NCBI GenBank assembly: GCA_017853315.1
Contig: JAFMJW010000001.1
Location: 960-64,959 of the forward strand
Origin: Alphaproteobacteria bacterium
Lineage (GTDB): Bacteria > Desulfobacterota > Binatia > UBA12015
Length of the DNA stretch: 64,000 nt
Reading direction: 5' to 3'
Within the stretch, counting starts at the first letter, position 1. Each line of letters opens with the position of its first letter. The notes beneath the pieces were generated by a model that searched no databases, was not told the DNA's origin, and saw only the letters and a program-made list of their open reading frames with translations. Position numbers and translations under genes: made by a program. This document shows, piece after piece, positions 1-64,000 of the stretch.

Positions 1-465
1 ACGTCTCCGTGACGGCGCGCGCGCGATTCCGGTCGCCGCGGTCCGATCCTGCCATCCTCGTCCGCCGTCGATGGCCGCTCCGTGCAACCGCGCGCGCGCT
101 GTCAACGATTCGTCACGATCGGATCACCCGACCGACACCGGTGGTCGTTAGGGCTGCGAGCGTCGGGGCGGAGTCCGGGCGCCGACCGGATCCGCCCCGC
201 GTGAGACCATCGTGAAGAACCCGCCGGGAAACGACTTGCCGATCGAGGCGGAGCTCCCGCGTGCGCGACCTCTCCCGGTCGTCCGCGACACCGGCTCGCC
301 GCGGTCTCGCCGCTCTCCTCGAGGGTGGCGCGCTCGGGAGGCCGCGTGAGCGAGGCGACGGCGACCGACCTGCGGGCAGGATCTCCGGGCTCGACGCCGC
401 CGGGCTCGGGGTTCTCGACGTTCTACGCGGAAGACCCCGGCGATCGCCGCCGCTGGGGGCCGGCG

Positions 466-1218
466 ATGCTCGGCTCGGCCGGGCTCTACGCCCTGCTCGC
501 CGTCCTCGCCCTCCTGCTCGGCAAGGCGACGAAGCAGGTGATCGAGGAGAAGAAGATCGACCTCACCTTCGTGCAGAAGGTCGTGAAGCCGGAGCCGCCT
601 CCGCCGCCGCCGCCGAAACTGGTCGAGGCGGCCCCCGAGCCGCCGAAGCCGATCGAGAAGAAGCCGGACGTCCCGAGGCCGGTCGCCGCGAAGCCGCCGG
701 CCGCGGCCGCCGTGGTGCGGCCCGACCAGAAGATCCGCAGGCTCGACAAGCCGCCGCCGGTGAAGAAGTTCGTCGCACCGAGGGAGATGCCGCTCGAGGC
801 CCCGAAGGAGGCGGACCCGAGCGAGGACAAGGGCATCGCGGTCTACGGCGAGCCCGGCGACGGCGACCCTGCCGGCCTCGAGGGGGGCGAAGCCGACGGC
901 CTCGCCGGGGGCGACGTCGGCGGAGGGGCGGGCGCCCTGCCCGAGAACGCGTCGCCGCCCGAGCCACTGCGCACCAACGTCGTGCCCGTCTATCCCGAGG
1001 ACGCTCGAACGAGCGGCAGGACCGGAGTCGTCGTCCTGAAGGTCGTGGTCCTGCCCGACGGCTCGGTGGGTGACGTGCGCGCGATGCGTGGCGAGGAGCC
1101 GTTCGTCTCGGCGGCGATCGCCGCGGTGAAGCGATGGAAATACGAGCCGGCCCGGGTCGATGGGCAGCCGATCACCGTCTACCGGATCGTCCAGATCCCC
1201 TTCAAATTGTCCGCCTGA
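466..1218 (+). CDS. tonB: TonB family energy transducer (N-terminal TM anchor, Pro-rich spacer, TonB C-terminal domain)
   Basis: ORF 325..1218 trimmed to the internal ATG at 466, just before the hydrophobic anchor LYALLAVLALLLG. Contains a PPPPPPPK Pro/Lys-rich spacer and a C-terminal VVLKVVVLPDGSV...YRIVQIPFKL TonB_C motif. Confidence 0.75.
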   Translation: MLGSAGLYALLAVLALLLGKATKQVIEEKKIDLTFVQKVVKPEPPPPPPPKLVEAAPEPPKPIEKKPDVPRPVAAKPPAAAAVVRPDQKIRRLDKPPPVKKFVAPREMPLEAPKEADPSEDKGIAVYGEPGDGDPAGLEGGEADGLAGGDVGGGAGALPENASPPEPLRTNVVPVYPEDARTSGRTGVVVLKVVVLPDGSVGDVRAMRGEEPFVSAAIAAVKRWKYEPARVDGQPITVYRIVQIPFKLSA

Positions 1219-1262
1219 CGGCCCGGCGCCGCGGGCGCCGGAGGGAAGAGAGAGGTTTCGAG

Positions 1263-1967
1263 ATGTCCTTCAACTGGTCCGAGATCTGGCAGCACATGGG
1301 TGCACCCGCGATCACGATCGCGGTTCTCCTGCTCGTGATGGGCCTCGCCTCGCTCACCGTCTTCATCGAGCGGACGATCGCGCTGCGGCGCTCGCAGGCG
1401 GCCTCGCGGCTGTTCGCCTCCGCGGTCGCCGAGAAGATCGGGTCGGGCGACGTCGACGGTGCGATCGACGAGGCCGCCCGGCACGAGCGGAGCCATCTCG
1501 CGCGGGTGACGAAAGCGGCGCTTTCCTCCTGGGAGGAGGGCCGCAGGGGCCGGGACGCGGGCGGGCTGCCCCCGGTCGAGAAGGCCCGGCGCCACGTCGA
1601 GCGGGTGCTCGAGGAGACCGGAGAGGAGATGCGCAGCGGCATGTCGGTCCTCGCCACCGTGGGCTCCGTGGCGCCGTTCGTCGGTCTCCTCGGCACGGTC
1701 GTCGGCATCATCTCCGCGTTCCAGGGCATCGCCTCGACCGGGTCGGGCGGGCTGTCGTCGGTCTCCGCCGGCATCAGCGAAGCCCTCGTCGAGACCGCGC
1801 TCGGTCTCGCCGTCGCGATCCCGGCGGTGCTCGCCTTCAACTACCTCTCGACCGCGATCGACGCCGACGAGTCCAGGCTGTCGCGCGCGGCCGGACAGCT
1901 GCTCGACGACGTCGAGCACTGGGACCGGGTGGAGACTTCCGGGGTGCGACGTGGGCGCGTCGCGTAG
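1263..1967 (+). CDS. exbB: MotA/TolQ/ExbB proton-channel protein
   Basis: ATG at 1263 inside ORF 1134..1967. Three TM segments and the conserved FVGLLGTVVGII / SEALVETALGL motifs of the ExbB/TolQ family. Confidence 0.85.
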   Translation: MSFNWSEIWQHMGAPAITIAVLLLVMGLASLTVFIERTIALRRSQAASRLFASAVAEKIGSGDVDGAIDEAARHERSHLARVTKAALSSWEEGRRGRDAGGLPPVEKARRHVERVLEETGEEMRSGMSVLATVGSVAPFVGLLGTVVGIISAFQGIASTGSGGLSSVSAGISEALVETALGLAVAIPAVLAFNYLSTAIDADESRLSRAAGQLLDDVEHWDRVETSGVRRGRVA

Positions 1968-2478
1968 GAAGAAGTCCGGGGGCGTGGCCCCCGACATGAA
2001 CGTCACGCCGCTCGTCGACGTCGTGCTCGTGCTGCTGATCATCTTCATGGTGGTCGCGCCGCGCATGAACCAGAGCGTTCCCGTCGACCTGCCCGGGATC
2101 CTGAATCCGGACCCGGAGGTGAAGATCGCCCCGCCGGTCAAGCTCTCGATGAACCACGCCGGCGAATTCTACGTCGAGGACGCCAGGGTCGATCTCGACG
2201 GCGCGATCGCGGCGCTCGCCGAGGCGCATGCACAGGATCCGGATCGTCGCCTCGTCCTGCGTGCCGACGCACGTCTGACCTACGGCCAGGTTCGGCGCGT
2301 GCTGGCTCGGACCCAGCAGGTCGGGTTCCCGGGCGTGTCGATGATGGTCGGAGAGCGGGCTCGCAGCCGCGGCGCGGGCGATCCCGACGCTCCGGTCGCG
2401 ATCGACCGGACCCCGGCCGAGACGGTGCAGGAGCCGCCCGCGGCGCCCGCCGAGCCGGCCGCGGCGCAGGAGGGATGA
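1951..2478 (+). CDS. exbD: ExbD/TolR biopolymer transport protein
   Basis: N-terminal MNVTPLVDVVLVLLIIFMV signature. GTG start overlaps the exbB 3' end; ATG at 1996 is an alternative start. Confidence 0.8.
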   Translation: MGASRRKKSGGVAPDMNVTPLVDVVLVLLIIFMVVAPRMNQSVPVDLPGILNPDPEVKIAPPVKLSMNHAGEFYVEDARVDLDGAIAALAEAHAQDPDRRLVLRADARLTYGQVRRVLARTQQVGFPGVSMMVGERARSRGAGDPDAPVAIDRTPAETVQEPPAAPAEPAAAQEG

Positions 2479-2482
2479 CCCG

Positions 2483-2977
2483 GTGGCGATGAACCTCGGC
2501 GGGAAGGGCAAGAGCGTCTCCCCGCAGATGAACGTCACTCCGCTCGTCGACGTGGTCCTGGTGCTGCTCATCATCTTCATGGTGGTGACGCCGCTGCTCA
2601 CGAAGACGTTCTGGGTGCACACTCCGAAGCAGGAGAAGAAGGAAGTCGAGAAGCAGGAACTCGACCAGGATCCGAATCCGCCGCTCGTCATGCGGGTCGC
2701 CGCGGATCGCACCGTGACCGTGAACGGGGTCGCGGTTCCCTTCGAAGACCTCGTCCTGCGGCTGAAACGCATGTTCGCCGCCCGCGAGGACCACGTGCTC
2801 TTCTTCGATGCCGACGACGATGCGCCCTACGGATTGGCGATGGAGGTCCTCGACCGTGCCCGCGAGGGTGGGGCGGTCACGATCGCCCCGCTGACCGAGG
2901 CTCTCGCGCCGGCGGCAGGAGGCGGCGCGCCGCAGGCGCCCGCGCCGGCAGTCCCGGAAGCCGCACCCGCAGCCTGA
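2483..2977 (+). CDS. exbD: ExbD/TolR biopolymer transport protein, second paralog
   Basis: Second near-identical N-terminus MNVTPLVDVVLVLLIIFMVV; the C-terminal domain is divergent. Start is GTG at 2483 or ATG at 2489. Confidence 0.8.
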   Translation: MAMNLGGKGKSVSPQMNVTPLVDVVLVLLIIFMVVTPLLTKTFWVHTPKQEKKEVEKQELDQDPNPPLVMRVAADRTVTVNGVAVPFEDLVLRLKRMFAAREDHVLFFDADDDAPYGLAMEVLDRAREGGAVTIAPLTEALAPAAGGGAPQAPAPAVPEAAPAA

Positions 2978-2994
2978 CCCGCGGCGCGGGGGCC

Positions 2995-4101
2995 TCAGGC
3001 CGCGAGGACCTCGCGGAGTCGTCGGGGCAGCTCGCCGAGTCGGTGGGTCGAGACGCGGAACCCGAGGCTCTCGAACCACCTGTGGCTCGATGCGTTCTCG
3101 GCGGACTCGAGCAGGATCGCGTCGAGCCGCTGGCGCCGCGCGCTCGCGTCTTCGAAGAGACCGTGCACGATGCGCTCGAAGGGAAGTCCTTCGCGCGAAG
3201 GTCGGCCGCCGGCCGCGTAGCCGACCACGAGAAGATCGGCCGGAGCGAGCTCCGAGACGCGTGCGCCCGCGGGTTCCCCCGCCAGGAGCGCGCGAAGCAG
3301 GTGGTAGCCGTAGCGGCCGAGTTCGAGCCGCTCCTCGATCGTCTCGACGCCGCCGCCGATGCCGATTTCGAGGGAGGAGAACCAGGGCCCGTCGTCGCAG
3401 AGCGAGGATGGCGCGCCGTAGAAGGTGCGAAGGACTCCCTGCGCCGAGACCACGAGGGCGGCCTCGCCGTGGAGAGGAAGGTGCGCGAACCCGGTCCCGC
3501 CCTCCAGGATCTTCAGGAGCCCCAGCCGGACGTCGCCGAGGCGGGCGGCCTCGTGCAGCACGGGCCACCATGCGCCCATCTCCCCCGAGGCGATGGCAGA
3601 GCCGATCCCGTCGACGTTGGTGGTGAGGTGGACGACGGGACGCTCCGCGGAGAGCTCCCGGAGGATCCCGAAGAGCGCCTGGTGGGCGGCCTTGCGGGCG
3701 AGCGAGCGGCGCTCCTTCCGGCATGCGAGGCGGAGCTCCTCGAACATGCGGCGGGCGACGTCGCCGCCGGTCGCGACCCCGGCGGCGACGAGCGCGTCCA
3801 GGTCTCGCCGACGTCGCCACTCGACGCTCGGCCGAATCCCCGTCACCGGTTCGAGCGAGGCGATGCGCCTCGCGAGGTTCACACCGTCGGCGCGCGCGAG
3901 CCCCTGCCCGGTGACGACCACGAGGGGTCTCGGGCCGGAGGCGATGCCCTGGCGCGAATCGCGAGCCACGAGTCGATCCCAGCACCGCGACGTTTCGGAA
4001 CGGTTGACGGGACGTTCACACTTCGTGAACGGACGCGCGAAGGCCCCCGGTCCCGCCCGAGTCGCGCGGCCGTCTTCACGACCGGATCCGCGCCTCGTCA
4101 C
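2995..4101 (-). CDS. SIR2-like (SIR2_2 / DHS-like NAD-binding fold) domain protein with an uncharacterised C-terminal ~70 aa
   Basis: Ordered motifs VVVTGQG (Gly-rich NAD loop), LTTNVDGI (catalytic Asn context), LPLHGE (HG catalytic His motif) and DLLVVGYAAGG (terminal VGYS-like strand). Residue composition is protein-like (W, Y, H, F present) rather than GC-artefact-like. N-terminal extent is uncertain. Confidence 0.45.
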   Translation of the reverse strand: MTRRGSGREDGRATRAGPGAFARPFTKCERPVNRSETSRCWDRLVARDSRQGIASGPRPLVVVTGQGLARADGVNLARRIASLEPVTGIRPSVEWRRRRDLDALVAAGVATGGDVARRMFEELRLACRKERRSLARKAAHQALFGILRELSAERPVVHLTTNVDGIGSAIASGEMGAWWPVLHEAARLGDVRLGLLKILEGGTGFAHLPLHGEAALVVSAQGVLRTFYGAPSSLCDDGPWFSSLEIGIGGGVETIEERLELGRYGYHLLRALLAGEPAGARVSELAPADLLVVGYAAGGRPSREGLPFERIVHGLFEDASARRQRLDAILLESAENASSHRWFESLGFRVSTHRLGELPRRLREVLAA

Positions 4102-4223
4102 GGAGTCGTCATCTCGCGCGCGTAGACCGGATCACGAATCCCCCTCCAGGCGGATTCCGGGCTCGACGGCCCGTCCATCCCCCGGGGCGATTCCCCGGGC
4201 CTCACCAGCAAGGGAGAATCCAC

Positions 4224-6290
4224 ATGAGGGATCGATCGAGGGCCTCGGCCAGGATCGCGATCGCGATCGCGATCGCTGTCGCGTCCGCCGCCTTGGCCGC
4301 CGCACCGACCGTCGGGGCGCGCGAGTCGGGCTTCCAGTCGAAGGGCGCCTACGACCTCGTCAGCAAGGACATCAACGGCGAGCGCTGGGCCATGACCTAC
4401 GACACCGACAGCCGGGTCATCACCGGCAACGTCTTCCCCGTGGACGGCGGCCCGCCGCAGTTCGTGGTCTGCGACGTGCTGTCGATCGGCGGGCAGGGCG
4501 AAGTCACCGCGGCCTGCAGCGGCGCGGATGCCTGCACCGCCTGCCCCTGCGGCAACGGCTTCTCCCCCATCGGCGAGGTCACGCTGCCGAGCAGCTTCTT
4601 CGAGACCTGCGACGCGGCCGCGCAGGTGGATGAGGCCGACGGCTCCGTCGGAGCTCCCACCTCCTTCCTGTCGGCCCCGGCCGGCGGGGCGCGCGAGTCG
4701 GGCTTCCAGTCGAAGGGCGCCTACGACCTCGTGAGCAAGGACATCAACGGCGAGCGCTGGGCCATGACCTACGACACCGACAGCGGGGTCATCACCGGCA
4801 ACGTCTTCCCGGTGGACGGTGGTGCGCCGCAGTTCGTCGTCTGCAACGTGCTGTCGATCGGCGGCGGTGGGGCGATCACCGCCGACTGCAGTGGTGCGGA
4901 CGCCTGCACCGCCTGCCCCTGCAGCCAGGGCTGGACCGGCCTCGGCCAGGTCACCCTGCCGGGCAGCTTCTTCGAGTCCTGCAGCGGCGGCACCCCTCCC
5001 GTGATCGACTGCCCCGGCGGCAACGCGATCGTGAGCGGCGTCATCACGTCGAGCCAGACCTGGCCGAGCTCGTGCAACGTGTTCCTCGACGGCACCGTCT
5101 TCGTCGACGCGGGCGTCGAGATCTTCGTCCAGCCGGGCACGACGGTGCGCGCCCGCAAGAACCCGTCGAACCCGCCGCCCTCGGCGCTGATCGTCCGCCG
5201 CGGCGCACGGATCAACGCGAGCGGCAGCGCGGGCGCGCCGATCGTCTTCACGAGCGACCAGCCCCCCGGCTCCCGGGCCGCGGGCGACTGGGGCGGCCTC
5301 GTCCTGAACGGTTCCGCCCCGGTCAACTGCCCCGGCGGCGAGTGCCTCTCGGAAGGCCTCTCGGACTCGCCCTTCGGCGGCAACGACCCGAACGACTCGA
5401 GCGGCGTGCTGCGGTACGTGCGCGTCGAGTTCGCCGGGCGCGTGCTCAGCACCGACAACGAGCTGAACGTCCTGTCGCTGAACGGCGTCGGCCGCGGCAC
5501 GCAGATCGACCACGTCCAGGCGCTCATCGGCCTCGACGACGGCATCGAGTGGTTCGGCGGCACGGTCGGGGCGAAGTACCTCGTCGCGACCGGCGCAGCC
5601 GACGACCAGTTCGACCTGCAGATCGGGACGACGGCGTCGGTCCAGTTCGGCTACGCGAGCCAGTACGGGGGCAACCTCGACTCGACGGGCAGCCACGGGA
5701 TCGAGCTCGACAACAACGAGAACGGCTTCGATTTCGAGCCGCGGTCGAACCCGCACTTCTGCAACGTGACGGTGATCGGCTGCAAGGACCAGGGCGGGAA
5801 CTGCTCGGTCGATTCGACCGGCGCGCTCCTCCGCCGCGGGACCGCGGGCCAGTTCTGGAAGTCGATCGTGACCAACATGGGCAGCCGCGGCATGCAGCTG
5901 CGCGACGCGGCGACCGCGGCCGTGGCCTGCAACCCGGGCCCGTCGCTCACCGGCAACCTCATGTTCCGCGACAGCATCTTCTGGAACAACGGCGCGAGCG
6001 GGAGCACGAACTGCGGCAACCACAGCACGACGGGCCCCGACGCGAACTGCAACTCCTGCCAGCTCTACGACCTGTGGAAGGCCAACTCGCCCGCCCCGGT
6101 CTTCGAGTCCGACCCCGGCGTGAGCGGTTCCAGCTGGCCGCCGAACCCGTTCCCGAACGGGAACGCGAACTCCTCGGCGATCGACTGCAGCACGCTCGAC
6201 CCCGCCTTCCAGTCCACGGGCTACGTCGGCGCGTTCGCGCCGGGCGGCGCCGACTGGATGCAGGGCTGGACCAGCTTCGCCGTCAACTGA
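4224..6290 (+). CDS. Secreted protein: signal peptide, two tandem copies of a novel ~124-aa 6-Cys domain, then a C-terminal beta-helix-like region
   Basis: ATG at 4224 with an AGGGAGAA ribosome-binding site. Signal peptide ASARIAIAIAIAVASAALAAAP. The domain ARESGFQSKGAYDLVSKDINGERWAMTYDTDS..CSGADACTACPC..SFFE.C occurs twice (aa 32-155 and 156-250) with near-identical nucleotides. Gly/Asn/Ser-rich C-terminal half. Confidence 0.7.
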   Translation: MRDRSRASARIAIAIAIAVASAALAAAPTVGARESGFQSKGAYDLVSKDINGERWAMTYDTDSRVITGNVFPVDGGPPQFVVCDVLSIGGQGEVTAACSGADACTACPCGNGFSPIGEVTLPSSFFETCDAAAQVDEADGSVGAPTSFLSAPAGGARESGFQSKGAYDLVSKDINGERWAMTYDTDSGVITGNVFPVDGGAPQFVVCNVLSIGGGGAITADCSGADACTACPCSQGWTGLGQVTLPGSFFESCSGGTPPVIDCPGGNAIVSGVITSSQTWPSSCNVFLDGTVFVDAGVEIFVQPGTTVRARKNPSNPPPSALIVRRGARINASGSAGAPIVFTSDQPPGSRAAGDWGGLVLNGSAPVNCPGGECLSEGLSDSPFGGNDPNDSSGVLRYVRVEFAGRVLSTDNELNVLSLNGVGRGTQIDHVQALIGLDDGIEWFGGTVGAKYLVATGAADDQFDLQIGTTASVQFGYASQYGGNLDSTGSHGIELDNNENGFDFEPRSNPHFCNVTVIGCKDQGGNCSVDSTGALLRRGTAGQFWKSIVTNMGSRGMQLRDAATAAVACNPGPSLTGNLMFRDSIFWNNGASGSTNCGNHSTTGPDANCNSCQLYDLWKANSPAPVFESDPGVSGSSWPPNPFPNGNANSSAIDCSTLDPAFQSTGYVGAFAPGGADWMQGWTSFAVN
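4252..4275 (+). repeat. (GATCGC)4 hexanucleotide microsatellite encoding IAIAIAIA in the signal peptide
   Basis: gatcgcgatcgcgatcgcgatcgc seen directly in the sequence. Confidence 0.7.
4317..4980 (+). repeat. Tandem in-frame direct repeat, 2 x ~372 nt, inside the CDS at 4224..6290
   Basis: The nucleotide string cgcgagtcgggcttccagtcgaagggcgcctacgacctcgt...acctacgacaccgacagc recurs at ~4320 and ~4692. Encodes the duplicated 6-Cys domain. Confidence 0.8.
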
Positions 6291-6303
6291 GGCGGGCCGT
6301 CCG

Positions 6304-6346
6304 CCGCGGCCGGGCCCCCCTCGGGCCCGGCCGCGGCACTCTTTCG
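6304..6346 (+). terminator. Rho-independent terminator hairpin
   Basis: Perfect 14-bp stem ccgcggccgggccc / gggcccggccgcgg with a 5-nt loop, followed by cactctttcg. Lies directly after the stop at 6290. Confidence 0.55.
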
Positions 6347-6362
6347 CAAGAGGAGGATCCCC

Positions 6363-6914
6363 GTGAGGACGTCACGAATTCTCGCACTGGCCGCGGTCGT
6401 CGCCGCCCTCGTCGCCGTGCTCGGCGCGGCGTGGGAGGCGGTCGGCTCGGGGAGAGCGATCCGAGCGGGCGAGTCCCCGCTCGCGGACGCTTCGCCGAGC
6501 GTCGAGGCCCTGGTGGATCGCTTCCTCTCCGCGCTCTCCGCGGGAGACCGTGGGGCGCTCTCCACGATGCGCGTCTCCGAGGCGGAGTACCGCGGACTGA
6601 TCGTGCCCGGGAGTGTCTCGCCGGGCGAGCCGCCCCAGCGGCTCGACGAGGTTGCGAGTCGCTACTGGTGGCAGGACCTCGACGCGCGCAGCACCTACTC
6701 GAGCAACGACCTGCTCCGCAGGTACGCGGGGCGTCCGCTGCGGAGGGTCGACTTCCGCTTCGACAAGGGCACGCGTCGCTTCGCGAACCACGTCGCCCAC
6801 CGACGGCTGGTCGTGGTCGCCCGCGACGAACGCGGCGAGGAGGTCGAGATCCGCACCGGCTCGATCGTCGACGTCGACGGCCGGTTCAAGTTCGTCTCGT
6901 TCGTCCGCGGCTGA
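6363..6914 (+). CDS. Hypothetical secreted protein (signal peptide)
   Basis: GTG at 6363 preceded by GAGGAGGA. N-terminal ILALAAVVAALVAVLGAAWEA signal-like segment. No recognisable family. Confidence 0.5.
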   Translation: MRTSRILALAAVVAALVAVLGAAWEAVGSGRAIRAGESPLADASPSVEALVDRFLSALSAGDRGALSTMRVSEAEYRGLIVPGSVSPGEPPQRLDEVASRYWWQDLDARSTYSSNDLLRRYAGRPLRRVDFRFDKGTRRFANHVAHRRLVVVARDERGEEVEIRTGSIVDVDGRFKFVSFVRG

Positions 6915-6947
6915 GCCGCGAGAGCGCCGCTCACGCCGGGATCCGGT

Positions 6948-8135
6948 TCAGGCCGCCCTTCCGAGCCAGTCCCTCACCCGCGCATGCACCTCGGGCCTGC
7001 ACAGCAGGTCCAGGTGGCTCGTTTCGTAGCCGATCCAGCGATGGTCGTCGGGAAACGCGAGCGTGCGAGCCGGGTCCGGGTGCCTGCCGAGCGCGCTGTC
7101 GAGCGGAACCAGCCCGTCGCCCACGAGCCGGTCCGTGACGAACCCCCGCCGCGCGCCGAGGGTCGCGGCGACGGTGTGGCATCGCACGCCCGTCGGGAGC
7201 GGCACGAGTCCACGCCCGTCGGCCGTGATCGTGCCGTGATCGAGGTCGCGCAGCCCCTCGCTGAGACGCGTCCCGAGCGGAGCGAAGGGCGCGAGGTACG
7301 GGCTCAGGTCCATCAGGTAGGCGAGCCCGAGGCCGCCGCGCGCGACGTGCGAGCCGAGATGCGGCGTCCCGAGGAACACCAGGTCGCGCAGGCGGCGCAT
7401 CCAGACGTGCCCGTTCTCGGCGCCGACCACGCAGGCCGCACGGGCGACCAGCCCGCCCATGCTGTGGCCGAGAATGGTCACGTGCTCGAGCGGCGTCGGC
7501 CAGCGGTCGACGAGCCTCTCGAGCAGCTCCGCCAGCCGGCGTCCGTTCTCCGCGATCGCGAGGCCGCTGTTGTACCGGAGGTAGAGCGGCGTGTAGCCGA
7601 GCTCGTCGGCGAGGGCGCGGCCGTGATCGAATCCGTCCCGGGTCCACTGCAGGTCGTTCATGCACAGGCCGTGCACCAGCAGGAGGAGCTTGCGGCCCGG
7701 ATCCCTTGCGCCCGCATCCTCCAGGGATCGCGCCGGATCCTCGACGGCGACCGCGCGCCCGTTCGATCGGAGCCCCATCTCGATCGCGAGCGGGTTGCCG
7801 GTGCGCACGAGGTGGTCGCCGTAGACGCCGTTCGCCGCGGAGACGACCGCCTGCCGAAGCGGCGACGCCTCCGCCTCGGGGAGGTGTCCGTCCAGTCCCT
7901 CGAGGATCGAGTCGACCCCCGCCCCGGTGATGCGGATGCCCCCGCGGACGGCCCGGTAGACCAGGCCCGTCAGGCCGACGGTGACGTCCTCGGAGACGGC
8001 GCCGACCGGAAAGGGGGCGAGCTGGATGGTCCGGTGCATCTGCTCGACGAGGCCCGCCACCCCGAGCGTCGCGTCGAACGCGAGTCGCGTCGCCCCGCGC
8101 AGGTGGGATTCACGCTTTTCGTCCGGTCCCGGCAT
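6948..8135 (-). CDS. Alpha/beta hydrolase (lipase/esterase-like, GHSMGG nucleophile elbow)
   Basis: ORF 6948..8363 trimmed to the internal ATG at 8135 (verified in sequence). LLLLVHGL oxyanion region, VTILGHSMGGLVAR nucleophile elbow, later D and H residues. Confidence 0.7.
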   Translation of the reverse strand: MPGPDEKRESHLRGATRLAFDATLGVAGLVEQMHRTIQLAPFPVGAVSEDVTVGLTGLVYRAVRGGIRITGAGVDSILEGLDGHLPEAEASPLRQAVVSAANGVYGDHLVRTGNPLAIEMGLRSNGRAVAVEDPARSLEDAGARDPGRKLLLLVHGLCMNDLQWTRDGFDHGRALADELGYTPLYLRYNSGLAIAENGRRLAELLERLVDRWPTPLEHVTILGHSMGGLVARAACVVGAENGHVWMRRLRDLVFLGTPHLGSHVARGGLGLAYLMDLSPYLAPFAPLGTRLSEGLRDLDHGTITADGRGLVPLPTGVRCHTVAATLGARRGFVTDRLVGDGLVPLDSALGRHPDPARTLAFPDDHRWIGYETSHLDLLCRPEVHARVRDWLGRAA

Positions 8136-8224
8136 CGCCTCGCTCCCCTCGGCGGCCCGACGTCTTCCGTCGCCGCGAGCCTCGGAGCGACCGCGAAACC
8201 CCGGGGGGCCCGGTCCCCGGCCGC

Positions 8225-8443
8225 TCAGCCCTCGTAGAGTTTGACGACCTTCACGCCTTCGGGCGAGGCCTGCATGCACAGGTCGCACAGCGTGCACTCG
8301 TCGAGGGCGTCCTCGACCAGGTCCACGCCGTCGCCGGCCGCCTTGAAGATCTTGACCGGGCACGACTCCGCGAGCTTCGCCGCGAGTCCCGGCGTCTTGC
8401 GGATCACCGCCTGGTCGACGTCGACACGGATGAACATCGCCAT
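8225..8443 (-). CDS. Small Cys-rich protein (72 aa) with a C-x21-C-x2-C-x2-C motif, possibly Fe-S or zinc binding
   Basis: ATG at 8443 sits 2 nt downstream of the stop of the sucD-like gene at 8446-8448. Motif SCPVKIF...DECTLCDLC. It is the short C-terminal part of the artefactual long ORF 8225..9274. Confidence 0.45.
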   Translation of the reverse strand: MAMFIRVDVDQAVIRKTPGLAAKLAESCPVKIFKAAGDGVDLVEDALDECTLCDLCMQASPEGVKVVKLYEG

Positions 8444-8445
8444 GG

Positions 8446-9354
8446 TCAGGCTCCTGCCCCCGCCAGACGCTCCTTCACGAGCCGCGGGATGTCGCCGATG
8501 TCGTCGGCCACCGAGATGCCCGCCTCGCGCATGCGGCGGATCTTGTCGGCCGGCGAATCGACCTTCTTGTCGACGACGGTGCCGGCGTGGCCGAAGCTCA
8601 TGCCGGGCATCTCGTCCATGAAGCGGCCGGCGACGAACGCGACGATCGGCAGCCGGCTCTCGTTCTCCTTCGCCCAGCGCGCGAGCTCGGCCTCCGACGA
8701 CCCGCCCGGCTCCGAGTAGATCACGACCGCCTTGGTCGCCGGGTCCGCCTCGAAGAGCGGCATGAGCTCGGAGTAGGTCGACCCGATGACCGGGTCGCCG
8801 CCGACCGAGATCGCGGTGCTCTCGCCGAGCCCCGCCGCCGAGAGCGCGTTGCAGATCTCGGTGGTCATGCCGCCCGAGCGCGACATCACGCCGACGATGC
8901 CGGGCTTGAAGGCCTTGCGGCAGTCGACCGCCGGGCCGCCCAGGCTGCCGAAGCGGCAGACGTCGGGGATGATGACGCCGAGGCAGTTCGGGCCGATCAC
9001 GCGCGCGCCGTGGAGCGTCGCGTACTCGATCAGCATGCTCGCGTCGCGGCGCGGGATGCCCTCGGTGATGATGACGAGCAGCTTGATCCCGGCGTCGATC
9101 GCCTCGAGCGCCGCGTCGGCGGCGAACGCGGCCGGCACCGTGATGACCGAGCCGTCGACCTTCCGCTTCGCGGTGATCTCGCGGACGGTGTCGTACACCG
9201 GCACCCCGTAGACCTCGCGGCCGCCGCGCCCGGGCGTCACGCCGCCGACGATCTTCGACCCGTACTGCAGGCACTCGCGGGTGAAGTTCAGCGCCTCTCG
9301 CCCGGTGATGCCCTGGACGATGAATTCGAAGTTCTCGTGAACCAGCACTCCCAT
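8446..9354 (-). CDS. mtkB: Succinyl-CoA synthetase alpha-subunit family protein (CoA-binding); likely malate--CoA ligase subunit MtkB
   Basis: 302 aa. IVQGITG, VGGVTPGRGG, GPNCLGVI, SRSGGMTTE, MSFGHAG match SucD family motifs. ATG at 9354 verified in sequence. The symbol choice rests on the adjacent malyl-CoA lyase gene. Confidence 0.8.
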   Translation of the reverse strand: MGVLVHENFEFIVQGITGREALNFTRECLQYGSKIVGGVTPGRGGREVYGVPVYDTVREITAKRKVDGSVITVPAAFAADAALEAIDAGIKLLVIITEGIPRRDASMLIEYATLHGARVIGPNCLGVIIPDVCRFGSLGGPAVDCRKAFKPGIVGVMSRSGGMTTEICNALSAAGLGESTAISVGGDPVIGSTYSELMPLFEADPATKAVVIYSEPGGSSEAELARWAKENESRLPIVAFVAGRFMDEMPGMSFGHAGTVVDKKVDSPADKIRRMREAGISVADDIGDIPRLVKERLAGAGA

Positions 9355-9362
9355 GGCAGCCC

Positions 9363-10562
9363 TCAGCGCCCGATCTTGTCGACCGCCCGCTTGGCGGCCT
9401 CGCTGATCGAGACGGTCCGGTCGCAGTACTCGACGCCGTACTTCTCGAGGATCTTCGCCGCGTCGGCCTCCCAGGCGCCGGGGACGCGGAAGATCGCGAT
9501 GGTCTTCGCGGGGTCGAGCCCCGCCTCGATGACGCCCTTGATGACGCCGCGCGCGACCAGGTCGGCGCGGGTGTTCGAGACCACGTTCGACATGACCGCG
9601 ATCTGCTTCACGCCGGGCTTCGAGAGGATCAGCTTCGTGAGCCGCTGGGCCTTCCGCACGCTCGGGTTGCCGCCGAGCGCCGCGTAGTTCGCGGGCCGGC
9701 CGCCGACGCGACGGACCGCGTCGGTGAGCGTGAGGGAGCCGCCGCCCGCGCCGATCACGAGCCCGATGTTGCCGTCGAACTCGACGACCGGGCCGGCGAC
9801 GCCGCGCGGGTCCTCCGCGTCGATCTTCGCCGCCTCGATCTCGAACGGCGTGGGCTCCCGCACGAGCCGCCGGTCGTCCTCGGCGATGCCGAGCTCGGCG
9901 AGGATCGCCTTCTGGCGCGGGCGACCCTCGACCTCCATGTCGGAGCGGGCGTCGATCGCGACGAACGAGCCGTCCTCGAGGCGCCCGAGCGAGAAGACGT
10001 CGAGCTGGGTCAGGTCGTAGCGCAGGAAGAGCTGTGCGAGCCGGGAGACCGCGGCCGTCATCTTCGGCACGTCGGGGCTCTTGGCGCCGAGCGCCACGAC
10101 CATCTCCTTGGCGAGGTAGTCGGAGAACGGCACGAGCGCCGAGAAGTGCCGGCGGACGACCTTCGAGGGGTCGCGGTCGGCGATGTCCTCGACGTTGCCG
10201 GGCTCCGCAGCGCCGATCATGACCGGCTTCTTCGCGGTGCCGTCGTAGGTGAAGGCGAGCGACCACTCGCCGGTCGCGGCGGGCCGCTTCTCGACCAGCA
10301 CGCCGGCGGGCTTGCGGCCGCCGTCGTCGAGGGCGAGCAGCTCGGCGGCGACCTTCGCCGCGTCGGCCGGGGTGGCCGCCGTGCGCACGGTGTCGCTGCG
10401 CGCCTTGCCGTAGGCGAGCATCTGCGCCTTCAGCACGACCGGGGCGCCGAGCTCGCCGGCGAGGCGCTCGGCGTCGGCGGGCGTCCTCGCGACGCCGCTC
10501 TTCGGCACGCCGACGCCGTGCCTGGCGATCAGCTTCTTGGTCTCGGACTCGTAGAACCGCAT
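9363..10562 (-). CDS. mtkA: Succinyl-CoA synthetase beta-subunit family protein (ATP-grasp); likely malate--CoA ligase subunit MtkA
   Basis: ORF 9363..10676 trimmed to the ATG at 10562 ([17 protein letters not shown], a SucC-like N-terminus). ATP-grasp motifs and a [13 protein letters not shown]-like loop. Confidence 0.8.
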
Positions 10563-10789
10563 CGCTGACGATCCTCTTCTCTCGTGTTCGAAACGCTCCG
10601 GATCCGCCCGGCCGGACGCCGGACGACGCCCCGCCGGACGCGGGACCCGCCAGCCATAGCCAAGAGCCCGGGGCATGGGAAGCGGCGGGGGGCGGCGCGC
10701 GGTTTGGCCGCCGTCGGGCCGTTGCTATCCTGCGCGGAAATCGGCGCTCGCCCGGGCGCCGCACGACCCGACAGTCAGGAGCCGAACCC
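10563..10789. promoter_or_regulatory. Divergent intergenic region between mtkA (-) and mcl (+); likely holds both promoters
   Basis: 227 nt non-coding gap between divergently oriented starts. No consensus promoter element could be read with confidence. Confidence 0.3.
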
Positions 10790-11839
10790 ATGCGCAGCCC
10801 GAAGGACTTCTTCAAGCCGCTCGCGATCGGCGCGCCCGAGCCGGTGCGCGAGATCCCGTTCCGCCCGTCGCGGATGATCCACTTCTTCGACCCGAGCAAC
10901 GCCAAGATGGCGGCCAAGGTCGGCGACCTCGCGAAGAAGTGCGACGTCCTGCTGGGCAACCTCGAGGACGCGATCGCGGCCGACAAGAAGATCGAGGCGC
11001 GCGAGGGGCTGGTGAAGGTGGCCCGGGACACCGACTTCGGCTCCTGCCAGCTGTGGACCCGCGTGAACAGCCTCGACTCGCCGTGGGTGCTCGACGACCT
11101 CGTCCGGCTGGTGACCGAGATCGGCGACCGCCTCGACGTCATCATGATCCCGAAGGTCGAGGGGGCGCAGGACATCCACTACGTCGACCGGCTCGTGGCG
11201 CAGCTCGAGGCGCGCGCGAAGCTCGAGCGCCCGATCCTCCTGCACGCGATCCTCGAGACCGCGACCGGCGTCGCCAACGTCGAGGAGATCTGCGCGGCCT
11301 CGCCCCGCATGCAGGGGCTCTCGCTGGGCCCCGCCGATCTCGCCGCGTCGCGCCGCATGAAGACGACCCGCGTCGGCGGTGGCCACCCGGGCTACCTGGT
11401 GCGCGCGGACCCCGATCCCGCCGACGAGAAGGCGCCGCGCACGACCGCGCAGCAGGACCTCTGGCACTACACGCTCGCGCGCATGGTGGACGCCTGCAAC
11501 GCGAACGGGATCCTGCCCTACTACGGCCCGTTCGGCGACATCGCCGACACGCTCGCGTGCGAGGACCAGTTCCGCAACGCCTTCCTGCTCGGCTGCGTCG
11601 GTGCCTGGAGCCTCCACCCGGTGCAGGTCGACATCGCGCGCAAGGTCTTCAGCCCGCCGGCCGCCGAGGTGCTGTGGGCGAAGAAGGTCATCGCCGCGAT
11701 GGGCGACGGCACCGGCGCGGTCATGATCGACGGCAAGATGCAGGACGACGCCACCTTCAAGCAGTGCCAGGTCATGGTCGACCTCGCCCGCCGGCTCGCC
11801 GCGGGCGATCCCGAGCTCACCGCCGCCTACGGTTTCTGA
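10790..11839 (+). CDS. mcl: L-malyl-CoA/beta-methylmalyl-CoA lyase (HpcH/HpaI / CitE family)
   Basis: Full-length similarity to characterised malyl-CoA lyases: [104 protein letters not shown]. Confidence 0.85.
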
Positions 11840-11903
11840 TCCCGACGCCGCCCCTCTGGCTCCCGGGGACGATTCCGCATAGGAGTCGCCCCGGGAGGCG
11901 GGG

Positions 11904-12845
11904 ATGGCGGAACTGCGCAACGAACTCAGCTGGAGCCGGTCCCGGGCCGGCTCGTTCGAAGCCTGCCCGCGCCGGTACTGGTTCGACTACTACGGGTCGT
12001 GGGGCGGCTGGAGCGACCGCTCCGAGCCGCGCACGCGCGAGCTCTACGTCCTGAAGAAGCTCTCGACCCGCTGGATGTGGATCGGCTCGGTCGTCCACGA
12101 GGCGATCGAGAACGTGCTGCGAGCGCTGCAGCGCGGCGAGCGTCCCGAGGCTTCCGCGGTCGCCGAGGCGACGATCGGGCGCATGCGCGCGGACTACCTC
12201 GACTCGCGCAGCCGTCGCTACCGCGAGCGCCCGGGGAAGCACCTCGGGCTCTTCGAGCACGAGTACGGCATCGAGGTGTCGAAGCAGGCCTGGAAGGAGG
12301 GCGCCGACCACGCGCGCGCGTGCATCGTGCGCTTCTTCGAGTCGGACTACGCGGCGACGTTCGCGGACCTGCCGGCCGAGTCGTGGCTGCCGATCGAGAC
12401 GCTCGACACCTTCGAGATGGAAGGCGACCTGGTTCACGTGAAGCTCGATGCCGCCTTCCGCAGGCCCGACGGCCGGGTCGAGATCGTCGACTGGAAGACC
12501 GGGCGTCGCGACGACGCGTCCGAGGGCGGCGACCGCGTGCAGCTCGCCTGCTACGCGCTGTACGCGCTCGAGAAGGGCTGGGTCGACCGTCCGGAGGACA
12601 TCGTCACGGTCGAGTACTCGCTCGCCGCGAAGAAGCCGCACGTGCGCGAGGTCGACCCGGCCGCGATCGTGCAGGTGCGCGAGTTCATCCGCACGAGCAT
12701 CGGCGGCATGAAGGCGCGCCTCGACGACGTCGAGAACAACGTCGGCCGCGAGGAGAGGTTCGAGGCGACCCCCTCGCCCGGGAACTGCCGCTGGTGCAAG
12801 TTCCGCCGCGCCTGCCCCTCGGCAGCCCCCGTCCGGGTGCACTGA
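11904..12845 (+). CDS. PD-(D/E)xK nuclease superfamily protein, Cas4/RecB-like with a 4-Cys Fe-S arrangement
   Basis: GGGAGG ribosome-binding site 12 nt upstream of the ATG. N-terminal SFEACPRRYWFDY (1 Cys), EIVDWKTG (D-x-K motif), C-terminal NCRWCKFRRAC (3 Cys). Confidence 0.65.
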   Translation: MAELRNELSWSRSRAGSFEACPRRYWFDYYGSWGGWSDRSEPRTRELYVLKKLSTRWMWIGSVVHEAIENVLRALQRGERPEASAVAEATIGRMRADYLDSRSRRYRERPGKHLGLFEHEYGIEVSKQAWKEGADHARACIVRFFESDYAATFADLPAESWLPIETLDTFEMEGDLVHVKLDAAFRRPDGRVEIVDWKTGRRDDASEGGDRVQLACYALYALEKGWVDRPEDIVTVEYSLAAKKPHVREVDPAAIVQVREFIRTSIGGMKARLDDVENNVGREERFEATPSPGNCRWCKFRRACPSAAPVRVH

Positions 12846-13125
12846 GCCCCCGGCTCCCGGGCGACGGGGGCGGCGCCCCGGCCGAGGACACCCCGCCCTC
12901 CCGACTCCCCGGCCGACCTCGGGAATTTCCCGACGCCCCGCGCCCGATTCGCCGGTTTACAGGTCTCTCTGCGATCGCATAGGTTTTCGCGTGGCGGGAT
13001 CGAACGAGACCGCCGCCATCCCGTCCAACGCGAGGCGAGCCTCCCGAGTCCATCGTGGGGAACGCACCGAGAACCATGGCCCCGGAAACCGCCCGGGACC
13101 GAACGACCTCCAGAGGAGCCTGCAC

Positions 13126-13536
13126 ATGGATCGACTCGACCGGAAGACCACCCTTCGTCGCGCGCTCGGCGCGCTCGCGCTCGCCTGCCTCGTCGCGATC
13201 GGGGTCGGCTCCGCACCGGCGTCCGCCCTGGCCCGCGAGTCCGGTTTCCAGGTGAGCGAGCTCGAAGACTACGCGATGGTCAGCAAGGACGTGAACGGCG
13301 AGCGCTGGGCGATGACCTACGACCTGTTCGACGGCATGATCACCGGCAACGTGTTCCCGAACGACGGGGGCGCGCCGAAGTTCGTCGTCTGCGAGGTTCT
13401 CGACGAGGACCAGTCGGGCAACATCACCGCCGACTGCAAGGGCGCCGACGCCTGCACGAGCTGTCCCTGCGCGCAGGGATGGTCGGCGATCGGGCAGGTG
13501 AGCCTGCCGGGCAGTTTCTTCCAGCTCTGCAACTGA
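13126..13536 (+). CDS. Small secreted protein: signal peptide plus one copy of the novel 6-Cys domain, paralog of the repeats in 4224..6290
   Basis: ATG at 13126 with GAGGAG 8 nt upstream. ALALACLVAIGVGSAPASALARESGFQ...NGERWAMTYD...FVVCEVL...CKGADACTSCPC...SFFQLCN. Confidence 0.7.
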   Translation: MDRLDRKTTLRRALGALALACLVAIGVGSAPASALARESGFQVSELEDYAMVSKDVNGERWAMTYDLFDGMITGNVFPNDGGAPKFVVCEVLDEDQSGNITADCKGADACTSCPCAQGWSAIGQVSLPGSFFQLCN

Positions 13537-13666
13537 CGCGGACGTGACCACGGGCTCGGCCGGGGGCGTTCGCGTCTCCCGGCCGGGTCCGCTTGCCGTC
13601 CGATCCCGCGAGCCGTTCGCCGACCGGCTCGCGGCCCGTCTTCGCAGGCTGCGGGACCGCTGATCG

Positions 13667-13951
13667 TCAGCGCGACGAACCGGCCGGGGCGAATCCCTTG
13701 CCGGCCATGCAGTCGAGGAACATCCCGATCGCGGCCTTCGACGCGGTCGCCTGGCCGTCGAAGTTCGAAGTTCGATCGACCGCGAAGTCGATGCAGGCCT
13801 CCCGGGCGGCGTCGAAGCCCGGCGAGCCGCGCCAGGCGGCGAATGGATCTCCGACCTTCGCGGGGGGAGTGCAGGCGAGGACGGCCCCGGCGAGGAGCAG
13901 AGCAGCCGCTCCCCGCCGCAGGGCCCGGGTCGACGGGGCTTCTGCATCCAT
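13667..13951 (-). CDS. Small lipoprotein, hypothetical
   Basis: LLLAGAVLAC lipobox-like signal. 94 aa, no family recognised. Confidence 0.4.
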   Translation of the reverse strand: MDAEAPSTRALRRGAAALLLAGAVLACTPPAKVGDPFAAWRGSPGFDAAREACIDFAVDRTSNFDGQATASKAAIGMFLDCMAGKGFAPAGSSR

Positions 13952-14044
13952 GGAGCGCCCGATAGCACGGCAGGGCGGTTGCGCCGACCGGTCGCGGGCG
14001 CGGCCGGGCTCGACTCGACCCGGCCCGGGGTCCTAGGATCGCCC

Positions 14045-14575
14045 ATGACCTTCGAACCGATCCGTGAACTCCGGGACCTCTTCGCGCGCGAGCGCATGCT
14101 CGGCTTCTGCGACGTCCGGCTGCCGATGCCGGGGTCTCCGTCGGGCATCCTCCGCATCAACCGTCCCGGCGACGCGAACCGCTCCGGGCACTACCTCGCG
14201 CTGCTCTTCCTGATCGACGCCGAGACCGACCAGGGCCGGCACGACATCGAGCGCTGGCTCGCGTCGGTGAAGTGGGCGGACTGGCCGTCGCGGCTCCCCT
14301 CGATCGACATGGTGATCGACATGCCCAACGCCGAGAGCCCCCCCGGCCTCGTGCAGAAGCAGGTCGACGTCTACCTGCGCCCCGACGTCGAGATCGCCCG
14401 TCCCGAGACGATCGCCGCGATCCACCGCACGCTGCCCGCCGTTTCGCGGATCGAAGTCGGCGAGATGGTCGCCTGGGACGAGGCCGAAGCCGCGGCGCCG
14501 GGTGGAGCGAAGGACGCGAAGGCGAGCGGGCTCCTCGGCCGTCTCGCCGGATTCCTCGGTCGCGGCAAGGGCTGA
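14045..14575 (+). CDS. Hypothetical protein
   Basis: Internal ATG at 14045 of ORF 13979..14575. Protein-like composition, no recognisable motifs. Confidence 0.4.
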   Translation: MTFEPIRELRDLFARERMLGFCDVRLPMPGSPSGILRINRPGDANRSGHYLALLFLIDAETDQGRHDIERWLASVKWADWPSRLPSIDMVIDMPNAESPPGLVQKQVDVYLRPDVEIARPETIAAIHRTLPAVSRIEVGEMVAWDEAEAAAPGGAKDAKASGLLGRLAGFLGRGKG

Positions 14576-14671
14576 CGCCGGGCTGGGGTCCGCCGGAGTC
14601 CGCCCGCGTCTTTGCGCGCGGGGCGCGAATCGGGGACAACCGGGTGCGCGGGTCGAGGCCCGCGACACCGG

Positions 14672-16915
14672 ATGGGAACCAGACTCGCCACGTTCCGGCG
14701 CCTGCTCCTCGGCCTCGGCCTGATCGCCGCGGCCGCCGCGGTGCTGCTCTCGACGGACCTGCGTTCCCGGCGCGGTGCGGGCGATGATCCGCACGCGGCC
14801 CGCGGCGGCGGCGCGGCCGGCGGAGGCGACGTCGGGCCCAAGCACCTCGCGATCCTGCAGCACTCGACGAGCCAGGTGATGGACGACATCCGCGAGGGCA
14901 TGATCGCGGGCCTCGCCTCGAAGGGCTGGGTGGCCGGCCCGCGGCTGGTCATCGACGTCTACAACGCGCACGCCGACCTGCCGACCGGCAACGCGATCGC
15001 GACCAAGCTCGCCTCGGGCGAGTACGACGTGGTCGCGACGATCTCGACGCCGATGCTGCAGGCCTTCGCGAACGCGAATCGCGAGGGACGGAGGAAGCAC
15101 GTGTTCGTCGGCGTGACCGCGCCGGTCGAGTCGGGCGTCGGCGTGAAGTCGCTGGACTCGACCGACAAGCCCGCCTGGATGACGGGCCTCGGCTCGGCCC
15201 AGCCGGTCGACGCGATCTTTCGCGAGGCGAAGCGCCTGCAGCCCGCGCTCCAGACGGTCGGGGTCGCCTGGAACCCGGCCGAGGTGAACTCCGAGATCTG
15301 CACGAAGCGTGCGCGCGAGGTCTCGAAGGAACTGGGGATGACGCTGGTCGAGGCGCCGATCGAGAGCGCGAAGGACGTGCCCGAGGCCGCGGGTTCGCTC
15401 GTGGTCCGCGGCGCACAGGCGATCTGGACCGGCGGCGACGCGACCGTGGTGCCGGCGATCGACGCGCTCGTCGCGGTCGCGACCAAGGCCGGCATCCCCG
15501 TCTTCTCCAACATGGCGGGGCAGGTCGAGCACGGCACGACCTTCGACCTGGGCGCGAACTACCGGGAGGTGGGGGCCGAGGGCGGCCGGCTGGTCGCGCG
15601 TCTTCTCGACGGCGAGGACCCGGCGGGGATCCCCGTGCGCAACTTCATGCCCGAGCGCCTCCTGTTGAACGAGAAGGCGGCGGCGTCGCTGCGCGACCGG
15701 ATCGTCTTCGACGACCGCACGCGTGCGGCGGCCGACGGCATCGTGGGCATGGACGGCACGCTGGTGAAGCACGCGAAGCCGCCGACGCCGTCGCGGGTGC
15801 CCGCAGCCACGGCGGCCGTCTCGTCCGCCGCGCCGGGATCGCCCGTCGACCCGAACGCGGCGGCCGCCCGCGGCGGGCCGCTCGGCGGCAGGCCCCGCAG
15901 CGTCTCGGCGATCGTCTACATCGAGACCCCGACCATGGAGGAGGGGTTCGCCGGGGTGAAGGACGGTCTCGTCGCGGCCGGTCTCGTCGAGGGGCGGGAC
16001 TTCGAGGTGCGGCTGCAGAGCGCGCAGGGAGACGTCGCGATCCTGAACGGGATCGTCGACGCCGCGATCGCGGCGTCCCCCGACGTGATCGTCGCGCTGT
16101 CGACGCCCGCGCTCCAGGCGGTCGCGAACAAGGTGGAGACCATCCCGGTCGTCTTCTCGATCGTCTCGAACCCGTTCATCGCGGGCGCCGGCAGGAGCGA
16201 CGACGACCACCTGCCCAACGTGACCGGCGTCTACATCTCGGGCCCCTTCGACCGCATGGCGCAGCTGCTCCACGACCACTTCCCGTCCTGGAAGCGGGTG
16301 GGCACGCTGTTCTGCCCGGCCGAGGTCAACTCGGTGTTCGTCGAGGGCAAGATGCGCGAGGCGCTCGCGCGCCGGGGCATCGAGCTCGAGTCGGTCGCCG
16401 CCTCGACCCCGGCCGACCTGCCCGACGCCGCGGCGGCGCTCGCGAGCCGGCCGATCGACGCGATCGTGCAGCTCTCCGACAACCAGGGCACCGCGGGCTT
16501 CCCCGCGATCGTCCGGGCGGCGCTGCGGGCTCGCAGGCCGCTCGTCGGCTTCACCCGGCAGACGGTCGAGCAGGGCGCGGCCTTCGCGCTCGCCGAGGAG
16601 TACCGCGACGCGGGTCGCGCCTCGGGCAGCTCGATCGCGCGGATCCTCCGGGGCACGCCGCCGTCGAAGATCCCGTTCCACGACTTCGACGACGCGGTGC
16701 TGGTCGCGAACGAGGCGAACGCGCGCGCCCTCGGGTTCACGCTGCCGCCCTCGCTGCTCGCGGCCGCCTCGGCGGACGCGAAGGCGCACGCGGGTGCGCC
16801 CGCCGAACCGGGTGCGAAGGCACACGCGGCCCCCGGCGCGTCGCCGGCCGCGGGGAAGTCGTCGTCGACACCGTCGCGCGGCCCGGCCGCGAACGCGGCC
16901 CCCGGGAGGCACTGA
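14672..16915 (+). CDS. ABC transporter substrate-binding protein with two tandem ABC_sub_bind (COG2984-type) domains
   Basis: ATG at 14672 followed by a TM/signal segment LLLGLGLIAAAAAVLL. Two homologous halves (aa ~70-390 and ~430-730), each with the ...VVATISTPMLQA... / ...VIVALSTPALQAV... pattern. Confidence 0.75.
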   Translation: MGTRLATFRRLLLGLGLIAAAAAVLLSTDLRSRRGAGDDPHAARGGGAAGGGDVGPKHLAILQHSTSQVMDDIREGMIAGLASKGWVAGPRLVIDVYNAHADLPTGNAIATKLASGEYDVVATISTPMLQAFANANREGRRKHVFVGVTAPVESGVGVKSLDSTDKPAWMTGLGSAQPVDAIFREAKRLQPALQTVGVAWNPAEVNSEICTKRAREVSKELGMTLVEAPIESAKDVPEAAGSLVVRGAQAIWTGGDATVVPAIDALVAVATKAGIPVFSNMAGQVEHGTTFDLGANYREVGAEGGRLVARLLDGEDPAGIPVRNFMPERLLLNEKAAASLRDRIVFDDRTRAAADGIVGMDGTLVKHAKPPTPSRVPAATAAVSSAAPGSPVDPNAAAARGGPLGGRPRSVSAIVYIETPTMEEGFAGVKDGLVAAGLVEGRDFEVRLQSAQGDVAILNGIVDAAIAASPDVIVALSTPALQAVANKVETIPVVFSIVSNPFIAGAGRSDDDHLPNVTGVYISGPFDRMAQLLHDHFPSWKRVGTLFCPAEVNSVFVEGKMREALARRGIELESVAASTPADLPDAAAALASRPIDAIVQLSDNQGTAGFPAIVRAALRARRPLVGFTRQTVEQGAAFALAEEYRDAGRASGSSIARILRGTPPSKIPFHDFDDAVLVANEANARALGFTLPPSLLAAASADAKAHAGAPAEPGAKAHAAPGASPAAGKSSSTPSRGPAANAAPGRH

Positions 16916-16919
16916 GGCG

Positions 16920-18197
16920 ATGGAGATTGCGCGCGACGTCCGCGACGGCGAGGCCACGCTCGCGCTCTCGGGCCGGCTCGACGCCGCCTGGAGCGACGGC
17001 GTCTCGAAGGCGCTCGACGAGTGCATCCGCGCGGGCGCCCACGTCGTCCGCCTCGACATGGGCGACGTGTCCTTCGTGAGCTCGGCCGGCTTGCGGGTCC
17101 TGCTCACGGCCTACCGGCAGCTCTCGAAGATCGGCGGGCGCCTCTCGATCGTGCGCGCCTCCGAGGCGGTTCGCTCGGTGCTCGACCTGGGCGGGCTCTC
17201 GACGCTCCTCGAGCTCCCCGCCGCGGGCTGGGCCGAGACCGCGCCCGCACCGCGCCCGGTCGCCGCAGCACGCGTGCCCGCCGCGACGGCGGAGTCTCCC
17301 TCGCGGCGCTTCGACCATGCCGGCGCCGCGGTCGAGGCCTGGTCGCTCGACCCCGCGGCCCGGATCCGGCTCCGCGCGCTGGGCGATCCCGACGCATCGC
17401 TCGCGGGACGGTCGACGGCGGCCGAACCGGTCCGCGTCGCCTTCGGGCACGCCGCGTTGGGCGTCGGCATCGGTGCCTTCGGCTCCGACGCCGCGGACTG
17501 TCGCGAGCGCTTCGGCGAGTTCCTCGCGGCGGGCGGCGCCGCGGTCTGCCTCGCGGGCGCCGACGACGCGGTGCCCGACTGGGTGGTCGCCACCGACCGA
17601 CTGGTGCCCGAGGTCGAGGTGCTGTGGGGACTGGTCGGCGAGGGAGCCTTCTCGGTCGAGGCCCGCTTCGAGGCCGCGCAGAGCGAGGCCGGCGCGCTCG
17701 GCTTCCTCGACGCGGCGACGCTCGCGCTCGAGGCGACGGGGGCCGGCGCCGCGGCGTTCGTGATGCTCGCCGAGACCGAGCAGCTGGTGGGTGCCGCGAT
17801 GCGCCTCTCGCCGCCGTCGTCGCGCGCCCGCGGGCCCGTCTTCGCGTTCCCCGAGGTGCGCGACCGGCTGCTGTTCACCGCCGAGCCGGCCTGGCCGGGC
17901 TCGCTCTCGCTCTCGATCGGCGTGGTCGCGCGCGACGTGCCGCCGCCGCTCGCTTCCCAGTTGCGCCCGCTCGGCGACGACGAGAGCCTCGCGGGCCACG
18001 TGCACGCGGCGGTGTTCCCCTATCGACCGCTGCGCAAGGGCCGGCTCGGAATCGGGGCGGCGCTGTCCGAGGTCTTCGAGCACCCGTCGGTGCAGGGACT
18101 CCTCCACCTGCTCCACGACGCCCGCGAGGGCGTCGGCGCCGGGCAGAGCGCCTTCACCCGCGGCATTCTCTGGGCGGCCCCGGTGGAGGCCTCGTGA
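16920..18197 (+). CDS. STAS-domain protein (anti-sigma-factor-antagonist fold) with a ~300-aa uncharacterised Ala-rich C-terminal domain
   Basis: ATG at 16920, 4 nt after the SBP stop. N-terminus ATLALSGRLDAAWSD...VVRLDMGDVSFVSSAGLRVLL matches the SpoIIAA/STAS fold. The remainder has no known family. Confidence 0.65.
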   Translation: MEIARDVRDGEATLALSGRLDAAWSDGVSKALDECIRAGAHVVRLDMGDVSFVSSAGLRVLLTAYRQLSKIGGRLSIVRASEAVRSVLDLGGLSTLLELPAAGWAETAPAPRPVAAARVPAATAESPSRRFDHAGAAVEAWSLDPAARIRLRALGDPDASLAGRSTAAEPVRVAFGHAALGVGIGAFGSDAADCRERFGEFLAAGGAAVCLAGADDAVPDWVVATDRLVPEVEVLWGLVGEGAFSVEARFEAAQSEAGALGFLDAATLALEATGAGAAAFVMLAETEQLVGAAMRLSPPSSRARGPVFAFPEVRDRLLFTAEPAWPGSLSLSIGVVARDVPPPLASQLRPLGDDESLAGHVHAAVFPYRPLRKGRLGIGAALSEVFEHPSVQGLLHLLHDAREGVGAGQSAFTRGILWAAPVEAS

Positions 18198-19123
18198 ACC
18201 TGCTGCTGGGCGCCCTCACGCTGGGCTTCATCCTCTCGCTGGTCGGGCTCGGCGTGTGGGTCTCGTTCCGCATCTTCAAGGTGGCGGACATCACGGTCGA
18301 CGGCTCGCTCACCTTCGGCGCCGCAATCACGGCCGCGCTGGTGGTCGTCCACGGCGTGAACCCGCTCGCCGCGACGCTCGCGGGGATGCTCGGGGGCATG
18401 CTCGCCGGCACGGTGACCGGGCTCCTGCAGACGCGCTTCCGGATCGACCCCCTGCTGTCGGGCATCCTCGTCATGACCGCGCTCTACTCGGTGAACCTGC
18501 GCGTCATGGGCCGCAGCAACGTGCCCTTCCTGGGCAAGCCGAGCCTGCAGACCTGGTGCGAGGAACTCGGCCGCTCCCTGCTGGGGGCACCGACGGTGGA
18601 CCTGTTCGGCTGGCCGGTCGCCGCGGGGGACCTCGCGGTGGTGATCCTCGCGGGACTCGCGGCCCTGCTCGTCGGCGCGGTCCTGTGGTGGTTCTTCCGC
18701 ACCGACCTCGGTACGGCGATGCGCGCCTCGGGCGACAACGCCCAGATGATCCGCGCGCTCGGCGCCGACGTCGAGCGCTACCGCATCCTCGGGCTCGCGC
18801 TCTCGAACGGCCTGGTCGCGCTCGGCGGCTCGCTGCTCGCGCAGTACCAGGGCTTCGCCGACGCGCAGATGGGCATCGGCATGGTCGTCTGGGGGCTCGC
18901 GTCGGTCATCATCGGCGAGGCGCTGACCGGGGCGCCGAGCCTCGGCTTCTCGATCGTCGGCACCGTCATGGGCTCGGTCTTCTTCCGCGAGCTGGTCGCG
19001 ATCGCGCTCGGCTTCGGGCTGAACCCGAACGATCTCAAGCTCGTGACCGCGGCCTTCGTGTTCGCGGCGCTGGTGCTGCCGTCGCTGCTGGGACGCGGTC
19101 GCGTGCAGGAGGTTCGCCCGTGA
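18194..19123 (+). CDS. ABC transporter permease (COG4120 / branched-chain-type fold)
   Basis: GTG at 18194 overlaps the upstream stop (GTGA). About 8 TM helices. Confidence 0.75.
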   Translation: MNLLLGALTLGFILSLVGLGVWVSFRIFKVADITVDGSLTFGAAITAALVVVHGVNPLAATLAGMLGGMLAGTVTGLLQTRFRIDPLLSGILVMTALYSVNLRVMGRSNVPFLGKPSLQTWCEELGRSLLGAPTVDLFGWPVAAGDLAVVILAGLAALLVGAVLWWFFRTDLGTAMRASGDNAQMIRALGADVERYRILGLALSNGLVALGGSLLAQYQGFADAQMGIGMVVWGLASVIIGEALTGAPSLGFSIVGTVMGSVFFRELVAIALGFGLNPNDLKLVTAAFVFAALVLPSLLGRGRVQEVRP

Positions 19124-19980
19124 GCGCGAGCGCCGAGGCCGCGCCGGCCGGGGCCGCCGCCGACGCGATGGTCCGCGTCCGCGGCGCCCGCAAGACCTTC
19201 AACGTCGGTACCCCCGAGGAAGTCCGCCCGATGCAGGGGATCGACCTCGACATCCCCGCGGGGCAGTTCGTGATCGTGCTCGGCGGCAACGGCTCGGGGA
19301 AGTCGACCCTGCTGAACGGGCTCGCCGGGACCTTCCGACTCGACGAGGGCACGATCGAGATCGACGGGCGCGACGTGACCCGCTGGCCGGAGCACCGGCG
19401 CGCGGCGCTGGTCGGCCGCGTCTTCCAGAACCCGTTCAGCGGCACGGCGCCGATGATGACGATCGCCGAGAACTTCTCGCTCGCGGCGAAGCGCGGCCGG
19501 TCGCGCGGGCTCGGCTGGGCGCTCAGCTCCTCGTTCCGCGACGAGCTGCGCGACCGCGTCCGCGGTCTCCGGATGGGCCTCGAGGACCGGATCGACACGG
19601 CGATCGGCGCGCTCTCGGGCGGCCAGCGCCAGGCCCTCACCCTGCTCATGGCGACCTGGATCGAGCCCCGGCTCCTCCTGCTCGACGAGCACACCGCCGC
19701 GCTCGACCCGAAGAGCGCAGACCAGGTCATCGCGCTCACCGACGAGATCGTCTCGTCGCGCCGGCTGACCACGCTCATGGTGACCCACGCCATGCAGCAG
19801 GCGGTGAACCTCGGCGACCGGATCCTGATGATGCACCGGGGCAACGTCCTCCACGACGTGAGCGGCCCGACCAAGCGCCGCCTGCGCGTCGACGACCTGC
19901 TCGCCCGCTTCGAGGACGTGCGCCGGCGCGAGCTGCTCGACGAGGGTGCGGCGGCGCTCCTCGCGCGCGCCTACGTCTGA
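19120..19980 (+). CDS. ABC transporter ATP-binding protein
   Basis: Walker A GGNGSGKST, signature LSGGQRQ, Walker B LLLLDEHTAALD, H-loop VTHAM. GTG at 19120 overlaps the permease stop; ATG at 19168 is an alternative start. Confidence 0.8.
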   Translation: MSASAEAAPAGAAADAMVRVRGARKTFNVGTPEEVRPMQGIDLDIPAGQFVIVLGGNGSGKSTLLNGLAGTFRLDEGTIEIDGRDVTRWPEHRRAALVGRVFQNPFSGTAPMMTIAENFSLAAKRGRSRGLGWALSSSFRDELRDRVRGLRMGLEDRIDTAIGALSGGQRQALTLLMATWIEPRLLLLDEHTAALDPKSADQVIALTDEIVSSRRLTTLMVTHAMQQAVNLGDRILMMHRGNVLHDVSGPTKRRLRVDDLLARFEDVRRRELLDEGAAALLARAYV

Positions 19981-19996
19981 CCGCCCGGCGGGCGCG

Positions 19997-21187
19997 TCAG
20001 GCGATCCGCAGCACGAGCATCGAGACGTCGTCGTCGAAGTCGTGGCGCCCCTGCTCGGCGCGCACCACGTCGAGCACGCGGTGGATGTCGGCGGTCGGCG
20101 ACGTCCGCTCGCGGCCGACGATCTCGAAGAACTCCTCGAGCGTCATCATCCCGCCCGCGGGCCGCGTGACCTCGTACGCGCCGTCGCTGAAGATCCAGAG
20201 CGCCGCGTCCGGCGGCACGGTCGTCCGCCCGCCCGCGTAGCGCGTGCCGGGCAGCGCGCCGATCGGCGCTCCCTGCGCGCGGAGCGGCTCGGCCGCGGCA
20301 CTCCCGGCGACGAGCAGCGCGGGCGGATGCCCTGCGCTCGACCACGACAGGCTGCGGTCGGACGGACGGAAGACGCCGTACCAGATCGTGAAGTACATGT
20401 CGTTCTGCCGATCCATCTGGAAGGCGTCGTTCAGCGCGGCGAGCACGGCGGCGGGGTCGCGGAAGTCGACGCCGGGCAGCGTCTGCGTGCCGAGCACGTT
20501 CATCGCGGAGACCGAGAGCAGGGCCGCGCCGACGCCGTGGCCGCACACGTCGAGCACGTAGGCGGCGAGGTGGTCGTCGTCGATCCAGTGATGGCCCAGC
20601 GAGTCGCCCCCCAGCGAGGTCGAGGGCACGAACTCCCAGGCCGACTCGATCGATCCGGAGAGGGGCACGGGCAGGAGCGAGCGGACGTAGTCGGCCGCCT
20701 CGCCGAGCTCGGCGGCGAGCGCCTGCTGGCTCGCGAGCAGGTCCTGGTAGGCTTCGTTGCGCTCGAGCAGGTGGATGTAGGCCTGCGAGTGGTAGCGGAT
20801 GCGCGCGACCAGCTCGATGCGGTCGGGCAGTTTCACCAGGTAGTCGTTCGCGCCGAGCGCGAAGGCCTCGGCCTTCGTCGTCGCCTCCTCCTTGCTCGAC
20901 AGCACGATGAGCGGCACCTCGCGCGTGGCCGGCGTCTCGCGGTAGCGGCGCACCAGCGTGAGCCCGTCGATGCCCGGCATGACGAGATCCTGGAGGATCA
21001 GCGTGGGCCGGAGCTCCACGGCCCGCGCGATCGCCTCGGCCGGGTCGCCGCACCAGTGCAGCTCGACGTCGGACTCGGAGGCGAGCATGCGCTTCACCGC
21101 CTCGGCGACGATCCTCTGGTCGTCGACCAGAAGGACGACGACGCGGTGCCCGGCGGCACCCGCGGGCCGGGCCGGCGCGTCGCTCAC
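19997..21187 (-). CDS. Response regulator (REC) fused to a PP2C-type Ser phosphatase (RsbU/SpoIIE-like)
   Basis: GTG at 21187 (verified) overlaps the cheB stop by 4 nt. REC: VLLVDDQ...LILQDLVMPGIDG...PLIVLSSK. PP2C: GGDSLGHHWIDDDHLAAYVLDVCGHGVGAA...IWYGVF...FSDG. Confidence 0.8.
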   Translation of the reverse strand: MSDAPARPAGAAGHRVVVLLVDDQRIVAEAVKRMLASESDVELHWCGDPAEAIARAVELRPTLILQDLVMPGIDGLTLVRRYRETPATREVPLIVLSSKEEATTKAEAFALGANDYLVKLPDRIELVARIRYHSQAYIHLLERNEAYQDLLASQQALAAELGEAADYVRSLLPVPLSGSIESAWEFVPSTSLGGDSLGHHWIDDDHLAAYVLDVCGHGVGAALLSVSAMNVLGTQTLPGVDFRDPAAVLAALNDAFQMDRQNDMYFTIWYGVFRPSDRSLSWSSAGHPPALLVAGSAAAEPLRAQGAPIGALPGTRYAGGRTTVPPDAALWIFSDGAYEVTRPAGGMMTLEEFFEIVGRERTSPTADIHRVLDVVRAEQGRHDFDDDVSMLVLRIA

Positions 21188-22224
21188 GGCGCGCCCGGGG
21201 CCGCGAGGCGGCGGCAGGCCGCGGCGGCGCGCGCGGCGATCGCGTCGACCGGCAGCACCTCGACCGCGGCGTCGAGCCGGACGGCCGCACCCGGCATTCC
21301 CCACACGACGCTGGTCCCCTCGTCCTGCGCGATCGTGTGCCAGCCCAGGCCGCGCAGGCGCGCGAGTCCTGCGGCGCCGTCGCGCCCCATGCCCGTCAGC
21401 AGCACCGCGCATCCCGGTCGCGAGGCGTGGTCCGCGGCGCTCGCGAAGAAGGCGTCGACCGAAGGGCGATAGGGAGTCTCCACGGGCTCGCGTACGTAGC
21501 GGAAACGGCCGTCGGACCCCAGCACGAGGTGATCGTTGGTCGCGGCGACCAGGACGCGGCCCGGCTCCGGGCGGTCGCCCGCCGCGATCGTCCGGACCCG
21601 CAGCGCCGACTGTCCGTCGAGCCAGTCGGCGAGGCCGTCGGCGAAGTGCTCGTCGACGTGCTGGACGATCACGACCGAGGCGGGCAGGTCGGCCGGCAGG
21701 TCGCGCAGGATGCGGGCGAGCGCTCCCGGGCCGCCGGTCGACGAGCCGATCGCGAGCAGGATCGGCCGGCTCGCCGCGGGCGAACACGGCGCAGCGGTCG
21801 TCGCCGCCGGGGCGGCCGCCACGGGCTCGCGCCCGACGAGCCGCCCGATCGTGCCGATCTTGCGGACCAACTCGTCCGCGCCGCGCACGTCGCCGTCGCG
21901 GCCGAGCACCGGGGTCGCGACCGCGTCGAGGGCGCCGTGGCTCATCGCCTCGTAGACCTTCGACAGGTTGCCCTGCACGGTCGCGGTGACGACCAGGATC
22001 GGGCACGGGTGGTCGCGCATGATGAGGCGCGTCGCCTCGACTCCGTCCATCGTCGGCATGACGAGGTCCATGAGCACGACGTCCGGCCGGTCCGACGCGC
22101 AGAGCGCGACCGCCTCGGCGCCGTCCTTCGCGACCCAGGCGACCTCGAGCCCCGGGGCGGCGACGATCGTGCGGCGCAGCGCCTCGGCGGCGATCCGCAG
22201 GTCGTTCACGATGCCGACCCTCAC
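21184..22224 (-). CDS. cheB: Chemotaxis response regulator protein-glutamate methylesterase CheB (REC + CheB_methylest)
   Basis: GTG at 22224 (verified; GTGA overlap with the cheA stop). REC DVVLMDLVMPTMDG; methylesterase LLAIGSSTGGPGAL...VIVQH...LLTGMGRDGAAGL. Confidence 0.85.
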   Translation of the reverse strand: MRVGIVNDLRIAAEALRRTIVAAPGLEVAWVAKDGAEAVALCASDRPDVVLMDLVMPTMDGVEATRLIMRDHPCPILVVTATVQGNLSKVYEAMSHGALDAVATPVLGRDGDVRGADELVRKIGTIGRLVGREPVAAAPAATTAAPCSPAASRPILLAIGSSTGGPGALARILRDLPADLPASVVIVQHVDEHFADGLADWLDGQSALRVRTIAAGDRPEPGRVLVAATNDHLVLGSDGRFRYVREPVETPYRPSVDAFFASAADHASRPGCAVLLTGMGRDGAAGLARLRGLGWHTIAQDEGTSVVWGMPGAAVRLDAAVEVLPVDAIAARAAAACRRLAAPGAP

Positions 22225-24638
22225 GGCGCCGCGGCCTCGCCGATCAGGTCGGCCACCGTGCGGGCGAGCGTCTCGTCGCGGAAGGCGGCCTTCGTGACGT
22301 AGTGGTTCGCGCCGGCCTCGAGGCCGCGCAGCCGGTCCTCCTCGCGGTCCTTGTACGAGACGATCACGACCGGGAGGTCGCGCAGGCGGGCGTCGGCCCG
22401 CACCGCGCGGACGAGTTCGATGCCGGTCATCCGCGGCATGTCGACGTCGCTCACGAGCAGGTCGTAGCTCCCGGCGCGGAGCGCGTTCCACGCCTCGAGT
22501 CCGTCGACCGCGACGTCCACCTCGTAGCCGCGCTGCTCGAGGAGCTGGCGCTCGACCTCGCGGACGGTGATCGAGTCGTCCGCGACGAGGATGCGCTTGG
22601 CCTGGCGCACGGCCCGGGGCGCGATCCGCGCGCGCATCCCGCCGCCTTCGAGGCGCGCCTCGATCGAGAGCACGAGGTCGTCGACGTCGAGCACGAGCAG
22701 CGGCGAGCCGTCGTCGAGCGTCGACGCCGCCGACACGTCGGCGACCTTGCCGAGGCGCGCGTCCAGCGGCCGGACGACGATCTCCCGCTCGCCCACGAAG
22801 CCGTCGACCTCGAGCGCGAAGCGCCGCGACCCGTCCGAGAGCACGACTGCCGCGCACTCGTCGCCGCGGGGGCGCTCGCCGCCGAGCTCGAGCAGGTCGC
22901 GGGCGACCACGAGCCCGACGGCCTCCCCGTCGACCGGCACGACCGCGTGCCCCTCCGAGGTGCCGACGGAGTCGGCGGGCACCCGCAGCGCGCGGTCGAT
23001 CCGCGCGAGCGGGACCGCGAAGGGCTCGCCCGCGACCTCGACCAGCAGCACCCGCAGCACCGAGCGGGTGACCGGCAGCTGGAGCTCGAAGACCGTGCCC
23101 TCCCCCGGTCGCGTGCGAACGCGCGCCGTCCCGCCCATCTGCTGCATCATCGCGAGCACGGCGTCGAGGCCGACGCCGCGGCCCGACACGTCGGTCACCT
23201 TCTCGGCGGTCGAGAAGCCGGGCAGGAAGAGGAACTCGAGCAGCTCGCTCTCCCGCAGCCGCGAGGCGACCTCGGCGGTCGCGAGCCCGCGCTCGACGAT
23301 CGTCGTGCGCAGGCGCTCGGCGTCGATGCCGCGGCCGTCGTCGCGCACCGTGACGGCGAGGCGCCCGGCCCGGTGCGCGGCCTCGATCGAGAGCCGTCCC
23401 TCCGCGGGCTTGCCCGCCGCGGCGCGGACCTCGGGCGGCTCGAGGCCGTGGTCGACCGCGTTGCGGACGAGGTGGCCGAGCGGCGCCTCGAGCCCCGCGA
23501 GCACGTCGCGGTCGACCGGCACGTCGCGCCCCGCGACCTCGAGGCGGACCTGCTTGCCGAGAGCGCGCGCGAGATCCCGCACTTGGCGTTGCAGTCCGGC
23601 CACGGCGTCCGAGAACGGGCGCATGCGGGTCGCGATCGCCTCGCCGTAGAGGCGCTCGGCGAGAGGCGCGCTGCGCCGGGCGATCGCGTCGATCGCCTCG
23701 GTGCGCTCCGCGAGCGCGTGGCGGCCGAGGTCGACCTCCCGAGCGAGAGCCTCGACCTGCGCCTCGACCTCCGCGAGCGGCCTCTGCGCCGCGATCGCCT
23801 CGCGCAGCCGTCCGAGCCGCGCGGCGATCCCGGTCTGGCGCCGCTGCACCTCGCGAACCGCGTCGGCCGCGGGGCCGATCGAGCGGGCTTCGACCAGTGC
23901 TTCGGCCGCGAGGCCGGCGAGGCGGCCCAGCGTCTCCGGCGAGACCTTGACCGCGCGCTCCTGCGGCTCGGCGGTGGCGCGACCTGCCGCGACCGGGGGG
24001 GACGCCGGCGCGGCTGCTCGCCCCGCGTCCGCCGAAGCCTGCGTCGGCACGGTCGTCGGGGCCGAGCCCGCCGTCGACCCGGACGCGGCCACCGCCACCG
24101 CGGAAGCGAGGGCGGGTTCGCCGCCCTGCCTCGCGGCTTCGCTGGGCGCGGCCGGTGCGACGGGTGCCGGCGACCCGGGCCGTGGCGCGTCCGCAGCCGG
24201 CGGCGGCGCGGCCGCGCCGTCTCTCGGGCGTGCCTCTCCGCGCAGCGCCGCGAGCGTGTCGCGCAGGCCCGCCTCGATCGTCGCGCGCTCGCCCGCGCAC
24301 GCGGCGAGCCACGCGTCGAGATCCTCGACCGGCACGTCGCGCAGCCGCGTGAGCCAGTCGACCACCGCGAGGAACGAGTCGAGCTGCTCCGGCTCGATGG
24401 CGTGGCCGGGGGCCGCGAGCATCGCCTCCTCGAGCAGGTGCGCGAGGCCGACGGCCTCGTCGAGTCCCACGAGACGCGCAGCGCCCTTCATCGAGTGTGC
24501 GGCGCGCATCAGCGGTTCGATTCCGGACGCGTCCTGCACGCCGCGCTCGAGGCGGAGCAGACCCTCGGCGAGCGCGCCCGCGTGTTCCTCGACCTCCGCG
24601 AGGAAGAGGTCGTAGAGCGAGGCGTCGACGCCGCTCAT
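22221..24638 (-). CDS. cheA: Chemotaxis histidine kinase CheA with a C-terminal receiver domain (HPt-dimerisation-HATPase_c-CheW-REC)
   Basis: ATG at 24638 (verified). HPt AAHSMKGAARLVG, kinase core VRNAVDHG...DDGRGID...GRGVGLD, CheW-like domain, C-terminal REC ILVADDS...LLVSDVDMPRMTG...VVIVSYK. Confidence 0.85.
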   Translation of the reverse strand: MSGVDASLYDLFLAEVEEHAGALAEGLLRLERGVQDASGIEPLMRAAHSMKGAARLVGLDEAVGLAHLLEEAMLAAPGHAIEPEQLDSFLAVVDWLTRLRDVPVEDLDAWLAACAGERATIEAGLRDTLAALRGEARPRDGAAAPPPAADAPRPGSPAPVAPAAPSEAARQGGEPALASAVAVAASGSTAGSAPTTVPTQASADAGRAAAPASPPVAAGRATAEPQERAVKVSPETLGRLAGLAAEALVEARSIGPAADAVREVQRRQTGIAARLGRLREAIAAQRPLAEVEAQVEALAREVDLGRHALAERTEAIDAIARRSAPLAERLYGEAIATRMRPFSDAVAGLQRQVRDLARALGKQVRLEVAGRDVPVDRDVLAGLEAPLGHLVRNAVDHGLEPPEVRAAAGKPAEGRLSIEAAHRAGRLAVTVRDDGRGIDAERLRTTIVERGLATAEVASRLRESELLEFLFLPGFSTAEKVTDVSGRGVGLDAVLAMMQQMGGTARVRTRPGEGTVFELQLPVTRSVLRVLLVEVAGEPFAVPLARIDRALRVPADSVGTSEGHAVVPVDGEAVGLVVARDLLELGGERPRGDECAAVVLSDGSRRFALEVDGFVGEREIVVRPLDARLGKVADVSAASTLDDGSPLLVLDVDDLVLSIEARLEGGGMRARIAPRAVRQAKRILVADDSITVREVERQLLEQRGYEVDVAVDGLEAWNALRAGSYDLLVSDVDMPRMTGIELVRAVRADARLRDLPVVIVSYKDREEDRLRGLEAGANHYVTKAAFRDETLARTVADLIGEAAAP

Positions 24639-25300
24639 CCGACCGCCTCCGCCAGGCGGGCGGCGAGCCTTCGTTCGTCGAGCAGCGACACGCGCCGGCC
24701 CTCTTCCTCGACGAGGCCCGAGCTCGCGGAGCCGCTCGCGAGCGCGACGGTCGAAGGGGCCGGGCGGACGTCGGACTCCGGCACGAGTCGCAGGCCCGCG
24801 ATCTCGTCGACGGTCAGCACCCAGCCCTGCCCGAGCAGCGAGACCACGAGCAGTCGCGACCGGAGGTCGGGAGTGCCCTCCACGGCGGGCACGTCGAGGA
24901 GCGCTCCGGGGTCGCAGCAGGGGAGCAGCGTCCCTCCCGCGTTCACGAGGCCCATGAAGGCGGCGCTGCTCCGGTGGGGCACGCGCCGCACCGGCCTCGG
25001 CTCGAGCACCTCGACCGCGAGGGCGGCCGCGAGCCCGAACCACTCCGAGCGGACCCGGAAGACGAGGAGGGCGCGCGCACCCGACGCCGCCTCCTCCGAA
25101 TCCTCGCCGAGGCGCGCGGACCATTCCTCGAGGTAGCCTCCCGGCGACGGACGATCGAGCAGCGCGCGCCCGCCCTCGGAATGCGCGGGGCAGTTCCGGC
25201 AGTGGACGAGAGCCTCGAGTTCGGGACAGCTGCGGTCGCCGTCGACGCCGATCCTCGCCCAGCAGCGCTCGCCGGCCGACGCGGGAAGCGCGCGCGTCAC
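24635..25300 (-). CDS. CheW-like coupling protein with an N-terminal Cys4 motif (C-x10-C-x8-C-x2-C)
   Basis: GTG at 25300 overlaps the cheR stop (GTGA); its stop overlaps the cheA ATG (ATGA). N-terminus ERCWARIGVDGDRSCPELEALVHCRNCP, then a CheW domain LLVFRVRSEWFGLAAALAVEVLEP. Confidence 0.6.
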   Translation of the reverse strand: MTRALPASAGERCWARIGVDGDRSCPELEALVHCRNCPAHSEGGRALLDRPSPGGYLEEWSARLGEDSEEAASGARALLVFRVRSEWFGLAAALAVEVLEPRPVRRVPHRSSAAFMGLVNAGGTLLPCCDPGALLDVPAVEGTPDLRSRLLVVSLLGQGWVLTVDEIAGLRLVPESDVRPAPSTVALASGSASSGLVEEEGRRVSLLDERRLAARLAEAVG

Positions 25301-26685
25301 GACCGCGCCTCGATCCGGGCCGCGCGCGCACGAAACCGCGCCGCGCCGGGACGGTCGCCCGCGCGCTCGGCGATCGCGGCCAGGTGCACGAGCGCCTCCT
25401 CGCAGGAGGGGTCGAGGTAGACGGCGCGCTCGAGGGCGGCACGGGCCTCGTCCTCCCGGCGCTCCGCGACCAGCAGTACTCCCTGCAGGAGATGCGCCTC
25501 GGCGGAGGTGGGCTCGTGCTCGAGGTGCGCGCGCACGAGGCGACTCGCCTCGTCGAGGCGGCCCGTGTCGGCGAGCCGTCGCGCCTCGGCGAGCGACGGC
25601 CGGGTTTCGGGGGCGACGCCGCGGTCGATCGCGACGCTGCCCGTCGCCTCGGCGCCGCCCCCTCTCGCGACCTCGCCGGACGCGACCCGCCCGCCGTCGG
25701 CGGCCTCTCCTGCCCGCGCCTCGGCCGCTTCGGGGCGAGTCGCGCTCGACCGGACCGGAGCAGCGGACGGCTCGCGCGTCGCCCGGATCGGCGGCAGGGG
25801 CTGCCTCGCCGTCGCCTGCTGCGCCCCGGTGCCCGCGCGCGCGGCCCCCCCGGCCGTCGCCCGCGCGGTCTCGCGGAACGGCTCCGCGCGCTCGTCCGCC
25901 GTGGCCGCGAACGCCCCCGGTGGCCCGAAGGGGCGAAATCCGAGCGCGAGCAGCGTCGGGACCTCGCTGTGGCCGACCACCAGCATGCCGCCGGGCGCGA
26001 GCAGCGAACGCAGTGCTGCGACCACCTGCCGTCGCGCGTCGCGACCCATGTAGACGAGCGCGTTGCGGCAGAAGATCGCGTCGAACGGCCCGTCGCCCGC
26101 GAGGACGGAGGCGTCGAGCAGGTTCAGGCATCGGAACTCGACCGACTCGCGAGCCTCCGACGGCGCCTCGACGAACTCGCCGCCGTCCTCGTCCGGCCGC
26201 CTCCGGAAGCGACGCGCGGCGGGCAGGTCCTGGTTGCCGCGGAAGGCCCGCAGCGGGTAGACGCCGCGGCGCGCGACCGCGAGCGCGCCCGGATCGAGGT
26301 CGCAGGCGAGCACCCGGAAGTCGCCCGGCGAGATCCCGCCGTCGAGCAGGGTCGCGGCGATCGACCACGGCTCCTCGCCCGTGGCGCACGGGAAGCTCAG
26401 CACCCGCAGCGGGAGGTGACGTTCGCGCGCCGACCGCGTGGCGAGCTTGCCGAGGAGCTCGTACGGGGCCCGGTCGCGGAACAGCCAGGTCTCGTGCACG
26501 AGAAGGCGCGCGAGGAAGCCGTCCGCCTCGGCCGGGTCGCTGCGCAGCCGCGCGACCAGTCCGTCCTCGTCCACGCCGAGCGCCGCGCAGCGCTCGACGA
26601 CGGCCGCGTCGAGCGCTCCCGCGCCCAGCGTGGAGGCGTCGAGGCCGGCGACCTCCGCGACGAATTCCGCCGCAGGGCGACTCAC
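25297..26685 (-). CDS. cheR: Chemotaxis protein methyltransferase CheR fused to C-terminal TPR repeats
   Basis: GTG at 26685 (verified; GTGA overlap with the cheW stop). CheR_N plus SAM-MT motifs LRVLSFPCATGEEPWSIA...IFCRNALVYM. C-terminal TPR-like LEHEPTSAEAHLLQGVLL...AVYLDPSCEEALVHLA. Confidence 0.8.
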   Translation of the reverse strand: MSRPAAEFVAEVAGLDASTLGAGALDAAVVERCAALGVDEDGLVARLRSDPAEADGFLARLLVHETWLFRDRAPYELLGKLATRSARERHLPLRVLSFPCATGEEPWSIAATLLDGGISPGDFRVLACDLDPGALAVARRGVYPLRAFRGNQDLPAARRFRRRPDEDGGEFVEAPSEARESVEFRCLNLLDASVLAGDGPFDAIFCRNALVYMGRDARRQVVAALRSLLAPGGMLVVGHSEVPTLLALGFRPFGPPGAFAATADERAEPFRETARATAGGAARAGTGAQQATARQPLPPIRATREPSAAPVRSSATRPEAAEARAGEAADGGRVASGEVARGGGAEATGSVAIDRGVAPETRPSLAEARRLADTGRLDEASRLVRAHLEHEPTSAEAHLLQGVLLVAERREDEARAALERAVYLDPSCEEALVHLAAIAERAGDRPGAARFRARAARIEARS

Positions 26686-27131
26686 GCCCCTGCTCCCGCG
26701 GCCGCCCGCAACAGCTCTTCGATCTCGGGAGGCAGAAGCCCCTCGGGCCGCACGAGCTGGACGAGGTCCTCTCCCTCGGAGCCGATCGAGCCGAGCCAGC
26801 GCGCGTCGGGCGAGTCGATCGGCGGCTTCGAGAGCCGCGCCGGGTCGACCTCGATCGTGTCGACGACCCGCTCGGCGCGCAGTCCCACCGGGCCCTGCGC
26901 CCGGCGCAGCACCAGGATGCGGGTGCCGAGCGCCTCGCGGCACGGCGCGCCGCCGGCCAGCGTGCCGAGGTCGAGCACCGGCACGAGCCGGCCGTGGAGG
27001 CGCAGGATTCCCGCGACGGCAGGCGGAGCGGCCGGCACCGGTCGCAGTGCGACCGACGGGACGACCGTCTCGACGTCCCGCGCGTCGAACCCCCAGAGCG
27101 AATCCCCGACCCGGCAGCAGACGACCAGCAC
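26682..27131 (-). CDS. cheW: Chemotaxis coupling protein CheW
   Basis: 149 aa single CheW domain (ILRLHGRLVPVLDLGTL...). Non-ATG (GTG-type) start at 27131. Confidence 0.75.
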   Translation of the reverse strand: MLVVCCRVGDSLWGFDARDVETVVPSVALRPVPAAPPAVAGILRLHGRLVPVLDLGTLAGGAPCREALGTRILVLRRAQGPVGLRAERVVDTIEVDPARLSKPPIDSPDARWLGSIGSEGEDLVQLVRPEGLLPPEIEELLRAAAGAGA

Positions 27132-27146
27132 GTCCCACCGCCTGGG

Positions 27147-29309
27147 TCAGCCGGTGCGGAAGCGCGACATCTCGGTCTCGATCCCGCTCACCGCGCCGCG
27201 CAGGCGAGTCGCCGCCTCGCCGAGGTCGCTCACCGCGTCGGCCGAGCGCCGGGCGACCTCGGTGAGCTGCATCATCGCCTCGTCGATCTGCCGCGCCCCG
27301 GCCGCCTGCGCCTGCATGCCGTCGTTCACGGCGGCAAACCGCGGGATGAGCGACTGCACGCCGGAGAGGATCTCGGCGAAGCGCTCGCCTGTCGCGGCGG
27401 CCTCGGCGACGCGCCGGCGGACCTCCTCGGCGAAGCGGTCCATCTCCATCACGCCGCTCGCGACCGAGCCCTGCATCTCGCGGACGATCCGCTCGATGTC
27501 GAGCGAGGCAACCGCCGTCTGGTCCGCGAGCCGGCGGATCTCGCGCGCGACCACGGCGAAGCCGCGGCCGGCCTCGCCCGCCTTCTCGGCCTCGATCGCC
27601 GCGTTCAGCGAGAGCAGGTTCGTCTGGTCGGCGACCTTGGTGATCGTGGTGACGACCGAGCCGATGCTCGCGGCGCGCTCGCTGATCGCGGCGAGCTTCG
27701 CCGAAACCCCGCCGGTCGACTCGGCGAGCCGCACCATCGCGCCCTCGAGGTCGCCGAGGCTCGAGCGGCCCGTGTCGGCCAGGCGCGCGGTCTGGTCGCT
27801 CGCTTCCTTCACGTCGGAGATCGTCCCGACCAGGTCCTGGGCCGTCGCGGAGATCTCGCGCACGGCGGCCGCGATCTGGCTCGTCGACGCGCCGACGTCG
27901 GCCACGGTCGCCTCCTGCGTCCGGGCGGCGGCCGCGACGCCCGTCGCCGTGGACACGAGATCGACGCTCGCCTGCTGCACGCGGCCGACCAGCTGGCGCA
28001 GGGAACCCAGCATCGAGCGCACGGCGAGCAGGAGGTCGCCGGTCTCGTCGGATCCCGTCGCGCCGATCTCGACGGTCAGGTCGCCCGCGGCGACGCGGTC
28101 CGCCGCGTGGGCCGCCGCGGCGACGCGGTGGACGACCCTCTGCACGGTCCGCAGCGCGAGCCCCAGCGCGAGCAGCACGCCCGGGATCGCGATCCACAGC
28201 ACCCGGTTGCGCGCGGCGACGAGCGGGGCGAGCACCTCCATCTCGTCGACCTGCATCAGCAGTCGCCAGCTCCCGGTCTGGATCCGGGTGCCGACGTAGT
28301 ACCGCTCCGGGCCGCCCTGTCTCCCCGGGGCCAGCGAGAAGAAACTCCCGTCCTGGTCGCGGAAGAGGCCCTCGAGCTCGCTCGCGATGGGAGTCTCCTC
28401 GATGCGGTGCGTGACGAGCCCGGGCTCGGCGGTGGACGCGATGACGCGGCCGCGCCGCGAGATCAGGACGAACTCCGCGCTCTTGTAGGGTCGCTTGGCC
28501 GCGAGGTCCGCGGAGATCCGGCTCACGCTGCGGTCGATGCCCGCGACGCCGACGAAGCGCTCGCCGATCTCGATCGGCCAGGTGGTCTCGACGATCAGCT
28601 CGCCCTCGTAGTCGTAGGGCTCGGTGATCATGTACCGCTCGGGATCCTCGTCGCGGCCCCAGTTCACGTCCCACAGCCGGCTCACGCCGCCCGGGAGGTT
28701 GATGCCGGTGATCTCGGGCAGGCGCGCGTAGCGATTCTTCACGCCGCGGTACCAGAGCCCGTCGTCCATGCCGGTGAGCGGCTTGACCGAGATCTCCGCG
28801 GCGTCCCGCCTCGCCCGGAACCAGTAGGGAAGGAACCGGCCCTCGGCGTCGGTCGAGCCAGCGGGCAGCTTCGCGTTCGCCGGGTCGCGGTCGTGGCCGT
28901 CGGCGTCCTTCTCGTAGCCGAAGTACGCGCCGTAGGCGCCGGGCACGGCCGCGAGCATCCTGCGGGCGAACTCGCTCGAGACCGCGCGCTGTCCGAACAG
29001 GCCGGCGGCCTGCGCCGTCGCCATCGTGTGCGCCATCGCGACGATCGTCGCGCTCTCGCGCTCGATCGAGGACGCCGCCTCCGCGACGCGGTCGCGCAGC
29101 TCGGCCTCGGTCTGCAGCCGGATGCTCGCCTCGAAGTTCCGCAGCAGGTACCAGAGCAGTCCGGCGAGCAGGGCCACGAGCGGCAGCACGCTCAGCAGGA
29201 CGAGTTTCGCGCGCAGGCCCACCCTACGCGCACCCGGGCCGTGGCCCGGGCTTGCCGGGGTCGCGGAGGACGGCATCGCCGCCTCCCCCTCCCGGTAGGC
29301 TTCAGGCAC
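27147..29309 (-). CDS. Methyl-accepting chemotaxis protein with a periplasmic Cache-like sensor, HAMP and MA domains
   Basis: TM1 [21 protein letters not shown], ~280-aa periplasmic domain, TM2, HAMP, and the highly conserved signalling domain [39 protein letters not shown] at 29309 or ATG at 29276. Confidence 0.8.
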
Positions 29310-29634
29310 CGAGCGCGTCCTCCACGCGGGCGTGCGTCGGGATGATGCTGCCGAACCCGCTGATCTCGAAGATCTCCTTCACCGCGGGCGAGAGCGAGGC
29401 GACCGAGAACGGCTGGCCGGCTCCCTTCGCGCGCTTGGCGGCGAGCAGCAGGCTGCGCAGCCCCGCGCTGCTCACGTACTCGACGCCCTTCATGTCGACG
29501 ACGACGCGAGCGCCCCCGGCGGCGGCCATCGCGTCGATCACCGCCTTCTCGAAGTCGGCGGTCGCCGTGCCGTCGAGTCGCCCCGACGCCCGCAGCACCG
29601 TCGCTCCGCGCACCTGTTCCGCTTCGATCTTCAT
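29302..29634 (-). CDS. STAS-domain anti-sigma-factor antagonist (SpoIIAA/RsbV-like)
   Basis: ATG at 29634 overlaps the stop of the upstream kinase gene (ATGA). [20 protein letters not shown]...[19 protein letters not shown], with the phosphorylatable Ser in the SSAG context. Confidence 0.8.
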
Positions 29635-30083
29635 CCGTCGCTCCTCGGGCCGCGGCCCGCCGGGGGGGGATCGAGCCGTTTCTCGATCCGGACCCGGTTC
29701 TGGTCCCCCGTCCATTCGTAATCGACCGAATCCATCGTTTTCTTGACCATGTGGATGCCGAGCCCCCCGATCCGGCGCTCTTCGAGGGGGGAATCGAGGT
29801 CGGGCGGGGGGGCGTCCCGGAGGGGGTCGAAGCGCCGGCCCCGGTCCCGGATCTCCGCCCGGAGCCGGGTTCCGTCGAGCCCGACCTCGACCTCGATCGG
29901 CTCGGTGGAGCCTCCGTGGGTGATCGCGTTCGTCAGGAGTTCGTCGAGGGCGAGGTTGACCTGGAGGAGGGGTCCCGGCGGAATCCCGTGGTCCGTGCCG
30001 AAGGTCTCGAGGAACCCGGCCAGCCGCTCGAGGGCGGAGAGGTCGGGCGGCAGCTCGATCGTTCGGGAGTCGGCCGGGCCCAT
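29631..30083 (-). CDS. Anti-sigma-factor / STAS-kinase of the RsbW/SpoIIAB family (GHKL Ser kinase)
   Basis: ATG at 30083 (verified). N-box LALDELLTNAITHG and G-box RIGGLGIHMVKKTMD. Confidence 0.75.
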   Translation of the reverse strand: MGPADSRTIELPPDLSALERLAGFLETFGTDHGIPPGPLLQVNLALDELLTNAITHGGSTEPIEVEVGLDGTRLRAEIRDRGRRFDPLRDAPPPDLDSPLEERRIGGLGIHMVKKTMDSVDYEWTGDQNRVRIEKRLDPPPAGRGPRSDG

Positions 30084-30093
30084 CCGGCCGCCC

Positions 30094-30588
30094 TCAGCGC
30101 TGTGGCTGGCCCGTGAAGGCGAGCCGGGTCTTGCCGTCCGGCCCGCCGAGCAGGAGGCGTCCGTCCTCGACCTTCCACCAGCTCGACGACGTGAGGGCGT
30201 CGAGAAACTCCCGTTCGAGCTTCATCTCGGCCTCCTCGCAGGCCATCCGCGTCCCCGCGATCGGGCCGAGCTTCCAGGAGCCGGGGCCGGACCCGACGAC
30301 TTCCGCTCCCCAGCGATTGCAGCCCGAGAATCCCGCCGCCCGCGCGCCGTCGAGGGCGAGCGTCGGCCGGCGTTCCCCGGCCGCCACGGCCTTGCCGTCG
30401 AGGTCGGAAAGCGTCCACGCGGTGCCCGCGATCGGGGCCAGGTCCGGGAGCGCCGCGACCGCGACCGTCGGTGCAGCCGCGGGAGCGACCGGGACCGGTG
30501 TGGGGCTCGCGGTCGCGCGGGCCGCGCAAGCCTGCAGGACGCAGGTCGCGGCGAGACCGAGGACGGCGGCGAACGGCTTGGCGATCAT
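30094..30588 (-). CDS. META-domain (HslJ-like) lipoprotein
   Basis: Signal plus lipobox VLQAC. The FSGCNRWGAEV / SWKLGPIAGTRMAC pattern is typical of HslJ/META (DUF306). 11 nt upstream of the kinase gene on the same strand. Confidence 0.65.
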   Translation of the reverse strand: MIAKPFAAVLGLAATCVLQACAARATASPTPVPVAPAAAPTVAVAALPDLAPIAGTAWTLSDLDGKAVAAGERRPTLALDGARAAGFSGCNRWGAEVVGSGPGSWKLGPIAGTRMACEEAEMKLEREFLDALTSSSWWKVEDGRLLLGGPDGKTRLAFTGQPQR

Positions 30589-31313
30589 GCGCGTCCGCTA
30601 CCACCCGTCGTGGGCGGCCGCCAAGCGGGCTCCCGGCCGCGGTCGTACCACGAGAGGTCGACGCGGTGGGTGCCGAAGAGCCGGTCGGGCAGCGTCGTCG
30701 CCGCCCCGAAGTTGACGCGCGCGTCGGCGTGGTGGGCGACGTGCACGAGCGGGGTCGTGAGCCAGGAGGTGAGCGCGCTCTGGTGCCAGCCCCGCGGCAC
30801 CGGCTCGTGGTTCACGTGGGTCGCGACGAGCGCCGTGATCATGAAGGCGGACACGGCCACGATCGTCGCGACGTGCACCGGGTGGAGCGCGACCAGCACG
30901 GGGAAGATGCCGAAGGCGGCGAGCGCCTCCGCGGGGTGCAGCGAGAGCGCCGTCCAGGCATCGGTCGCGGCGGAGAGGTGGTGCAGCCGGTGTACCGAGC
31001 GGAACAGCCGGCGCGTGTGCATCAGGCGGTGCAGGCCGTAGAGGTAGGTCTCGACGATCGCGAGCCAGGCCGCGCACTCGAGCGCGATCCGCGCCGGCGA
31101 GACCGCCCCCGTCGCCACCCGGAGCCGGCCCGAGAGGACGAGGATCGTCGTCGCGGTGCCCAGCGTCAGGATGATCGCGATCGTGGTCCAGGCGAGTCGC
31201 CTCTCCCGCCTGCGCACGTCGGCACCCGGGACGACGTCGACGATCGGACGTCGGGGGCCGGGCGCCCCGCGCGGGATCGCGTCCACCGCCGCGTGTTCGA
31301 TGGACCGGGGCAT
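30585..31313 (-). CDS. Fatty acid hydroxylase / sterol desaturase superfamily membrane protein (His-box di-iron enzyme)
   Basis: ATG at 31313 (verified). His boxes HRLMH, HRLHH, HVAHH with 3-4 TM helices. 4-nt overlap with the downstream HslJ-like gene. Confidence 0.7.
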   Translation of the reverse strand: MPRSIEHAAVDAIPRGAPGPRRPIVDVVPGADVRRRERRLAWTTIAIILTLGTATTILVLSGRLRVATGAVSPARIALECAAWLAIVETYLYGLHRLMHTRRLFRSVHRLHHLSAATDAWTALSLHPAEALAAFGIFPVLVALHPVHVATIVAVSAFMITALVATHVNHEPVPRGWHQSALTSWLTTPLVHVAHHADARVNFGAATTLPDRLFGTHRVDLSWYDRGREPAWRPPTTGGSGRA

Positions 31314-31536
31314 TCCCCGCTCATAGCGGCATCCCGGCGTGGCACCAAGGCGCCTCCACGGGCGAGTGGCGAGGTGGCGCCCGATCGCACCGGGCCGGCC
31401 TCCGCGCGCGGGACGTCATTCGGCGTCCCGTGCGCGGGTCGGTCGCGGGCGCCCGAGCGCGGAAGGCCCGCCGGTCTCCCGGCGGGCCTTCCGAAAGTTC
31501 ACCGCGGCACGAAGCGCCGCGGCCGTGCGTCCCGCG

Positions 31537-33876
31537 TCAGGGCGTGGGCGTCGGCGTCGGCGCGACCGGCGGGAAGTCCGACTGGGCCCGCGACTCGAAG
31601 TCGTCCATGAAGACGGTGCCGGTCGCGGACAGGCCGAGCCCGCCGAGGAAGCCGAGCTGGATGCCGTCGATGAACACCTGGTCGTTCGGAACGCCGCTCA
31701 CCGACTGGGTGGTCCCGTTCACCTTCAGGGTGAACGAGCCGTCGTTCGTGCCCGGCCCGGTCGCCTTCACCCAGTCGATCTCGATCGCCGACCATCCCGG
31801 CTTCACGAGCGGGATCTTCGCGGTCGGGAAATTCGCGGCGTCGCCGTTGCTGCGGGCAATGCCGAAGATCTGCCAGCTGTTCGGCGCCGTGTACTGCAGG
31901 CGAAGCTCGAACGGCCGCGCTGCCGGGTCGCCCGCGAGCCGACCCGTCATCATGCGCAGGACGCGGCTCGTCGGCACCGAGAGCGTGTTCAGGTTCAGGA
32001 AGAAGCGCGCCCGGTAGCGATCCTCGAGCGCGGGCGAGGTGTCCTTCACCCACAGCTTCGCCTTGTTCGACGGCGGCGGCAGTCCCTCCGGACTGAAGAG
32101 AAGGCCCTCGGTGCCCGTGAACGCCGCCAGCGGGGACACGTACATGTGCGGCGGCGGCGCCTTGTCCGAGACCTTCGTCCACTTGTTCAGGTTCCCCGAC
32201 TCGAAGTTGTCGAAGAAGATGATGTCGAACGGCGTCGGAGTCGCGACCGGCGTCGGGGTCGCCACCGGCGTCGGGGTCGCCACCGGCGTCGGGGTCGGGA
32301 CCGGCGTCGGGGTCGGGGTCGCCGTCGGAACGGGCGTCGGGGTGGGCGTCGGCGTGGGCGTGGGCGTCGGGGCCGCCGGGCAGGCCGGGATCGTCCCGTC
32401 GACCGTGACCGTCGCCGCGGGGGTGACGTTTCCGGTCAGCGTCGGTGCGCCGCTGCGCATCCGGATGACGTTCACGCCTCCGCTCGAGCCCGCGAGCATC
32501 TGGCCCGCGATCGTGACCGACTGGCTCGCCGTGATCGTGTTCGTGCCCGCCGACCGCGAGTCCGCGTTGCCCGCCGGGGTCGAGGTGATGTTCACGTTGC
32601 ACGCTTCGAGCGTGATGGTGCCCGAGATGCTGGTCTTCAGGACGCCGGACAGCGTGATCGTGCCGTAGGTGGAATGGATGTCCGCCGCGCCGCCGCCGCC
32701 GTTGCCGGTCAGGTTGACGGTGCGCAGCAGCGTGCTGCCCTCGGCGTAGACGTCCATCGTCCCGCCGAACCCGGCGTAGTCGCCGGTTCCGGGGCCGACC
32801 GCGTCGATCGCCGTCGCCGTCGCCTGGGTGAAGGTCGTGATCGCGTAGACCGTGATGTAGCCGCCGCCGCAGGCCGTGCCGCCGTTCAGCGTGACGTCGG
32901 CGTTGATCGCGATCGCGTCCCCGGAATCGAGGGTCAGGTCGCCGCCGTCGCCGCATTGGAACTCGATGCCCGAGCCGCCGTTGCTGGAGAGGGCGCCGCC
33001 GATCGTGATCGGTCCCTGGTCGTTCGTGATGTCGATCGAGCCGCCGTAGCCGTCGGGGTTGCCGCCGTCGGCCGAGATCCTCCTGCTCGTCGTGATGGAG
33101 CCGGCCGAGGTGAAGATGCTGACCGCGCCGCCGCTGCCCGGGCCCGACGTGTCGAGCGCGCCGCCGTTGGTGCCGCCGATCGTCACGCCCGTGGCCGCCG
33201 CGATGTCGATCCCGCCGCCGAAGGCGAAGGTGCCCGCGGCGCCCGCCGAGATGTCGCGCTCGACCTGGACGTCGGCGCCGGCCGTGATGTCGACCGTGCC
33301 GGCCGCGGAATCGCTGCCGGAAGCGCTCACGTCGATCAGGCCGTTCAGGACCACGCGGCCGGTCGCGCTCAGGCTCAGGTAGCCGGCGTTCAGCCCGCTC
33401 AGGTTGATGCGCGAGATGTTGCTGCTCGCCGACTGCATCTCGATGTTGCCGTCGGTCGCCGTGATCGTGACCACGGCGTCGTCGCCGTTGCCGAAGATCC
33501 CGGACTTCGCCTGGAACGTGACCGACTTGGCGATCATGTCGACCGCTCGCGTCATGCCGCCGGCGGCGAGCGTCAGGAGCGAGTTCGTCGTGACGACGAC
33601 GTCGGAGGCCCCGAAGTCGAGCGTGCTCGGCACGGTCACCACCGGCAGGCCGGAGATGTTGCACGTGGTGCCGGCCGTCCAGCCGGCCTGGCACACGTCC
33701 GCGGCGACGGTGGCGTTCGCACGGACGGGCAGGCCGAGCAGCGCGGACGCGAGCACGACGGCTGCGGTCGCCGCGCGGCGGGCCGCGGGACCGGGACTCG
33801 AGGTCGATCGATTCAAGGGGAAACCTCCCGGAGCGGCCCGAGGGCGCTCCTTCCAGATGTCCGATCCTCCTAGCAT
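31537..33876 (-). CDS. Large secreted protein: signal peptide, Gly/Thr/Ser-rich parallel beta-helix-like repeats, PT-rich linker, C-terminal ~200-aa domain
   Basis: ATG at 33876 (verified) inside ORF 31537..34644. Signal AAVVLASALLGLPVRANA. Repetitive TITATDGNIE / GGSIDITNDQGPITIGG segments. Linker PTPTPTPTPTPVPTATPTPTPVPTPTPVATPTPVATPTP. The C-terminal domain contains W/F/Y-rich segments. Confidence 0.65.
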   Translation of the reverse strand: MLGGSDIWKERPRAAPGGFPLNRSTSSPGPAARRAATAAVVLASALLGLPVRANATVAADVCQAGWTAGTTCNISGLPVVTVPSTLDFGASDVVVTTNSLLTLAAGGMTRAVDMIAKSVTFQAKSGIFGNGDDAVVTITATDGNIEMQSASSNISRINLSGLNAGYLSLSATGRVVLNGLIDVSASGSDSAAGTVDITAGADVQVERDISAGAAGTFAFGGGIDIAAATGVTIGGTNGGALDTSGPGSGGAVSIFTSAGSITTSRRISADGGNPDGYGGSIDITNDQGPITIGGALSSNGGSGIEFQCGDGGDLTLDSGDAIAINADVTLNGGTACGGGYITVYAITTFTQATATAIDAVGPGTGDYAGFGGTMDVYAEGSTLLRTVNLTGNGGGGAADIHSTYGTITLSGVLKTSISGTITLEACNVNITSTPAGNADSRSAGTNTITASQSVTIAGQMLAGSSGGVNVIRMRSGAPTLTGNVTPAATVTVDGTIPACPAAPTPTPTPTPTPTPVPTATPTPTPVPTPTPVATPTPVATPTPVATPTPFDIIFFDNFESGNLNKWTKVSDKAPPPHMYVSPLAAFTGTEGLLFSPEGLPPPSNKAKLWVKDTSPALEDRYRARFFLNLNTLSVPTSRVLRMMTGRLAGDPAARPFELRLQYTAPNSWQIFGIARSNGDAANFPTAKIPLVKPGWSAIEIDWVKATGPGTNDGSFTLKVNGTTQSVSGVPNDQVFIDGIQLGFLGGLGLSATGTVFMDDFESRAQSDFPPVAPTPTPTP
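32225..32390 (-). repeat. Low-complexity Pro-Thr (PT) linker-encoding repeat, ~12-18-nt periodic ggcgtcggggtcgcc units
   Basis: Seen directly in the sequence; encodes the (PT)n / PTPVATPT linker. Confidence 0.7.
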
Positions 33877-34107
33877 CCTCGCCGACGGCAGGGGAGCGAA
33901 TTTCGCGATCGGGGGGCGGGGTGGCTCCGCCCCCCGATCGCGGGCCTGTCGGTCCCGACCCGTCCTGCGGCGCATTGGTCCGGCCGTGGGCCGGCTGGTA
34001 GGACCCCCGGGGGGCCGGCGGTCGCCGACCGGCCGAGGCGCCGGGGTCGGCGCCCGGGCAGCCGCGGGCCGCGGTCGGGCCCCGAAGGCGGCCCCACGGG
34101 AGGAGCC
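33877..34107. promoter_or_regulatory. Divergent intergenic region (231 nt) between the secreted beta-helix gene (-) and cmoA (+)
   Basis: Non-coding gap between divergent starts. No element assigned. Confidence 0.25.
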
Positions 34108-34833
34108 ATGACGAAGCGGGACGAGATCTACCTGGTGCCGAAGCCGATCGTCTCGGACTTCTCCTTCGGGCAGGAGACGGCGGCGGTCTTCGACGACATG
34201 CTCGATCGCTCCGTCCCCTTCTATGCCGAGATCCAGCGGATGATCACCGAGCTCGTCGGCGACTTCGCGGTCGACGGGACCAACGTCTACGACCTCGGGT
34301 GCTCGACCTGCGCGACCTTCCGCCGCCTCTCGGACCTCGAGCGCGACGTCACCTTCGTCGGGATCGACGACTCGCAGGCGATGCTCGACCGCGGCCGCGA
34401 GATCATGGAGGCGTCGGGCTTCCCCCGCCGCTACGAGCTCCAGCGGCGCGACCTCCACTCCGGGCTCGACATCCACGACGCGTCGGTCGTGATCCTCTGC
34501 CTCACCCTGCAGTTCGTGCGTCCGCTCCACCGCGAGCGCCTCATGAAGGCGATCTACGACGGCCTGAACCCGCAAGGCTGCCTGATCGTCGTCGAGAAAG
34601 TGCTCGCCGGGGAGACGCTCATGAACCGCTTCTTCATCAAGCACTACTACGACATGAAGCGGCGCAACGGGTACTCCGAGACCGAGATCGCGCAGAAGCG
34701 CGAGGCGCTCGAGAACGTGCTCATTCCCTACCGCCTCGACGAGAACGTCGCGCTCCTGCGCGGCGCCGGCTTCCGCGAGCCCGAGATCTTCTTCAAGTGG
34801 TACAACTTCTGCGGCCTGGTGGCGGTGAAGTGA
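34108..34833 (+). CDS. cmoA: Carboxy-S-adenosyl-L-methionine synthase
   Basis: Strong family match: FDDMLDRSVPFYAEIQRMI, VYDLGCSTCA, VILCLTLQFV, YDGLNPQGCLIVVEK, RRNGYSETEIAQKREALENV, WYNFCGLVAVK. Confidence 0.85.
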   Translation: MTKRDEIYLVPKPIVSDFSFGQETAAVFDDMLDRSVPFYAEIQRMITELVGDFAVDGTNVYDLGCSTCATFRRLSDLERDVTFVGIDDSQAMLDRGREIMEASGFPRRYELQRRDLHSGLDIHDASVVILCLTLQFVRPLHRERLMKAIYDGLNPQGCLIVVEKVLAGETLMNRFFIKHYYDMKRRNGYSETEIAQKREALENVLIPYRLDENVALLRGAGFREPEIFFKWYNFCGLVAVK

Positions 34834-35594
34834 GTTCGTCCGCCGCGAGTCCCCCCGGGGGCCTCCACGACCGGATCGGCCGCTTCGTCTTCGGCTGGCG
34901 CGACCTGCTCGCGCCGCTCTGCGGAATCCTCCTGCTCGTGTTCGCGAAGCCCCGTCCGTTCCTCGGCGACCCGGCCGCGGACCGGTGGCAGGACGCGCTC
35001 GGGCTGCTCGTCTGCGCCGTCGGCCAGGCGCTGCGCTTCGCCGTGATCGGCTTCGCCTACATCAAGCGCGGCGGCACCAACAAGGAGATCGACGCGCCGA
35101 AGCTGGTCGTCGAGGGCTTCTACGCCCACAGTCGCAACCCGATGTACGTCGGCAACTTCCTCCTGCTGGTCGGCCTCGCGATCCTCTGGAACTCGGCCTT
35201 CGTCACCCTGCTCGTGCTGCCCGTCATGCTGCTCGGGATCCACGCGATCGTCCGGGCGGAAGAGCGATTCCTCTCCGGGCGCTTCGGTGCCGAGTACGAC
35301 GACTACTGCCGCCGCGTGAACCGCTTCCTGCCCTCGCTGCGCGGGCTCCGCGAGACGACGTCGTCCATGCGCTTCGAGTGGAAGCGCGCGCTGCGCAAGG
35401 ACTACGGCACCTTCTTCGCGTGGACCTCGACGGCGGTCGTGTTCATGATCGTCGAGCGGCTGCACTGGTTCGGGGCGGACGCGAGTCGCGTCGCGATCCA
35501 GCGGCTGGTCGCGGCCTGGTTCCTCCTCGCGGCCGCCTGGGCGGCGACCCGCTGGGCGAAGAAGACCGGGCGCCTCGCGACCGTCGACGACTGA
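34830..35594 (+). CDS. Isoprenylcysteine-carboxyl-methyltransferase (ICMT)/phospholipid methyltransferase-family integral membrane methyltransferase
   Basis: GTG at 34830 overlaps the cmoA stop (GTGA). Motif LVVEGFYAHSRNPMYVGNFLLLVGLAILWNS...RAEERFLSGRFGAEYDDY matches the ICMT/PEMT-family C-terminal SAM-binding region. 5-6 TM helices. Confidence 0.65.
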   Translation: MSSSAASPPGGLHDRIGRFVFGWRDLLAPLCGILLLVFAKPRPFLGDPAADRWQDALGLLVCAVGQALRFAVIGFAYIKRGGTNKEIDAPKLVVEGFYAHSRNPMYVGNFLLLVGLAILWNSAFVTLLVLPVMLLGIHAIVRAEERFLSGRFGAEYDDYCRRVNRFLPSLRGLRETTSSMRFEWKRALRKDYGTFFAWTSTAVVFMIVERLHWFGADASRVAIQRLVAAWFLLAAAWAATRWAKKTGRLATVDD

Positions 35595-35601
35595 GCGCCC
35601 G

Positions 35602-37695
35602 TCAGCGGACGATCGTCTTGGCGACGAGCCGCTCGGGGGCCTGCTTCGCGAACGGCCCCGCGAAGGTCGACACGCGGCAGGTGGAGTCGCCCCGCAATTG
35701 CAGCACGAGCGGCGCCGCGAGCGCTTCGAGCGCGGGCATCGGAACGCGAACGCCCTTCAGCTGGAGCTGGGCCTTCGAGCGGCCCGCGATGCCCTCCTGG
35801 AGGAGGACCTTCGTCGCACCGGCCCAGGTGCCGCGGGTGTCCTTGTAGGCCCAGCCCCGCGGCTTCTCCTGCCACGCGGGCCCGGCGGGGATGCGAGCGC
35901 TCATCGCGAGGCTCCCCGCGGACCAGAGGCAGCCCACCCACGCGCCCTTCGTGCGCGGCGAGCCCATGTCGGCCATCGAGGTCGCATCGCCGCGGCTCCA
36001 CTTCCAGTCGACGAGCCGGGTCCCGAGCGACATGTCCTTCATCGTGATGCTCGAGGTGCCGGCGCCCGCGCAGCCGGCCGGCGGGCTCGTCGGGCAGTCG
36101 GCGAGGCACGAGGCGCTGCAGCCGTCGCCGTCCTGGAGGTTGCCGTCGTCGCAGTCCTCCGCGGCGGCGACCACGCCGTTGCCGCAGATCGTGCAGGCGG
36201 CCGTGCAGCCGTCGCCGTCGATCGCGTTGCCGTCGTCGCACTCCTCGCCCGGGTCGACCGTGCCGTTGCCGCAGCCGCACGGCCCGCCCGCGCACTCGCA
36301 GACGTCGCCGATGCCGTTCTGGTTGCCGTCGGCCTGGGTCGTGTTCGCGACCGTCGGGCAGTTGTCGACCGCGTCCTGCACCGCGTCCGCGTCGCCGTCC
36401 GCACACGCGCCGACGTCGACCTGGTCGACCGCGCTCCCGGTCGCCGGCGACTGGTAGGCGTCGCACTCGGCCTGGTTCAGGCCGACGGCAGAGCTCGTCA
36501 GGAAGGCCGCCATGATCCAGGGCGACCCGGCGGGGTTGTGGGACAGCCCGACGTTGTGGCCGAACTCGTGCACCCAGATCGCCGCCTCGATCGACGCGCT
36601 CGAAGGGTAGCGCACGACGGCGATCCCGCTGCCGCCGATGTTGCCGCATCCCACGACGTTCACGCCGGGGCCCCCGCAGTAGTTGATCGCGCGGACGACC
36701 TTGAACCGCCCCGCGCGACTGCCCAGCACGGTGCGCAGCTCGGTCGAGTCGTCGATCACGTCGAGGCCGTCGCCGGCGGTGCCGAAGGAACCGGCGCTGC
36801 CCGAGCGTGCCATCGAGGCGCAGCAGGCGACGTCTCCCTCGAAGTCGGAGCGACCGGCCATGAGGCTCGCACGCGAGAGGACCGCGTCGAGCTGCTCGGC
36901 CGTCATCGGGTTCGTGACCGCGACGTGGTTGCCCCAGGTGATCGCGGCCTCCTGCGCGCGCGCCGCGTGGTCCAGGATCGAGGGGTCGATCGACATCGCG
37001 GCCTCGCCGCCCGCGGTCGGCGCCGTCGCTTCGGCCGCGGCGTCGGTCCCGCCGTCGAGCAGCGCGAGCGACTGGGCCGCCGCGCGTTGCAGCGCCTCGG
37101 CGTTCGCGTCGCGCGATCCCGCCGTGGCGCTCCGCTCGAGCGCGGCCCGTGCCGCGGCGTCTCCGGCGAAGGCGAGCCCGCGCAGCGCCATCGCGCGCAG
37201 GTCGGTGAGCATGTCGGGGTGGGGAGAGGCCGCGGCGGCTCCCTCCGCGCCCCGGCCGTCGTCGGCCAGGTCGAGGAGGGCCGCGAGAGCCGCGCGATCG
37301 CCTCGCCCGGCGATGTACCCGAGCGCCTGCGGCGCGAGCAGGAGGGCCCGGTCCTCCTCCGGTGCGGTGGCTCCGGCGGGAGGGGAGGCGAGGAACGCGA
37401 GCAGGGCCGGCGTCGCCTCGGCACCACCGAGGTGGGTGAGGAAGGCGACCACGTTGTCGCGCCGGGGGAACGAAGGGTCGGCGAGCAGGCGGAGCAGCAC
37501 GGGCACGCCGGAGGAACCGACGACACTCCTCGCGTCCTCGGCGGTCAGCCCTTCGAACCAGGTTCGGAGGCACGCGTCTCGAACGATGCTCTCCTCGGAG
37601 ACGGCGCGCGCTGGCCCGGTGGTGAACAGCACCGAGGCGAGCACGAACGTCGCCGCGGCGGCGATGCTGGACGTTCTCGTTCCGAAACCCTTCAT
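35602..37695 (-). CDS. Secreted zinc metalloprotease ([11 protein letters not shown] zincin motif) with TSP3-like Asp-rich repeats and C-terminal myxo Cys-rich repeats
   Basis: ATG at 37695 (verified) with an AGGAG ribosome-binding site. Signal [60 protein letters not shown], repeated CGNG..D.GE.CDDGN.DGDGC. Confidence 0.7.
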
Positions 37696-37795
37696 GGCTC
37701 TCCTCGCTTGGACTGCCCGACCGTGACGGAGGGGCAGGCCCCCGTCCAGAGGCGACTTCGGGAAGACCGGGCTCGCGCCCGCGGCCCCGGCGCGA

Positions 37796-38116
37796 TCAGT
37801 CGCCGGAGGGGGGCCGACGGCGCACCGAGCGCCCGAGGACGCCCGCCGCGGCGCCGAGTCCTCCGGCGATCGCCGTCGGAGCGAGATTCGCGAGCAGAAG
37901 CCCGATCGCGGTCGCGACCGGGGACTGGTCCGGAACGCGAGCGAGGAGCCCGGCAATCAGGCTCGTCGCGGCGGCGCAGAGCGCGGCGGCGCCGGCTGCG
38001 CGCGGCATCGCATCGATCCCGGTCCCGGTCGAACGGATCACGGCCGCCATGGCCCCGAAGAACGCTCCGAGCCAGACCGCGAGCGACGCGAGCACGACCG
38101 CGCGGAGTCCGTCCAT
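37796..38116 (-). CDS. Small hydrophobic membrane protein, hypothetical
   Basis: ATG at 38116 (verified). Three TM-like Ala/Leu/Gly-rich segments. Could extend upstream or be a GC artefact. Confidence 0.3.
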
Positions 38117-38244
38117 CGCGCCGGGCCCGAACGCGAGCGCGGCGCGGGAGGGGGTGGCGGTCGCGACGGCGACCGTCGTGCCCGCGAAGAGGGCCCGGGG
38201 GATCGCGCGATGAGCGATCCCCCGGGCGAGTCGCACGGCCGTGC

Positions 38245-38715
38245 TCAGGCCGCCCGAGGAATGCGGATCTTCTGGCCCGGGAAGATCTTGTTCGGGTCCT
38301 TGATGACCTCGCGGTTCGCCTCGAAGATCTTCGTGTAGAGGTTCGGGTTGCCGTAGAAGTGCTTGGCGATCTTGGAGAGGTTGTCGCCCGAGACGATCAC
38401 GTAGTACTCGACGTTGTCGTCGGCCGCCGCCGCGATCGACTGTGCCTCCGCGAGGTCGAGGTTCGTCACGTCGACGTTCGCGACACCGTGCACGTTGCCG
38501 GCGATGAGCACGGCCTTCTGCATGACCTCGGCCGACGGGCAGGTGCCCGAGAGGGCGCAGTTGCCGCTCGACGGGTCGTACTTCACCTGCAGGTTCTCGA
38601 TGCCGAGCCCGGCGTCCGAGACCTCCCTCTGGATCTTCCCGGCCGCGTCCTCGGCCGAGGCGTCCGACCCGAACAACTTGTTCCCGATGTTCCGAACGAA
38701 ATCGAAGAGACCCAT
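38245..38715 (-). CDS. kbp: BON-LysM protein, homolog of the potassium-binding protein Kbp (YgaU)
   Basis: MGLFDFVRNIGNKLFGSDASAED N-terminus, BON domain, and a C-terminal LysM YYVIVSGDNLSKIAKHFYGNPNLYTKIFEANREVIKDPNKIFPGQKIRIP. Collinear with E. coli Kbp/YgaU. Confidence 0.8.
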   Translation of the reverse strand: MGLFDFVRNIGNKLFGSDASAEDAAGKIQREVSDAGLGIENLQVKYDPSSGNCALSGTCPSAEVMQKAVLIAGNVHGVANVDVTNLDLAEAQSIAAAADDNVEYYVIVSGDNLSKIAKHFYGNPNLYTKIFEANREVIKDPNKIFPGQKIRIPRAA

Positions 38716-38948
38716 GAGCTGCCCATCTCCCTTTCCGTGTGGCCTGCGAAGATCGCCCGCAGGTGTGGCGTGCCGCCATAAGGGAGCATGGTCGTTCTCC
38801 GGTCAAGGAACGGGTCTCGACCCGGGGGGCACCGCCGGGTCGGCCGCGTCGAGCGGTCGGTGGAAGCTCCGGGAATGCTGCGGAATGTCGATGTCGACGG
38901 GGGAGCGCGAAGTCCGGCTGCGCCGCCGCGTCGCGGATCGAATTTCGG

Positions 38949-40469
38949 TCAGCCGGGGAAACGGACGAGATCGGCGGCCGCGCCGAAGAGCGGCTCGTCC
39001 GCCGGCAGGATCCATCCCTCGCCGACCGCTCGTGCCGCGGACTCGCGGACGGCGGCCGCGTAGGCGGCCTCCGAGCCGTGGAGCGAGCGCAGCGTCGCGC
39101 CGTCGAACGGAACCGTGGTGCCGAACAGCGCGCAGAAGGCTCCGCCCGTCTGTCCCTCGCCGGAGAGAGTCGCGATCGGCACGTCGAGGTGCGGGGTGCG
39201 GATGCCTCCCTTCGCGTTGCCGAAGCGGTCGCGCTCGATCGCGGCCGGCGAGCCCGACACGGCAATCTGCGGGGAGTGGGCCGGCGCCTCGTCCCCGCGC
39301 ACCCAGCGGTCGAGAGCGGCGAACGCGGCCTTCAGCACGAAGTGGGCCGGGCCCGAGTTCACCGGGCTCTCGCAGCGGATGATGCCGGGGATCGGCTCCG
39401 CGTTCACGATCACCGCCGCCGCCTCGGGCGAGTCGCCGAGGTCGGAGAAGCCGACGAACAGCGTGTACACGTCGGCGTGTGCCGTGCCCGCGATCTCCCA
39501 CAGGCGGAAACGCGGGCCGTCGGGCTGCCGGTCGGGCAGGAAGCGGAGCCCGAGCAGGTCGGTCTCGGTCTGGACCGTGAGCACGGGCACGCGCAGGTCG
39601 TCGCGGACCCGGACCGACGCGGGCATCGCGACGTCGCCGACCGGCGGCTGCACGAGCGGCGCGCTGCCGCCGCCCCGGCTGTGGACGAAGAAGCCGTCGA
39701 AGAGGCGCGCGACCGGATCGATCGCGTTCACGTAGGTCGTCATGCGGAAGGCCGACTGCGATTCGCCCGCGGCGACGAGCCGCGCGGGGCGCAGTCCCCC
39801 GAGCGGGTCGGGTCCCTCGCGTCGCAGCAGCGCCGCGCCCGCCTGCGAGAAGATGTCGTAGGAGAACGAGTCGCCGGGGTGGACCAGCGATCCGTAGCGG
39901 ACCGGGTCGACGTTCTTCAGGCTCGTCGAGCTCCCGCCGAGCACGGACGAGCCGCCCTCGACGCCCACGTACTGCGCCGAGACGCCCACCCAGGCATGGC
40001 CGGAGCGGATCAGCTCGGTGTGCAGCCCGATCCAGTCGGGCGCCGCGTCGAGCCCGCCGCTCACGTTCAGCCACTCGACCACCACCGTGCCGTCGAAGCG
40101 CGCCGGGTCGGCCGGGCGGTAGACGAGGATGCGGGTGCGGAAGTCGGCGGTCGCGCCCGGCGAGACGTCCCAGCGGCCGTCGGAACCGAGCGGGCCGTTG
40201 GGCTCGAACGCTCGCGCCGTCCCCGAGAGGAACCACTCGGACTGCTCGTATCCGACGCCGGCGAGGTCGATCGCGGTGCCCGCCACGAAGGCCGGCCGGC
40301 CCGCGGTGATCGGGCCCTCGAGCCGCGGGGTCGGGACGAGCGGGGCCGGGTCCGAGCCGACCTGTCCGCACCCGGCGGCGACGGCGAGCAGGAGGGCGAG
40401 CCCGATCGCGACGGGACAGGCGTCGCGGACGGCATCGGGGTGGCGGGTCGGGGCGAGCGTCGCTGGCAT
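38949..40469 (-). CDS. Hypothetical lipoprotein (506 aa)
   Basis: ATG at 40469 (verified) with a GGAGG ribosome-binding site. Signal plus lipobox LLLAVAAGC. Diverse, protein-like composition; no family recognised. Confidence 0.55.
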   Translation of the reverse strand: MPATLAPTRHPDAVRDACPVAIGLALLLAVAAGCGQVGSDPAPLVPTPRLEGPITAGRPAFVAGTAIDLAGVGYEQSEWFLSGTARAFEPNGPLGSDGRWDVSPGATADFRTRILVYRPADPARFDGTVVVEWLNVSGGLDAAPDWIGLHTELIRSGHAWVGVSAQYVGVEGGSSVLGGSSTSLKNVDPVRYGSLVHPGDSFSYDIFSQAGAALLRREGPDPLGGLRPARLVAAGESQSAFRMTTYVNAIDPVARLFDGFFVHSRGGGSAPLVQPPVGDVAMPASVRVRDDLRVPVLTVQTETDLLGLRFLPDRQPDGPRFRLWEIAGTAHADVYTLFVGFSDLGDSPEAAAVIVNAEPIPGIIRCESPVNSGPAHFVLKAAFAALDRWVRGDEAPAHSPQIAVSGSPAAIERDRFGNAKGGIRTPHLDVPIATLSGEGQTGGAFCALFGTTVPFDGATLRSLHGSEAAYAAAVRESAARAVGEGWILPADEPLFGAAADLVRFPG

Positions 40470-40600
40470 GGGAACCTCCGCGGCCGGGGCTATCGCAGGC
40501 CCCGAGGACACGGCAAGCGGGATTCGCCCGCGAGGCCGCCGTGGCCCGGGTTCGCGCCTCCGCTTGCCTCGCGGCGCCGGATCGCGCACTCCCCGGGGTC

Positions 40601-41266
40601 ATGGCGAACCGCTCCCGCCCCGAGGCCGTGCTCTTCGACTTCGGCGGCGTCTTCCTCGACTCGCCCTTCGCGGCGGTGCGAGCCTTCGGCGAGCAGGCCG
40701 GCATCCCGGACGACGGGGTGATGGAACTCGTCTTCGGGCGCTACGACGCCGACACCGACCATCCGTGGCACCGGCTCGAGCGGGGGGATATAGACCTCGC
40801 GACGACCCGCCAGGAGATCCTCGACCTCTCGCAGGCGGCGGGGTACCGCATCGACCTGTTCGACGCCTTCGCGACGCTGGTGCGGGCCGGCATCCGCGAC
40901 GAGATGGTGGCGGTCGCGAGGGAGGTGCGGGACGCGGGGCTGAAGAGCGCGATCGTGACCAACAACGTGCGCGAGTTCGGCGAGAGCTGGCGCGCGATGC
41001 TGCCGGTGGACGAGCTCTTCGACGCGATCGTCGACTCCCACGAAATCGGCCTGCGAAAGCCCGACCCCCGCATCTTCGAGCTCGCGCTCGAGCGGCTCGG
41101 CGGCGTCGCACCGTCGCGCGCGGTGTTCCTCGACGACTTCGAGGGCAACGTCGCCGCGGCCGAGCGGCTGGGGATGCACGGCATCCTCGTCGACCACGAC
41201 GACTGGATCCGGGCGGTGGAGCGGCTGCGCGCTCTCCTCTCGGGCGCGTCCGAGACCCCCTTGTGA
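40601..41266 (+). CDS. HAD-superfamily hydrolase (subfamily IA-like phosphatase)
   Basis: ATG at 40601 (verified). Motif I LFDFGGV, motif II SAIVTNN, motif III/IV K...FLDDFEGN. Confidence 0.75.
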   Translation: MANRSRPEAVLFDFGGVFLDSPFAAVRAFGEQAGIPDDGVMELVFGRYDADTDHPWHRLERGDIDLATTRQEILDLSQAAGYRIDLFDAFATLVRAGIRDEMVAVAREVRDAGLKSAIVTNNVREFGESWRAMLPVDELFDAIVDSHEIGLRKPDPRIFELALERLGGVAPSRAVFLDDFEGNVAAAERLGMHGILVDHDDWIRAVERLRALLSGASETPL

Positions 41267-41333
41267 CGACTCCTCGTCCGCGGTACCCGAAAGGGCGCGA
41301 AATTTCGACGTGTCGACCGGAACGGAGGCTCCC

Positions 41334-43958
41334 GTGAACAGAATCCTCTCACTCTTCCTCTCCTCGGCCACCCTCCTTCTCGCGACGGCCGGGCCGACGC
41401 TCGGGCAGTTCGCCTCTTCGCCCGTGCTCGTGAACGACCCCTCGGGCGAGTCCTGCTGGGGGACCGGCTGCACCCAGGCCCAGCCGTCGATCGCGCGACA
41501 GGGGGCGAACTTCGTCGTCGGGTTCAACGACTCGGCGGGCCGCTCGGGCGGCATCGTGCCCGGGCCGTTCGCGCCGCTCGTCCCCACCCAGGGCCGCTCG
41601 GGCTACGCCTGGTCCACCGACGGCGGCGCGACCTGGGTCGACGGCGGCGGGCTGCCGGCGCCCGCGGACGGCAGCACGTTCGGCGGCGAGCCGAGCGTGA
41701 CGTCCTGCGGCGGCCGCTTCCTCTACGCGAGCGAGATGGGCACGGGCTGCCCCACGGCGGCGGGCGGTTCCGTCGTCGCGGAGGTCGAGCCCAACGACAC
41801 GATCGACCAGGCGAAGGCCTACATCGTCGGCGACGCGCTGGAGGGCTCCTTCACGATCGGCGACCCGCTCGACGTGTTCATCCTCTCCGCCACGGCGGGG
41901 TCCTGGCTCACCGTCGAGTCCGGCGACACGGCCTACCGCTGGGTGCGCGTCTTCCGCGCCGACGGGGTCACCGAGGTCGTCGCGGGGAACCCGGCCTGGA
42001 GCCCGATGCGCTTCCAGGTGCCGGCGAGCGAGAACTACTACCTCGTCCTGAGCGGCGACCTCGGGCCCTGGCAGATCCGGCTCGCGACCTGCACGTCCAC
42101 CCCGGACCAGCGCGCGGTCGCCGTCTCGGCCGGGACTCTCGCGAACGGCGTGCTGTCGTGGGGCGCGCCGGTGACGGTGGCCCGCGGCGACGGCGTCCAG
42201 GGGCCCTCGATCGGGTGCGATCCGACCTCCGGGACCGCGCTGCTCGCGTGGCTCGACGTCCTGCCGGGCAGCCGCGCGATCCGCTTCTCGAAGTCGACGA
42301 ACGGTACGACCTGGACGGCGCCGGTCGCCGTGCGCTCGGCCGGGATCTACACCGACCTCGGCGTGCCGCAAGTCGCCGCGAACCTGGGCGGAGAGATCCA
42401 CGTTGCGTGGGGCGCCTACCAGCAGCTCACCGGGGCGCACCTCCTCGAGCTGTCGACCTCGAAGACCGTCGGCGCGAGCTTCCCCGCGGCCGTGAAGGTC
42501 GCCGACTTCGTGCCCGCGTCGGCCGACCCCCTCGGCTACTCCTACGGCCTGCCGACGATCCCGAACCTGGCCGTGGACCGCAGCGCCGGACCGAACGCCG
42601 GCAGCGTCTACGTCGCCTTCCACGCGGCGGAGTCGCCGGGTGCGGCCGTGCGCGACGTCTTCGTCGCGCGCTCGACCGACCGCGGGGCGAGCTTCGGCGC
42701 GCCGGTGCGCGTGAACCACGATCCCGAGGGCAACGACCAGTTCCTGCCCTCGGTCGCGACCAGCACGACGAACGGTCAGGTCGGCATCCTCTTCCTGGGG
42801 ACGCAGCTCGGGCCCCTGGGCTCGCTCGACGCCTTCCTCTCGATGTCGATCGACGGCGGCGCGAGCTTCGTTCCCGGCGTCCGCATCTCGGATTCGACGG
42901 TCGACTGGACCTCCGCCGTCGCCTGGGACGACTACCCGAACATGGGCCGCTTCACGGCGCTCGCCGCGGACGGCCCGAACTTCTACGCGGCCTGGACCGA
43001 CGGCAGCCTTGGCGACCCGGACGTCGCCTTCGCCCAGGTCCGCCGTCGCGACGTGCCGACGTGCGCCTCGCTGGAGGAGGGCGCCGCCTGCGACGACGGC
43101 AACGCCTGCACGACCGGCGACACCTGCAGTTCCGGTGCCTGCGTGTCGAGCGGCACGCTCGCGTGCACGGGCGGCGAGACCGAGTGCGCACTGGCGGAGG
43201 TCTGCGAGCCGCGTTCGGGCTGCGTCGCCCCGCCGAAGCCCGACGGGGGGGCGTGCGGCAGCGCCTGCTCGCTCGCGTCGTCCTGCCGGGCCGGTGCCTG
43301 CGAGGAGCCGGGCGGCGGCGACGCCGACGGCGACGGCGTCTGCGAGGTGGACGACGTCTGTCCCGCGGTGGCGGACCCGGGCCAGTCCGACCTCGACCAG
43401 GACGGCACGGGCGACGCCTGCGACTCGCAGGACGGTTCGCTGCGGATCCGCACGGTCGACGTCCGGCGTTCGACCTCGACGCTGCGGCCCAACGGTCTCG
43501 TGAAGGTGGAGGCGGAGTTCCTCGGGCCCCGCTCGATCGCCGCGACCGGCGGCGCCTGGCTGTGGCTGCGCGACACGATCGAGCTCGAGGCCCACGCGGC
43601 CTGGCCGGCCTCGCTGTGCAGGCGGCTCAGCAACGGCGTCGTCCGCTGCCGTCGTACGACGCGTCCCTACGACGCGATCGACCTGCGGCCGCTGCCGTCC
43701 TCGGACCCCGACCTGCGCAGTTGGCTCGTGTCCGCGCGCCTGCGCGAGCGGGCGCTGGCGGCGCCGTTCCGCGGGCCGATCAGCGTCGGCCTGACGCTCG
43801 ATCCCGGCACGCCGGTGCTCGGCACGGACCGCGTGGCCGCCTCCGAGGACTGCCGCAGCTACAACCGTGGGCTGCGTTGTTCGGGAACCGGGGGCGAGGT
43901 CTACGGCAGCGCGTCGCGCGCCTTCCTCGGGAGGCGGTCGTCGACGCTGCTCGACTGA
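41334..43958 (+). CDS. Secreted protein: PPC (pre-peptidase C-terminal-like) domain, BNR/sialidase-like beta-propeller region, Cys-rich and TSP3-like C-terminal modules
   Basis: GTG at 41334 with GGAGG 6 nt upstream (the ORF-track start is GTG at 41310). Signal LSLFLSSATLLLATAG. PPC EPNDTIDQAKAYIVGDALEGSF. BNR-like STDRGASF / SIDGGASF. DADGDGVCEVDDVCPAVADPGQSDLDQDGTGDACD. Confidence 0.65.
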   Translation: MNRILSLFLSSATLLLATAGPTLGQFASSPVLVNDPSGESCWGTGCTQAQPSIARQGANFVVGFNDSAGRSGGIVPGPFAPLVPTQGRSGYAWSTDGGATWVDGGGLPAPADGSTFGGEPSVTSCGGRFLYASEMGTGCPTAAGGSVVAEVEPNDTIDQAKAYIVGDALEGSFTIGDPLDVFILSATAGSWLTVESGDTAYRWVRVFRADGVTEVVAGNPAWSPMRFQVPASENYYLVLSGDLGPWQIRLATCTSTPDQRAVAVSAGTLANGVLSWGAPVTVARGDGVQGPSIGCDPTSGTALLAWLDVLPGSRAIRFSKSTNGTTWTAPVAVRSAGIYTDLGVPQVAANLGGEIHVAWGAYQQLTGAHLLELSTSKTVGASFPAAVKVADFVPASADPLGYSYGLPTIPNLAVDRSAGPNAGSVYVAFHAAESPGAAVRDVFVARSTDRGASFGAPVRVNHDPEGNDQFLPSVATSTTNGQVGILFLGTQLGPLGSLDAFLSMSIDGGASFVPGVRISDSTVDWTSAVAWDDYPNMGRFTALAADGPNFYAAWTDGSLGDPDVAFAQVRRRDVPTCASLEEGAACDDGNACTTGDTCSSGACVSSGTLACTGGETECALAEVCEPRSGCVAPPKPDGGACGSACSLASSCRAGACEEPGGGDADGDGVCEVDDVCPAVADPGQSDLDQDGTGDACDSQDGSLRIRTVDVRRSTSTLRPNGLVKVEAEFLGPRSIAATGGAWLWLRDTIELEAHAAWPASLCRRLSNGVVRCRRTTRPYDAIDLRPLPSSDPDLRSWLVSARLRERALAAPFRGPISVGLTLDPGTPVLGTDRVAASEDCRSYNRGLRCSGTGGEVYGSASRAFLGRRSSTLLD

Positions 43959-43966
43959 ACCGAGCC

Positions 43967-44000
43967 GCGGGGTGCCGGGCACGTGTGCCCGGCACCCCGC
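43967..44000. terminator. Bidirectional terminator hairpin between convergent genes
   Basis: Perfect 15-bp stem gcggggtgccgggca / tgcccggcaccccgc with loop cgtg, seen directly. No clear U-tract, which is common at high GC. Confidence 0.5.
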
Positions 44001-44007
44001 GTGCGCG

Positions 44008-46425
44008 TCAGTCGGAGAACGCCCGGAGCTTCACCTTCCGGTTGACCTCGGGATTCGAGTAGGTCGCCTGCCAGCAGGCGCCGGCGCTCGACACGGCCTG
44101 CACGAGGATCGGAGGCACGAGGGGCAGTTCGGGCATCGGCAGGTTCGTGCCCAGCCCCGTCGCCCGCAGGGTGCCGGCGCCGCCGTCCGCGTCGAGTTTG
44201 AAGGCGTCGAGCCCGTCGGGCAGCGCGGTCGGGTCGCGGTACTGGAACCCGGTGTCGGTCGTCGTCCAGCAGGGCGACCCGCCGCAGTCGCCGCCCGCGA
44301 GCGCCTGCGCCCGGAGCACGAGTCGCGGCACGCCGCCCGCCTGGTCGAACACGCAGAGCGCGTAGTCCTCCTCGGCGGTCGGGTCGCCGAAGTCCGCGGC
44401 CGAGACGCCTGCGTCCGCCGACCACTTCCACAGCAGGGAGTCGAGCGCGTCGTTGCGGCGGTCGAGCAGCAGGAGTCGCGCGCCGCCCGGTCTCGCCGGC
44501 GCGCACGCGGGGCGCAGCCCCGGGGCGCAGCCGACCGCGGGGTCGCAGGTCTCGCAGGCCGTGCAGGTGACGGGCGCGCCGGTGCAGGCTCCGGCGACAC
44601 ACACGTCGCCGCTCGTGCAGGCGTCGTCGTCGCTGCAGCGCCGGCCGTCGGGCTTGAGTGCGTCGGCCGGACAGGCGGTGCTCGTCCCGTCGCAGCGCTC
44701 CTGGAGGTCGCAGGGGCCGGCCGCGGGCCGGCACGTGAAGTCCGCGGCTCGGAGCGCGTCGTCCGGGCAGCCGGGCGTCGCGCCGTCGCAGGCTTCCGCG
44801 ACGTCGCAGCCGCCGGCCGCGGGCCGGCACTCGGTCCCGGCCGTTTTCATCGCGTCGGCCGGACAGGCGGGCGAGGTGCCGCTGCACTTCTCGGCGACGT
44901 CGCAGGCGCCGGTCGAGGCGCGGCAGACGAAGCCCGAGACCGCGAACTTGTCGCTCGGGCAGGTGCGGCTCGAGCCGTTGCACGTCTCGGGAGCGTCGCA
45001 GGCGCCGGCCGCCGCTCGGCAGGTCGTGCCGGCGGCGCTCGGGGGATGGGTGCAGGCGCCGGCGCCGTCGCACACGTCGTTCGAGCAGGGCAGCCCGTCC
45101 GGGGAGCAGGCCGTGCCCGCCGTCGCGAAGCCGTCGGCCGGGCACGAGCCGGAGAGCCCGTCGCAGGTCTCGGCCACGTCGCACTCCGACGCCGCCGGCC
45201 GGCAGACCGAGCCCGTCGTGATCGCGCAGGCATTCGAGCAGCATCCGCTCGCCGCCCCGTTCGACGACCCCGCGTCGCAGGACTCGTCGCCGGCCGGCAC
45301 GCCGTCGCCGCAGATCCGGACGACGTTTTCGACCGGATCCTGGCCGCCCGTGGACGACGACTCGACCGGCGTGCAGCCCTTCGCGATCACGTGGGCGGCC
45401 GTGTTGTGGTGGGCGCCCACGAACGCGAAGCAGACGTCCGCGCCGGTGATCGTGCCGCCCTCGAAGGTGTTGTCGTGCGGGAAGCCCCACGGGCCGCCGT
45501 TCTCCTGCCAGCCTTCGAGCCGGAACCCGCGGTCGGTCGACTCGGTTCCATCGAAGGCGTTGTCGTGCGAGTCGCCGCGCAGGTGGACGAGACCCTGCAC
45601 GCGGTTGCCGGAGTAGGTGCCGCCCGAGGAGTTCTTGACGAACAGGCTCGCCTTGCCGGGCCCCGGGCTCTCGAGCACGTTGCCGGTCGCGACGACGCCC
45701 GCGGACGCGAGCACGTAGAGGTTCTCGGCGGCGTTGCCGCGCGAGACGTTGTCGACGATCTCGCTGCCGTCGGCGCCGGTGCCGACGTGGATCCCCTCGT
45801 CGCCGGTTCCCTCGACGAGGTTGCCCACGACGCGGCTCCCGAGCGTCGCGCCGGCGAGTTCGATGCCGTAGCGGAGGTTCGACGGCGTGACGTTGTCGAT
45901 CACGCGGTTGGCGCTGCCGCCGTCGACGCGGATGCCGCGGCCGAAGCCGGTCACGCGGCAGTTGCGGACCTCGGCCCCGACGGCGTCCGCGACCAGCACG
46001 CCCCAGGTCTCCTCGTCGCCGCCGACGGCACCCGTGATCGAGTGGCCGTCGCAGTCCAGCACTGCGCCCGAACCGAGCACGAGCCCCGTGTGGGGACAGT
46101 TGTCGACGTCGTCGACCAGTACGAGCGCGCCCGAGACCGACGAGCCGCAGAGCGCGTCCGGGAACGGGGTGGGCACCGGGGTCGCCGTCGGCACGGCCGT
46201 GGGCGAGGGCGTCGGAGCGGCGGTGGAAGTGGGCGTGGGCGTCGGAGCGGCCGTGGGCGTCGGCGTGGGCGTCGGGTCAGCCGTGGCCGTCGGCGTCGGG
46301 GCCGGCGTCGCCGTCGGCGTCGCGTCGAGTCCCGGGCTCCCGCCGACGGCGAGGACGGGCGCCGCGAAGCCGAGCGACAGCCAGGCCGCGAGCAGGACGA
46401 GAGAGGATGCCGACCGTCGGCGCAT
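44008..46425 (-). CDS. Secreted protein: signal peptide, PT linker, right-handed parallel beta-helix (pectin-lyase-like) domain, ~7 Myxococcales Cys-rich repeats, C-terminal domain
   Basis: ATG at 46425 (verified). SLVLLAAWLSLGFAAPVLA. PT-rich ATPTATPAPTPTATADPTPTPTP. NCRVTGFGRGIRV...NRVIDNV beta-helix rungs. Repeats such as CRPAASECDVAETCDGLSGSCPADG. Confidence 0.7.
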   Translation of the reverse strand: MRRRSASSLVLLAAWLSLGFAAPVLAVGGSPGLDATPTATPAPTPTATADPTPTPTPTAAPTPTPTSTAAPTPSPTAVPTATPVPTPFPDALCGSSVSGALVLVDDVDNCPHTGLVLGSGAVLDCDGHSITGAVGGDEETWGVLVADAVGAEVRNCRVTGFGRGIRVDGGSANRVIDNVTPSNLRYGIELAGATLGSRVVGNLVEGTGDEGIHVGTGADGSEIVDNVSRGNAAENLYVLASAGVVATGNVLESPGPGKASLFVKNSSGGTYSGNRVQGLVHLRGDSHDNAFDGTESTDRGFRLEGWQENGGPWGFPHDNTFEGGTITGADVCFAFVGAHHNTAAHVIAKGCTPVESSSTGGQDPVENVVRICGDGVPAGDESCDAGSSNGAASGCCSNACAITTGSVCRPAASECDVAETCDGLSGSCPADGFATAGTACSPDGLPCSNDVCDGAGACTHPPSAAGTTCRAAAGACDAPETCNGSSRTCPSDKFAVSGFVCRASTGACDVAEKCSGTSPACPADAMKTAGTECRPAAGGCDVAEACDGATPGCPDDALRAADFTCRPAAGPCDLQERCDGTSTACPADALKPDGRRCSDDDACTSGDVCVAGACTGAPVTCTACETCDPAVGCAPGLRPACAPARPGGARLLLLDRRNDALDSLLWKWSADAGVSAADFGDPTAEEDYALCVFDQAGGVPRLVLRAQALAGGDCGGSPCWTTTDTGFQYRDPTALPDGLDAFKLDADGGAGTLRATGLGTNLPMPELPLVPPILVQAVSSAGACWQATYSNPEVNRKVKLRAFSD
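46150..46325 (-). repeat. PT-linker-encoding low-complexity repeat
   Basis: Periodic ggcgtcgg / gccgtggg units encoding TPTPTATP... Confidence 0.6.
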
Positions 46426-46560
46426 GCGGGTTCCGCGGGCGATGCCCGTCGCGGGGGGCCGCCCGTCCCGCGAAGACTATCGCCTGTCGCCCCCTCGCGC
46501 ACCGGGGAAATTCCCGATGGCGGTTGCCTCCCAGCCCCCGGACGGCCACGCTCCGACGCC

Positions 46561-47451
46561 ATGGCCCTGCCGGATTGCCGCCTCCACGCGTTCCCGGAAG
46601 GGCTCGCCTTCGCCCGCGCGCTCGGGCGGGCTTCGGGGGCCGGAGTGCGGGCCGTCGATCTCCACCGCTTCCCCGACGGCGAGAGCCTCGTGCGCGTGCG
46701 CGCTCCGGCGGGCCGCGATGCGGTCGTCGTGCGCCCGCTCGATGCGCCGAACGAGCGGCTGGTCGAGGTCGTCCTCGCGGCCGACGCGCTCCGCCGCGCC
46801 GGGGCCCGCCGCGTCACGCTGGTCGCTCCCTACCTCTCCTACATGCGCCAGGACGCCGTCTTCCACGCCGGCGAGCCGATCTCGCAGCGGGCGGTCGCGG
46901 CGATGCTGGGCGGAGCCTTCGACCGGGTGCTGACCGTCGAGGCGCACCTCCACCGCATCCGGTCGCTGGCGCAGGTGTTCCCGGTGCCCGCGCTCTCGGT
47001 GTCCGCCGCCCCGGCGATCGGCCGCTGGATCCTGCGCTCGGGGGGCGGCGGCGACGACACGGTGCTGGTCGGGCCGGACGAGGAGTCCGCGGCCTCGCTG
47101 CAGGCGGTCGCCCGGGCCGCGGGCGGGTTGCGCTGGGTCGTCGGTCGCAAGGTCCGCCGCGGCGACCGCGAGGTGCGCGTGACGCTGCCCCGCGTCCGCG
47201 CGGACCGCGCGGTCGTCGTCGACGACGTCGCGAGCAGCGGCCGCACGATCGCGGCGGCGGCGGAGCGATTGCTGGGCTCCGGCGTGCATCGCGTGGACGC
47301 GGTCGTCGTCCACGCCGTGTTCGCGCGCGGGGCCCTCGCGGCGCTTCGCTCCTCGGGCGTCGGCCGGGTCGTCTCCTGCGACACGATCGTCCACCGCACG
47401 AACGCGATCCCGGTCGCGGGACTGCTGGCGCCGCACCTCGGCCCGGCCTAG
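46561..47451 (+). CDS. Ribose-phosphate pyrophosphokinase family protein (Prs-like phosphoribosyltransferase fold)
   Basis: ATG at 46561. PRPP-binding VVVDDVASSGRTI, N-terminal Pribosyltran_N-like. Shorter and more divergent than canonical Prs. Confidence 0.65.
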   Translation: MALPDCRLHAFPEGLAFARALGRASGAGVRAVDLHRFPDGESLVRVRAPAGRDAVVVRPLDAPNERLVEVVLAADALRRAGARRVTLVAPYLSYMRQDAVFHAGEPISQRAVAAMLGGAFDRVLTVEAHLHRIRSLAQVFPVPALSVSAAPAIGRWILRSGGGGDDTVLVGPDEESAASLQAVARAAGGLRWVVGRKVRRGDREVRVTLPRVRADRAVVVDDVASSGRTIAAAAERLLGSGVHRVDAVVVHAVFARGALAALRSSGVGRVVSCDTIVHRTNAIPVAGLLAPHLGPA

Positions 47452-47460
47452 GAGGGGGGG

Positions 47461-48978
47461 GTGGGAAAGGCCGGCTTCCGCATCCGCCACCTGCAGCTCG
47501 ACACGCAGCGCGAGCACATCGTCGTCGTCCACGAGGCGGCGGTGCGCGAGGGCGACCTCGGCTTCAAGCCGCTCGACCGGGTGGTCGTCCTCGGGACCGA
47601 CCCGGCCACGGGCGAGCGCCGCGAGGTGACGGCCGTCCTGAACTTCTGCCGGGACGAGATCCTGCGACCGAGCGAGATCGGGCTCACCGACGAGGTCTTC
47701 GCCGACCTGGGCCTGCCCGAGGGGACCGAGATCAGCGCGACCCTCGCGCCCGCGCTGAAGAGCCTCGACCGCGTCCGCGACAAGCTCTCCGGCCGCCGTC
47801 TCGACCGCGCGGCCTTCGACGCGATCCTCTCCGACGTCGTCCGTCATCGCTACTCGAAGGTCGAGCTCACGATGTTCGTCCTCTCCTGCTCGATGCGACC
47901 GCTCGACCTCGAGGAAGTGGTCGACTTCACGCGCGCGATGATCGCGGCCGGCAACCGGCTCGACTTCGGCGCGGGTCCGATCGCCGACAAGCACTGCGTC
48001 GGCGGGGTGCCGGGGCACCGCACGACGATGCTCGTCGTGCCGATCCTGGTCTCGCTCGGGCTCCGCGTGCCCAAGACCTCCTCGCGTGCGATCACGAGCC
48101 CGGCCGGCACCGCGGACACGATGGAGATGCTCGCCGACGTCTCGCTCGGCGCCGAGCGCATGCACCGCGTGGTGGAGCGCGCGGGCGGCTGCATCGCGTG
48201 GGGCGGTGCGCTCGACCTCGCCCCCGCCGACGACATCCTGATCACCGTCGAACGACCGATGGAGATGGACACCGAGGCGCAGATGGTCGCCTCGATCCTC
48301 GCCAAGAAGAAGACCGCCGGTGCGACCCACGCCCTGCTGGACCTGCCCGTCGGGCCGACCGCCAAGATCCGGACGCGGGAGGCTGCCGACCGTCTCGCGG
48401 AGCTCTTCCGCCAGGTCGGTCGCGCCGTCGACCTCGCGCTCGACGTCGTCGTCACCGAGGCGCGCGGCCCGATCGGCCGGGGCATCGGCCCGCGGTTCGA
48501 GGCGCTCGACGTGCTCTCCGTGCTGCGACGCGAGCCCGGTGCGCCCGCCGACCTGCGGGAGAAGTCGCTGTTCCTCGCCGGCCGCCTGCTCGAGCACGTG
48601 GGCGCGGTCGACCCGACCCGCGGCTACCGCGCGGCGCAGGAGGCGCTCGACTCGGGCGCGGCGGAGCGCGCCTTCGACGCGATCGTCGACCTGCAGGGCC
48701 GCCGCGAGCTGCCGGGGCCGCCGCCCTGGTCCTGGGTGTTCGAGGCGCCGGCCGACGGCCGCATCCGCGAGATCGACTGCTGGCACGTCGCCCGGGTCGC
48801 GAAGCACGCCGGCGCGCCCGCGAATCCGACGGCCGGAGTCCGGCTCCTGCGCACCGTCGGCGACGTCGTGTCGCGGGGGGAGCCGCTGTTCGAGATCCAC
48901 GCGCAGAGCGAGGCGCAGCTCGCGTTCGCCCGCGGGTACGCGGAGGCGCACCGGGGCCTCGTGTCGTTCGGGTTCTGA
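47461..48978 (+). CDS. Thymidine phosphorylase / AMP phosphorylase family protein (DeoA-like)
   Basis: Glycosyl-transferase family 3 motifs DKHCVGGVPGHRTTMLVVPI, SSRAITSPAGTADTME, and a C-terminal PYNP_C-like domain. GTG start 10 nt after the prs-like stop. Confidence 0.75.
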   Translation: MGKAGFRIRHLQLDTQREHIVVVHEAAVREGDLGFKPLDRVVVLGTDPATGERREVTAVLNFCRDEILRPSEIGLTDEVFADLGLPEGTEISATLAPALKSLDRVRDKLSGRRLDRAAFDAILSDVVRHRYSKVELTMFVLSCSMRPLDLEEVVDFTRAMIAAGNRLDFGAGPIADKHCVGGVPGHRTTMLVVPILVSLGLRVPKTSSRAITSPAGTADTMEMLADVSLGAERMHRVVERAGGCIAWGGALDLAPADDILITVERPMEMDTEAQMVASILAKKKTAGATHALLDLPVGPTAKIRTREAADRLAELFRQVGRAVDLALDVVVTEARGPIGRGIGPRFEALDVLSVLRREPGAPADLREKSLFLAGRLLEHVGAVDPTRGYRAAQEALDSGAAERAFDAIVDLQGRRELPGPPPWSWVFEAPADGRIREIDCWHVARVAKHAGAPANPTAGVRLLRTVGDVVSRGEPLFEIHAQSEAQLAFARGYAEAHRGLVSFGF

Positions 48979-49027
48979 GCGTCGAGCCGGCGTCGTCGCC
49001 GCGAGGGCGAGGCGTCCCGGCTCCGCG

Positions 49028-50041
49028 TCAGACGACGCCCGCGCGCAGGAGCTCCTGGAGGTGCAGCACGCCCTCGGGCCGCCCCTCGGGGTCGACCACG
49101 AACAGCGCGCTGATCGCGTGCTCCTCCATGAGCGCGAGCGCCTGCTCCGCGAGCGCGTCGGCGCCGATCGTCTTCGGTCCGCGCGACATGAGCTGGCGCA
49201 CGGCGAGCGAGCGCAGGTCGCCGTGCGACTGGATCGCGCGGCGCAGGTCGCCGTCGGTCACCGCGCCGACCAGGAGTCCCGCGCCGTCGACCACCGAGGT
49301 GATCCCGAGGCCCTTCGCGGACATCTCCCGGATCGCCTCGGGCAGCGGCGTGTCCTCGCGGACGACCGGAAGCCGCTCGCCCGCGCGCATCAGCTCGCGC
49401 ACCCGCATCAGGCGGCGGCCGAGCACGCCGCCGGGGTGGAGGCTCGCGAAGTCCTCGTCGCGGAAGCCGCGACGTTCCAGCAGGGCGACGGCGAGCGCGT
49501 CTCCGAGGGCGAGCGTGGCCGTCGTGCTGGCGGTCGGCGCGAGACCGAGCGGGCAGGCCTCCTCCGAGACGCCGGCGTCGAGCACGACGTCGGCGCCGCG
49601 CGCGAGCGTCGAGCCCGGGTCGCCGCAGATCGCGACCACCGGCAGCCCCAGCCGCCGCGCGGGCGGCAGGAGGGCGAGCAGTTCCGGGTTGCGCCCGCTG
49701 TTCGAGACCGCGAGCAGGACGTCCTCGCGGGCGAGCATGCCCATGTCGCCGTGGAGCCCTTCGGCCGCGTGCAGGAAGAGCGCCGGCGTGCCGGTCGACG
49801 CGAGCGTCGCCGCGATCTTGCGACAGACGATCCCCGACTTGCCGAGCCCGCTCACGACCACCTTGCCGCGGCAGGCGAGCAGCAGGTCGACCGCGCGCGA
49901 GAAGCTCTCGCCGAGTCGCTCGCCGACCTCGCGGACCGCGCGGGCCTCGATCTCGAGGACGCGGCGCGCGACCCGGAGGTCGGCCTCGCCGCCTCCTTCG
50001 GTCGCCCGTCCGGCGGGCTTCGCCTCCGGTCCGGAGCTCAC
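49028..50041 (-). CDS. kdsD: Arabinose-5-phosphate isomerase (SIS + tandem CBS), KpsF/GutQ family
   Basis: GTG at 50041 (verified; GTGA overlap with the kdsA stop). VVVSGLGKSGIVCRKIAATLASTGTPALFLH, two CBS domains. Confidence 0.85.
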   Translation of the reverse strand: MSSGPEAKPAGRATEGGGEADLRVARRVLEIEARAVREVGERLGESFSRAVDLLLACRGKVVVSGLGKSGIVCRKIAATLASTGTPALFLHAAEGLHGDMGMLAREDVLLAVSNSGRNPELLALLPPARRLGLPVVAICGDPGSTLARGADVVLDAGVSEEACPLGLAPTASTTATLALGDALAVALLERRGFRDEDFASLHPGGVLGRRLMRVRELMRAGERLPVVREDTPLPEAIREMSAKGLGITSVVDGAGLLVGAVTDGDLRRAIQSHGDLRSLAVRQLMSRGPKTIGADALAEQALALMEEHAISALFVVDPEGRPEGVLHLQELLRAGVV

Positions 50042-50895
50042 GCGCCTTCCCGTCGCCCGGTGGTCGCGCGCAGCGCCTCGTCGACCGCCCGGACGGAGTC
50101 GACGAGCTCGCCGAAGCGCGCGAGCGGCCACGAGGTGGCCGCGTCGGAGAGCGCGCGGTCGGGGTCCTCGTGGACTTCGAGGAAGAGCGCATCGATCCCG
50201 ACCGCGGCGGCCGCGCGCGCGAGCGCGGGCACGAACTCGCGCTGCCCGCCCGAGGCCGAGCCGGCGCCGCCGGGCAGCTGCACGCTGTGGGTCGCGTCGA
50301 ACACGACCGGGCAGCCGGTCTCCGCGAGCACGACCAGCGAGCGCATGTCGGAGACCAGGTTCTGGTAGCCGAAGCTCGCGCCGCGCTCGGTGACCAGCAC
50401 GTCGCGGTTGCCGGTCGCCACCGCCTTCGAGACGACGTGCACCATCTCCCACGGCGAGAGGAACTGGCCCTTCTTCAGGTTGATCGGCTTGCCGCCGCGG
50501 GCGACCGCGGTGACGAAGTCGGTCTGCCGGCACAGGAAGGCCGGGGTCTGGAGCAGGTCGGCGACCTCGGCGACGGCCGCGACGTCCTCCTTCTCGTGCA
50601 CGTCGGTCACGATCGGCAGCCCGGTCGCGTCGCGCACCGCGGCGAGGATCGCGAGCCCCTCGTCGCGGCCGGGGCCGCGGAACGAAGAGACCGAGGTCCG
50701 GTTCGCCTTGTCGAAGGACGACTTGAAGACGAGCGGCAGGCCGCGCGCGCGGGCGAGCGCGGCGAGCGCGTCGGCGTGGCGCAGCGCCGAGTCGCGGCTC
50801 TCGATCACGCAGGGGCCGGCGAGCACCACGAGCGGCGCTCCGCCGCCGACGGGGATGCCGCCGACGCGGACCGTCTCGCTCGCCGGGGACGGCAC
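50038..50895 (-). CDS. kdsA: 3-deoxy-8-phosphooctulonate synthase
   Basis: LVVLAGPCVIES, FKSSFDKANRTS, DVHE, FDATHSVQLPGG, LFLEVHEDPD. Confidence 0.9.
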   Translation of the reverse strand: MPSPASETVRVGGIPVGGGAPLVVLAGPCVIESRDSALRHADALAALARARGLPLVFKSSFDKANRTSVSSFRGPGRDEGLAILAAVRDATGLPIVTDVHEKEDVAAVAEVADLLQTPAFLCRQTDFVTAVARGGKPINLKKGQFLSPWEMVHVVSKAVATGNRDVLVTERGASFGYQNLVSDMRSLVVLAETGCPVVFDATHSVQLPGGAGSASGGQREFVPALARAAAAVGIDALFLEVHEDPDRALSDAATSWPLARFGELVDSVRAVDEALRATTGRREGA

Positions 50896-50899
50896 CCGG

Positions 50900-53354
<2,455 letters not shown>

Positions 53355-53553
53355 CGAAGACGCCGTCCTTCCTGAAGTCGGACCGATCCGGAAAGGGCCC
53401 CTCGGTGAATCCGCGGGGCACGACTTCGGACCATCCCTTTAGGGGAGCCTCGACCGGCGTGTCAACGAGACGGCCGCGACCCGAGGGCCGCGGCCGCGGA
53501 CCTTCGGGTCGCGGCCGTGACTCCGCCGAGCCGGAGCATTAGGGTCGAAGCCG
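53355..53553. promoter_or_regulatory. Divergent intergenic region between kdsB (-) and the copper ATPase gene (+)
   Basis: 199-nt gap. The small ORF 53439..53705 inside it is judged spurious. Confidence 0.25.
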
Positions 53554-55938
<2,385 letters not shown>

Positions 55939-56019
55939 CGAAGTCGTCCCTTCGCGCTGATCCGTTTCTTTACGGCCCTCGGGCGTTTTGGTATCGAAAT
56001 TGCGTGTCGGAGGGGCAGG

Positions 56020-56688
56020 TTGAGACGACGCCGGGCTAGGGGTGCGCTGATCGCCGGCGTCACCCTCGCGCTCGCCTCCCTGGGCTACGTGCTCGGGCGC
56101 ACGATGGTGTCCCGGCAGCAGGCGGTTTCCGCTCCCCCGCTCGGGGACATCCCGACCGAGGTTTCCCAGCGGATCAGCGACTTTCGCAGGGTCAAGGTGA
56201 AGGACGGGCGCAAGGTGTGGGAACTGGTCGCCCGGGAGGCCGACGTGAAGGGGGACCGGACGGTGGTGGAGGTCGAGGCGCCGTCGGTCGCGTTCTTCGC
56301 CGAGGATGGCCGCGCCGTCGAGGTCAAGGGCGCCAGGGGCCTCGTCCACCTCGACGGCAGCAACGTCGAGAAGATCGAGCTCGGAGGCGGGATCGAGGTC
56401 CGGGTCGGCGACTACGTCGTCCGGACCGACGAGGCCGTCTACGTCCAGGCCGAGGACTCGGTCACCTCGCCCGGCAAGGTCCGGGTCGAGGGTTCGGAGA
56501 TCGCCCTCGAGGGCGACGGGCTGGTCATCGAGCTCGCCCGGCAGCGCCTGCGCTTCCTGCGCGGCGTGACCACCAGCATGCGCCCCGGAAGCGAGGCCGG
56601 CGGGCTCGGCCTCGACGGCCGTTCCCCGGGGACGGCGGTCTCGGGAGCCGGCGCGCCGGCGGAGAAGCAGCTTGCGCCGCCGCTCTGA
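56020..56688 (+). CDS. lptC: LPS export system protein LptC
   Basis: TTG at 56020 with GGAGGGG 5 nt upstream. Single N-terminal TM then an OstA-like fold. Positional homolog upstream of lptA-lptB-rpoN. Confidence 0.65.
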   Translation: MRRRRARGALIAGVTLALASLGYVLGRTMVSRQQAVSAPPLGDIPTEVSQRISDFRRVKVKDGRKVWELVAREADVKGDRTVVEVEAPSVAFFAEDGRAVEVKGARGLVHLDGSNVEKIELGGGIEVRVGDYVVRTDEAVYVQAEDSVTSPGKVRVEGSEIALEGDGLVIELARQRLRFLRGVTTSMRPGSEAGGLGLDGRSPGTAVSGAGAPAEKQLAPPL

Positions 56689-57492
56689 GCGCCGCGGTGC
56701 CGGGGCCAGGCGCCGCGCGGTCGCCCTGGCGATGCTCGTCGCGAGCGCGGCCGTGCCGTGCCGCGCCGAGCCCGTTCCGTCGCCCTCGCCCGGGCGCAGC
56801 GGCGCTTCCACGGCGGGGGCCGGCTTCGACCCCGTGGGACAGCTCTCGCTCGGGTCGGGCAAGGACCCGATCCTCATCTCCGCCGACCAACTCGACTTCG
56901 ACTGGCAGAACAACAAGGTCGTCTACCGCGGCAAGGTGCACGCGACGCAGGGCGATCTCGTCATCGACAGCGACACCCTGACGATCAACTTCCTGCGACC
57001 CGAGGGCAAGGCCGCCGAGGGCGGGGGATCGACCGGGCGGCGCGACGCGAAGGACGGTGCGAGCCGGGCCGCGGCAACGGGCGACGGAGGAGACGGGAAG
57101 GCCCCGGCAGGAGAGGCGAAGGGGCCGGGCGGCGAGGGCGTCCCGCGACGCGCGCCGACGCTGCGCGACGTGGTCGCCGAGGGCCACGTGGTGATCACGC
57201 AGAAAGGGCGTCGCGCGACCGGCGGCATCGCCGTCTTCTCGCAGCAGATGCGCCAGCTCGTGCTGGGCGGCGACCCCGTGCTGCGCGACGGCCCCAACGA
57301 GGTGACCGGCGACCGGATCGTCGTCTACATCGACGAGGGCCGCAGCGTCGTCGAGTCGAGCGGCTCGAAGCGCGTGTCCGCGGTCCTCTACCCGGGCAGC
57401 GAGAAGGGGCTCGGTGGGAAGGCGATCGGCGCCGAGGCGAAGGCCGAGCCGGGGGTGAAGCCCGCGGAGAAGGCGTCCCCGGGAGGCCCCCG

Positions 57493-57496
<4 letters not shown>
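56672..57496 (+). CDS. lptA: LPS transport periplasmic protein LptA (OstA-like)
   Basis: Signal [53 protein letters not shown] and [17 protein letters not shown] OstA motifs. Start is TTG at 56672 or ATG at 56732. Confidence 0.75.
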
Positions 57497-58323
<827 letters not shown>

Positions 58324-58330
58324 GGCGTCG

Positions 58331-59842
58331 ATGGCGTTCGAACCGAAGATGGGACTGACCCAGGGGCTTCGCCAGAGCCTGGTCATCACTCCCCAGCTCA
58401 AGCAGGCCATCAAGATCCTGCAGCTCGCCCAGGTCGACCTCGCCCAGATGCTGGCCGAGGAGGCCGAGCAGAACCCGACGCTCGAGGTGCTCGACGCCGG
58501 CGAGGACGAGGTCGAAACCGAGGCCGACGGGCCGACGCCCGACGAGCGCATGCAGGAACTCGCGGACCCGACCGCGGAGGACCCGGTCCCGTCGTCGGCC
58601 GACGAGGGCGCCGCCGAGATCACCCCGGAGAGTTCCACGCTGGGCGACGTCAACTGGGAGGAGTACCTCTCGGACTGGGCGGCCAACTCGGCGCAGGGCT
58701 CGATGTCGGCGGGGGCGGGATCGGACTGGGACGAGGATCGCCGCCCCTCGGTCGAGAACACGCTCTCCCGTGCGTCGACGCTGGCCGACCACCTCACCTG
58801 GCAGCTCCGGATGGGGGAGTTCACGCCGGAGGAGCGCGAGATCGGCGACATTCTCGTCGGCAACGCGGACGACAACGGCTACCTCCGGATCACCGTCGAG
58901 GACGCGGCCTTCGAGGCGGGGGCCGACGTGGCGACCGTCGAGCGCGTGCTCGCACGCATGCAGGACTTCGAACCGGCCGGCGTGCTCGCCCGCGACCTGC
59001 GCGAGTGCCTGCTCGTCCAGCTCCGGCAGCGGGGCGAAGGCGAGGGCGTCGCCGCGGCGATCGTGCGGGACCACCTCCCGCTGCTCGAGGCGAGGCGCTT
59101 CGACCGCCTCGCGCGGGAACTCGGCGTCGACGACGAGGAGGTGTCGCGGGCGACGGCGCTCGTCGCCTCGCTCGAGCCGAAGCCGGGCCGCGACTTCGCC
59201 TCCCAGGACGTCCGCTACGTCGTCCCCGACGTCTTCGTCGAGAAGATGGACGGGGAGTGGGTCGTTCTCCTGAACGACGACGGCATGCCGCGCCTGCGGG
59301 TGAGCAACGCCTACCGCCGGATGCTGTCGGACGAGGAGGGTTCGTCGGAGGCGAAGACCTACATCCGGGAGAAGCTCTCCGCCGCGCAGTGGCTCATCCG
59401 CAGCATCCAGAAGCGCCAGAGCACGCTCTTCAAGGTGACCTCGTCGATCGTGGGTTTCCAGCGCGAGTTCCTCGAGCACGGCGTCAAGGCCCTGCGCCCG
59501 CTGCGCCTCCAGGACGTCGCCGACGACATCGACATGCACGAGTCGACGGTCAGCCGGGCGACCGCGAACAAGTGGGTCCACACCCCGCAGGGCACGCTCG
59601 AGCTCAAGTACTTCTTCACCTCGAGCATCCGCTCCTCCGACGGCGACGACCACTCGGCCGAGTCGGTCAAGGAGCAGATTCGCGGCATCATCGAGTCCGA
59701 GGATCCGCGGAAGCCCTTCAGCGACCAGCACATCGCCCAGATGCTCGCGGCTTCCAACGTCGAGATCGCGCGGCGCACCGTGGCCAAGTACCGTGAGAAC
59801 ATGGGGATTCTGCCCTCTTCCAAACGGAGACAAGTTGCGTGA
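58331..59842 (+). CDS. rpoN: RNA polymerase sigma-54 factor
   Basis: ATG at 58331. LKQAIKILQLAQVDLAQ region I, acidic region II, C-terminal RpoN box RRTVAKYRENMGILPSSKRRQ. Confidence 0.9.
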   Translation: MAFEPKMGLTQGLRQSLVITPQLKQAIKILQLAQVDLAQMLAEEAEQNPTLEVLDAGEDEVETEADGPTPDERMQELADPTAEDPVPSSADEGAAEITPESSTLGDVNWEEYLSDWAANSAQGSMSAGAGSDWDEDRRPSVENTLSRASTLADHLTWQLRMGEFTPEEREIGDILVGNADDNGYLRITVEDAAFEAGADVATVERVLARMQDFEPAGVLARDLRECLLVQLRQRGEGEGVAAAIVRDHLPLLEARRFDRLARELGVDDEEVSRATALVASLEPKPGRDFASQDVRYVVPDVFVEKMDGEWVVLLNDDGMPRLRVSNAYRRMLSDEEGSSEAKTYIREKLSAAQWLIRSIQKRQSTLFKVTSSIVGFQREFLEHGVKALRPLRLQDVADDIDMHESTVSRATANKWVHTPQGTLELKYFFTSSIRSSDGDDHSAESVKEQIRGIIESEDPRKPFSDQHIAQMLAASNVEIARRTVAKYRENMGILPSSKRRQVA

Positions 59843-60192
59843 ACAACTCGAAGGACATCCCGATCACCGTGACGTTCCGTCACGTCGCGCCGACCGAGGC
59901 GCTGCGCGCGCATGCGGAGAAGAAGCTCGCGGGGCTCGCGAGCCAGGTCCCGGGCGCCACCGACGTCCACGTGGTGCTCGAGGTCTCGCAGCACCACCAC
60001 CGCCAGAAGGCGGAGATCACCGTCCACGCGGACGGGCACCACGTGCTCCAGGCCCACGAGGAGACCGTCGACCTCTACCAGTCGATCGACGGCGCCGTCG
60101 CGAAGCTGCAGAGCCAGGTCCGCACGCTGCGGGGCAAGGTCATCGACACGCCCCGTCGCGAAGGCACCGACCGGCGCCGCGGCGGCGCATGA
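59839..60192 (+). CDS. hpf: Ribosome hibernation promoting factor (HPF/RaiA, sigma-54 modulation protein)
   Basis: GTG overlaps the rpoN stop. ITVTFRHVAPTEALRAHAEKKLAGL...KAEITVHADGHHVLQAHEETVDLYQSIDGAVAKL. Confidence 0.85.
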   Translation: MNNSKDIPITVTFRHVAPTEALRAHAEKKLAGLASQVPGATDVHVVLEVSQHHHRQKAEITVHADGHHVLQAHEETVDLYQSIDGAVAKLQSQVRTLRGKVIDTPRREGTDRRRGGA

Positions 60193-60202
60193 CCGAGAGC
60201 GC

Positions 60203-60661
60203 ATGACCATCACCGACATCCTCGGCCCGGACCGGATCGTGCCCGAACTCCGGGCGACGACGAAGCAGGGAGTCCTCGAGGAGCTGGCGGCCCTGCTCGC
60301 GGGCGCGACGGGCACGGACGCGGCGAAGCTGCTTGCCGTGCTGCGCGAGCGCGAGCGGCTCAACAGCACGGCGATCGGCGAGGGCATCGCGATCCCCCAC
60401 GGCCGCCTGCCCGGGCTGCGCGGGGTCGTCGCGGGCTTCGCGCGCAGCACGCCGGGGGTCGACTTCGACTCCGTCGACAAGCAGCCCGCGCGGCTCTTCT
60501 TCGTGCTGGTCGCCCCGGACGACGCGGCGGCCATGCACCTGAAGGCGCTGGCGCGGATCTCGCGCCTGCTCAAGGACAAGGACTTCCGCGCGCGCCTGCT
60601 CGAGCTGCCGACGCGCGAGGAGCTTCACGCGGCGATCCTCGCCGAGGACGCGAAGTTCTGA
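60203..60661 (+). CDS. ptsN: PTS IIA-like nitrogen regulatory protein PtsN (EIIA-Ntr)
   Basis: ATG at 60203. TAIGEGIAIPHGRL, with the phosphorylatable His in IPHG. Lies in the conserved position after hpf. Confidence 0.85.
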   Translation: MTITDILGPDRIVPELRATTKQGVLEELAALLAGATGTDAAKLLAVLRERERLNSTAIGEGIAIPHGRLPGLRGVVAGFARSTPGVDFDSVDKQPARLFFVLVAPDDAAAMHLKALARISRLLKDKDFRARLLELPTREELHAAILAEDAKF

Positions 60662-60747
60662 GCGCCCGGGGGGATCGGCCGGGCACCGCGACCACGGTCA
60701 CGGTCGCCGAGCTCGCGGCCCTCCAGGGGCCGCTCCGTCTCGAGCTC

Positions 60748-61623
<876 letters not shown>

Positions 61624-61687
61624 TCGGACCGGTGGGCGGCCCGTTGCAGGGTCGGCCGAATCGGCAGAGGAAGGTGTCGAGGATCCC

Positions 61688-62554
61688 GTGACGAAGCACC
61701 CGCTCCAGGTGGCCGTGATCACCGGGCTCTCGGGCTCCGGCAAGAGCACCGCCATCCACGTGCTCGAGGACCTCGGCTTCTATTGCATCGACAACCTGCC
61801 CGCGGTCCTGATCCCGCGCTTTCTCGACCTCTGCGAGGACAGCGACGAGGTGACCCGGGTGGCGCTCGGCGTCGACACCCGCGGCCGCAGCTTCCTCGAC
61901 GACCTCCCCGGCGTGCTCGACGAGATCCGCTCCCGCGGCCACCGCGCCCAGGTGGTGTACCTCGAAGCCTCCGACGACGCGCTCGTCCGGCGCTTCAGCG
62001 AGACCCGCCGGCCCCACCCGATGGCCCAGGGCAGCGACGTCGCCGCCGGGATCCGCCGCGAGCGGGACCGGCTCGCGAGCCTTCGCGAGCAGGCCGACCG
62101 GATCCTCGACACGACGGCGTTCACTTCCCAGGAACTGCGCGAGGAGCTGCGCGGGATCTTCGGCCGCGACGGCGTCGACGGCGGGCTGCGGGTGAACCTC
62201 GTGTCCTTCGGGTTCAAGTTCGGCCTGCCGGCGGACGCGGACCTGGTCTGGGACGTGCGCTTCCTGCCGAATCCCTTCTACGTCGGGGACCTGCGCCCGC
62301 TGACGGGCCTCGACGCGCCGGTCGCCGAGTTCGTGCTGGGGCAGGCCGAGGCCCGCCGGTTCCTCGATCTCGCCGGGGAGTTCCTCGCCTTCTCGCTCCC
62401 CCTCTACCGCCGCGAGGGCAAGTCCTACCTGACGGTGGCCGTGGGCTGCACCGGGGGCCGGCACCGCTCGGTCGTGCTGGTGGAACGGCTGCACGGAATG
62501 TTAAGCGGGGAAAAGGCCGAGATCGTGGTGCGGCATCGCGACATTCGCCGCTAG
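61688..62554 (+). CDS. rapZ: RNase adapter protein RapZ (YhbJ), P-loop NTPase
   Basis: GTG at 61688. VITGLSGSGKSTA Walker A, GCTGGRHRSV C-terminal motif. Confidence 0.85.
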   Translation: MTKHPLQVAVITGLSGSGKSTAIHVLEDLGFYCIDNLPAVLIPRFLDLCEDSDEVTRVALGVDTRGRSFLDDLPGVLDEIRSRGHRAQVVYLEASDDALVRRFSETRRPHPMAQGSDVAAGIRRERDRLASLREQADRILDTTAFTSQELREELRGIFGRDGVDGGLRVNLVSFGFKFGLPADADLVWDVRFLPNPFYVGDLRPLTGLDAPVAEFVLGQAEARRFLDLAGEFLAFSLPLYRREGKSYLTVAVGCTGGRHRSVVLVERLHGMLSGEKAEIVVRHRDIRR

Positions 62555-62602
62555 CGCTCGGGCCGGTACGGTTGCACTCTGAGGGAGACGGGAGTTCGAG
62601 AC

Positions 62603-63049
62603 TTGCGGGGCAGCGCAGTGAACGGAGCGGGAGTCGCCCTGGCCGGCCGGCCGCCGGTGGGCGTCGTGGTCGTGGGCCACGGCCGCCTCGCGGCCGACAT
62701 GGTCGAGGCGCTCGTGAGCGTCGTCGGGCAGGTCGAGGCCGTCGAGGGCGTCGCCTGCTCGCCGACGGACGACCAGCCTGCCGTGTGCCGTCGCATCCTG
62801 GACGCGATCGGCCGCGTCGATCGCGGAGCAGGCGTGGTCGTGCTGACGGACATGCTCGGCGACACCGCGTCGAACGCGACCCTCGCGATCGCCCGCGAGA
62901 GGTCGGACCTCGAGATGGTCGCGGGCGTCAACATGCCGATGCTGCTGAAGCTCACGACCTGCCGTTCGGGCCCGACCGCGGCCGACCTCGCCGAGACGCT
63001 GCGTCGCTACGGGCAGGACCACATCCATCACCCGACCCGCGGCTCCTGA
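62603..63049 (+). CDS. PTS EIIA component, mannose/fructose family
   Basis: VGVVVVGHGRLA (phospho-His loop), typical EIIA-Man fold length. The start (TTG at 62603 vs a later GTG) is uncertain. Confidence 0.65.
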   Translation: MRGSAVNGAGVALAGRPPVGVVVVGHGRLAADMVEALVSVVGQVEAVEGVACSPTDDQPAVCRRILDAIGRVDRGAGVVVLTDMLGDTASNATLAIARERSDLEMVAGVNMPMLLKLTTCRSGPTAADLAETLRRYGQDHIHHPTRGS

Positions 63050-63056
63050 GCCGGGC

Positions 63057-63323
63057 ATGCGCCGCACCTTCCGCATCAGGAACAAGCTGGGCCTCCACGC
63101 ACGCGCCGCGGCCCAACTCGTGAACCTCGCGGCGAGCTTCGAGTCCGAGGTGTCGATCCTGAAGGACGACCAGACGGTGAACGGCAAGAGCATCATGGGG
63201 CTCATGATGCTGGGGGCGAGCCAGGGCACCGACATCGAGGTCGAGGCCGAGGGCGCGGACGCGGCCGAGGCGCTCGACGCGATCGGCGCGCTGATCGACG
63301 CGCGCTTCAACGAGTCGCAGTAG
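63057..63323 (+). CDS. ptsH: Phosphocarrier protein HPr
   Basis: ATG at 63057. GLHARAAAQLV with the His15 context; SILKDDQTVNGKSIMGLMMLGA, where Ser46 is an HprK target. Confidence 0.85.
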   Translation: MRRTFRIRNKLGLHARAAAQLVNLAASFESEVSILKDDQTVNGKSIMGLMMLGASQGTDIEVEAEGADAAEALDAIGALIDARFNESQ

Positions 63324-63344
63324 CGCCGGCTTCGCCGGCGAGCC

Positions 63345-64000
63345 TCAGAAGAACGTCGAGAAGACGGCGTCGGCGAGCAGCAGGCCGCGGGGCGTCAGGA
63401 CGAGCCGATCCCCCCGCCACGCGGCAAGTCCGTCCGAGACGAGGCTCGTCGCGTGGGGAAACGCTTCGGCGAACTCCTCGCCGAAGCGCAGGCGGAAGGC
63501 CGTGGGGTCGAGGCCGCGCGACTCGCGCAGGGCGAGCCAGCAGGTCTCGCCCATCGCCTCCCGCCGGCCCAGCGCCTCCGTGTCGGCGATGCCCGTGCCG
63601 CGTTCGCGGACGGCGTCCATCCAGCGCCCGGGGTCGCGCACGTTCTCCCACCTGCGTCCGAAGCACGCGTCGCCGCCGCCCCCGCGTCCGTCGAGCGGCG
63701 CGAAGGAGTGGGCCCCCGCGCCGATGCCGACGTAGGGCGTCCCGCGCCAGTAGGCCTGGTTGTGTCGCGCCTCGAGTCCCGGTCGCGCGAAGTTCGAGAT
63801 CTCGTAGGGTTCGAGGCCGGCGTCGCGGAGCCGGCCTCGAACGAGCTCGAACATCGCGACCTCGAGTTCCTCGGGGGCCTGGCGGACCCGCCCGGCGGCC
63901 CGCTCGCGGTGGAAGGCGGTGCCGGGCTCGAAGGTGAGAGCATAGGCCGAGACGTGCGCGGTGCCGTGCGAGATCGCCTCGTCGACGTCGGCTTCGCAGG
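63345..64000 (-). CDS. hemW: Radical SAM family heme chaperone HemW (coproporphyrinogen III oxidase-like), 3' portion only; N-terminus lies beyond the window edge
   Basis: In-frame homology continues upstream of the ORF-track Met to the window end (...DEAISHGTAHVSAYALTFEPGTAFHRERAAG...). C-terminal HemN_C-like domain. Confidence 0.7.
   Translation of the reverse strand, partial: CEADVDEAISHGTAHVSAYALTFEPGTAFHRERAAGRVRQAPEELEVAMFELVRGRLRDAGLEPYEISNFARPGLEARHNQAYWRGTPYVGIGAGAHSFAPLDGRGGGGDACFGRRWENVRDPGRWMDAVRERGTGIADTEALGRREAMGETCWLALRESRGLDPTAFRLRFGEEFAEAFPHATSLVSDGLAAWRGDRLVLTPRGLLLADAVFSTFF

Follow-up and report, generated by a model that had tools for sequence, protein, structure and literature searches.

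SIR2-domain NADases are among the commonest bacterial immune effectors, and they have been catalogued almost wholly by means of sequence profiles (Pfam SIR2_2, PADLOC, DefenseFinder). ThsA of the Thoeris system carries PF13289 (SIR2_2) together with a SLOG domain (PDB 6lhx, 7uxt, 8bto); the Kongming SIR2 NADase KomC (PDB 8zsf, 9v0g) acts in a KomBC complex, as seen in PDB titles, one of them for a form with dITP and NAD bound; and the SIR2 modules of DSR2, Avs5, SAMD9 and FAM118B are mostly parts of large multidomain sensors or filament formers. SIR2-HerA (Nezha; PDB 8w9l for PsSIR2, 8yhx, 8j4u, 8sub, 8wld) and SPARSA (SIR2-APAZ with a pAgo) involve dedicated partners, and the canonical sirtuins (PF02146: CobB, Sir2Tm, Af-Sir2, SIRT1-7) possess a Cys4 zinc ribbon.

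The gene described here lies in a window of 64,000 nt (the whole stretch of DNA analysed, 64 kb) from a Binatia-like lineage. The initial annotation had placed it in the minus-strand ORF at 2995..4101, an ORF that does exist (368 aa counted from the first GTG) but whose 5’ boundary was drawn 132 nt too long. The true coding sequence is most likely 2995..3969 on the minus strand (GTG start at 3969, TGA stop at 2995-2997), encoding a divergent, stand-alone SIR2-fold protein of 324 aa, because the codon-position GC signal of the frame is lost above ~3925, 324 aa is the length of 5 of the 6 closest homologue clusters, and a public protein collection already contains the exact 324-aa product from the GTG at 3969. 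Positions 3970..4101 are probably non-coding, forming a 5’ UTR or promoter upstream of the coding sequence.

The region is 72% GC and rich in long shadow ORFs, and the frame had for this reason been flagged as possibly non-coding. We found instead that it is a real, coding gene: its GC content at codon positions 1, 2 and 3 (0.76, 0.55 and 0.86, respectively) resembles that of tonB, exbB and exbD, and the overlapping plus-strand ORF at 3043..4125 shows the mirror ‘shadow’ pattern (0.86, 0.55 and 0.75). The gene is under purifying selection, with a dN/dS of 0.20 in comparison with the orthologous locus L007 and of 0.24-0.61 for other pairs, and no paralogue of it occurs in the 64-kb window. Its non-synonymous evolution is about 8 times faster than that of its neighbours, and it is ~75% identical to L007 at the nucleotide level, compared with 90-98% for the flanks. 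We considered a ‘divergence island’ shaped by an arms race and rejected this, since the dN/dS is that of ordinary purifying selection. The dS of the gene (0.82) lies closer to that of exbD2 (0.49) than to that of the flanking beta-helix gene (0.10), so the outlier in divergence is probably the beta-helix flank.

Sequence profiles did not recognize the protein. Searches of Pfam, NCBIfam and PADLOC with both the 368-aa and the 324-aa forms yielded zero matches at E<=10, and sets of 14 and 26 family members yielded no SIR2 match. The initial annotation had proposed a SIR2_2-type protein and named the lack of a significant SIR2 profile hit as grounds for abandoning that proposal; neither PF13289 nor PF02146 was matched at E<=10 by the window protein or by any of the 26 family members, whereas PF13289 was carried by all 120 listed ThsA homologues that served as the positive control. 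Assignment to SIR2_2 as such is thus not borne out, and it is structure prediction that rescues the SIR2 call. Sub-threshold stray matches to FdhE_N and Cas6 were rejected as noise, as was a PDB match to dPPR10 (E 7.7e-8), which sums eight sub-threshold repeat matches to ‘TT.iDGL’; sirtuins were absent from the PDB sequence searches (one with a single sequence and two with profiles). Profile-profile comparison by hhalign against ThsA and KomC, with shallow and deeper templates, gave a non-significant probability of 1.2-1.5%; the ThsA/KomC template stayed shallow because every sequence that the last search for homologues added was a ThsA orthologue with an identity of at least 62%. Between KomC and ThsA, by comparison, a sequence relationship is recognizable (E 4e-19), and for the window protein none is. 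The SIR2 assignment therefore depends on the predicted fold, and profiles by themselves would reject it.

The AF2 model of the 324-aa protein (pLDDT 84.6, pTM 0.88) has six main strands and places all 324 aa in one SIR2 domain, residues 1-8 being disordered. All 50 of 50 Foldseek matches in the PDB at E<=1e-3 were SIR2-fold structures, and the best four matches in a BFVD structure search were viral sirtuins. With six parallel strands in its Rossmann sheet and a helical module inserted, the predicted fold resembles SIR2 proteins more closely than it does other Rossmann-fold proteins. Among its closest structural relatives are the defence NADases SIR2-HerA (at only 9-13% identity), KomC (12-14%), ThsA and DSR2, whereas canonical sirtuins and SirTM score lower. 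The window protein differs from each of these. It is a single domain, with neither the SLOG or Macro domain nor any other sensor domain, and the Cys4 zinc ribbon of canonical sirtuins is missing, as there are only two cysteines (C83 and C191), neither conserved family-wide.

Within this fold, the order of motifs pointed out in the initial annotation holds: VVVTGQG (residues 17-23 of the 324-aa product), TTNVD (116-120), LHG (166-168) and LLVVGY (246-251) fall where a family alignment of 26 sequences, reaching down to 25% identity, is best conserved. N118, D120, G168, E169 and G250 are invariant in these sequences, and G21, Q22, G23, T116, H167 and Y251 are conserved in at least 90%, so that the presence of the motifs exceeds what the sequence would produce by chance. 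In the model, the GQG loop, N118/D120 and H167/G168 directly follow strands 16-20, 111-116 and 160-165, respectively. The G21-Q22-G23 loop (3901..3909, minus strand), straight after the first strand, is the positional equivalent of the dinucleotide-binding GAG loop of sirtuins and ThsA, reading GQG rather than GAG; it is also the only segment that strict-mode hhalign, in a non-significant alignment, pairs with the ThsA GAG loop. T116-T117-N118-V119-D120 (3610..3624, minus strand) is a putative catalytic Asn/Asp motif, comparable to TTN112YD in ThsA; TTNYD is present in ThsA, SeThsA and KomC, and N112 is the residue mutated to Ala in the ThsA structure 8bto.

The putative catalytic His motif, H167-G168-E169 (3463..3471, minus strand), is comparable to H152-G-D of ThsA, H146 of KomC and H171 of DSR2, the latter two being known to us from the mutant names given by PDB depositors, KomC(H146N) and DSR2 H171A; like ThsA N112, they are positions altered in deposited structures that are catalytically dead. 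The acidic residue after HG is Glu in the window protein and Asp in ThsA and KomC. The fourth motif, L246-L-V-V-G250-Y251 (3217..3234, minus strand), consists of strand 245-249 followed by a G-Y turn and resembles FLFVGFS in ThsA and LFIGYS in KomC. Permissive hhalign, again non-significant, pairs N118 with ThsA N112 and H167 with H152; by this pairing and by their position after the strands, N118 and H167 are putative equivalents of the catalytic Asn and His.

The C-terminal ~70 aa (residues 255-324; 2998..3207, minus strand), which had been left unassigned, form a helix-strand(282-287)-helix-strand(305-309)-helix arrangement in the model, with a pLDDT of ~88-93 across residues 281-320. A284 and W298 are conserved in at least 90% of the family, and permissive hhalign (non-significant) sets residues 305-323 on the last beta-alpha unit of the ThsA SIR2 domain. 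We infer that this segment most likely supplies strands 5 and 6 of the six-stranded Rossmann sheet, with their helices, rather than a separate domain.

The position of the gene between a tonB-exbBD cluster and a secreted repeat (beta-helix) protein was described correctly at the outset. The Ton cluster (325..2977, plus strand; identified by Pfam domains of the orthologous genes) comprises tonB (325..1218), exbB (~1263..1967), exbD1 (1951..2478) and exbD2 (2483..2977), and exbD2 converges on the SIR2-like gene stop to stop across a 17-nt junction (2978..2994) in which we found no terminator consensus. By tblastn, synteny with the Ton cluster extends to seven orthologous loci (L001, L003, L004, L005, L007, L009 and L010), in which it is the sole constant neighbour: the adjacency to exbD2 is retained wherever there is sufficient flank, and the other flank is variable, with metabolic genes. 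As the initial annotation had noted, the gene stands alone. Neither the window nor the seven orthologous loci contain a TIR, HerA, pAgo, STAND NTPase or large-sensor gene, and no partner gene recurs in the Binatia-like lineage, where the gene occurs singly beside the Ton operon and has been inherited vertically. The locus thus differs from Thoeris (no ThsB/TIR neighbour), from SIR2-HerA (no HerA ATPase gene) and from Kongming, and with partners absent and PADLOC negative it belongs to none of SIR2-HerA, DSR1-2, SPARSA and Avs5.

The upstream region (3970..4223, minus strand) is shared divergently with the beta-helix gene; the GC3 signal has already gone above ~3925, and this is the least conserved stretch in comparison with L007. 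A promoter scan found no sigma-70 consensus in it, which is unsurprising in a non-enteric organism of high GC content. A perfect palindrome, GTTCAC-N5-GTGAAC (4014..4030), lies ~45-60 nt upstream of the GTG start and occurs once in the 64-kb window, against a chance expectation of 0.02. Of its two halves, L007 and L005 share only TTCACGAA, and since it is merely half-conserved in the orthologous loci we set it aside as a candidate operator, its relevance in that capacity being uncertain.

The family is very small, unnamed and unannotated. We found 13 homologues of the window protein at 40-99% identity, an exhaustive profile search of 1.84 billion proteins delimited the family to 46 clusters, and a genome scan with a narrower family alignment returned 4 loci. 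Neither the family nor a CinA-SIR2 link was found described in the literature. Such a link exists in one member, P0039, in which the SIR2-like domain and a CinA domain (PF02464, E 5.7e-27) form a single fusion protein. The CinA family includes the NMN deamidase PncC, and we count the fusion as a link to NAD. Other distant members occur in defence or mobile surroundings: one is the gene immediately downstream of PD-Lambda-1 (E 1.6e-179), another is downstream of an AbiJ_NTD4/Abi_C protein matching PDC-S32, and further ones adjoin integrase, FRG, rve, IstB or Mu-transposase genes, ~7 contexts being informative in this regard. No Ton genes adjoin the distant members, whereas the window’s own clade is flanked by Ton and metabolic genes.

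The reading we favour, with moderate confidence, is that of a functional gene for a highly divergent single-domain SIR2-fold protein of a small family, present here as a sensor-less singleton and most likely cleaving NAD+. The protein is predicted to break the nicotinamide-ribose bond of NAD+, as an NAD+ glycohydrolase or, less likely, an ADP-ribosyl transferase; cleavage is preferred because it is the activity of the closest structural relatives, SIR2-HerA, KomC, ThsA and DSR2. In the model, GQG, TTNVD, HGE and G-Y each follow a Rossmann strand, matching their placement in SIR2 NADases. What the analysis shows is a real gene under purifying selection, with a SIR2 fold, conserved motifs and the genomic surroundings given above; binding and cleavage of NAD+, as well as a role in stress or defence, are inferred. 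Distant branches of the family reside in mobile elements and defence islands, and the fast-evolving Binatia-like copy is fixed beside the Ton operon, with neither an attached sensor domain nor a recurring partner gene. On the subject of an effector role, an NADase that is always on and has no sensor would be toxic, and we see nothing that would restrain it; on that of defence, the gene keeps a stable place next to housekeeping Ton genes in the window’s lineage, with metabolic genes on the other flank. Both observations speak against such roles.

Unlikely, though deserving of serious consideration, is that the protein is a housekeeping NAD+-dependent modifier, either a lysine deacylase or a SirTM-like ADP-ribosyltransferase, that acts on lineage-specific targets without depleting NAD+. 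With only two cysteines, it lacks the Zn-binding Cys4 module of protein-deacylating sirtuins, PF02146 is not matched, and its best structural matches are NADase-type SIR2s rather than deacylases. The HG-acidic and TTNxD motifs are those typical of ThsA and KomC, the ~8-fold faster non-synonymous change would be unusual in a core regulator, and the defence and mobile surroundings of the distant members also argue against this reading.

It is improbable that the protein is a non-catalytic SIR2-fold sensor or regulator with NAD+, ADP-ribose or a similar nucleotide as its ligand. H167 is replaced by Asn in P0007 and P0043, where the variant is maintained, and this is the very change by which KomC was inactivated in the H146N mutant; P0007 belongs to the same lineage as the window gene and is present in two independent assemblies. 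Either the family can do without this His, then, or NADase activity is missing from some of its members, which also counts against the reading we favour. The unusual GQG loop and the single sensor-less domain, with no visible way of restraining a toxic activity, would also suit a binding role. Against it stand the invariance of N118, D120, G168 and E169 and the retention of His in 24/26 members, typical of a maintained active site.

A functional coupling to TonB-ExbB-ExbD, whether through regulation by convergent transcription, modification of a Ton component or a response to phage or bacteriocin entry that depends on Ton, is very unlikely. The adjacency to exbD2 persists through at least three arrangements of nearby genes, including an inversion of the SIR2-like gene in L005, and the stop-to-stop gap of 17-21 nt recurs in L001, L007, L009 and L010, hence in five lineages counting the window, beside an otherwise variable flank. 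All of these loci belong to a single related lineage, for which inherited synteny is the simpler account; the usual convergent orientation means that there is no co-transcription, the distant members are away from Ton genes, and known SIR2 biology offers no mechanism. A long shot as well is the proposal that the family is a new SIR2 branch of minimal, sensor-less, NAD+-depleting immune effectors, whose mobile branches would have acquired novel partners (415-aa and 174-aa operon proteins, an overlapping 141-aa gene or the fused CinA domain) and whose Binatia-like copy would be domesticated and Ton-gated, either by convergent transcription over the 17-nt junction or by sensing Ton-dependent entry of phage or bacteriocin. 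The last alternative, a long reading frame that is spurious in a genome of 72% GC, or the decayed defence remnant suggested by the initial annotation, had the many shadow ORFs and the absent profile matches in its favour and is refuted by the gene-like codon-position GC, a dN/dS of 0.2-0.6, the confidently predicted fold and the conserved catalytic motifs, which homologues down to 25% identity keep invariant.

The gene shows that profiles can entirely miss a conserved family of SIR2 fold whose active-site motifs are intact, and that structure prediction alone then finds it. The practical value of this family is modest, as it is very rare (46 clusters) and its host lineage is uncultured. If the window protein, a highly divergent SIR2-fold protein most likely cleaving NAD+, is indeed an active NADase, it would be among the smallest known and sensor-less, and how it is kept off becomes the question. 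The family itself offers leads in the CinA fusion, in the partners encoded in shared operons and in a linkage to the Ton operon that is unusually stable, within an uncultured phylum.

The minus-strand ORF at 2995..4101 encodes 368 aa counted from its first GTG. It lies in surroundings of ~72% GC in which both strands carry many long shadow ORFs, so its coding status needed testing. The GC content of this SIR2-like frame at codon positions 1/2/3 (0.76/0.55/0.86) resembles that of tonB, exbB, exbD1, exbD2 and other nearby genes, while the overlapping plus-strand ORF 3043..4125 shows the inverted "shadow" pattern (0.86/0.55/0.75); the possibility raised in the initial annotation, that codon usage might expose the frame as spurious, was thus not borne out. 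Because the codon-periodic GC signal is lost above about 3925, because 5/6 of the closest homologue clusters are 324 aa in length, and because an identical 324-aa product starting from an in-frame GTG at 3969 is present in a public collection (a 79-kb NCBI/Logan contig), we set the CDS at 2995..3969. The ORF initially annotated at 2995..4101 is therefore present with its 5' end placed 132 nt too far, and these 132 nt upstream of 3969 are probably non-coding. Comparison with the orthologue at L007, a related locus, gave a dN of 0.165, a dS of 0.82 and a dN/dS of 0.20 (Nei-Gojobori), with values of 0.24-0.61 for other pairs. These ratios indicate purifying selection, so that the earlier suggestion of a decayed defence remnant is rejected, and establish that the gene is real and under selection.

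The four motifs first noticed in the protein are found in the order described: VVVTGQG (residues 17-23), TTNVD (116-120), LHG (166-168) and LLVVGY (246-251). The assignment to the SIR2_2 type that had been built on them did not hold. No match to Pfam-A, NCBIfam or PADLOC profiles was obtained for the window protein, even at E<=10, and searches with 14 close and 26 diverse family members yielded no SIR2 match, only noise and one genuine CinA domain. As a positive control, PF13289 (SIR2_2) was present in 120/120 listed ThsA homologues; the window protein therefore belongs to neither PF13289 nor PF02146 (SIR2), and the lack of a significant SIR2 profile match, which the initial annotation had named as the result that would count against it, is what we observed. 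Likewise, phmmer and two family profiles retrieved no sirtuin from all PDB sequences; a match to dPPR10 was discarded as a summed-repeat artefact. Aligning the family by hhalign with templates built from ThsA, SeThsA and KomC (the BcThsA sequence being 100% identical to PDB 6lhx over residues 3-281) gave a probability of only 1.2-1.5%; under permissive settings, three motifs were collinear with those of ThsA (GQG/GAG, TTN118VD/TTN112YD and H167GE/H152GD), an alignment that is not statistically significant.

The relationship is seen at the level of predicted structure. A confident AlphaFold2 model computed from a 14-sequence alignment (mean pLDDT 84.6, pTM 0.88) contains six main beta-strands (residues 16-20, 111-116, 160-165, 245-249, 282-287 and 305-309), and all 50 of its Foldseek matches in the PDB at E<=1e-3 were SIR2-fold proteins (best E 3e-6; TM 0.4-0.56), in agreement with the fold proposed at the outset. 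Structural scores, with which the Foldseek result independently agrees, were 16.1 for PsSIR2, 15.7 and 13.6 for SIR2-HerA, 14.7 and 14.4 for KomC, 13.4 for SeThsA, 13.2 for Af-Sir2, 12.4 for SIRT1 and 12.3 for SirTM, descending to 8.5 among Avs5, FAM118B, SIRT6/7 and SAMD9; the top four matches among viral structures were sirtuins. Sequence identity in the structural alignments to SIR2 proteins was 9-15%. The four motifs directly follow strands 1, 2, 3 and 4 of the model, the positions that they occupy in SIR2 enzymes, and on the strength of this model we consider the SIR2 fold established. The C-terminal 70 residues, left unassigned in the initial annotation, comprise strands 5 and 6 and their helices (pLDDT about 88-93); they most likely complete the Rossmann sheet, with no extra domain.

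When 1.84 billion representative proteins were searched exhaustively by HMM, no more than 46 clusters were recovered at E<=1e-3, several being fragments, and none linked the family to the large SIR2 clades; all named relatives are annotated "hypothetical protein". Across an alignment of 26 family sequences, reaching down to 25% identity, D58, R110, V112, N118, D120, A133, W135, G168, E169 and G250 are invariant, and conservation reaches at least 90% at G21, Q22, G23, T116, H167 and Y251; this establishes that the motifs used by SIR2 enzymes for NAD+ binding and activation are conserved. The protein has an acidic residue after the HG, as in ThsA and KomC, contains two cysteines and no zinc ribbon, and is without a zinc or peptide-binding module. 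The structural matches, the missing ribbon and the HG-acidic motif together place the modelled protein nearer to NADase-type SIR2s than to deacylases, the latter having been one of the activities first proposed. On the basis of its nearest structural relatives and of the HG-acidic/TTNxD signature, we infer that it would bind NAD+ and cleave the nicotinamide-ribosyl bond, most probably as an NAD+ glycohydrolase, with ADP-ribosyl transfer as the alternative. A real caveat against uniform NADase function across the family comes from natural variants: the putative catalytic H167 is replaced by Asn in P0007 (L005 3676-4623, and L006) and P0043 (L015 1782-2759), with the Asn/Asp motif and Gly loop retained. 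This is the substitution used to inactivate KomC (as named in PDB 9xvc), and since the P0007 sequence is identical in two independent assemblies, it is not a sequencing error.

The MAGs that carry related loci are labelled Candidatus Binatia, "Deltaproteobacteria", Thermodesulfobacteriota, "Alphaproteobacteria" and, in one implausible case, "Enterobacteriaceae". The last (L008, the same as L003; CAZGUU010000031.1, "uncultured Enterobacteriaceae bacterium") carries orthologues, 60-71% identical, of the window Ton genes and beta-helix protein, arranged as in the Candidatus Binatia locus L010, and its bin label looks wrong. Wherever the available flank is long enough (L001, L003/L008, L004, L005/L006, L007, L009 and L010), the SIR2-like gene adjoins exbD2 of a tonB-exbB-exbD-exbD cluster. 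The two genes are usually convergent, with 17-21 nt from stop to stop in five lineages (2978-2994 in the window; L001, L007, L009 and L010), leaving no room for separate terminators, so that their transcripts may overlap antisense. At L005/L006 the SIR2-like gene is inverted, hence co-directional with exbD2, and a 137-aa gene homologous to one repeat of the beta-helix protein lies between them. The other flank differs by locus (beta-helix protein, 467-aa protein, GNAT-acyltransferase-arginase operon, asparagine synthase or enoyl-CoA hydratase). As the loci rank alike by identity of the SIR2-like protein and by that of its neighbours, vertical inheritance within one lineage is the simplest account of the synteny. 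The gene was first described as lacking a sensor partner, and indeed no recurrent TIR, HerA, pAgo, STAND or other candidate sensor is seen in the window or related loci; nor does the 64-kb window hold a SIR2-like paralogue.

Several observations concern these neighbourhoods. The exbB maximal ORF in the window (1134-1967, plus strand) encodes 277 aa; its 234-aa orthologues align from an internal Met at about 1263, which is thus the probable start. At L003 (3255-6672), the SIR2-like gene lies 49 nt behind, and on the same strand as, GNAT acetyltransferase, PlsC-type acyltransferase and arginase-family genes, a trio that we find reminiscent of an ornithine-lipid synthesis set and whose tie to the SIR2-like gene may be coincidence. 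On L004, a contig near-identical to the window, a TonB-dependent receptor adjoins tonB, and about 9 kb beyond tonB (19813-20975, left of the window start) an Exo_endo_phos gene precedes a WYL/WCX-domain regulator; WYL regulators are frequently found with defence genes, although the distance here is too great for a link to the SIR2-like gene.

The SIR2-like protein is comparatively fast-evolving, with a dN roughly eightfold that of exbD2 (0.019) and an identity to orthologues of 38-74%, as against 63-96% for ExbB and ExbD. Nucleotide identity to L007 falls sharply across about 2900-4300. We dropped an allelic-replacement island as its explanation and did not take the fall as evidence, because the dS values (0.82 for the SIR2-like gene, 0.49 for exbD2 and 0.10 for the beta-helix gene) suggest that the unusually similar beta-helix flank is the outlier. 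The secreted beta-helix protein (4224-6290, plus strand) begins with two ~140-aa tandem repeats (ARESGFQSKGAYDLVSKDINGERWAMTYDTDS...). The L007 gene (2-1084) lacks about one repeat unit (window ~4401-4791), and its remainder is 93-100% identical in nucleotides to the window, much nearer than the SIR2-like gene or exbD2, suggesting recent recombination or transfer. Upstream of the SIR2-like gene, a perfect palindrome, GTTCAC-N5-GTGAAC (4014-4030), occurs once in the 64-kb window (0.02 expected by chance). Only its TTCACGAA half recurs in L007 and L005, and the more distant orthologous loci L001, L009 and L010 have other upstream blocks in common, such as GGAATCTTCG and GTAACA...CTCTAGAG.

Distant members occur in other company. 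P0043 lies immediately 3' of a gene encoding the defence protein PD-Lambda-1 at full length (PADLOC E 1.6e-179), and P0023 immediately 3' of an AbiJ_NTD4/Abi_C protein with a PDC-S32 match. In P0039 (L011 101-1609), near phage integrase, RHH and FRG proteins, an N-terminal CinA domain (PF02464, residues 12-164, E 5.7e-27) is fused to the SIR2-like domain (residues 185-478), an architecture of which our literature search found no description; the NMN deamidase PncC belongs to the CinA family, and the fusion fits a role in NAD-related nucleotide chemistry. P0037 (L018 1971-4898, and L019) is the final gene of an apparent operon after 415-aa and 174-aa genes; the operon includes a 4-bp overlap and adjoins an rve transposase. 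P0019 (L020 1637-3030) overlaps a downstream 141-aa gene by 4 bp amid IstB, Mu-transposase and integrase fragments. Since these 415-aa, 174-aa and 141-aa proteins have no Pfam or PADLOC match, they are possible novel partners or sensors. Such contexts, in a small sample of about seven informative ones, are those usually seen for genes carried as defence or mobile-element cargo.

In its predicted working, the window protein would be most like the NADase-type effectors SIR2-HerA, KomC, ThsA and DSR2, and its architecture differs from those of Thoeris, SIR2-HerA, DSR, SPARSA and Avs5. The most fitting description is of a new family inside the SIR2 fold superfamily that sequence profiles fail to see. 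A sensor-less enzyme of this kind might be restrained by oligomerisation or filament formation, a feature of ThsA, KomC and FAM118B, by a small-molecule signal or by a partner encoded elsewhere, and in the window's lineage its role may be in defence, in dormancy induced by stress or in regulation after domestication. Known SIR2 variants are numerous; the interest of this rare family lies in its total invisibility to standard defence annotation, its minimal architecture and its lasting linkage to the Ton genes.

Follow-up and report, generated by a model that had tools for sequence, protein, structure and literature searches.

A protein in which a STAS domain is joined to a C-terminal domain of about 300 aa (STAS-X) appears to be a fixed, cytoplasmic fourth component of an ABC importer of the PF04392 type, whose tandem substrate-binding protein (SBP) is anchored in the membrane. 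The chances are about even that STAS-X is a phospho-switched component of this importer and that the switch is set here by a Che-like pathway. Control of the transporter by a signalling pathway is probably direct and not exerted via gene expression, since the operon adjoins genes for the switch kinase and phosphatase in many phyla. If so, the output of the partner switch, and in the window also of the Che-like pathway, would be the post-translational control of a transporter-linked protein, with no sigma factor involved. A sequence-only reading of the 64-kb stretch of DNA analysed (the window) had proposed that STAS-X is a second substrate of the adjacent kinase/phosphatase pair, tying transport to chemosensory input, and this proposal is supported by the analysis below, as none of its refuting conditions that sequence comparison could address went against it. 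No published description of a STAS-X importer system was found in the literature.

Table 1. Features of the ABC operon and the neighbouring Che-like operon (positions in the window)
Feature	Position	Strand	Details
Tandem SBP	14672..16915	+	747 aa; PF04392 E 2.2e-88; GC3 0.96
SBP PF04392 domain 1	aa 58-341, nt ~14843-15694	+	Pfam
SBP PF04392 domain 2	aa 411-700, nt ~15902-16771	+	Pfam
STAS-X	16920..18197	+	425 aa; STAS PF01740 E 1.1e-16, aa 6-96
STAS-X STAS domain	aa 1-100, nt 16920-17219	+	invariant S54, S55 (S55 codon 17082-17084)
STAS-X linker, disordered	aa ~101-127	+	
STAS-X ALDC-like domain	aa ~128-425, nt 17301-18194	+	fold match; invariant residues (see text)
STAS-X conserved His codons	H360 17997-99; H362 18003-05; H396 18105-07	+	
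ABC permease, BPD_transp_2	18194..19123	+	309 aa; PF02653 E 8.7e-31
ABC ATPase	19120..19980	+	286 aa from GTG 19120; PF00005 E 3e-27
Spacer between convergent stops, GC-rich palindromic	19981..19996	.	16 nt, CCGCCCGGCGGGCGCG; direct reading
REC-PP2C phosphatase	19997..21187	-	SpoIIE E 4.5e-42; Response_reg E 6e-16; last gene of Che-like operon
CheB	21184-22224	-	Pfam; boundaries by GC3
CheA-REC hybrid	22221-24638	-	Pfam; boundaries by GC3
CheW-like	24635-25300	-	Pfam; boundaries by GC3
CheR-TPR	25297-26685	-	Pfam; boundaries by GC3
CheW	26682-27131	-	Pfam; boundaries by GC3
MCP	27147-29309	-	Pfam; boundaries by GC3; Che-like core overall 21184..29309
Small single-domain STAS	29302..29634	-	110 aa; PF01740 E 5.7e-18
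RsbW-like Ser kinase, HATPase_c_2	29631..30083	-	150 aa; PF13581 E 1.3e-24; first gene of Che-like operon

Positions 14672-19980 of the plus strand hold a translationally coupled four-gene ABC operon, as seen from the junctions and from a third-position GC content of 0.92-1.00, which marks four plus-strand genes in succession. When the junctions were read directly, the SBP stop (TGA, 16913-15) was found to lie 4 nt ahead of the STAS-X ATG at 16920, with GGGAGG upstream; the STAS-X stop overlaps the GTG start of the permease in GTGA (18194-97), and the permease stop overlaps the GTG start of the ATPase in a second GTGA (19120-23) preceded by AGGAGG. The coupling of the first three genes described earlier was thus borne out. 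The ATPase has an alternative ATG start at 19168 and a conserved C-terminal extension of ~38 aa past the NBD core, with PDB alignments stopping near aa 245. Between the ATPase and REC-PP2C stops there are 16 nt, not 17 as had been claimed, and a pattern scan of this spacer found no canonical terminator.

The SBP carries an N-terminal signal/anchor, two PF04392 (ABC_sub_bind) stretches that each cover approximately the full profile, an Ala/Pro linker between them and a low-complexity tail, in agreement with the internal duplication first noticed in the sequence. The two halves are only 31% identical (E 8e-23), indicating an old duplication rather than a repeat introduced by the assembly; among relatives, the number of domains ranges from one to five. 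PDB relatives of the SBP are 3lkv, 6hni and 3lft, and ligand-bound structures of SBPs of the PF04392/COG2984 family contain L-Trp, L-Tyr or L-Phe (PMC10443332). The SBP scored 289.9 bits against the NCBIfam TrpX model, under the cut-off of 390. The SBP, BPD_transp_2 permease and ATPase belong to the same families as those of other PF04392/COG2984 importers (KEGG ABC.X4, TrpX-type). In contrast to those importers, the SBP here is doubled and misses the TrpX equivalog cut-off, a STAS-X gene is added and signalling genes are linked to the operon.

The STAS domain of STAS-X scores over the NCBIfam cut-off for TIGR00377 and falls short of the MlaB sequence model. Residues S54, S55 and G57 were invariant in all 159 family members compared, and S55 aligned with SpoIIAA Ser58 and RsbV Ser56, so that a conserved putative phospho-acceptor, the lack of which would have refuted the sequence-only reading, is present. 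When the two STAS proteins of the window were aligned, as that reading had suggested, a VSSAGLR phospho-site motif was found in both, and the small STAS protein and the STAS domain of STAS-X shared 34% identity. As in the SpoIIAA/RsbV - SpoIIAB/RsbW - SpoIIE/RsbU modules, the STAS fold has a phospho-acceptor Ser starting helix alpha2, and an HATPase_c_2 kinase and a PP2C phosphatase are encoded alongside. SpoIIAA and RsbV have an Asp before the phospho-Ser, whereas STAS-X has an invariant Ser; moreover, STAS-X differs from these modules in being fused to a 300-aa enzyme-like domain and encoded inside an ABC importer operon, without a sigma factor.

The C-terminal ~300 aa had been described as an Ala-rich domain of unknown family. 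The profile search proposed for it returned no match in Pfam (E<=10) or NCBIfam, nor was there any among PDB sequences. In contrast, the fold could be recognized as of the acetolactate decarboxylase (ALDC)/C11orf54 type (Foldseek E 5e-5) with a conserved His triad, and the Ala-richness merely mirrors the GC content of 72-76%. H360-x-H362, H396, D400, E200, D220 and E285 were invariant in 159/159 sequences. The domain is probably metal (Zn)-binding, as the HxH...H triad and acidic residues resemble those of ALDC (PMC9090609) and C11orf54 (PMC12337341). ALDC and C11orf54/BKGD are Zn-dependent beta-keto-acid decarboxylases (PMC9090609, PMC12337341), and both (PF03306 and DUF1907, respectively) share with STAS-X the HxH...H motif, together with acidic and Arg residues that are conserved close to the C-terminus. 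The third His lies 34 residues past HxH in STAS-X compared to 10-11 in ALDC; the STAS-X domain is also distinguished by its length of ~300 aa with insertions, by undetectable sequence similarity and by being nearly always STAS-fused. At 50% identity the domain forms 671 clusters in total, nearly restricted to STAS fusions; among the best 150 matches, approximately 136 are 390-450 aa long and have the domain from about residue 100 onwards.

A survey of genome context was carried out on 84 non-redundant STAS-X loci from Verrucomicrobiota, Acidobacteriota, Planctomycetota, 'Deltaproteobacteria' and others, 46 of which were well flanked (>=6 kb each side). Wherever the contig extended that far, STAS-X lay between the SBP and permease genes in all of these loci, with recurrent gaps of 3-4 nt or 4-nt overlaps as in the window. 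The STAS insertion is therefore neither unique nor debris. Fusion debris was ruled out by this fixed position, by a frame without internal stops or breaks, and by end-to-end homologs (99-100% coverage against most of those listed).

The proposed link to a kinase/phosphatase pair was found to be recurrent. An RsbW-like kinase was present in 34 and a PP2C in 23 of the 46 well-flanked loci, and the flanks contained neither in 11, where S55 is invariant too. In the first 1 kb beyond the operon ends, compared to 4-8 kb away, gene density (genes per 10 kb) was 2.79 versus 0.14 for kinases (20-fold), 1.60 versus 0.14 for PP2C (11-fold) and 3.03 versus 0.14 for small STAS genes, an 11- to 22-fold range over the three gene types. 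The partner-switch genes are frequently co-directional with the operon and abut it, for example as a kinase+STAS fusion following the ATPase, or as REC-PP2C, kinase, STAS and SBP genes in succession; two loci (L004 and L018) repeat the layout of the window, with the ABC operon convergent on a REC-PP2C gene that ends a Che cluster. Many loci have one or more small STAS proteins besides STAS-X, any of which could be the principal substrate of the kinase; approximately ten have a kinase and no further STAS protein nearby; in L002, L026, L044, L075 and others, STAS-X is the sole STAS protein beside a kinase and/or PP2C. The flanking kinases are 30-45% identical over ~140 aa to that of the window, and REC-PP2C proteins of 11 other loci are 44-52% identical to the REC-PP2C of the window in the PP2C domain. 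Apart from the genes named, no family, sigma factors included, was found in more than ~20% of the loci. The input domains of the PP2C proteins vary (REC, GAF, cNMP-binding, HAMP), and chemosensory input is thus one among several input types.

The window contains one RsbW-like kinase, one PP2C and two STAS proteins. The kinase gene is separated from the ABC operon by 9.6 kb and the PP2C gene converges on it, indicating that neither is co-transcribed with the operon. The start of the small STAS gene overlaps the kinase stop in ATGA, and the REC domain of REC-PP2C retains the hallmark DD, D, S and K residues. CrsR and HsbR are REC-PP2C regulators. STAS and Ser-phosphatase genes also occur in the Che-like clusters of stage-1/2 F7 systems (PMC7184735). 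Like these systems, the window combines a CheA-driven pathway with an RsbW-like kinase, a STAS protein of the anti-sigma-antagonist type and a REC-PP2C. In the known Che/REC-PP2C cases the targets are sigma factors or c-di-GMP enzymes, whereas the conserved neighbour here is a STAS-bearing ABC importer.

From these features we infer a switch in which the RsbW-like kinase would phosphorylate STAS-X at Ser55 and REC-PP2C would remove the phosphate, the activity of REC-PP2C being governed by the CheA-REC/MCP pathway, whose genes lie between those of the kinase and the phosphatase. By analogy with SpoIIAA, MlaB (T52E) and All4160, unphosphorylated STAS-X would be the engaged, active form and would dock on a partner, most likely the transporter ATPase and/or its own C-domain; docking may then activate import, or else the step in which the decarboxylase-like domain is the first to act on the compound in the cytoplasm. 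MlaB of MlaFEDB is likewise a cytoplasmic STAS protein from an ABC transporter operon, and the C-terminal extension of the ATPase is a further likeness to the Mla system. Thr52 of MlaB, at the phospho-site position, lies within the interface with the MlaF ATPase, and T52E weakens binding; regulation of MlaB by phosphorylation is so far a proposal (PMC7367683). In contrast to MlaB, which serves an MlaE/MCE lipid system, STAS-X belongs to a PF04392/BPD_transp_2 binding-protein-dependent importer and has an extra C-domain, with dedicated kinase and phosphatase genes alongside that are absent from Mla. In Anabaena, the STAS-glycosyltransferase All4160 is controlled by the PP2C HenR and the kinases Alr3423/All2284 (bioRxiv 10.64898/2026.04.08.717354). 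All4160, too, is a fusion of an enzyme domain with a phosphorylatable STAS domain at the N-terminus, and its control by a PP2C and Ser kinases with a non-sigma output is what is proposed for STAS-X. It differs in its enzyme domain (glycosyltransferase versus ALDC-like), in having no transporter context, in lineage, and in that its regulation is established by experiment.

The same module could serve as input and not as output. The ABC system and STAS-X would then form a sensor in which binding of the imported compound, or of a metabolite of it, to the decarboxylase-like domain alters the availability of the STAS domain to the RsbW-like kinase. The kinase would thereby be diverted from, or freed for, a target encoded elsewhere, for example a sigma factor or a different enzyme; transport status would feed the partner switch instead of being controlled by it. 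The antagonist type of the STAS domain, the ligand/metal-site signature of the C-domain and the varied PP2C input domains, which suggest a signalling hub, are consistent with this, and so are the additional small STAS proteins and the fusions of kinase and STAS in many loci, which would be expected of competing partners. However, no candidate for a downstream target is found recurrently near the module, no sigma-70-type gene adjoins the kinase in the window, and STAS-X, locked and coupled between SBP and permease, looks like a typical complex subunit and not a diffusible regulator. We consider a sensor unlikely. It is also rather improbable that STAS-X does no more than act first on the imported compound in the cytoplasm, as a Zn-dependent decarboxylase or hydrolase that is tethered to the transporter by its STAS domain in the manner of MlaB-MlaF and is free of phospho-regulation, with the neighbouring partner-switch genes serving the small STAS proteins and other targets. 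The ALDC/C11orf54 fold with its invariant His/Asp/Glu set, the fixed slot in the operon and the well-flanked loci lacking both kinase and PP2C nearby fit such an enzyme, and MlaB shows that an ABC transporter can have a STAS subunit that is not known to be phosphorylated (PMC7367683). In contrast, the complete invariance of S54, S55 and G57, the enrichment of kinase, PP2C and small STAS genes at the operon borders, and the loci in which a kinase and phosphatase have no STAS protein but STAS-X near them argue for the phospho-switched component.

That the ABC and Che-like operons are unrelated and merely abut, with no shared regulation, is highly improbable. Their convergence makes co-transcription impossible and the kinase is distant, as such a coincidence would have it, while the scan for promoter and terminator elements bearing on the relationship of the operons detected none and argues neither way. 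However, the combination recurs in several phyla, with abutting and co-directional gene orders as well as the two identically convergent loci, and enrichment falls steeply with distance; these comparative data largely refute a coincidental neighbourhood.

The ABC operon of the window was found to carry the genes for a substrate-binding protein (SBP), for STAS-X (a STAS domain followed by a C-domain of approximately 300 aa), for a permease and for an ATPase, and the presence of a PF04392 SBP, a BPD_transp_2 permease and an ABC ATPase in a single operon identifies it as a PF04392/COG2984 importer. The GC content of the window is 70-78%, and long spurious ORFs are therefore abundant; third-position GC (GC3) was used to tell real genes from shadow ORFs. 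The N-terminus of the SBP is a hydrophobic signal/anchor segment, and the two halves of the protein are just 31% identical (E 8e-23), which indicates that the duplication is old and excludes a recent tandem duplication. Against the TrpX equivalog for tryptophan specificity (NF041285), the SBP scored 289.9 bits, summed over its two domains, which is below the cut-off of 390. PF04392 SBPs solved with ligands were found to bind aromatic amino acids (PMC10443332).

The STAS-X gene is joined to its neighbors as the sequence-only reading had described, with the TGA of the SBP followed after 4 nt by the ATG at 16920, which has GGGAGG in front of it, and with a GTGA overlap with the permease gene at 18194-97. 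An additional GTGA, preceded by AGGAGG, joins the permease and ATPase genes at 19120-23. The ATPase carries a C-terminal extension of approximately 38 aa past the nucleotide-binding domain (NBD) core (19861-19980; RLRVDDLLARFEDVRRRELLDEGAAALLARAYV), conserved among orthologs. The same reading had placed the end of this operon 17 nt from the convergent REC-PP2C gene; the adjacency held, and the distance measured between the two stops was 16 nt. This spacer in its entirety is a GC palindrome (CCGCCCGGCGGGCGCG). No canonical intrinsic terminator was found in the spacer region on either strand, and a scan of 13900-20300 for promoters and terminators found none; at 73% GC this outcome is to be expected, and it is uninformative. 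Two genes upstream of the SBP were rejected as members of the module, being conserved only in a close relative (locus L046, MAG 'bacterium REEB422'). This was the closest contig found and is syntenic with the window upstream of the SBP.

Features of the window (window coordinates; an empty cell means that no value was given)
Feature	Position	Strand	Length (aa)	Remarks
ORF	4224-6290	+		No Pfam match
ORFs upstream of SBP	13126-13536; 13979-14575	+		No Pfam match
Tandem SBP	14672-16915	+	747	PF04392 (ABC_sub_bind) at aa 58-341 and 411-700, both nearly full-length; Pfam E 2.2e-88
STAS-X	16920-18197	+	425	PF01740, E 1.1e-16
Permease	18194-19123	+		BPD_transp_2
ABC ATPase	19120-19980	+
Spacer between convergent stops	19981-19996			16-nt GC palindrome
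REC-PP2C	19997-21187	-		Last gene of Che-like operon
CheA-REC hybrid	22221-24638	-
CheR	25297-26685	-		C-terminal TPR region
MCP	27147-29309	-		N-terminal ~390 aa without any Pfam domain match
Small STAS	29302-29634	-
RsbW-like kinase	29631-30083	-		First gene of Che-like operon
META-domain protein and fatty-acid hydroxylase	30094-31313	-		Immediately upstream of kinase
ORF	31537-33756	-		No Pfam match
Two large proteins	35602-37956; 44008-46425	-		DUF4215, and Disintegrin and beta-helix domains
ORF	41334-43958	+		No Pfam match

The convergent phosphatase gene closes a minus-strand Che-like operon whose genes are, in transcription order, RsbW-like kinase, small STAS, MCP, CheW, CheR-TPR, CheW-like, CheA-REC, CheB and REC-PP2C, with two CheW-type genes in all and 4-nt overlaps at several of the junctions. 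All hallmark residues are kept in the REC domain of the phosphatase. The partner-switch inventory of the 64-kb window amounted to one kinase, one PP2C and two STAS proteins, and no sigma-70-type gene adjoins the kinase in the window. Che clusters carrying STAS and Ser-phosphatase genes were already known (PMC7184735).

The STAS domain of STAS-X was found to be of the SpoIIAA/RsbV antagonist type, with 63.4 bits against TIGR00377 (cut-off 53.45), and it scored 19.9 bits against the MlaB model NF033618, below the cut-off of 90. Residues S54, S55 and G57 are invariant in 159 of 159 unique family members. In an alignment with the two Bacillus proteins SpoIIAA and RsbV, S55 fell on the serines at which these are phosphorylated, Ser58 and Ser56, respectively, so that the putative phospho-acceptor serine on which the earlier proposal depended is conserved throughout. 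When the two STAS proteins of the window were aligned, the small STAS and the corresponding domain of STAS-X shared 34% identity, and the motif VSSAGLR was common to both.

The AlphaFold2 model of STAS-X, built with 82 homologs, had a pLDDT of 92.2 and a pTM of 0.88, and disorder was confined to the linker at aa 101-115. By structure comparison alone, the C-domain matched the overall fold of the Zn-decarboxylases acetolactate decarboxylase (ALDC) and DUF1907. By sequence, the C-domain was not a member of PF03306, TIGR01252 or DUF1907, and it had no match in Pfam even at E<=10, in agreement with its earlier description as a domain of unknown family, and no family match in NCBIfam. Against the PDB there was no sequence match and the profile search returned STAS proteins only, while hhalign against bona fide ALDC gave a probability of 1.5%. 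ALDC and C11orf54 (DUF1907) are Zn-dependent beta-keto-acid decarboxylases with an HxH...H triad and catalytic Glu and Arg (PMC9090609, PMC12337341). Among the 159 unique members, the invariant residues of the C-domain were E200, D220, E285, H360, H362, H396 and D400, all checked against the codons of the window. In the model, strands E358-366 and E393-397, the last of the C-domain, carry the three His, as in ALDC, and the third His follows 34 residues past the HxH in STAS-X compared to 10-11 in ALDC. The C-domain is ALDC-like in fold, has an invariant signature resembling a metal site and probably binds metal, and with this fold and the invariant His triad it may be a new enzyme or a sensor of metabolites.

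In three Planctomycetota loci, alsS adjoins the STAS-X operon, and the small STAS, the kinase and alsS are co-directional (L001:2330-5612; L035:2-337 and 5701-8558; L067:3-2717). The alsD/ALDC gene lies beside alsS in these loci. Both genes are bona fide, with scores in L001 of 771 bits for alsS against NF006378 (cut-off 510) and 204.9 bits for ALDC against TIGR01252 (cut-off 180.65). A fourth locus has a more distant acetolactate-synthase-like TPP enzyme within a partner-switch operon of different arrangement (L010:2778-6760). This linkage was confined to 4 of 84 loci and is absent from the window; taken with the ALDC-like fold, it hints at acetolactate-type chemistry, on acetolactate-like alpha-hydroxy-beta-keto acids.

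When a set of 5.8 billion proteins was searched with STAS-X, 184 significant relatives were found. Among the 120 listed, most were 400-445 aa in length with 37-80% identity and 99-100% query coverage, and all names were generic ('STAS domain-containing protein' or 'anti-anti-sigma factor'). The C-domain by itself matched 671 clusters at 50% identity in 1.84 billion representatives, 509 of them at E<=1e-10. Approximately 136 of the best 150 matches were proteins of 390-450 aa in which the domain begins at about residue 100, and the others were short and fragment-like, which indicates that the C-domain is found essentially only behind a STAS domain. The family extends over at least five phyla.

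Gene context was determined around five database proteins and in 80 species-representative genomes of Verrucomicrobiota, Acidobacteriota, Planctomycetota, 'Deltaproteobacteria', Binatia and some Gammaproteobacteria, Prosthecobacter MAGs among them, by scoring six-frame ORFs with HMMs made from the proteins of the window. In all 84 non-redundant loci (numbered L001 onward) the order was SBP, STAS-X, permease and ATPase, as far as the contig extends, with STAS-X inside the SBP-permease interval on every contig that reaches both genes, and short gaps or overlaps between these genes recurred. Full-length homologs and fixed synteny exclude fusion debris or a one-off insertion as the origin of STAS-X. 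SBPs with two domains were encoded in 36 loci, those with three in 13, those with a single domain in 11 and those with four or five in two, and in six further loci zero domains were counted inside the search window. The defining feature of the module is therefore the STAS-X gene, and a doubled SBP is common, not defining. A Terrimicrobiaceae contig (L063) has two STAS-X genes approximately 3 kb apart, at 1682-3442 (minus) and 6442-7674 (plus), one of which alone is in an ABC operon. No published description of this architecture was found in literature searches. These findings show that the STAS-X module is widespread and undescribed, not peculiar to the genome of the window, and broader than the sequence-only reading had proposed.

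Of the 46 loci in which the operon is flanked by 6 kb or more in both directions, 34 have an RsbW-like kinase, 29 a small STAS, 23 a PP2C and 35 a kinase or a PP2C. As an internal control, gene density was followed with distance from the operon ends in the 68 loci with a complete operon. Within 1 kb, the densities per 10 kb were 2.79 for the kinase, 1.60 for PP2C and 3.03 for the small STAS, compared to 0.14 for each at 4-8 kb, differences of 20-fold, 11-fold and 22-fold, respectively. Kinases flanking the operon elsewhere show 30-45% identity to the window kinase over the whole length of the latter, and in 11 loci the PP2C domain is 44-52% identical to that of the window. In a coarse check, no further recurrent family such as a sigma factor was present in more than approximately 20% of loci among clustered flanking ORFs, the single-linkage clustering having lumped shadow and low-complexity ORFs into large clusters.

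The linkage to kinase and PP2C is thus close and extends over several phyla, the input domains of the PP2C being interchangeable, and the arrangement of these genes varied among loci. The window layout, with the ABC operon convergent on a REC-PP2C that closes a Che cluster, was found again in L004 and in a Verrucomicrobiia MAG (L018). REC-PP2C, kinase, STAS and the four ABC genes are co-directional in that order in L031, L057, L011 and L020, and in a slightly different order in L062. A PP2C+kinase fusion lies downstream of the ATPase in L026 and L044 (13.1-14.8 kb), and L002 has the kinase, the ABC operon and a convergent GAF-PP2C without other STAS. Prosthecobacter and relatives have a kinase+STAS fusion directly behind the ATPase, together with a convergent cNMP-PP2C. 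In the Prosthecobacter-type loci L006, L015, L032, L045, L048, L053, L054, L058 and L061, this fusion is one ORF of approximately 250 aa that begins a few nt past the ATPase stop, at about 12.9-13.8 kb in 21-kb loci; L048, L053, L054 and L058 are the loci from Prosthecobacter MAGs.

We infer that the kinase and PP2C are cognate to STAS-X, and the computational tests available all favor the original proposal of STAS-X as a candidate second substrate of this pair, tying the transporter to chemosensory input. In the reading to which we give an even chance, a phospho-switched STAS-X engages the importer under a Che-like pathway. Ser55 would be phosphorylated by the kinase and the phosphate taken off by PP2C, whose activity, in the genome of the window, would be set by the MCP/CheA-REC pathway via the REC domain. 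Unphosphorylated STAS-X would be the active form that engages a partner, by analogy with SpoIIAA, MlaB T52E (PMC7367683) and All4160 (bioRxiv 10.64898/2026.04.08.717354). Judged by the place of STAS-X in the operon and by the example of MlaB, the most likely partner is the transporter ATPase, whose conserved C-terminal extension is a lead for docking there, not a test of it. The C-domain would then bind or convert the imported compound. Input to the switch would be of the chemosensory type here and, in other lineages, would enter through a phosphatase that carries GAF, cNMP-binding or HAMP domains. Only tentatively do we suggest that STAS-X is a stoichiometric phospho-gated subunit docked on the importer NBDs, its Zn-decarboxylase-like domain binding or converting the substrate that leaves the transporter.

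It is unlikely that STAS-X and the transporter form a sensory input to the switch with the target elsewhere; a C-domain acting as metabolite sensor would suit this arrangement, and the coarse survey of flanking ORFs showed no recurrent target such as a sigma factor. That STAS-X is a docked enzyme without regulation is distinctly improbable; the fold and His triad are compatible with it, and the invariant S55 and the nearby kinase genes are to be set on the other side. A coincidental neighborhood is hardly credible beside the steep fall in gene density within a few kb of the operon.

As proposed, the module resembles a partner switch in its working. STAS-X has in common with anti-sigma antagonists the STAS fold, the TIGR00377 match, the Ser at the acceptor position and the kinase and PP2C alongside. 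In contrast, these antagonists are single-domain proteins of approximately 110 aa with a sigma-factor target, whereas STAS-X has a second domain and no such target was found beside the window kinase or recurrently across loci. Like MlaB, STAS-X is a STAS protein encoded within an ABC transporter operon, but it does not belong to the MlaB family, whose transporter is of the MlaE/MlaD type, and the ATPase extension recalls the C-terminal extension of MlaF that contacts MlaB. Work on MlaFB raised phosphorylation control of ABC-transporter STAS subunits, which was proposed for MlaB and not shown (PMC7367683). The nearest mechanistic precedent is All4160, a STAS-glycosyltransferase. With ALDC and DUF1907, the C-domain has the fold in common but not sequence membership.

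For the many Che-like pathways with a REC-PP2C, and the many partner-switching modules outside the Firmicutes, that lack an assigned output, the module offers a candidate that is conserved and non-transcriptional, namely an ABC importer to which a putatively phosphorylatable STAS protein belongs. If STAS-X were indeed a docked, phospho-gated subunit, a chemosensory-type pathway would exert post-translational on/off control of a nutrient importer and its first catabolic step. Che-like and partner-switching systems would thereby gain a new class of output, and STAS-X would be a natural example of a phospho-regulated STAS subunit as proposed for MlaB. Because the kinase and phosphatase are encoded beside the transporter, the question of STAS-subunit phosphorylation can be addressed directly. 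The family is present in Prosthecobacter MAGs, and this genus, of which cultured representatives exist, offers experimental access to it.

Elsewhere in the window, the five ORFs without Pfam match have a strong coding signal (GC3 of 0.91-0.97), and three of them encode 688-874 aa. The two large proteins with DUF4215, Disintegrin and beta-helix domains, taken with a GC content of 72-76%, would point to a Myxococcota-like source. A fatty-acid hydroxylase gene, found on the same strand as the window kinase, also occurs approximately 8 kb upstream of the STAS-X gene in L006/L050 (a weak match, E 2.7e-5), which is probably a coincidence.

Follow-up and report, generated by a model that had tools for sequence, protein, structure and literature searches.

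A Wsp-type chemosensory operon with a PP2C phosphatase output and partner-switching genes, and a candidate STAS target in a convergent ABC transporter operon

Nine genes of a chemosensory and partner-switching operon fill positions 19997-30083 on the minus strand of the window, the whole 64-kb stretch of DNA analysed. By gene order and domain content this is a Wsp-type (ACF-class) operon; its output is a PP2C phosphatase, and an RsbW-like kinase and a small STAS protein are coupled to it. Judging from sequence and gene neighbourhood, the switch probably acts on a second STAS protein, STAS-X, encoded in a convergent ABC transporter operon; it would then control an uptake/catabolism module and would not release a sigma factor.

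Gene order, domains and layout of the chemosensory operon

The genes of the operon, in the order of transcription, are:
30585..31313, minus strand: membrane protein of the fatty-acid hydroxylase family, probably the first gene of the operon (Pfam FA_hydroxylase 2.5e-21)
30094..30588, minus strand: META-domain lipoprotein (Pfam META 3e-22; lipoprotein-like N-terminus in the translation)
29631..30083, minus strand: RsbW/SpoIIAB-like GHKL serine kinase, 150 aa (HATPase_c_2, PF13581, 1.3e-24)
29302..29634, minus strand: single-domain STAS protein of the RsbV/SpoIIAA type, 110 aa (STAS 5.7e-18; TIGR00377 above cut-off)
27147..29309 (alternative start ATG 29276), minus strand: transmembrane chemoreceptor with dCache periplasmic domain, HAMP and MCP signalling domain (Pfam HAMP and MCPsignal)
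26682..27131, minus strand: CheW in the WspB position (Pfam CheW 1.3e-21)
25297..26685, minus strand: CheR methyltransferase with C-terminal TPR, WspC type (CheR 4.5e-32, TPR)
24635..25300, minus strand: WspD-like CheW with N-terminal extension (Pfam CheW 9.6e-17)
22221..24638, minus strand: hybrid CheA, Hpt-HATPase_c-CheW-REC, WspE type (Pfam; HSMKG phospho-histidine motif in the translation)
21184..22224, minus strand: CheB methylesterase with REC, WspF position (CheB_methylest 1.9e-55)
19997..21187, minus strand: response regulator with WspR-like receiver and helical stalk fused to a PP2C (SpoIIE-family) phosphatase (REC 2.6e-21, SpoIIE 4.3e-42)

The chemosensory genes are arranged MCP-CheW-CheR/TPR-WspD-like CheW-CheA/REC-CheB-REC/output. 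Pfam finds the core set of MCP, CheW, CheA, CheR and CheB, all five, in this one cluster, and the same block is present in related loci. The seven-gene order is that of Pseudomonas WspA-B-C-D-E-F-R, with which the operon also shares CheR-TPR (WspC), a WspD-like CheW, CheA-REC (WspE) and CheB (WspF). CheB scores 449.9 bits against NF009206, which is above cut-off; in JGI annotation, homologues of the second CheW bear the name 'chemotaxis-related protein WspD'. The TPR matches of CheR (TPR_16/TPR_14/TPR_2) lie at residues 365-445; TPR repeats on CheR mark a pathway as ACF (PMC3447774). The architecture is of a kind already known, a Wsp-type ACF pathway, and catalogues of 2010-2012 already list REC-PP2C regulators from clusters with CheR-TPR; these regulators are still uncharacterised (PMC3447774).

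The operon differs from Pseudomonas Wsp in that its output is a PP2C phosphatase and not a GGDEF protein, its receptor carries a dCache domain, kinase and STAS genes precede the Che block, and no c-di-GMP enzyme is encoded. Wsp proper was considered and rejected; the C-terminal domain of the output regulator is SpoIIE/PP2C (4.3e-42), with no GGDEF match by Pfam.

The original prediction had assigned domains to all nine genes from the kinase to the phosphatase, and these assignments are confirmed by a Pfam HMM search. In the case of the predicted Cache-MCP, the Cache domain is missed by Pfam (dCache_1 only E=0.044) but is recovered when the periplasmic-domain profile is compared with PDB (double-PDC sensor 3LI8, E=9e-45, plus many dCache chemoreceptors). 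This ligand-binding domain is common to only 3/80 related loci. The 'Cys4' label given to the second CheW also corresponds to a real N-terminal motif, C13-x11-C25-x7-H33-C34-x2-C37, which is invariant in 21 homologues.

Residues 15-157 of the REC-PP2C regulator (receiver and stalk) are 64% identical, gap-free, to P. aeruginosa WspR (3BRE). The receiver residues D22/D23/D67/S97/K119 and the PP2C metal-binding aspartates D195, D213, D335, D386 and D387 do not vary across 28 homologues; the match to PF07228 is full-length.

The nine genes have coding-type GC3 (0.90-0.97) and agree with public gene calls made independently, which bears out the genes as first proposed. Start/stop overlaps had been claimed for every junction. 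Six of the eight are 4-nt GTGA/ATGA overlaps; the exceptions are MCP/CheW, which has a 15-nt spacer, and STAS/MCP, which is an 8-nt overlap (GTGCCTGA) with the GTG start at 29309 or a 25-nt gap with the alternative MCP start ATG 29276, preceded by GGGAGG. Overlaps are found at 6/35 same-strand junctions in the rest of the window, a much lower rate than in the operon, although this comparison rests on approximate gene models. The overlaps imply translational coupling, as had been suggested, but they do not imply the equal stoichiometry that was suggested with it. When lineages are compared, such overlaps are a trait of the high-GC lineage and not of the chemosensory system, because the same genes in other lineages are separated by gaps of 50-120 nt. 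A terminator between 29302 and 29309, which would argue against cotranscription of the kinase-STAS pair with the Che genes, was looked for; there is none at the STAS/MCP junction, which would also be too short to hold one.

Upstream, the operon probably also takes in the META lipoprotein and FA_hydroxylase genes. The META gene is 8 nt upstream of the kinase ATG and is kept in L001, L002 and L005. It is overlapped through ATGA by the FA_hydroxylase gene (30585-31313), and both are kept in L005, a 76%-identical relative. The closest named relatives are Alphaproteobacteria MAGs; an assignment to Myxococcota, which the first prediction had in view, is unsupported, and the DNA probably comes from an uncultured alphaproteobacterium.

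Partner-switching genes and their distribution

The kinase has an N-box, ELLTNAITHG, which aligns with that of SpoIIAB; its matches to NCBIfam anti-sigma kinase families are below cut-off only. The STAS gene overlaps the kinase stop through ATGA, and Ser56 of its product, the predicted phospho-site, falls on the phospho-serine of SpoIIAA in an alignment to 1TH8. Domain content, catalytic-residue conservation and comparative genomics support the earlier proposal that a complete partner-switching set, and not CheY, is the output of a methylation-adapting chemoreceptor pathway.

For comparison, 80 genome loci with flanks of 10 kb were retrieved with the phosphatase. Of these, 74 carry the seven-gene block MCP-CheW-CheR-WspD-CheA-CheB-REC/PP2C, or as much of it as the contig can hold; in 24, all seven genes are seen in an unbroken block. 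The neighbourhood comparison proposed with the original prediction finds the block with this phosphatase conserved in at least ten phyla; block-bearing loci include Desulfobacterota, Verrucomicrobiota, Planctomycetota, Chlamydiota, Acidobacteriota, Latescibacterota, Elusimicrobia, Methylococcaceae and others. L017 (Latescibacterota) and L069 (Acidobacteriota) have exactly the same nine genes in the same order, which makes three phyla in all. STAS and/or kinase genes occur in 14/80 loci, mostly directly flanking the block. Their positions vary (upstream, downstream, or the kinase immediately before CheW), so that the predicted pairing recurs beside the same block in other phyla at different positions.

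In Bacillus cereus, RsbK is a single hybrid histidine kinase where a receptor/CheW/CheA array is found here, RsbM is CheR-like, and the sigmaB target is encoded in the same locus, whereas the 64-kb window contains no sigma-70-family gene. The two systems are alike in that a REC-PP2C regulator (RsbY), under a methylation-modulated kinase, acts on an RsbV/RsbW pair (RsbK-RsbY-RsbM with RsbV-RsbW-sigmaB; PMC4574943). The best-studied chemosensory-linked partner switch is Che1 (F7 class) with CrsR-CrsA in Shewanella oneidensis, which controls RpoS (PMC9855816). This system and the F7 'stage 1-2' clusters of Vibrio/Pseudomonas resemble the present operon in the genetic coupling of a chemosensory cluster to a STAS antagonist and a serine phosphatase/kinase switch (PMC9855816, PMC7184735). 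They differ from it in class (F7), in their Aer2/McpA receptors and in having a separate CheY; in addition, CrsR fuses phosphatase and kinase in one three-domain regulator, and its target is RpoS.

STAS-X and the convergent ABC operon

The convergent operon, with its end 17 nt away from the stop codon of the PP2C gene, contains:
14672..16915, plus strand: membrane-anchored double substrate-binding protein, 2 x PF04392, TrpX-like (ABC_sub_bind 2.6e-88, two stretches)
16920..18197, plus strand: second STAS protein, STAS-X, 425 aa, with an RsbV/SpoIIAA-like STAS domain and an acetolactate-decarboxylase / C11orf54-like zinc-fold domain
18194..19123, plus strand: ABC permease (BPD_transp_2; Pfam 8.7e-31)
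19120..19980, plus strand: ABC transporter ATPase (ABC_tran 2.8e-27)

The substrate-binding protein, 747 aa in the public gene call, matches the TrpX-type family NF041285 at 2e-86, below cut-off. The STAS domain of STAS-X is closest to SpoIIAA/RsbV and in structure resembles RsbV/SpoIIAA more than MlaB; S54, S55 and G57 are invariant, and Ser55 is the predicted phospho-site. The C-terminal domain (~300 aa) is similar in fold to the acetolactate decarboxylase / DUF1907 zinc-enzyme fold, and no sequence similarity to alpha-acetolactate decarboxylase or human C11orf54 (beta-keto-L-gulonate decarboxylase, DUF1907) is detectable. H360-x-H362 is invariant in this domain; H396 has no exception in an 18-sequence alignment and is kept by at least 90% of the sequences in a 51-sequence alignment. 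The third conserved His stands at another spacing than in acetolactate decarboxylase (ALDC) / C11orf54. None of the papers found describes STAS fused to an acetolactate-decarboxylase-like fold. The STAS-X / ABC module comprises at least 359 protein clusters, and there is no Pfam family for the enzyme-like domain.

The neighbourhoods of STAS-X were compared in 29 metagenome loci, with kinase and PP2C counts taken over STAS-X loci alone. In the window and L016, and in all metagenome loci that reach far enough, STAS-X lies inside a TrpXYZ-type ABC operon, between substrate-binding protein and permease. In nine loci from other lineages it adjoins an RsbW-like kinase and/or PP2C. The sensor domains of the PP2C proteins beside it are cNMP-binding (L100, L106), GAF (L115) or REC with a hybrid histidine kinase (L104); L111 has Che gene fragments and a kinase near STAS-X. 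STAS-X is the sole STAS gene detected near the kinase in L100, L104, L106, L110 and L117. Of the STAS-X loci whose flanks could be judged, two or three (L099, L112, perhaps L101) show neither a kinase nor a phosphatase. The target of the small STAS protein had been described as open; it is not entirely so, as STAS-X is encoded 1.8 kb from the phosphatase gene and its family is systematically linked to RsbW-like kinases and PP2C phosphatases. STAS-X is the best candidate target of both kinase and phosphatase.

L016, from a Verrucomicrobiia MAG, has a Che block that ends in REC-PP2C and is convergent with substrate-binding protein-STAS-X-permease-ATPase. The permease and ATPase are each 68% identical to those in the window, and the ATPase is likewise placed relative to the Che block; the small STAS gene is here the last gene of the ABC operon, and the kinase gene is transcribed divergently from it. 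Since 66/80 Che/REC-PP2C loci have no STAS or kinase gene within their 10-kb flanks and only L016 has the STAS-X ABC operon, the linkage of STAS-X to Che/REC-PP2C is lineage-specific; it could reflect co-transfer.

MlaB, which is not known to have a kinase, is, like STAS-X, a STAS-domain protein encoded within an ABC transporter operon. MlaB-MlaF is a precedent for control of an ABC ATPase by a STAS protein, and phospho-regulation at the equivalent Ser/Thr of MlaB has been proposed (PMC7367683). MlaB is a single STAS domain, whereas STAS-X adds the enzyme-like domain and belongs to a TrpXYZ-type importer. HsbR/HsbA is a partner switch that controls a protein other than a sigma factor. In P. 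aeruginosa SiaABCD and HptB-HsbR-HsbA, as is proposed here, PP2C, kinase and small phosphorylatable partner act on a non-sigma target; unlike the present system, their inputs come without a chemoreceptor array, and their targets are a diguanylate cyclase and FlgM. Partner switches with non-sigma outputs are the subject of PMC7647112 and PMC8457831.

Proposed mechanism and alternatives

From gene content, domains, conserved catalytic and phospho-acceptor residues and linkage across phyla, we infer the phosphotransfer route, the sign of regulation and STAS-X as substrate. A periplasmic small molecule would be bound by the dCache chemoreceptor, which with CheW and the WspD-like CheW would control the hybrid CheA; the receptor would be adapted through methylation by CheR-TPR and CheB. 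CheA~P would phosphorylate the receiver of REC-PP2C, which keeps the WspR receiver and stalk while a PP2C serine phosphatase replaces the diguanylate cyclase. Stalk-mediated oligomerisation would then alter, and most likely raise, phosphatase activity. The phosphatase would oppose a constitutive kinase, whose gene and that of the RsbV-like STAS protein are predicted to be translationally coupled to the operon front. This would set Ser56 phosphorylation of the small STAS protein and, likewise, may set Ser55 phosphorylation of STAS-X in the convergent TrpXYZ-type importer operon, with the small STAS protein as a competing partner for the kinase. The output would be post-translational control of the uptake/catabolism module, with no sigma factor released.

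It is unlikely, though worth weighing, that this is a canonical partner switch in which the kinase is the anti-sigma factor for a sigma factor encoded elsewhere and the ABC/STAS-X operon is a separate client or unrelated; RsbW-sigmaB of Bacillus and CrsR-RpoS of Shewanella are models for such an arrangement. The kinase is SpoIIAB/RsbW-sized and matches those families, albeit below cut-off, STAS-X is not nearby in most Che/REC-PP2C loci, and Shewanella Che1-CrsR-CrsA controls RpoS (PMC9855816). However, no sigma-70-family ORF is found in the 64-kb window. The earlier statement that no cognate sigma factor is encoded locally holds to this extent, but a housekeeping rpoN (sigma-54) is present 28 kb away (58268-59842) in the usual lptCAB-rpoN-hpf-ptsN cluster. 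There is also no sigma factor gene beside the kinase-STAS pair in three other contexts examined, and none recurs among the related loci. Moreover, STAS-X operons recurrently come with an RsbW-like kinase and a PP2C of their own, and no sigma factor gene was recognised in the neighbourhoods examined.

The ABC transporter and STAS-X might instead be a second input, with transport or metabolite occupancy altering the competition of STAS-X for the kinase and the small STAS protein integrating both signals. Partner switches often integrate several STAS inputs (RsbR/RsbS/RsbV systems), the C-terminal domain of STAS-X has a ligand/zinc-binding enzyme fold, and the substrate-binding protein is duplicated and membrane-anchored. 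This arrangement is nevertheless improbable: in five loci no STAS gene other than STAS-X was detected next to the kinase/phosphatase, which leaves no separate output STAS there. It is far less plausible still that the kinase-STAS pair is transcribed or used apart from the Che genes, with a function of its own, and is adjacent by chance or operon packing. Between the STAS stop and the MCP start there is either an overlap or a 25-nt gap, with no terminator-like site, the nine-gene order is found in three phyla with other block-flanking arrangements in further phyla, and the pair is redistributed around the same supercluster in L016; on the other side, the pair is missing from the flanks of most related Che blocks and distant kinase homologues work with other sensors.

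The favoured reading remains a Wsp-type operon whose partner switch acts on STAS-X. More tentatively, the chemoreceptor array may directly and post-translationally control uptake/catabolism via REC-PP2C, the kinase and the STAS-enzyme of the ABC operon, and the STAS-enzyme/ABC module may be an unrecognised class of partner-switch output. If this is true, the module could be connected to sensors that replace one another: Che arrays, hybrid kinases, and cNMP- or GAF-PP2C phosphatases.

Genes and junctions of the chemosensory operon

The nine-gene chemosensory operon proposed in the original prediction (19997-30083, minus strand) is borne out both by codon-position GC and by public gene calls made independently on metagenome contigs of identical sequence. 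The G+C content of the window is 72-77%; as a result, spurious frames crowd its ORF lists. The features on which the analysis turns are as follows.

19997-21187, minus strand: REC-PP2C, the terminal response regulator, with receiver, helical stalk and PP2C (SpoIIE-family) phosphatase
24635-25300, minus strand: WspD-like CheW, the second CheW protein
29302-29634, minus strand: small STAS protein of 110 aa, RsbV/SpoIIAA type
29631-30083, minus strand: RsbW/SpoIIAB-like kinase
16920-18197, plus strand: STAS-X, 425 aa, a STAS domain plus an X domain with a putative acetolactate-decarboxylase-like zinc fold

Pfam recovers the predicted domains throughout: HATPase_c_2, STAS, HAMP with MCPsignal, CheW, CheR with TPR, CheW with an N-terminal extension, Hpt-HATPase-CheW-REC in CheA, REC-CheB and REC-SpoIIE. 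No Cache domain is found by Pfam in the whole MCP or in its isolated periplasmic region (E=0.044), although the receptor is a Cache-MCP as predicted: a five-sequence profile built from the periplasmic domain hits sensor structures of the double-PDC/dCache type in the PDB (E=9e-45).

GTGA or ATGA overlaps were claimed for every junction. They are present at six of the eight; at the STAS/MCP junction the choice of start gives either an 8-nt overlap or a 25-nt gap, and MCP and CheW are separated by a 15-nt spacer. Overlaps are much more frequent in the operon than elsewhere in the window (6/8 and 6/35, respectively). In other lineages the same genes are tens of bases apart; the overlaps are thus a property of a compact, high-GC genome. 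They are evidence of coupling and say nothing about stoichiometry, so the claim of stoichiometric translation is rejected. Promoter and terminator scans of the window gave no matches; such scans are uninformative at 74% GC.

Two further genes adjoin the operon at its front and are kept in a 76%-identical relative. They encode an FA_hydroxylase membrane protein and a META-domain lipoprotein (30094-31313, minus strand) and share an ATGA overlap; the lipoprotein gene lies 8 nt from the kinase gene. The arrangement resembles that of the desaturase in the Myxococcus Che7 cluster. Just upstream of the operon is a Pfam-negative 759-aa ORF with strong coding GC3 (31537-33816, minus strand), which is conserved in L005, a related genome locus.

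Myxococcota had been suggested as the lineage for comparison. A Myxococcota origin is rejected, as the nearest named relatives are Alphaproteobacteria MAGs; the organism is of freshwater-metagenome type. Elsewhere in the window, two large, secreted-looking proteins (44008-46194 and 35602-37695, both minus strand) contain domain families unusual for a bacterium: one has four Disintegrin-domain matches and a beta-helix, while the other matches DUF4215, thrombospondin type-3 and M66-peptidase-like families. Two Pfam-negative ORFs with strong coding GC3 encode 882 aa (41310-43958, plus strand) and 688 aa (4224-6290, plus strand). Succinyl-CoA-ligase-like alpha and beta genes adjoin an HpcH/HpaI lyase gene (8446-11839; malate thiokinase/malyl-CoA lyase-like), which hints that the host may have serine-cycle or glyoxylate-type C1/C2 metabolism.

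A Wsp-like block with a phosphatase output

Chemosensory pathways for 'alternative cellular functions' (ACF) are common in genomes; outputs are known for only a handful. The pathway in the window belongs to this class by its sequence features. It shares the gene order of Pseudomonas wspABCDEFR: MCP, CheW, CheR-TPR, second CheW, hybrid CheA-REC, CheB and a REC-output protein. Residues 15-157 of REC-PP2C (receiver and stalk) align to P. aeruginosa WspR (3BRE) without gaps at 64% identity (E=7e-57), and the receiver and stalk are 63% identical to P. syringae WspR (3I5A); ordinary receivers score about 1e-20. From this alignment, REC-PP2C is best described as a WspR whose GGDEF domain has been exchanged for PP2C. 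Membership of Wsp proper is ruled out by the absence of GGDEF, since diguanylate cyclase output is the defining feature of that system.

Homologues of the second CheW are annotated as WspD by JGI and carry an invariant N-terminal C-x11-C-x7-HC-x2-C motif. In the window protein this motif lies in the first 40 residues (C13-x11-C25-x7-H33-C34-x2-C37) and is invariant in homologues from several phyla; it is also present in 40 of the 57 related loci that have a WspD-like gene. The motif has the look of a zinc or iron-sulfur site in a chemosensory scaffold protein; searches of the open-access literature gave no paper on it.

Conservation within the block is highest for REC-PP2C, with a median identity across phyla of 55%, compared with 32-35% for CheW, CheR and WspD. 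A scan with REC-PP2C over one genome per species gave 80 loci. Hosts include Desulfobacterota, Verrucomicrobiota, Planctomycetota, Chlamydiota, Lentisphaerota, Acidobacteriota, Latescibacterota, Ignavibacteriota, Elusimicrobiota and Gammaproteobacteria. In 74 loci the phosphatase gene has Che genes within 10 kb; these are nearly always directly upstream and in the seven-gene order as far as the contigs extend; three of the other six loci are on truncated contigs. The complete seven genes were detected as a single contiguous block in 24 of the 80. The receptor ligand-binding domain is not conserved, being common to only three of the 80 loci, and de novo clustering of all unassigned ORFs in these loci gave no additional conserved neighbour family.

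Four loci are from environmental chlamydiae (L014, L025, L031 and L037; Chlamydiales/Parachlamydiaceae MAGs), with close REC-PP2C homologues (51-54%). The gene adjoins Che genes in three of them: L025 and L031 have a Che block in which the MCP was not detected, and L037 has WspD and CheA only. Since pathogenic chlamydiae have an Rsb partner switch, these homologues may merit attention.

The closest known systems are Wsp, RsbK/RsbY/RsbM of B. cereus, Shewanella Che1-CrsR/CrsA together with F7 stage 1-2 clusters, MlaFB, and partner switches with non-sigma outputs. Surveys of ACF pathways have already catalogued REC-Ser/Thr-phosphatase regulators in CheR-TPR clusters (PMC3447774). The chemosensory-to-PP2C design is of a catalogued, uncharacterised kind; the open-access literature yielded neither an experimental study of a REC-PP2C regulator in Che clusters nor a specific paper on a Wsp-like/PP2C pathway. 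The member found in the window has every partner-switch part within the operon.

Partner-switching genes beside the block

The N-box of the kinase aligns with that of SpoIIAB, and Ser56 of the small STAS protein aligns with the SpoIIAA phospho-serine. In REC-PP2C, the catalytic residues of both the receiver and the phosphatase are invariant.

By iterated HMM searches, 14 of the 80 loci contain STAS or kinase genes; most of these flank the block directly, and their position varies. They are upstream of the MCP in L017 and L069, giving a nine-gene order identical to that of the window; they follow immediately after the phosphatase gene in L009 (the culturable Desulfoferrobacter suflitae), L010, L015, L019 and L077, and also in L068, where the Che block is divergent. 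In L023, L032 and L085 (Methylococcaceae/Pseudomonadota MAGs), an RsbW-like kinase gene directly precedes CheW. No MCP gene was detected by tblastn in these last three blocks, and their receptor may be encoded elsewhere. The figure of 14 is a lower bound because the fetched flanks scarcely extend past the MCP gene. Recurrent linkage in shifting arrangements across several phyla is good evidence for a functional tie between the partner-switching genes and the Che block. An alternative is that the kinase-STAS pair is independent of the Che genes; more distant kinase homologues do occur in kinase-STAS pairs beside other sensors, and given the recurrent linkage this alternative is unlikely.

Other STAS fusions are found beside REC-PP2C genes. 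The gene directly downstream in L077 (7854-10124, plus strand) encodes 756 aa with a STAS domain, a partial X domain and a C-terminal region carrying an aminoglycoside-phosphotransferase/kinase-like HGDLNLQN...IDF motif. ORFs in L033 (1624-2703, minus strand) and L074 (9150-9953, minus strand) combine an Hpt-like N-terminus (AHSIKGAARIVG) with a STAS-like C-terminus, and may be CheA-derived Hpt-STAS fusions.

STAS-X, the ABC operon and the proposed target of the switch

The STAS HMM identifies a second STAS gene in the window, STAS-X. It lies between the gene for a double PF04392, TrpX-like substrate-binding protein and those for the permease and ATPase of an ABC importer. This operon is convergent with the Che operon, and 17 nt separate its end from the stop codon of the phosphatase gene. 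The same supercluster is present in a Verrucomicrobiia MAG (L016), with a Che block ending in REC-PP2C and, convergent with it, an SBP-STAS-X-permease-ATPase operon; identity is 41% for STAS-X and 68% for the permease and ATPase. Here the small STAS gene is at the end of the ABC operon and the kinase gene is divergent from it.

A metagenome scan with STAS-X gave 29 loci; wherever a contig extends far enough to show the neighbours, the gene is inside this type of ABC operon. Nine loci, from other lineages, have it beside an RsbW-like kinase and/or PP2C gene. The PP2C proteins have cNMP-binding (L100, L106), GAF (L115) or REC sensor domains, the last with a dCache hybrid histidine kinase (L104); L111 has a kinase gene and fragments of Che genes, and in L110 and L117 STAS-X comes directly after a kinase gene. 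Several loci have no STAS gene other than STAS-X detected near the kinase. Kinase and PP2C genes are absent in two or three loci with usable flanks (L099, L112 and perhaps L101). This is the pattern expected if STAS-X/ABC is a conserved output module with interchangeable inputs.

The family comprises 359 representative clusters at E<=1e-30, all of about 410 aa. Its STAS domain is nearest to SpoIIAA and RsbV, with S54-S55-x-G57 invariant. For the X domain, Pfam gave no family in any of the 51 members searched, a 10-sequence profile gave no sequence homologue in the PDB, and there is no profile similarity to the REC-PP2C alignment; AF2 models the domain with pLDDT below 50 from a single sequence, and confidently only with a 51-sequence alignment. 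H360-x-H362 is invariant; H396, E285, D400 and R402 are invariant in an 18-sequence alignment and invariant or at least 90% conserved among 51 sequences. The spacing of the third histidine differs from that in acetolactate decarboxylase/C11orf54; the predicted zinc site is therefore no more than likely.

For the proposed pathway, the analysis establishes the parts list, that the catalytic and acceptor residues are intact, that the receiver and stalk are of WspR type, and the genomic linkages; its signalling steps, from receptor to Ser56, are extrapolated from what is known of Wsp, of RsbU/RsbY-type phosphatases and of RsbW/RsbV. The dCache receptor, on binding its ligand, would modulate CheA, with adaptation by CheR-TPR and CheB. 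CheA~P would phosphorylate REC-PP2C, altering phosphatase activity through stalk-mediated oligomerisation; phosphatase and kinase together would then set the phosphorylation level of Ser56. The chances are about even that both enzymes also act on Ser55 of STAS-X, with the small STAS protein competing for the kinase, and so gate the ABC importer and/or the decarboxylase-like enzyme. That a STAS protein can control an ABC ATPase has a precedent in MlaB-MlaF, where phospho-regulation is only hypothesised (PMC7367683).

Besides independence of the kinase-STAS pair, this proposal has two main rivals. In one, the target is an unlinked sigma factor. The prediction that no cognate sigma factor is local holds for the window: phmmer searches of all ORFs with E. 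coli RpoE and B. subtilis SigB sequences found no sigma-70-family ORF, and Pfam scans of sigma-sized ORFs found no sigma factor. A further scan yielded only rpoN, 28 kb from the operon in a housekeeping cluster. This canonical lptC-lptA-lptB-rpoN-hpf-ptsN cluster (56020-60661, plus strand) has the sole sigma factor gene found in the window. Among the more distant kinase homologues, a sigma factor gene is never adjacent. In the other rival STAS-X is a second input.

No specific paper on a partner switch acting on a STAS-ABC system was found in the open-access literature, and a STAS-decarboxylase-fold protein in an ABC operon linked to Che/PP2C is undescribed in the literature searched. The window pathway represents a very widespread and highly conserved ACF subclass, a Wsp-like block with a terminal REC-PP2C, in at least 10 phyla including environmental chlamydiae. 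Genes for the kinase, its STAS substrate and a plausible effector all adjoin those of the pathway, which makes the question of the phosphatase target directly testable. If the link to the STAS-enzyme/ABC system is true, nature would offer an example of an ABC transport module under phospho-regulated control by STAS, so far hypothesised for MlaB only; partner switching would gain a non-transcriptional output, and an undescribed protein family would be given a context.

Follow-up and report, generated by a model that had tools for sequence, protein, structure and literature searches.

The window, which is the whole 64-kb stretch of DNA that was analysed, carries on its plus strand a cmoA gene and, directly downstream, a gene for an integral membrane protein of the ICMT/PEMT family (Table 1). 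The first-pass annotation had reported this pair, with its overlap in the sequence GTGA, and both the sequence and the profile matches described below bear this out. Homologs of the membrane protein start at the same place as GTG 34830, and on three other contigs independent gene calls likewise give genes of 241 aa and 254 aa that overlap by 4 nt. Judging from the sequence, cmoA and the membrane gene are translationally coupled. The genes on both sides of the pair, at 31537–33756 and 35602–37695, are on the minus strand, and the pair is therefore an isolated two-gene operon. A sequence scan of 33700–35750 revealed no sigma-70-like promoter and no intrinsic terminator.

Table 1. Features of the cmoA–membrane transferase operon (positions in the window).
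Feature	Position	Strand	Description
cmoA ribosome-binding region	34095..34107	+	GGGAGGAG, a few nt 5′ of the ATG; read from sequence
cmoA, Cx-SAM synthase	34108..34833	+	241 aa; match to TIGR00740 and E. coli CmoA
GTGA start/stop overlap	34830..34833	+	GTG at 34830–34832 and cmoA TGA at 34831–34833; read from sequence
ICMT/PEMT-fold integral membrane transferase, predicted Cx-SAM-dependent carboxymethyltransferase	34830..35594	+	254 aa; GTG start

The only other class I methyltransferase in the window is CheR (25297–26685). The remaining neighbours, which encode chemotaxis, STAS/anti-sigma, META, fatty acid hydroxylase and secreted repeat proteins, were considered as parts of the system and rejected because they are not conserved with the pair.

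The window CmoA scored 230.4 bits against the TIGR00740 CmoA profile (cutoff 193.3) over residues 14–241 and aligned over its full length with E. coli CmoA (PDB 4GEK) at 39% identity (E = 4.9e-47). The cutoff of NF011995, a stricter enterobacterial model, was not reached (172.9 against 285). The cofactor contacts listed for CmoA (PMC3663124), namely Y39, D62, G64, D89, F137 and E164 in E. coli numbering, are retained in the window protein. Also retained is R199, the salt-bridge partner of the Cx-SAM carboxylate; ordinary SAM methyltransferases do not conserve this arginine (PMC3663124). When CmoAs linked to such a membrane gene were aligned, all of these residues were invariant in 75 of 75 proteins; the positions of E. 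coli Asn132 and Asn90 were variable in this clade. The pair-linked CmoAs are 53–93% identical to one another but share only 39% identity with the E. coli protein. Because the TIGR00740 score is above the cutoff and the cofactor residues are invariant, we take the pair-linked CmoA to be a real Cx-SAM synthase.

The characterised ICMT, PEMT and LmtA enzymes use SAM, and LmtA installs a methyl group. The membrane protein of the window matched Pfam PEMT (PF04191) with 48.4 bits (cutoff 25), Pfam ICMT (PF04140) with a borderline 24.2 bits (cutoff 24), and Tribolium ICMT (5VG9) with E = 6.6e-8. It has the multi-helix membrane fold and the C-terminal cofactor-binding region of the ICMT/PEMT superfamily, and the motifs R-H/N-P-x-Y and E-E-x-x-L-x-x-x-F-G are present in the cofactor region. 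Its score against the NCBIfam model isopcys_mtase was 45.8 bits, below the cutoff of 160. The best-scoring curated family was the lipid A 1-phosphate methyltransferase LmtA (TIGR04571), known in Leptospira as a Kdo2 1-phosphate O-methyltransferase and likewise a membrane enzyme of diderms. The match runs from residue 14 to 221 against model positions 8–216 of 252 and includes part of the C-terminal extension; with 83.3 bits against a cutoff of 325, however, the protein is not an LmtA ortholog.

Several features distinguish the family from ICMT/Ste14 (Ma-ICMT 4A2N, Tc-ICMT 5VG9). Of the two arginines that bind the acceptor carboxylate in Tc-ICMT, R173 and R246 (PMC8358657), the former aligns with R69, which is invariant in the cmoA-linked membrane family, whereas the latter aligns with I140 and is not conserved. 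The family adds a C-terminal amphipathic helix and two transmembrane helices, and its linkage to cmoA is near-obligate. CaaX prenylation is not known from bacteria. The family also has its own loop, Y-I-x-R-G-G, which is 100% invariant (Y-I-K-R-G-G in the window protein). R80 in this loop is a candidate for a basic residue that would bind the extra carboxylate of the donor and favour Cx-SAM over SAM, in a stretch (residues 79–100) that is of low confidence in the structure model.

The corresponding loop is R-I-R-R-S-G in a PAP2-fused relative that is not linked to cmoA. This relative (P0377, locus L176) shares 41% identity with the window protein across residues 16–249 and has the same overall architecture; it differs in having no cmoA within 5 kb and in being fused to PAP2, a lipid phosphate phosphatase domain. 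It is probably a SAM-using comparator, and its PAP2 domain hints at lipid phosphates as the substrates of the wider clade. A second, divergent ICMT-like paralog was seen next to the first in L039, L050 and the tandem fusion P0264. R80 is absent from the tandem second paralogs.

Conservation of the pair across taxa, a check proposed in the first-pass annotation, was examined from both sides. A family profile of the membrane protein collected 547 relatives in a species-representative genome set. In 75 of the 80 best loci among these, cmoA was immediately upstream on the same strand; no cmoA was within reach of the family members L019, L022, L023 and L071. For the reverse comparison, 80 metagenome loci were retrieved with CmoA at 55–70% identity. 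The membrane gene was directly downstream of cmoA in 69 of them and 325 nt away in one, while nine of the 80 end at a contig edge and L114 was the only true exception. Counted from the CmoA side, about 70 of 71 informative metagenome loci were paired, as were three more CmoA matches that had been picked independently. The pair was found again in about 150 independent loci from at least 14 phylum-level groups. Carriers include Planctomycetales bacterium ZRK34 (CP050848.1), an Eisenbacteria chromosome (OY969801.1), Chthoniobacter flavus, Methylobacter and Ca. Brocadia. The pairing is not a matter of chance: it is near-obligate and reciprocal.

Close spacing of the two genes recurs as well. At the junctions in 75 related genome loci, a 4-nt ATGA or GTGA overlap was found in 31 and a 1-nt overlap in 5, and the remainder were mostly gaps of 53 nt or less. 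The distance matrices of CmoA and the membrane protein were correlated (r = 0.71, Mantel p ~0.001, 101 pairs). Among the best 150 representatives, there was no fusion of CmoA with the ICMT-like protein; those seen there join the ICMT-like protein with chorismate mutase, PAP2 or a second ICMT-like domain.

Chorismate mutase makes prephenate, the co-substrate of CmoA. A gene for a chorismate mutase–DAHP synthase fusion was directly upstream of cmoA in 7 loci from 4 phylum-level groups. A higher count of 12 loci was discarded because the cluster behind it mixed KdsA, plain DAHP synthases and true fusions. The commonest Pfam families of upstream neighbours were DAHP_synth_1 (11 of 119) and CM_2 (8 of 119). 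In 5 representatives (at 50% identity), the ICMT-like protein itself carries a C-terminal AroQ chorismate mutase domain, and the next gene in both fusion loci examined (2/2) encodes a CmoA with intact R199. This repeated linkage and fusion argues for prephenate as the co-substrate of pair-linked CmoA and gives indirect support to a prephenate-dependent carboxylation of SAM.

The absence of a cmoB-like gene from the window, also noted in the first-pass annotation, held up in two kinds of search. A tblastn search of the 64-kb window with E. coli CmoB gave nothing better than E = 2, and a Pfam scan of about 50 of the 59 predicted window genes gave no Methyltransf_9/CmoB. A CmoB homolog was also absent from the 1.65 Mb that make up 169 related loci, where the best E was 0.077 and the matches were of a generic Rossmann kind; the searches cover the window and the related loci with flanks of at most 10 kb. 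The CmoA/CmoB tRNA pathway has been reported mainly in gamma-, epsilon- and some delta-proteobacteria (PMC6063277), and cmoA and cmoB are normally adjacent where it exists (PMC4482062). No adjacent cmoB was found in the window or in the 169 loci.

The pair resembles CmoA/CmoB (E. coli yecO–yecP) in its first enzyme, a Cx-SAM synthase with R199 and the cofactor contacts. The operon plan is shared too, with two cistrons and an overlap between the synthase and transferase genes: E. coli cmoA (4703–5446 in locus L001) and cmoB (5443–6414) also overlap by 4 nt. The difference lies in the transferase and its distribution. CmoB is a soluble Rossmann-fold protein with a unique N-terminal domain, whereas the enzyme here is an integral membrane protein of the ICMT/PEMT fold, and the carriers of the membrane pair are mostly outside the gamma- and epsilon-proteobacteria. 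A tRNA is implausible as the substrate of an intramembrane active site.

Very few analogues of SAM occur in nature, and Cx-SAM, which E. coli makes natively, is among them. It is known to serve in wobble modification of tRNA, in a DNA modification of phages and in two niche pathways to natural products, in every case through soluble Rossmann-fold transferases. The earlier description of CmoB as the only established consumer is outdated, as TglF, MccB's C-terminal domain and phage CmoX are also established. In TglE/TglF (3-thiaglutamate), MccS/MccB C-terminal domain (Bacillus microcin C) and phage CmoA/CmoX (5-carboxymethylcytosine), a CmoA homolog has been recruited beside an enzyme of a methyltransferase family whose donor has changed to Cx-SAM. 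Linkage to a CmoA homolog, which marks this class of transferases, was found for the membrane family in 75/80 and ~70/71 loci. TglF, the MccB domain and CmoX are soluble class I (Rossmann) enzymes whose substrates are a peptide, a nucleotide-peptide or DNA, and they are found in narrow settings, biosynthetic or phage, whereas the present pair stands on its own in hundreds of species and has a membrane-embedded enzyme of a different fold. In the literature searched, no paper linked Cx-SAM or CmoA to ICMT, PEMT, Ste14, LmtA, lipid A or phospholipid. An ICMT-fold enzyme that works with Cx-SAM would be without precedent.

We consider it likely, from these comparisons of sequence and gene order, that the pair is a module sufficient in itself: CmoA would make Cx-SAM, and the ICMT-fold enzyme would carboxymethylate a membrane acceptor. 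CmoA would convert SAM and prephenate to Cx-SAM. The coupled ICMT-fold enzyme would then take Cx-SAM, not SAM, as its alkyl donor, and an acceptor located in the inner membrane's cytoplasmic leaflet would gain the carboxymethyl group (+58 Da). The likeliest acceptor is the anionic head group of some common lipid of the envelope, for instance lipid A, a polyprenyl phosphate or an acidic phospholipid, which would become a carboxymethyl (glycolyl) ester. Cells contain far less Cx-SAM than SAM, and co-translation would matter for this reason: stoichiometric synthesis of the two proteins, and possibly a physical CmoA–transferase complex, would pass the donor directly to the membrane enzyme. The suggestion, already made in the first-pass annotation, of an undescribed Cx-SAM-dependent membrane transferase is well supported by comparative genomics, because the pair is conserved in both directions, the overlaps are widespread, chorismate mutase fusions occur and no CmoB was found near about 170 loci.

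For the acceptor, a membrane lipid, a quinone or a prenylated substrate had been proposed. The lipid is favoured by weak leads that point to a lipid phosphate or carboxylate, and nothing favours a quinone or a prenylated substrate. Besides the proximity to LmtA and the alignment of R69 with the carboxylate-binding Arg173 of Tc-ICMT, a subset of Brocadia/Planctomycetota has the operon LAB_N–cmoA–ICMT-like–ArnT-like GT-C, and a PAP2 gene lies between cmoA and the membrane gene in L070. A Pfam census of nearest neighbours found no conserved third gene that would name the acceptor; after chorismate mutase and DAHP synthase, it gave small lineage-restricted sets with LAB_N, PMT_2/ArnT-like, KAS, Nfu or a second PEMT. 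Neighbouring CtaA and P450 genes (L004, L006) were rejected as parts of the system because they recur in 2 loci only. Conservation of the neighbourhood ends at the chorismate mutase link, which leaves the acceptor to guesswork; an anionic head group of a lipid, with a phosphate or carboxylate, is the probable choice.

The membrane enzyme might instead be an O-methyltransferase of the ordinary, SAM-dependent type, working at a step that follows the Cx-SAM chemistry. It could, for instance, methyl-esterify a carboxymethyl group that a further Cx-SAM transferase has put in place, as CmoM does for cmo5U, or even the carboxyl of Cx-SAM itself. We regard this as unlikely. ICMT-family enzymes are SAM-using carboxyl or phosphate O-methyltransferases, and the family keeps the SAM-binding motifs R-x-P-x-Y and E-E-x-x-L together with R69, the invariant equivalent of the carboxylate-binding Arg173 of ICMT; the second ICMT-like paralogs would also fit carboxymethylation and methyl esterification in two steps. 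Such a route, however, requires a third, carboxymethyl-transferring enzyme, and the pair has no further conserved partner gene. The module is complete as two genes, with three activities in the chorismate mutase fusions.

That the pair-linked CmoA makes no Cx-SAM, and is either a conventional methyltransferase or the source of a different SAM derivative used by the membrane enzyme, we rate as very improbable. Its CmoA activity is assigned from sequence, and the low identity to E. coli CmoA, the NF011995 score and the variable Asn132 and Asn90 positions would all agree with a changed activity, but R199 and the other cofactor contacts are invariant, the chorismate mutase linkage and fusions favour prephenate as co-substrate, and a phage CmoA of a similar kind is an active Cx-SAM synthase. 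The slimmest chance is given to an ordinary tRNA cmo5U pathway with cmoB elsewhere in the genome, in which case the ICMT-like gene would just be conserved beside cmoA, and its SAM-dependent function would be unrelated. In favour of this, TIGR00740, an equivalog model, assigns the name CmoA to the protein; carriers among the gammaproteobacteria, Methylobacter (L087) for one, come from a class in which cmoA–cmoB is usual; and the CmoB search reached the window and related loci only. This explanation is opposed by the near-obligate adjacency in both directions with start/stop overlaps across the phylum-level groups, by the lineages in which chorismate mutase is fused to the membrane enzyme, by the usual adjacency and the restricted distribution of the tRNA genes, and by the divergence of the pair-linked CmoAs from the E. 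coli protein relative to their mutual similarity.

The preferred reading of the pair, as a Cx-SAM synthase with a membrane carboxymethyltransferase, can be put in a broader form for which we see the case as evenly balanced: that this is the first integral-membrane ICMT-fold family to use Cx-SAM, responsible for a new carboxymethylation of envelope lipids in hundreds of mostly uncultured diderm species of more than a dozen phyla, and encoded by a portable two-gene module that has its own chorismate mutase in some lineages. If this is true, automatic annotations of the two proteins as "tRNA (cmo5U34)-methyltransferase" and "isoprenylcysteine carboxylmethyltransferase" would be corrected, and the presence of cmoA in many phyla not known for the CmoA/CmoB tRNA pathway would be explained. 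Cx-SAM chemistry would then span two unrelated enzyme folds and would take in membrane substrates. A new +58 Da modification of lipid or envelope would be predicted, which could alter surface charge or give a carboxylate handle for ligation, like phage 5-carboxymethylcytosine.

The first-pass annotation had described cmoA as translationally coupled to an ICMT-like membrane methyltransferase gene, and profile and structure-database matches for both products, together with the GTGA overlap, confirmed this. The four nucleotides are shared by the cmoA stop and the GTG start of the membrane gene, and homologues of the membrane protein have the same start position. On three other contigs, genes called independently again form a 241-aa and 254-aa pair with a 4-nt overlap. 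Minus-strand genes lie on both sides, so the pair forms a two-gene operon. The first product scored 230.4 bits against TIGR00740, the curated model for CmoA (cutoff 193.3), and could be aligned over its full length with E. coli CmoA (4GEK; 39% identity, E = 4.9e-47).

Coordinates of the pair, of other window features and of compared loci (L-numbers)
Feature	Location	Strand	Detail
cmoA	window 34108-34833	+	241 aa
ICMT/PEMT-fold membrane gene	window 34830 (GTG start) to 35594	+	254 aa
kdsD-like (SIS+CBS), kdsA, pyrG, kdsB	within window 49028-62554	minus	
lptC, lptA, lptB, rpoN, hpf, ptsN, hprK, rapZ	within window 49028-62554		after P-type heavy-metal ATPase
Response regulator-SpoIIE phosphatase, CheB, two further genes (22221-25300), CheR with TPR, MCP	window 19997-30083	minus	
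STAS anti-anti-sigma protein, RsbW-like kinase	window 19997-30083	minus	same cluster
Three large predicted secreted proteins	window 31537-33756, 35602-37695, 44008-46194		flank the operon
LAB_N - cmoA - ICMT-like - GT-C	L085:8891-12442 (Ca. Brocadia)	all same	LAB_N (lipid A biosynthesis N-terminal domain) 121 aa; GT-C 480-545 aa
cmoA - PAP2 - ICMT-like	L070:7240-10717 (Gemmatimonadota MAG)		PAP2-superfamily gene 8013-8792
PAP2-fused relative P0377	L176:5001-6875		624 aa
Second ICMT-like paralogue	L039:4922-5617; L050:10826-11467		directly after cmoA-linked copy
ICMT-like-chorismate mutase, then cmoA	L174:171-2079; L175:5001-6805		
CmoA, class I methyltransferase-like gene	L114 (8-730, 764-1588)		second product 274 aa
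COX15/CtaA-like - cmoA - ICMT-like - cytochrome P450	L004:4161-8066; L006:4200-8114		fatty acid desaturase close by
E. coli K-12 yecN	L001:4267-4662		MAPEG-family inner membrane protein of unknown function

Conservation of the pair across taxa, proposed as a check on the annotation, was found in both directions. Close relatives of the membrane protein numbered 385 in the protein collection (length typically 250-265 aa, identity 46-90%), and profile A1, made from 40 relatives, gave 547 in a one-genome-per-species collection. Among the best 80 of these 547 loci, 75 had a CmoA homologue as the immediately preceding gene in the same orientation, L070 had one 2 kb upstream, and four (L019, L022, L023 and L071) had none within the available flank. 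The carriers include Binatia, Myxococcales and other 'Deltaproteobacteria', Eisenbacteria, Krumholzibacteriia, Gemmatimonadota, Planctomycetota (including Ca. Brocadia and isolate ZRK34), Omnitrophota, Verrucomicrobiota (including Chthoniobacter flavus), Nitrospirota, Alpha- and Gammaproteobacteria (including Methylobacter), Acidobacteriota, Bacteroidota/Rhodothermaeota and one Actinomycetota MAG. A PEMT-like gene was also next to CmoA in all three hits chosen for contigs outside the first list. For the reverse test, a metagenome scan with a CmoA alignment gave 80 loci at 55-70% identity: the ICMT-like gene was directly downstream in 69 and 325 nt away in one more, and nine had too little remaining contig to judge. 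At 75 genome loci the junction was a 4-nt ATGA/GTGA overlap in 31, a 1-nt overlap in five and at most 53 nt in most others. Pairwise distances of CmoA and its partner correlated (r = 0.71, Mantel p ~0.001, 101 pairs).

The only genuine exception among the metagenome loci was L114. Its CmoA, 59% identical to that of the window, has no ICMT-like gene; 34 nt downstream is a gene for a soluble class I SAM-methyltransferase-like protein (best PDB match 2AVN, UbiE-related), which may be another dedicated carboxy-SAM (Cx-SAM) transferase. The COX15/CtaA and P450 context was seen in two loci of 119, related to each other, and nowhere else.

The cofactor contacts of E. coli CmoA are known; the key residue, Arg199, which ordinary methyltransferases do not conserve, forms a salt bridge to the extra carboxylate (PMC3663124). 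Y39, D62, G64, D89, F137, E164 and R199 were invariant in all 75 pair-linked CmoAs. CmoA also requires prephenate, which chorismate mutase makes, and links to that enzyme were of two independent kinds. A gene for a chorismate mutase-DAHP synthase fusion precedes cmoA by 0-141 nt, in the same orientation, in seven loci (from Eisenbacteria, Krumholzibacteriia, Gemmatimonadaceae and Acidobacteriota), and DAHP_synth_1 (11) and CM_2 (8) were the commonest families in a nearest-upstream-gene census of 119 loci. A full-library profile search gave 315 representatives at E <= 1e-30, and in five of them (347-417 aa) an AroQ chorismate mutase domain is fused C-terminally to the ICMT-like domain (PEMT plus CM_2 in precomputed Pfam). 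This domain matched solved chorismate mutases (2D8D at 1.6e-9, 1ECM at 7e-5) and a local HMM of the neighbouring chorismate mutase domains (2e-18 to 2e-13). At both fusion loci examined, a cmoA overlaps or abuts the end of the fusion gene; its product is 44-45% identical to the CmoA of the window and has R199 intact. Fusion of the membrane transferase to the enzyme that feeds CmoA, with CmoA following, is hard to account for unless the transferase depends on the product of CmoA. In this sub-clade (P0333, P0335, P0362, P0392 and P0365) the gene order is reversed, and two genes encode three activities.

The reported lack of cmoB in the window was upheld: tblastn with E. coli CmoB gave a best E of 2, and Pfam scans of about 50 predicted window genes revealed no CmoB-type domain, CheR being the only other class I methyltransferase. 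Nor did any of 169 loci (1.65 Mb altogether) yield a CmoB homologue (best match E = 0.077, generic Rossmann). In published surveys the CmoA/CmoB tRNA pathway is reported chiefly from gamma-, epsilon- and some delta-proteobacteria (PMC6063277), and cmoA and cmoB have been described as adjacent (PMC4482062). Even canonical cmoA has a small membrane-protein neighbour: in E. coli, yecN precedes cmoA-cmoB by 40 nt in the same orientation.

The membrane protein matched Pfam PEMT (48.4 bits), Pfam ICMT barely over its cutoff (24.2 bits) and Tribolium ICMT (E = 6.6e-8). The closest NCBI curated model was LmtA (83 bits, far under the cutoff of 325); these models include no dedicated family for the cmoA-linked partner. 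In public annotations the first gene appears as 'tRNA (cmo5U34)-methyltransferase' or CmoA and the second as 'isoprenylcysteine carboxylmethyltransferase family protein'. An AlphaFold2 model from 40 homologues (pLDDT 80.9, pTM 0.81) was confident outside residues 79-100. Structural similarity to ICMT is modest. The ICMT-fold cofactor motifs R102-N-P-x-Y106, E144-E145-x-x-L148 and F152-G153 are invariant in the family, which has its own C-terminal extension of a basic amphipathic helix and two more helices. Directly ahead of the cofactor region is a 100% invariant loop, Y77-I-x-R80-G-G82. It reads R-I-R-R-S-G in P0377, a relative without linked cmoA, and R-G-G is missing from the divergent second paralogues that follow the first copy in some loci. 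This poorly modelled loop is therefore a candidate site for recognising the extra carboxylate of the donor, judging from sequence comparison. A Lys/Arg contact for that carboxylate has been reported in CmoB and CmoX.

Neighbour clustering and nearest-neighbour family censuses of the loci revealed no third gene conserved with the pair, which fits an acceptor that is a common membrane constituent. Family-invariant R69 aligns with Arg173 of Tc-ICMT, which holds the acceptor carboxylate together with R246; the equivalent of R246 is not conserved. LmtA of Leptospira, the nearest curated family, methylates the lipid A 1-phosphate. The four-gene operon of Ca. Brocadia and related Planctomycetota loci (L085; also L109, L131, L145 and L080), which ends in a PMT_2/ArnT-like GT-C glycosyltransferase gene, is a lead to lipid A or a polyprenyl-phosphate-linked envelope component; PMT_2 was the commonest downstream family (7/113). 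A PAP2-superfamily gene separates cmoA from the ICMT-like gene in L070, and a PAP2 lipid-phosphate phosphatase domain is fused to P0377, which shares 41% identity with the membrane protein of the window and lacks a cmoA within 5 kb. Together these lineage-restricted or indirect leads favour as acceptor an anionic head group of a lipid, either the phosphate of lipid A, a polyprenyl or a phospholipid, or a carboxylate. The neighbours of P0377 include an MbnB/TglH/ChrH-family gene. In P0264 (507 aa), both ICMT-like copies are fused in tandem; two-step chemistry, carboxymethylation then methyl esterification, is possible for such paralogues.

The window (73% G+C, 59 genes by codon-usage gene call) also contains a classic diderm envelope/regulatory cluster and a chemotaxis and partner-switching cluster. 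Its Kdo and Lpt genes, 14-27 kb downstream of the pair and not linked to it, show the organism to be a diderm that makes Kdo-containing LPS. Of the flanking predicted secreted proteins, one contains a long linker of Pro and Thr (PTPTPT...) but matches nothing in Pfam, another has Cys-rich DUF4215 and thrombospondin type 3 repeats, and another combines a beta-helix with a disintegrin domain, unusual in bacteria.

The proposed Cx-SAM-dependent membrane transferase is well supported by comparative genomics. CmoA would convert SAM and prephenate to Cx-SAM, and the coupled ICMT-fold enzyme, whose use of Cx-SAM we infer from genomic association, would take it as donor to carboxymethylate a membrane-resident acceptor; we regard this mechanism as probable. 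The accompanying statement that CmoB is the only established consumer of Cx-SAM is out of date. TglF, which is homologous to CmoB and S-carboxymethylates a peptide, the MccB C-terminal domain from Bacillus, and CmoX, a phage DNA C5-carboxymethyltransferase that adjoins cmoA in genomes without cmoB, are established too, and thus the pattern of CmoA with a dedicated transferase is already known. All of these, like CmoB, have a Rossmann fold, whereas the transferase here has an unrelated integral-membrane fold and its substrate is likely a membrane component. The cmoA-ICMT module is also widespread and stand-alone and belongs to no niche pathway. Further acceptors of the carboxymethyl group have been expected (PMC4482062), and the literature searched contained nothing linking Cx-SAM or CmoA to ICMT, PEMT, Ste14, LmtA or lipids, in agreement with the suggestion that this use may be undescribed. 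What would be new here is a module that pairs CmoA with a dedicated transferase of a different fold, acting on a different class of substrate.
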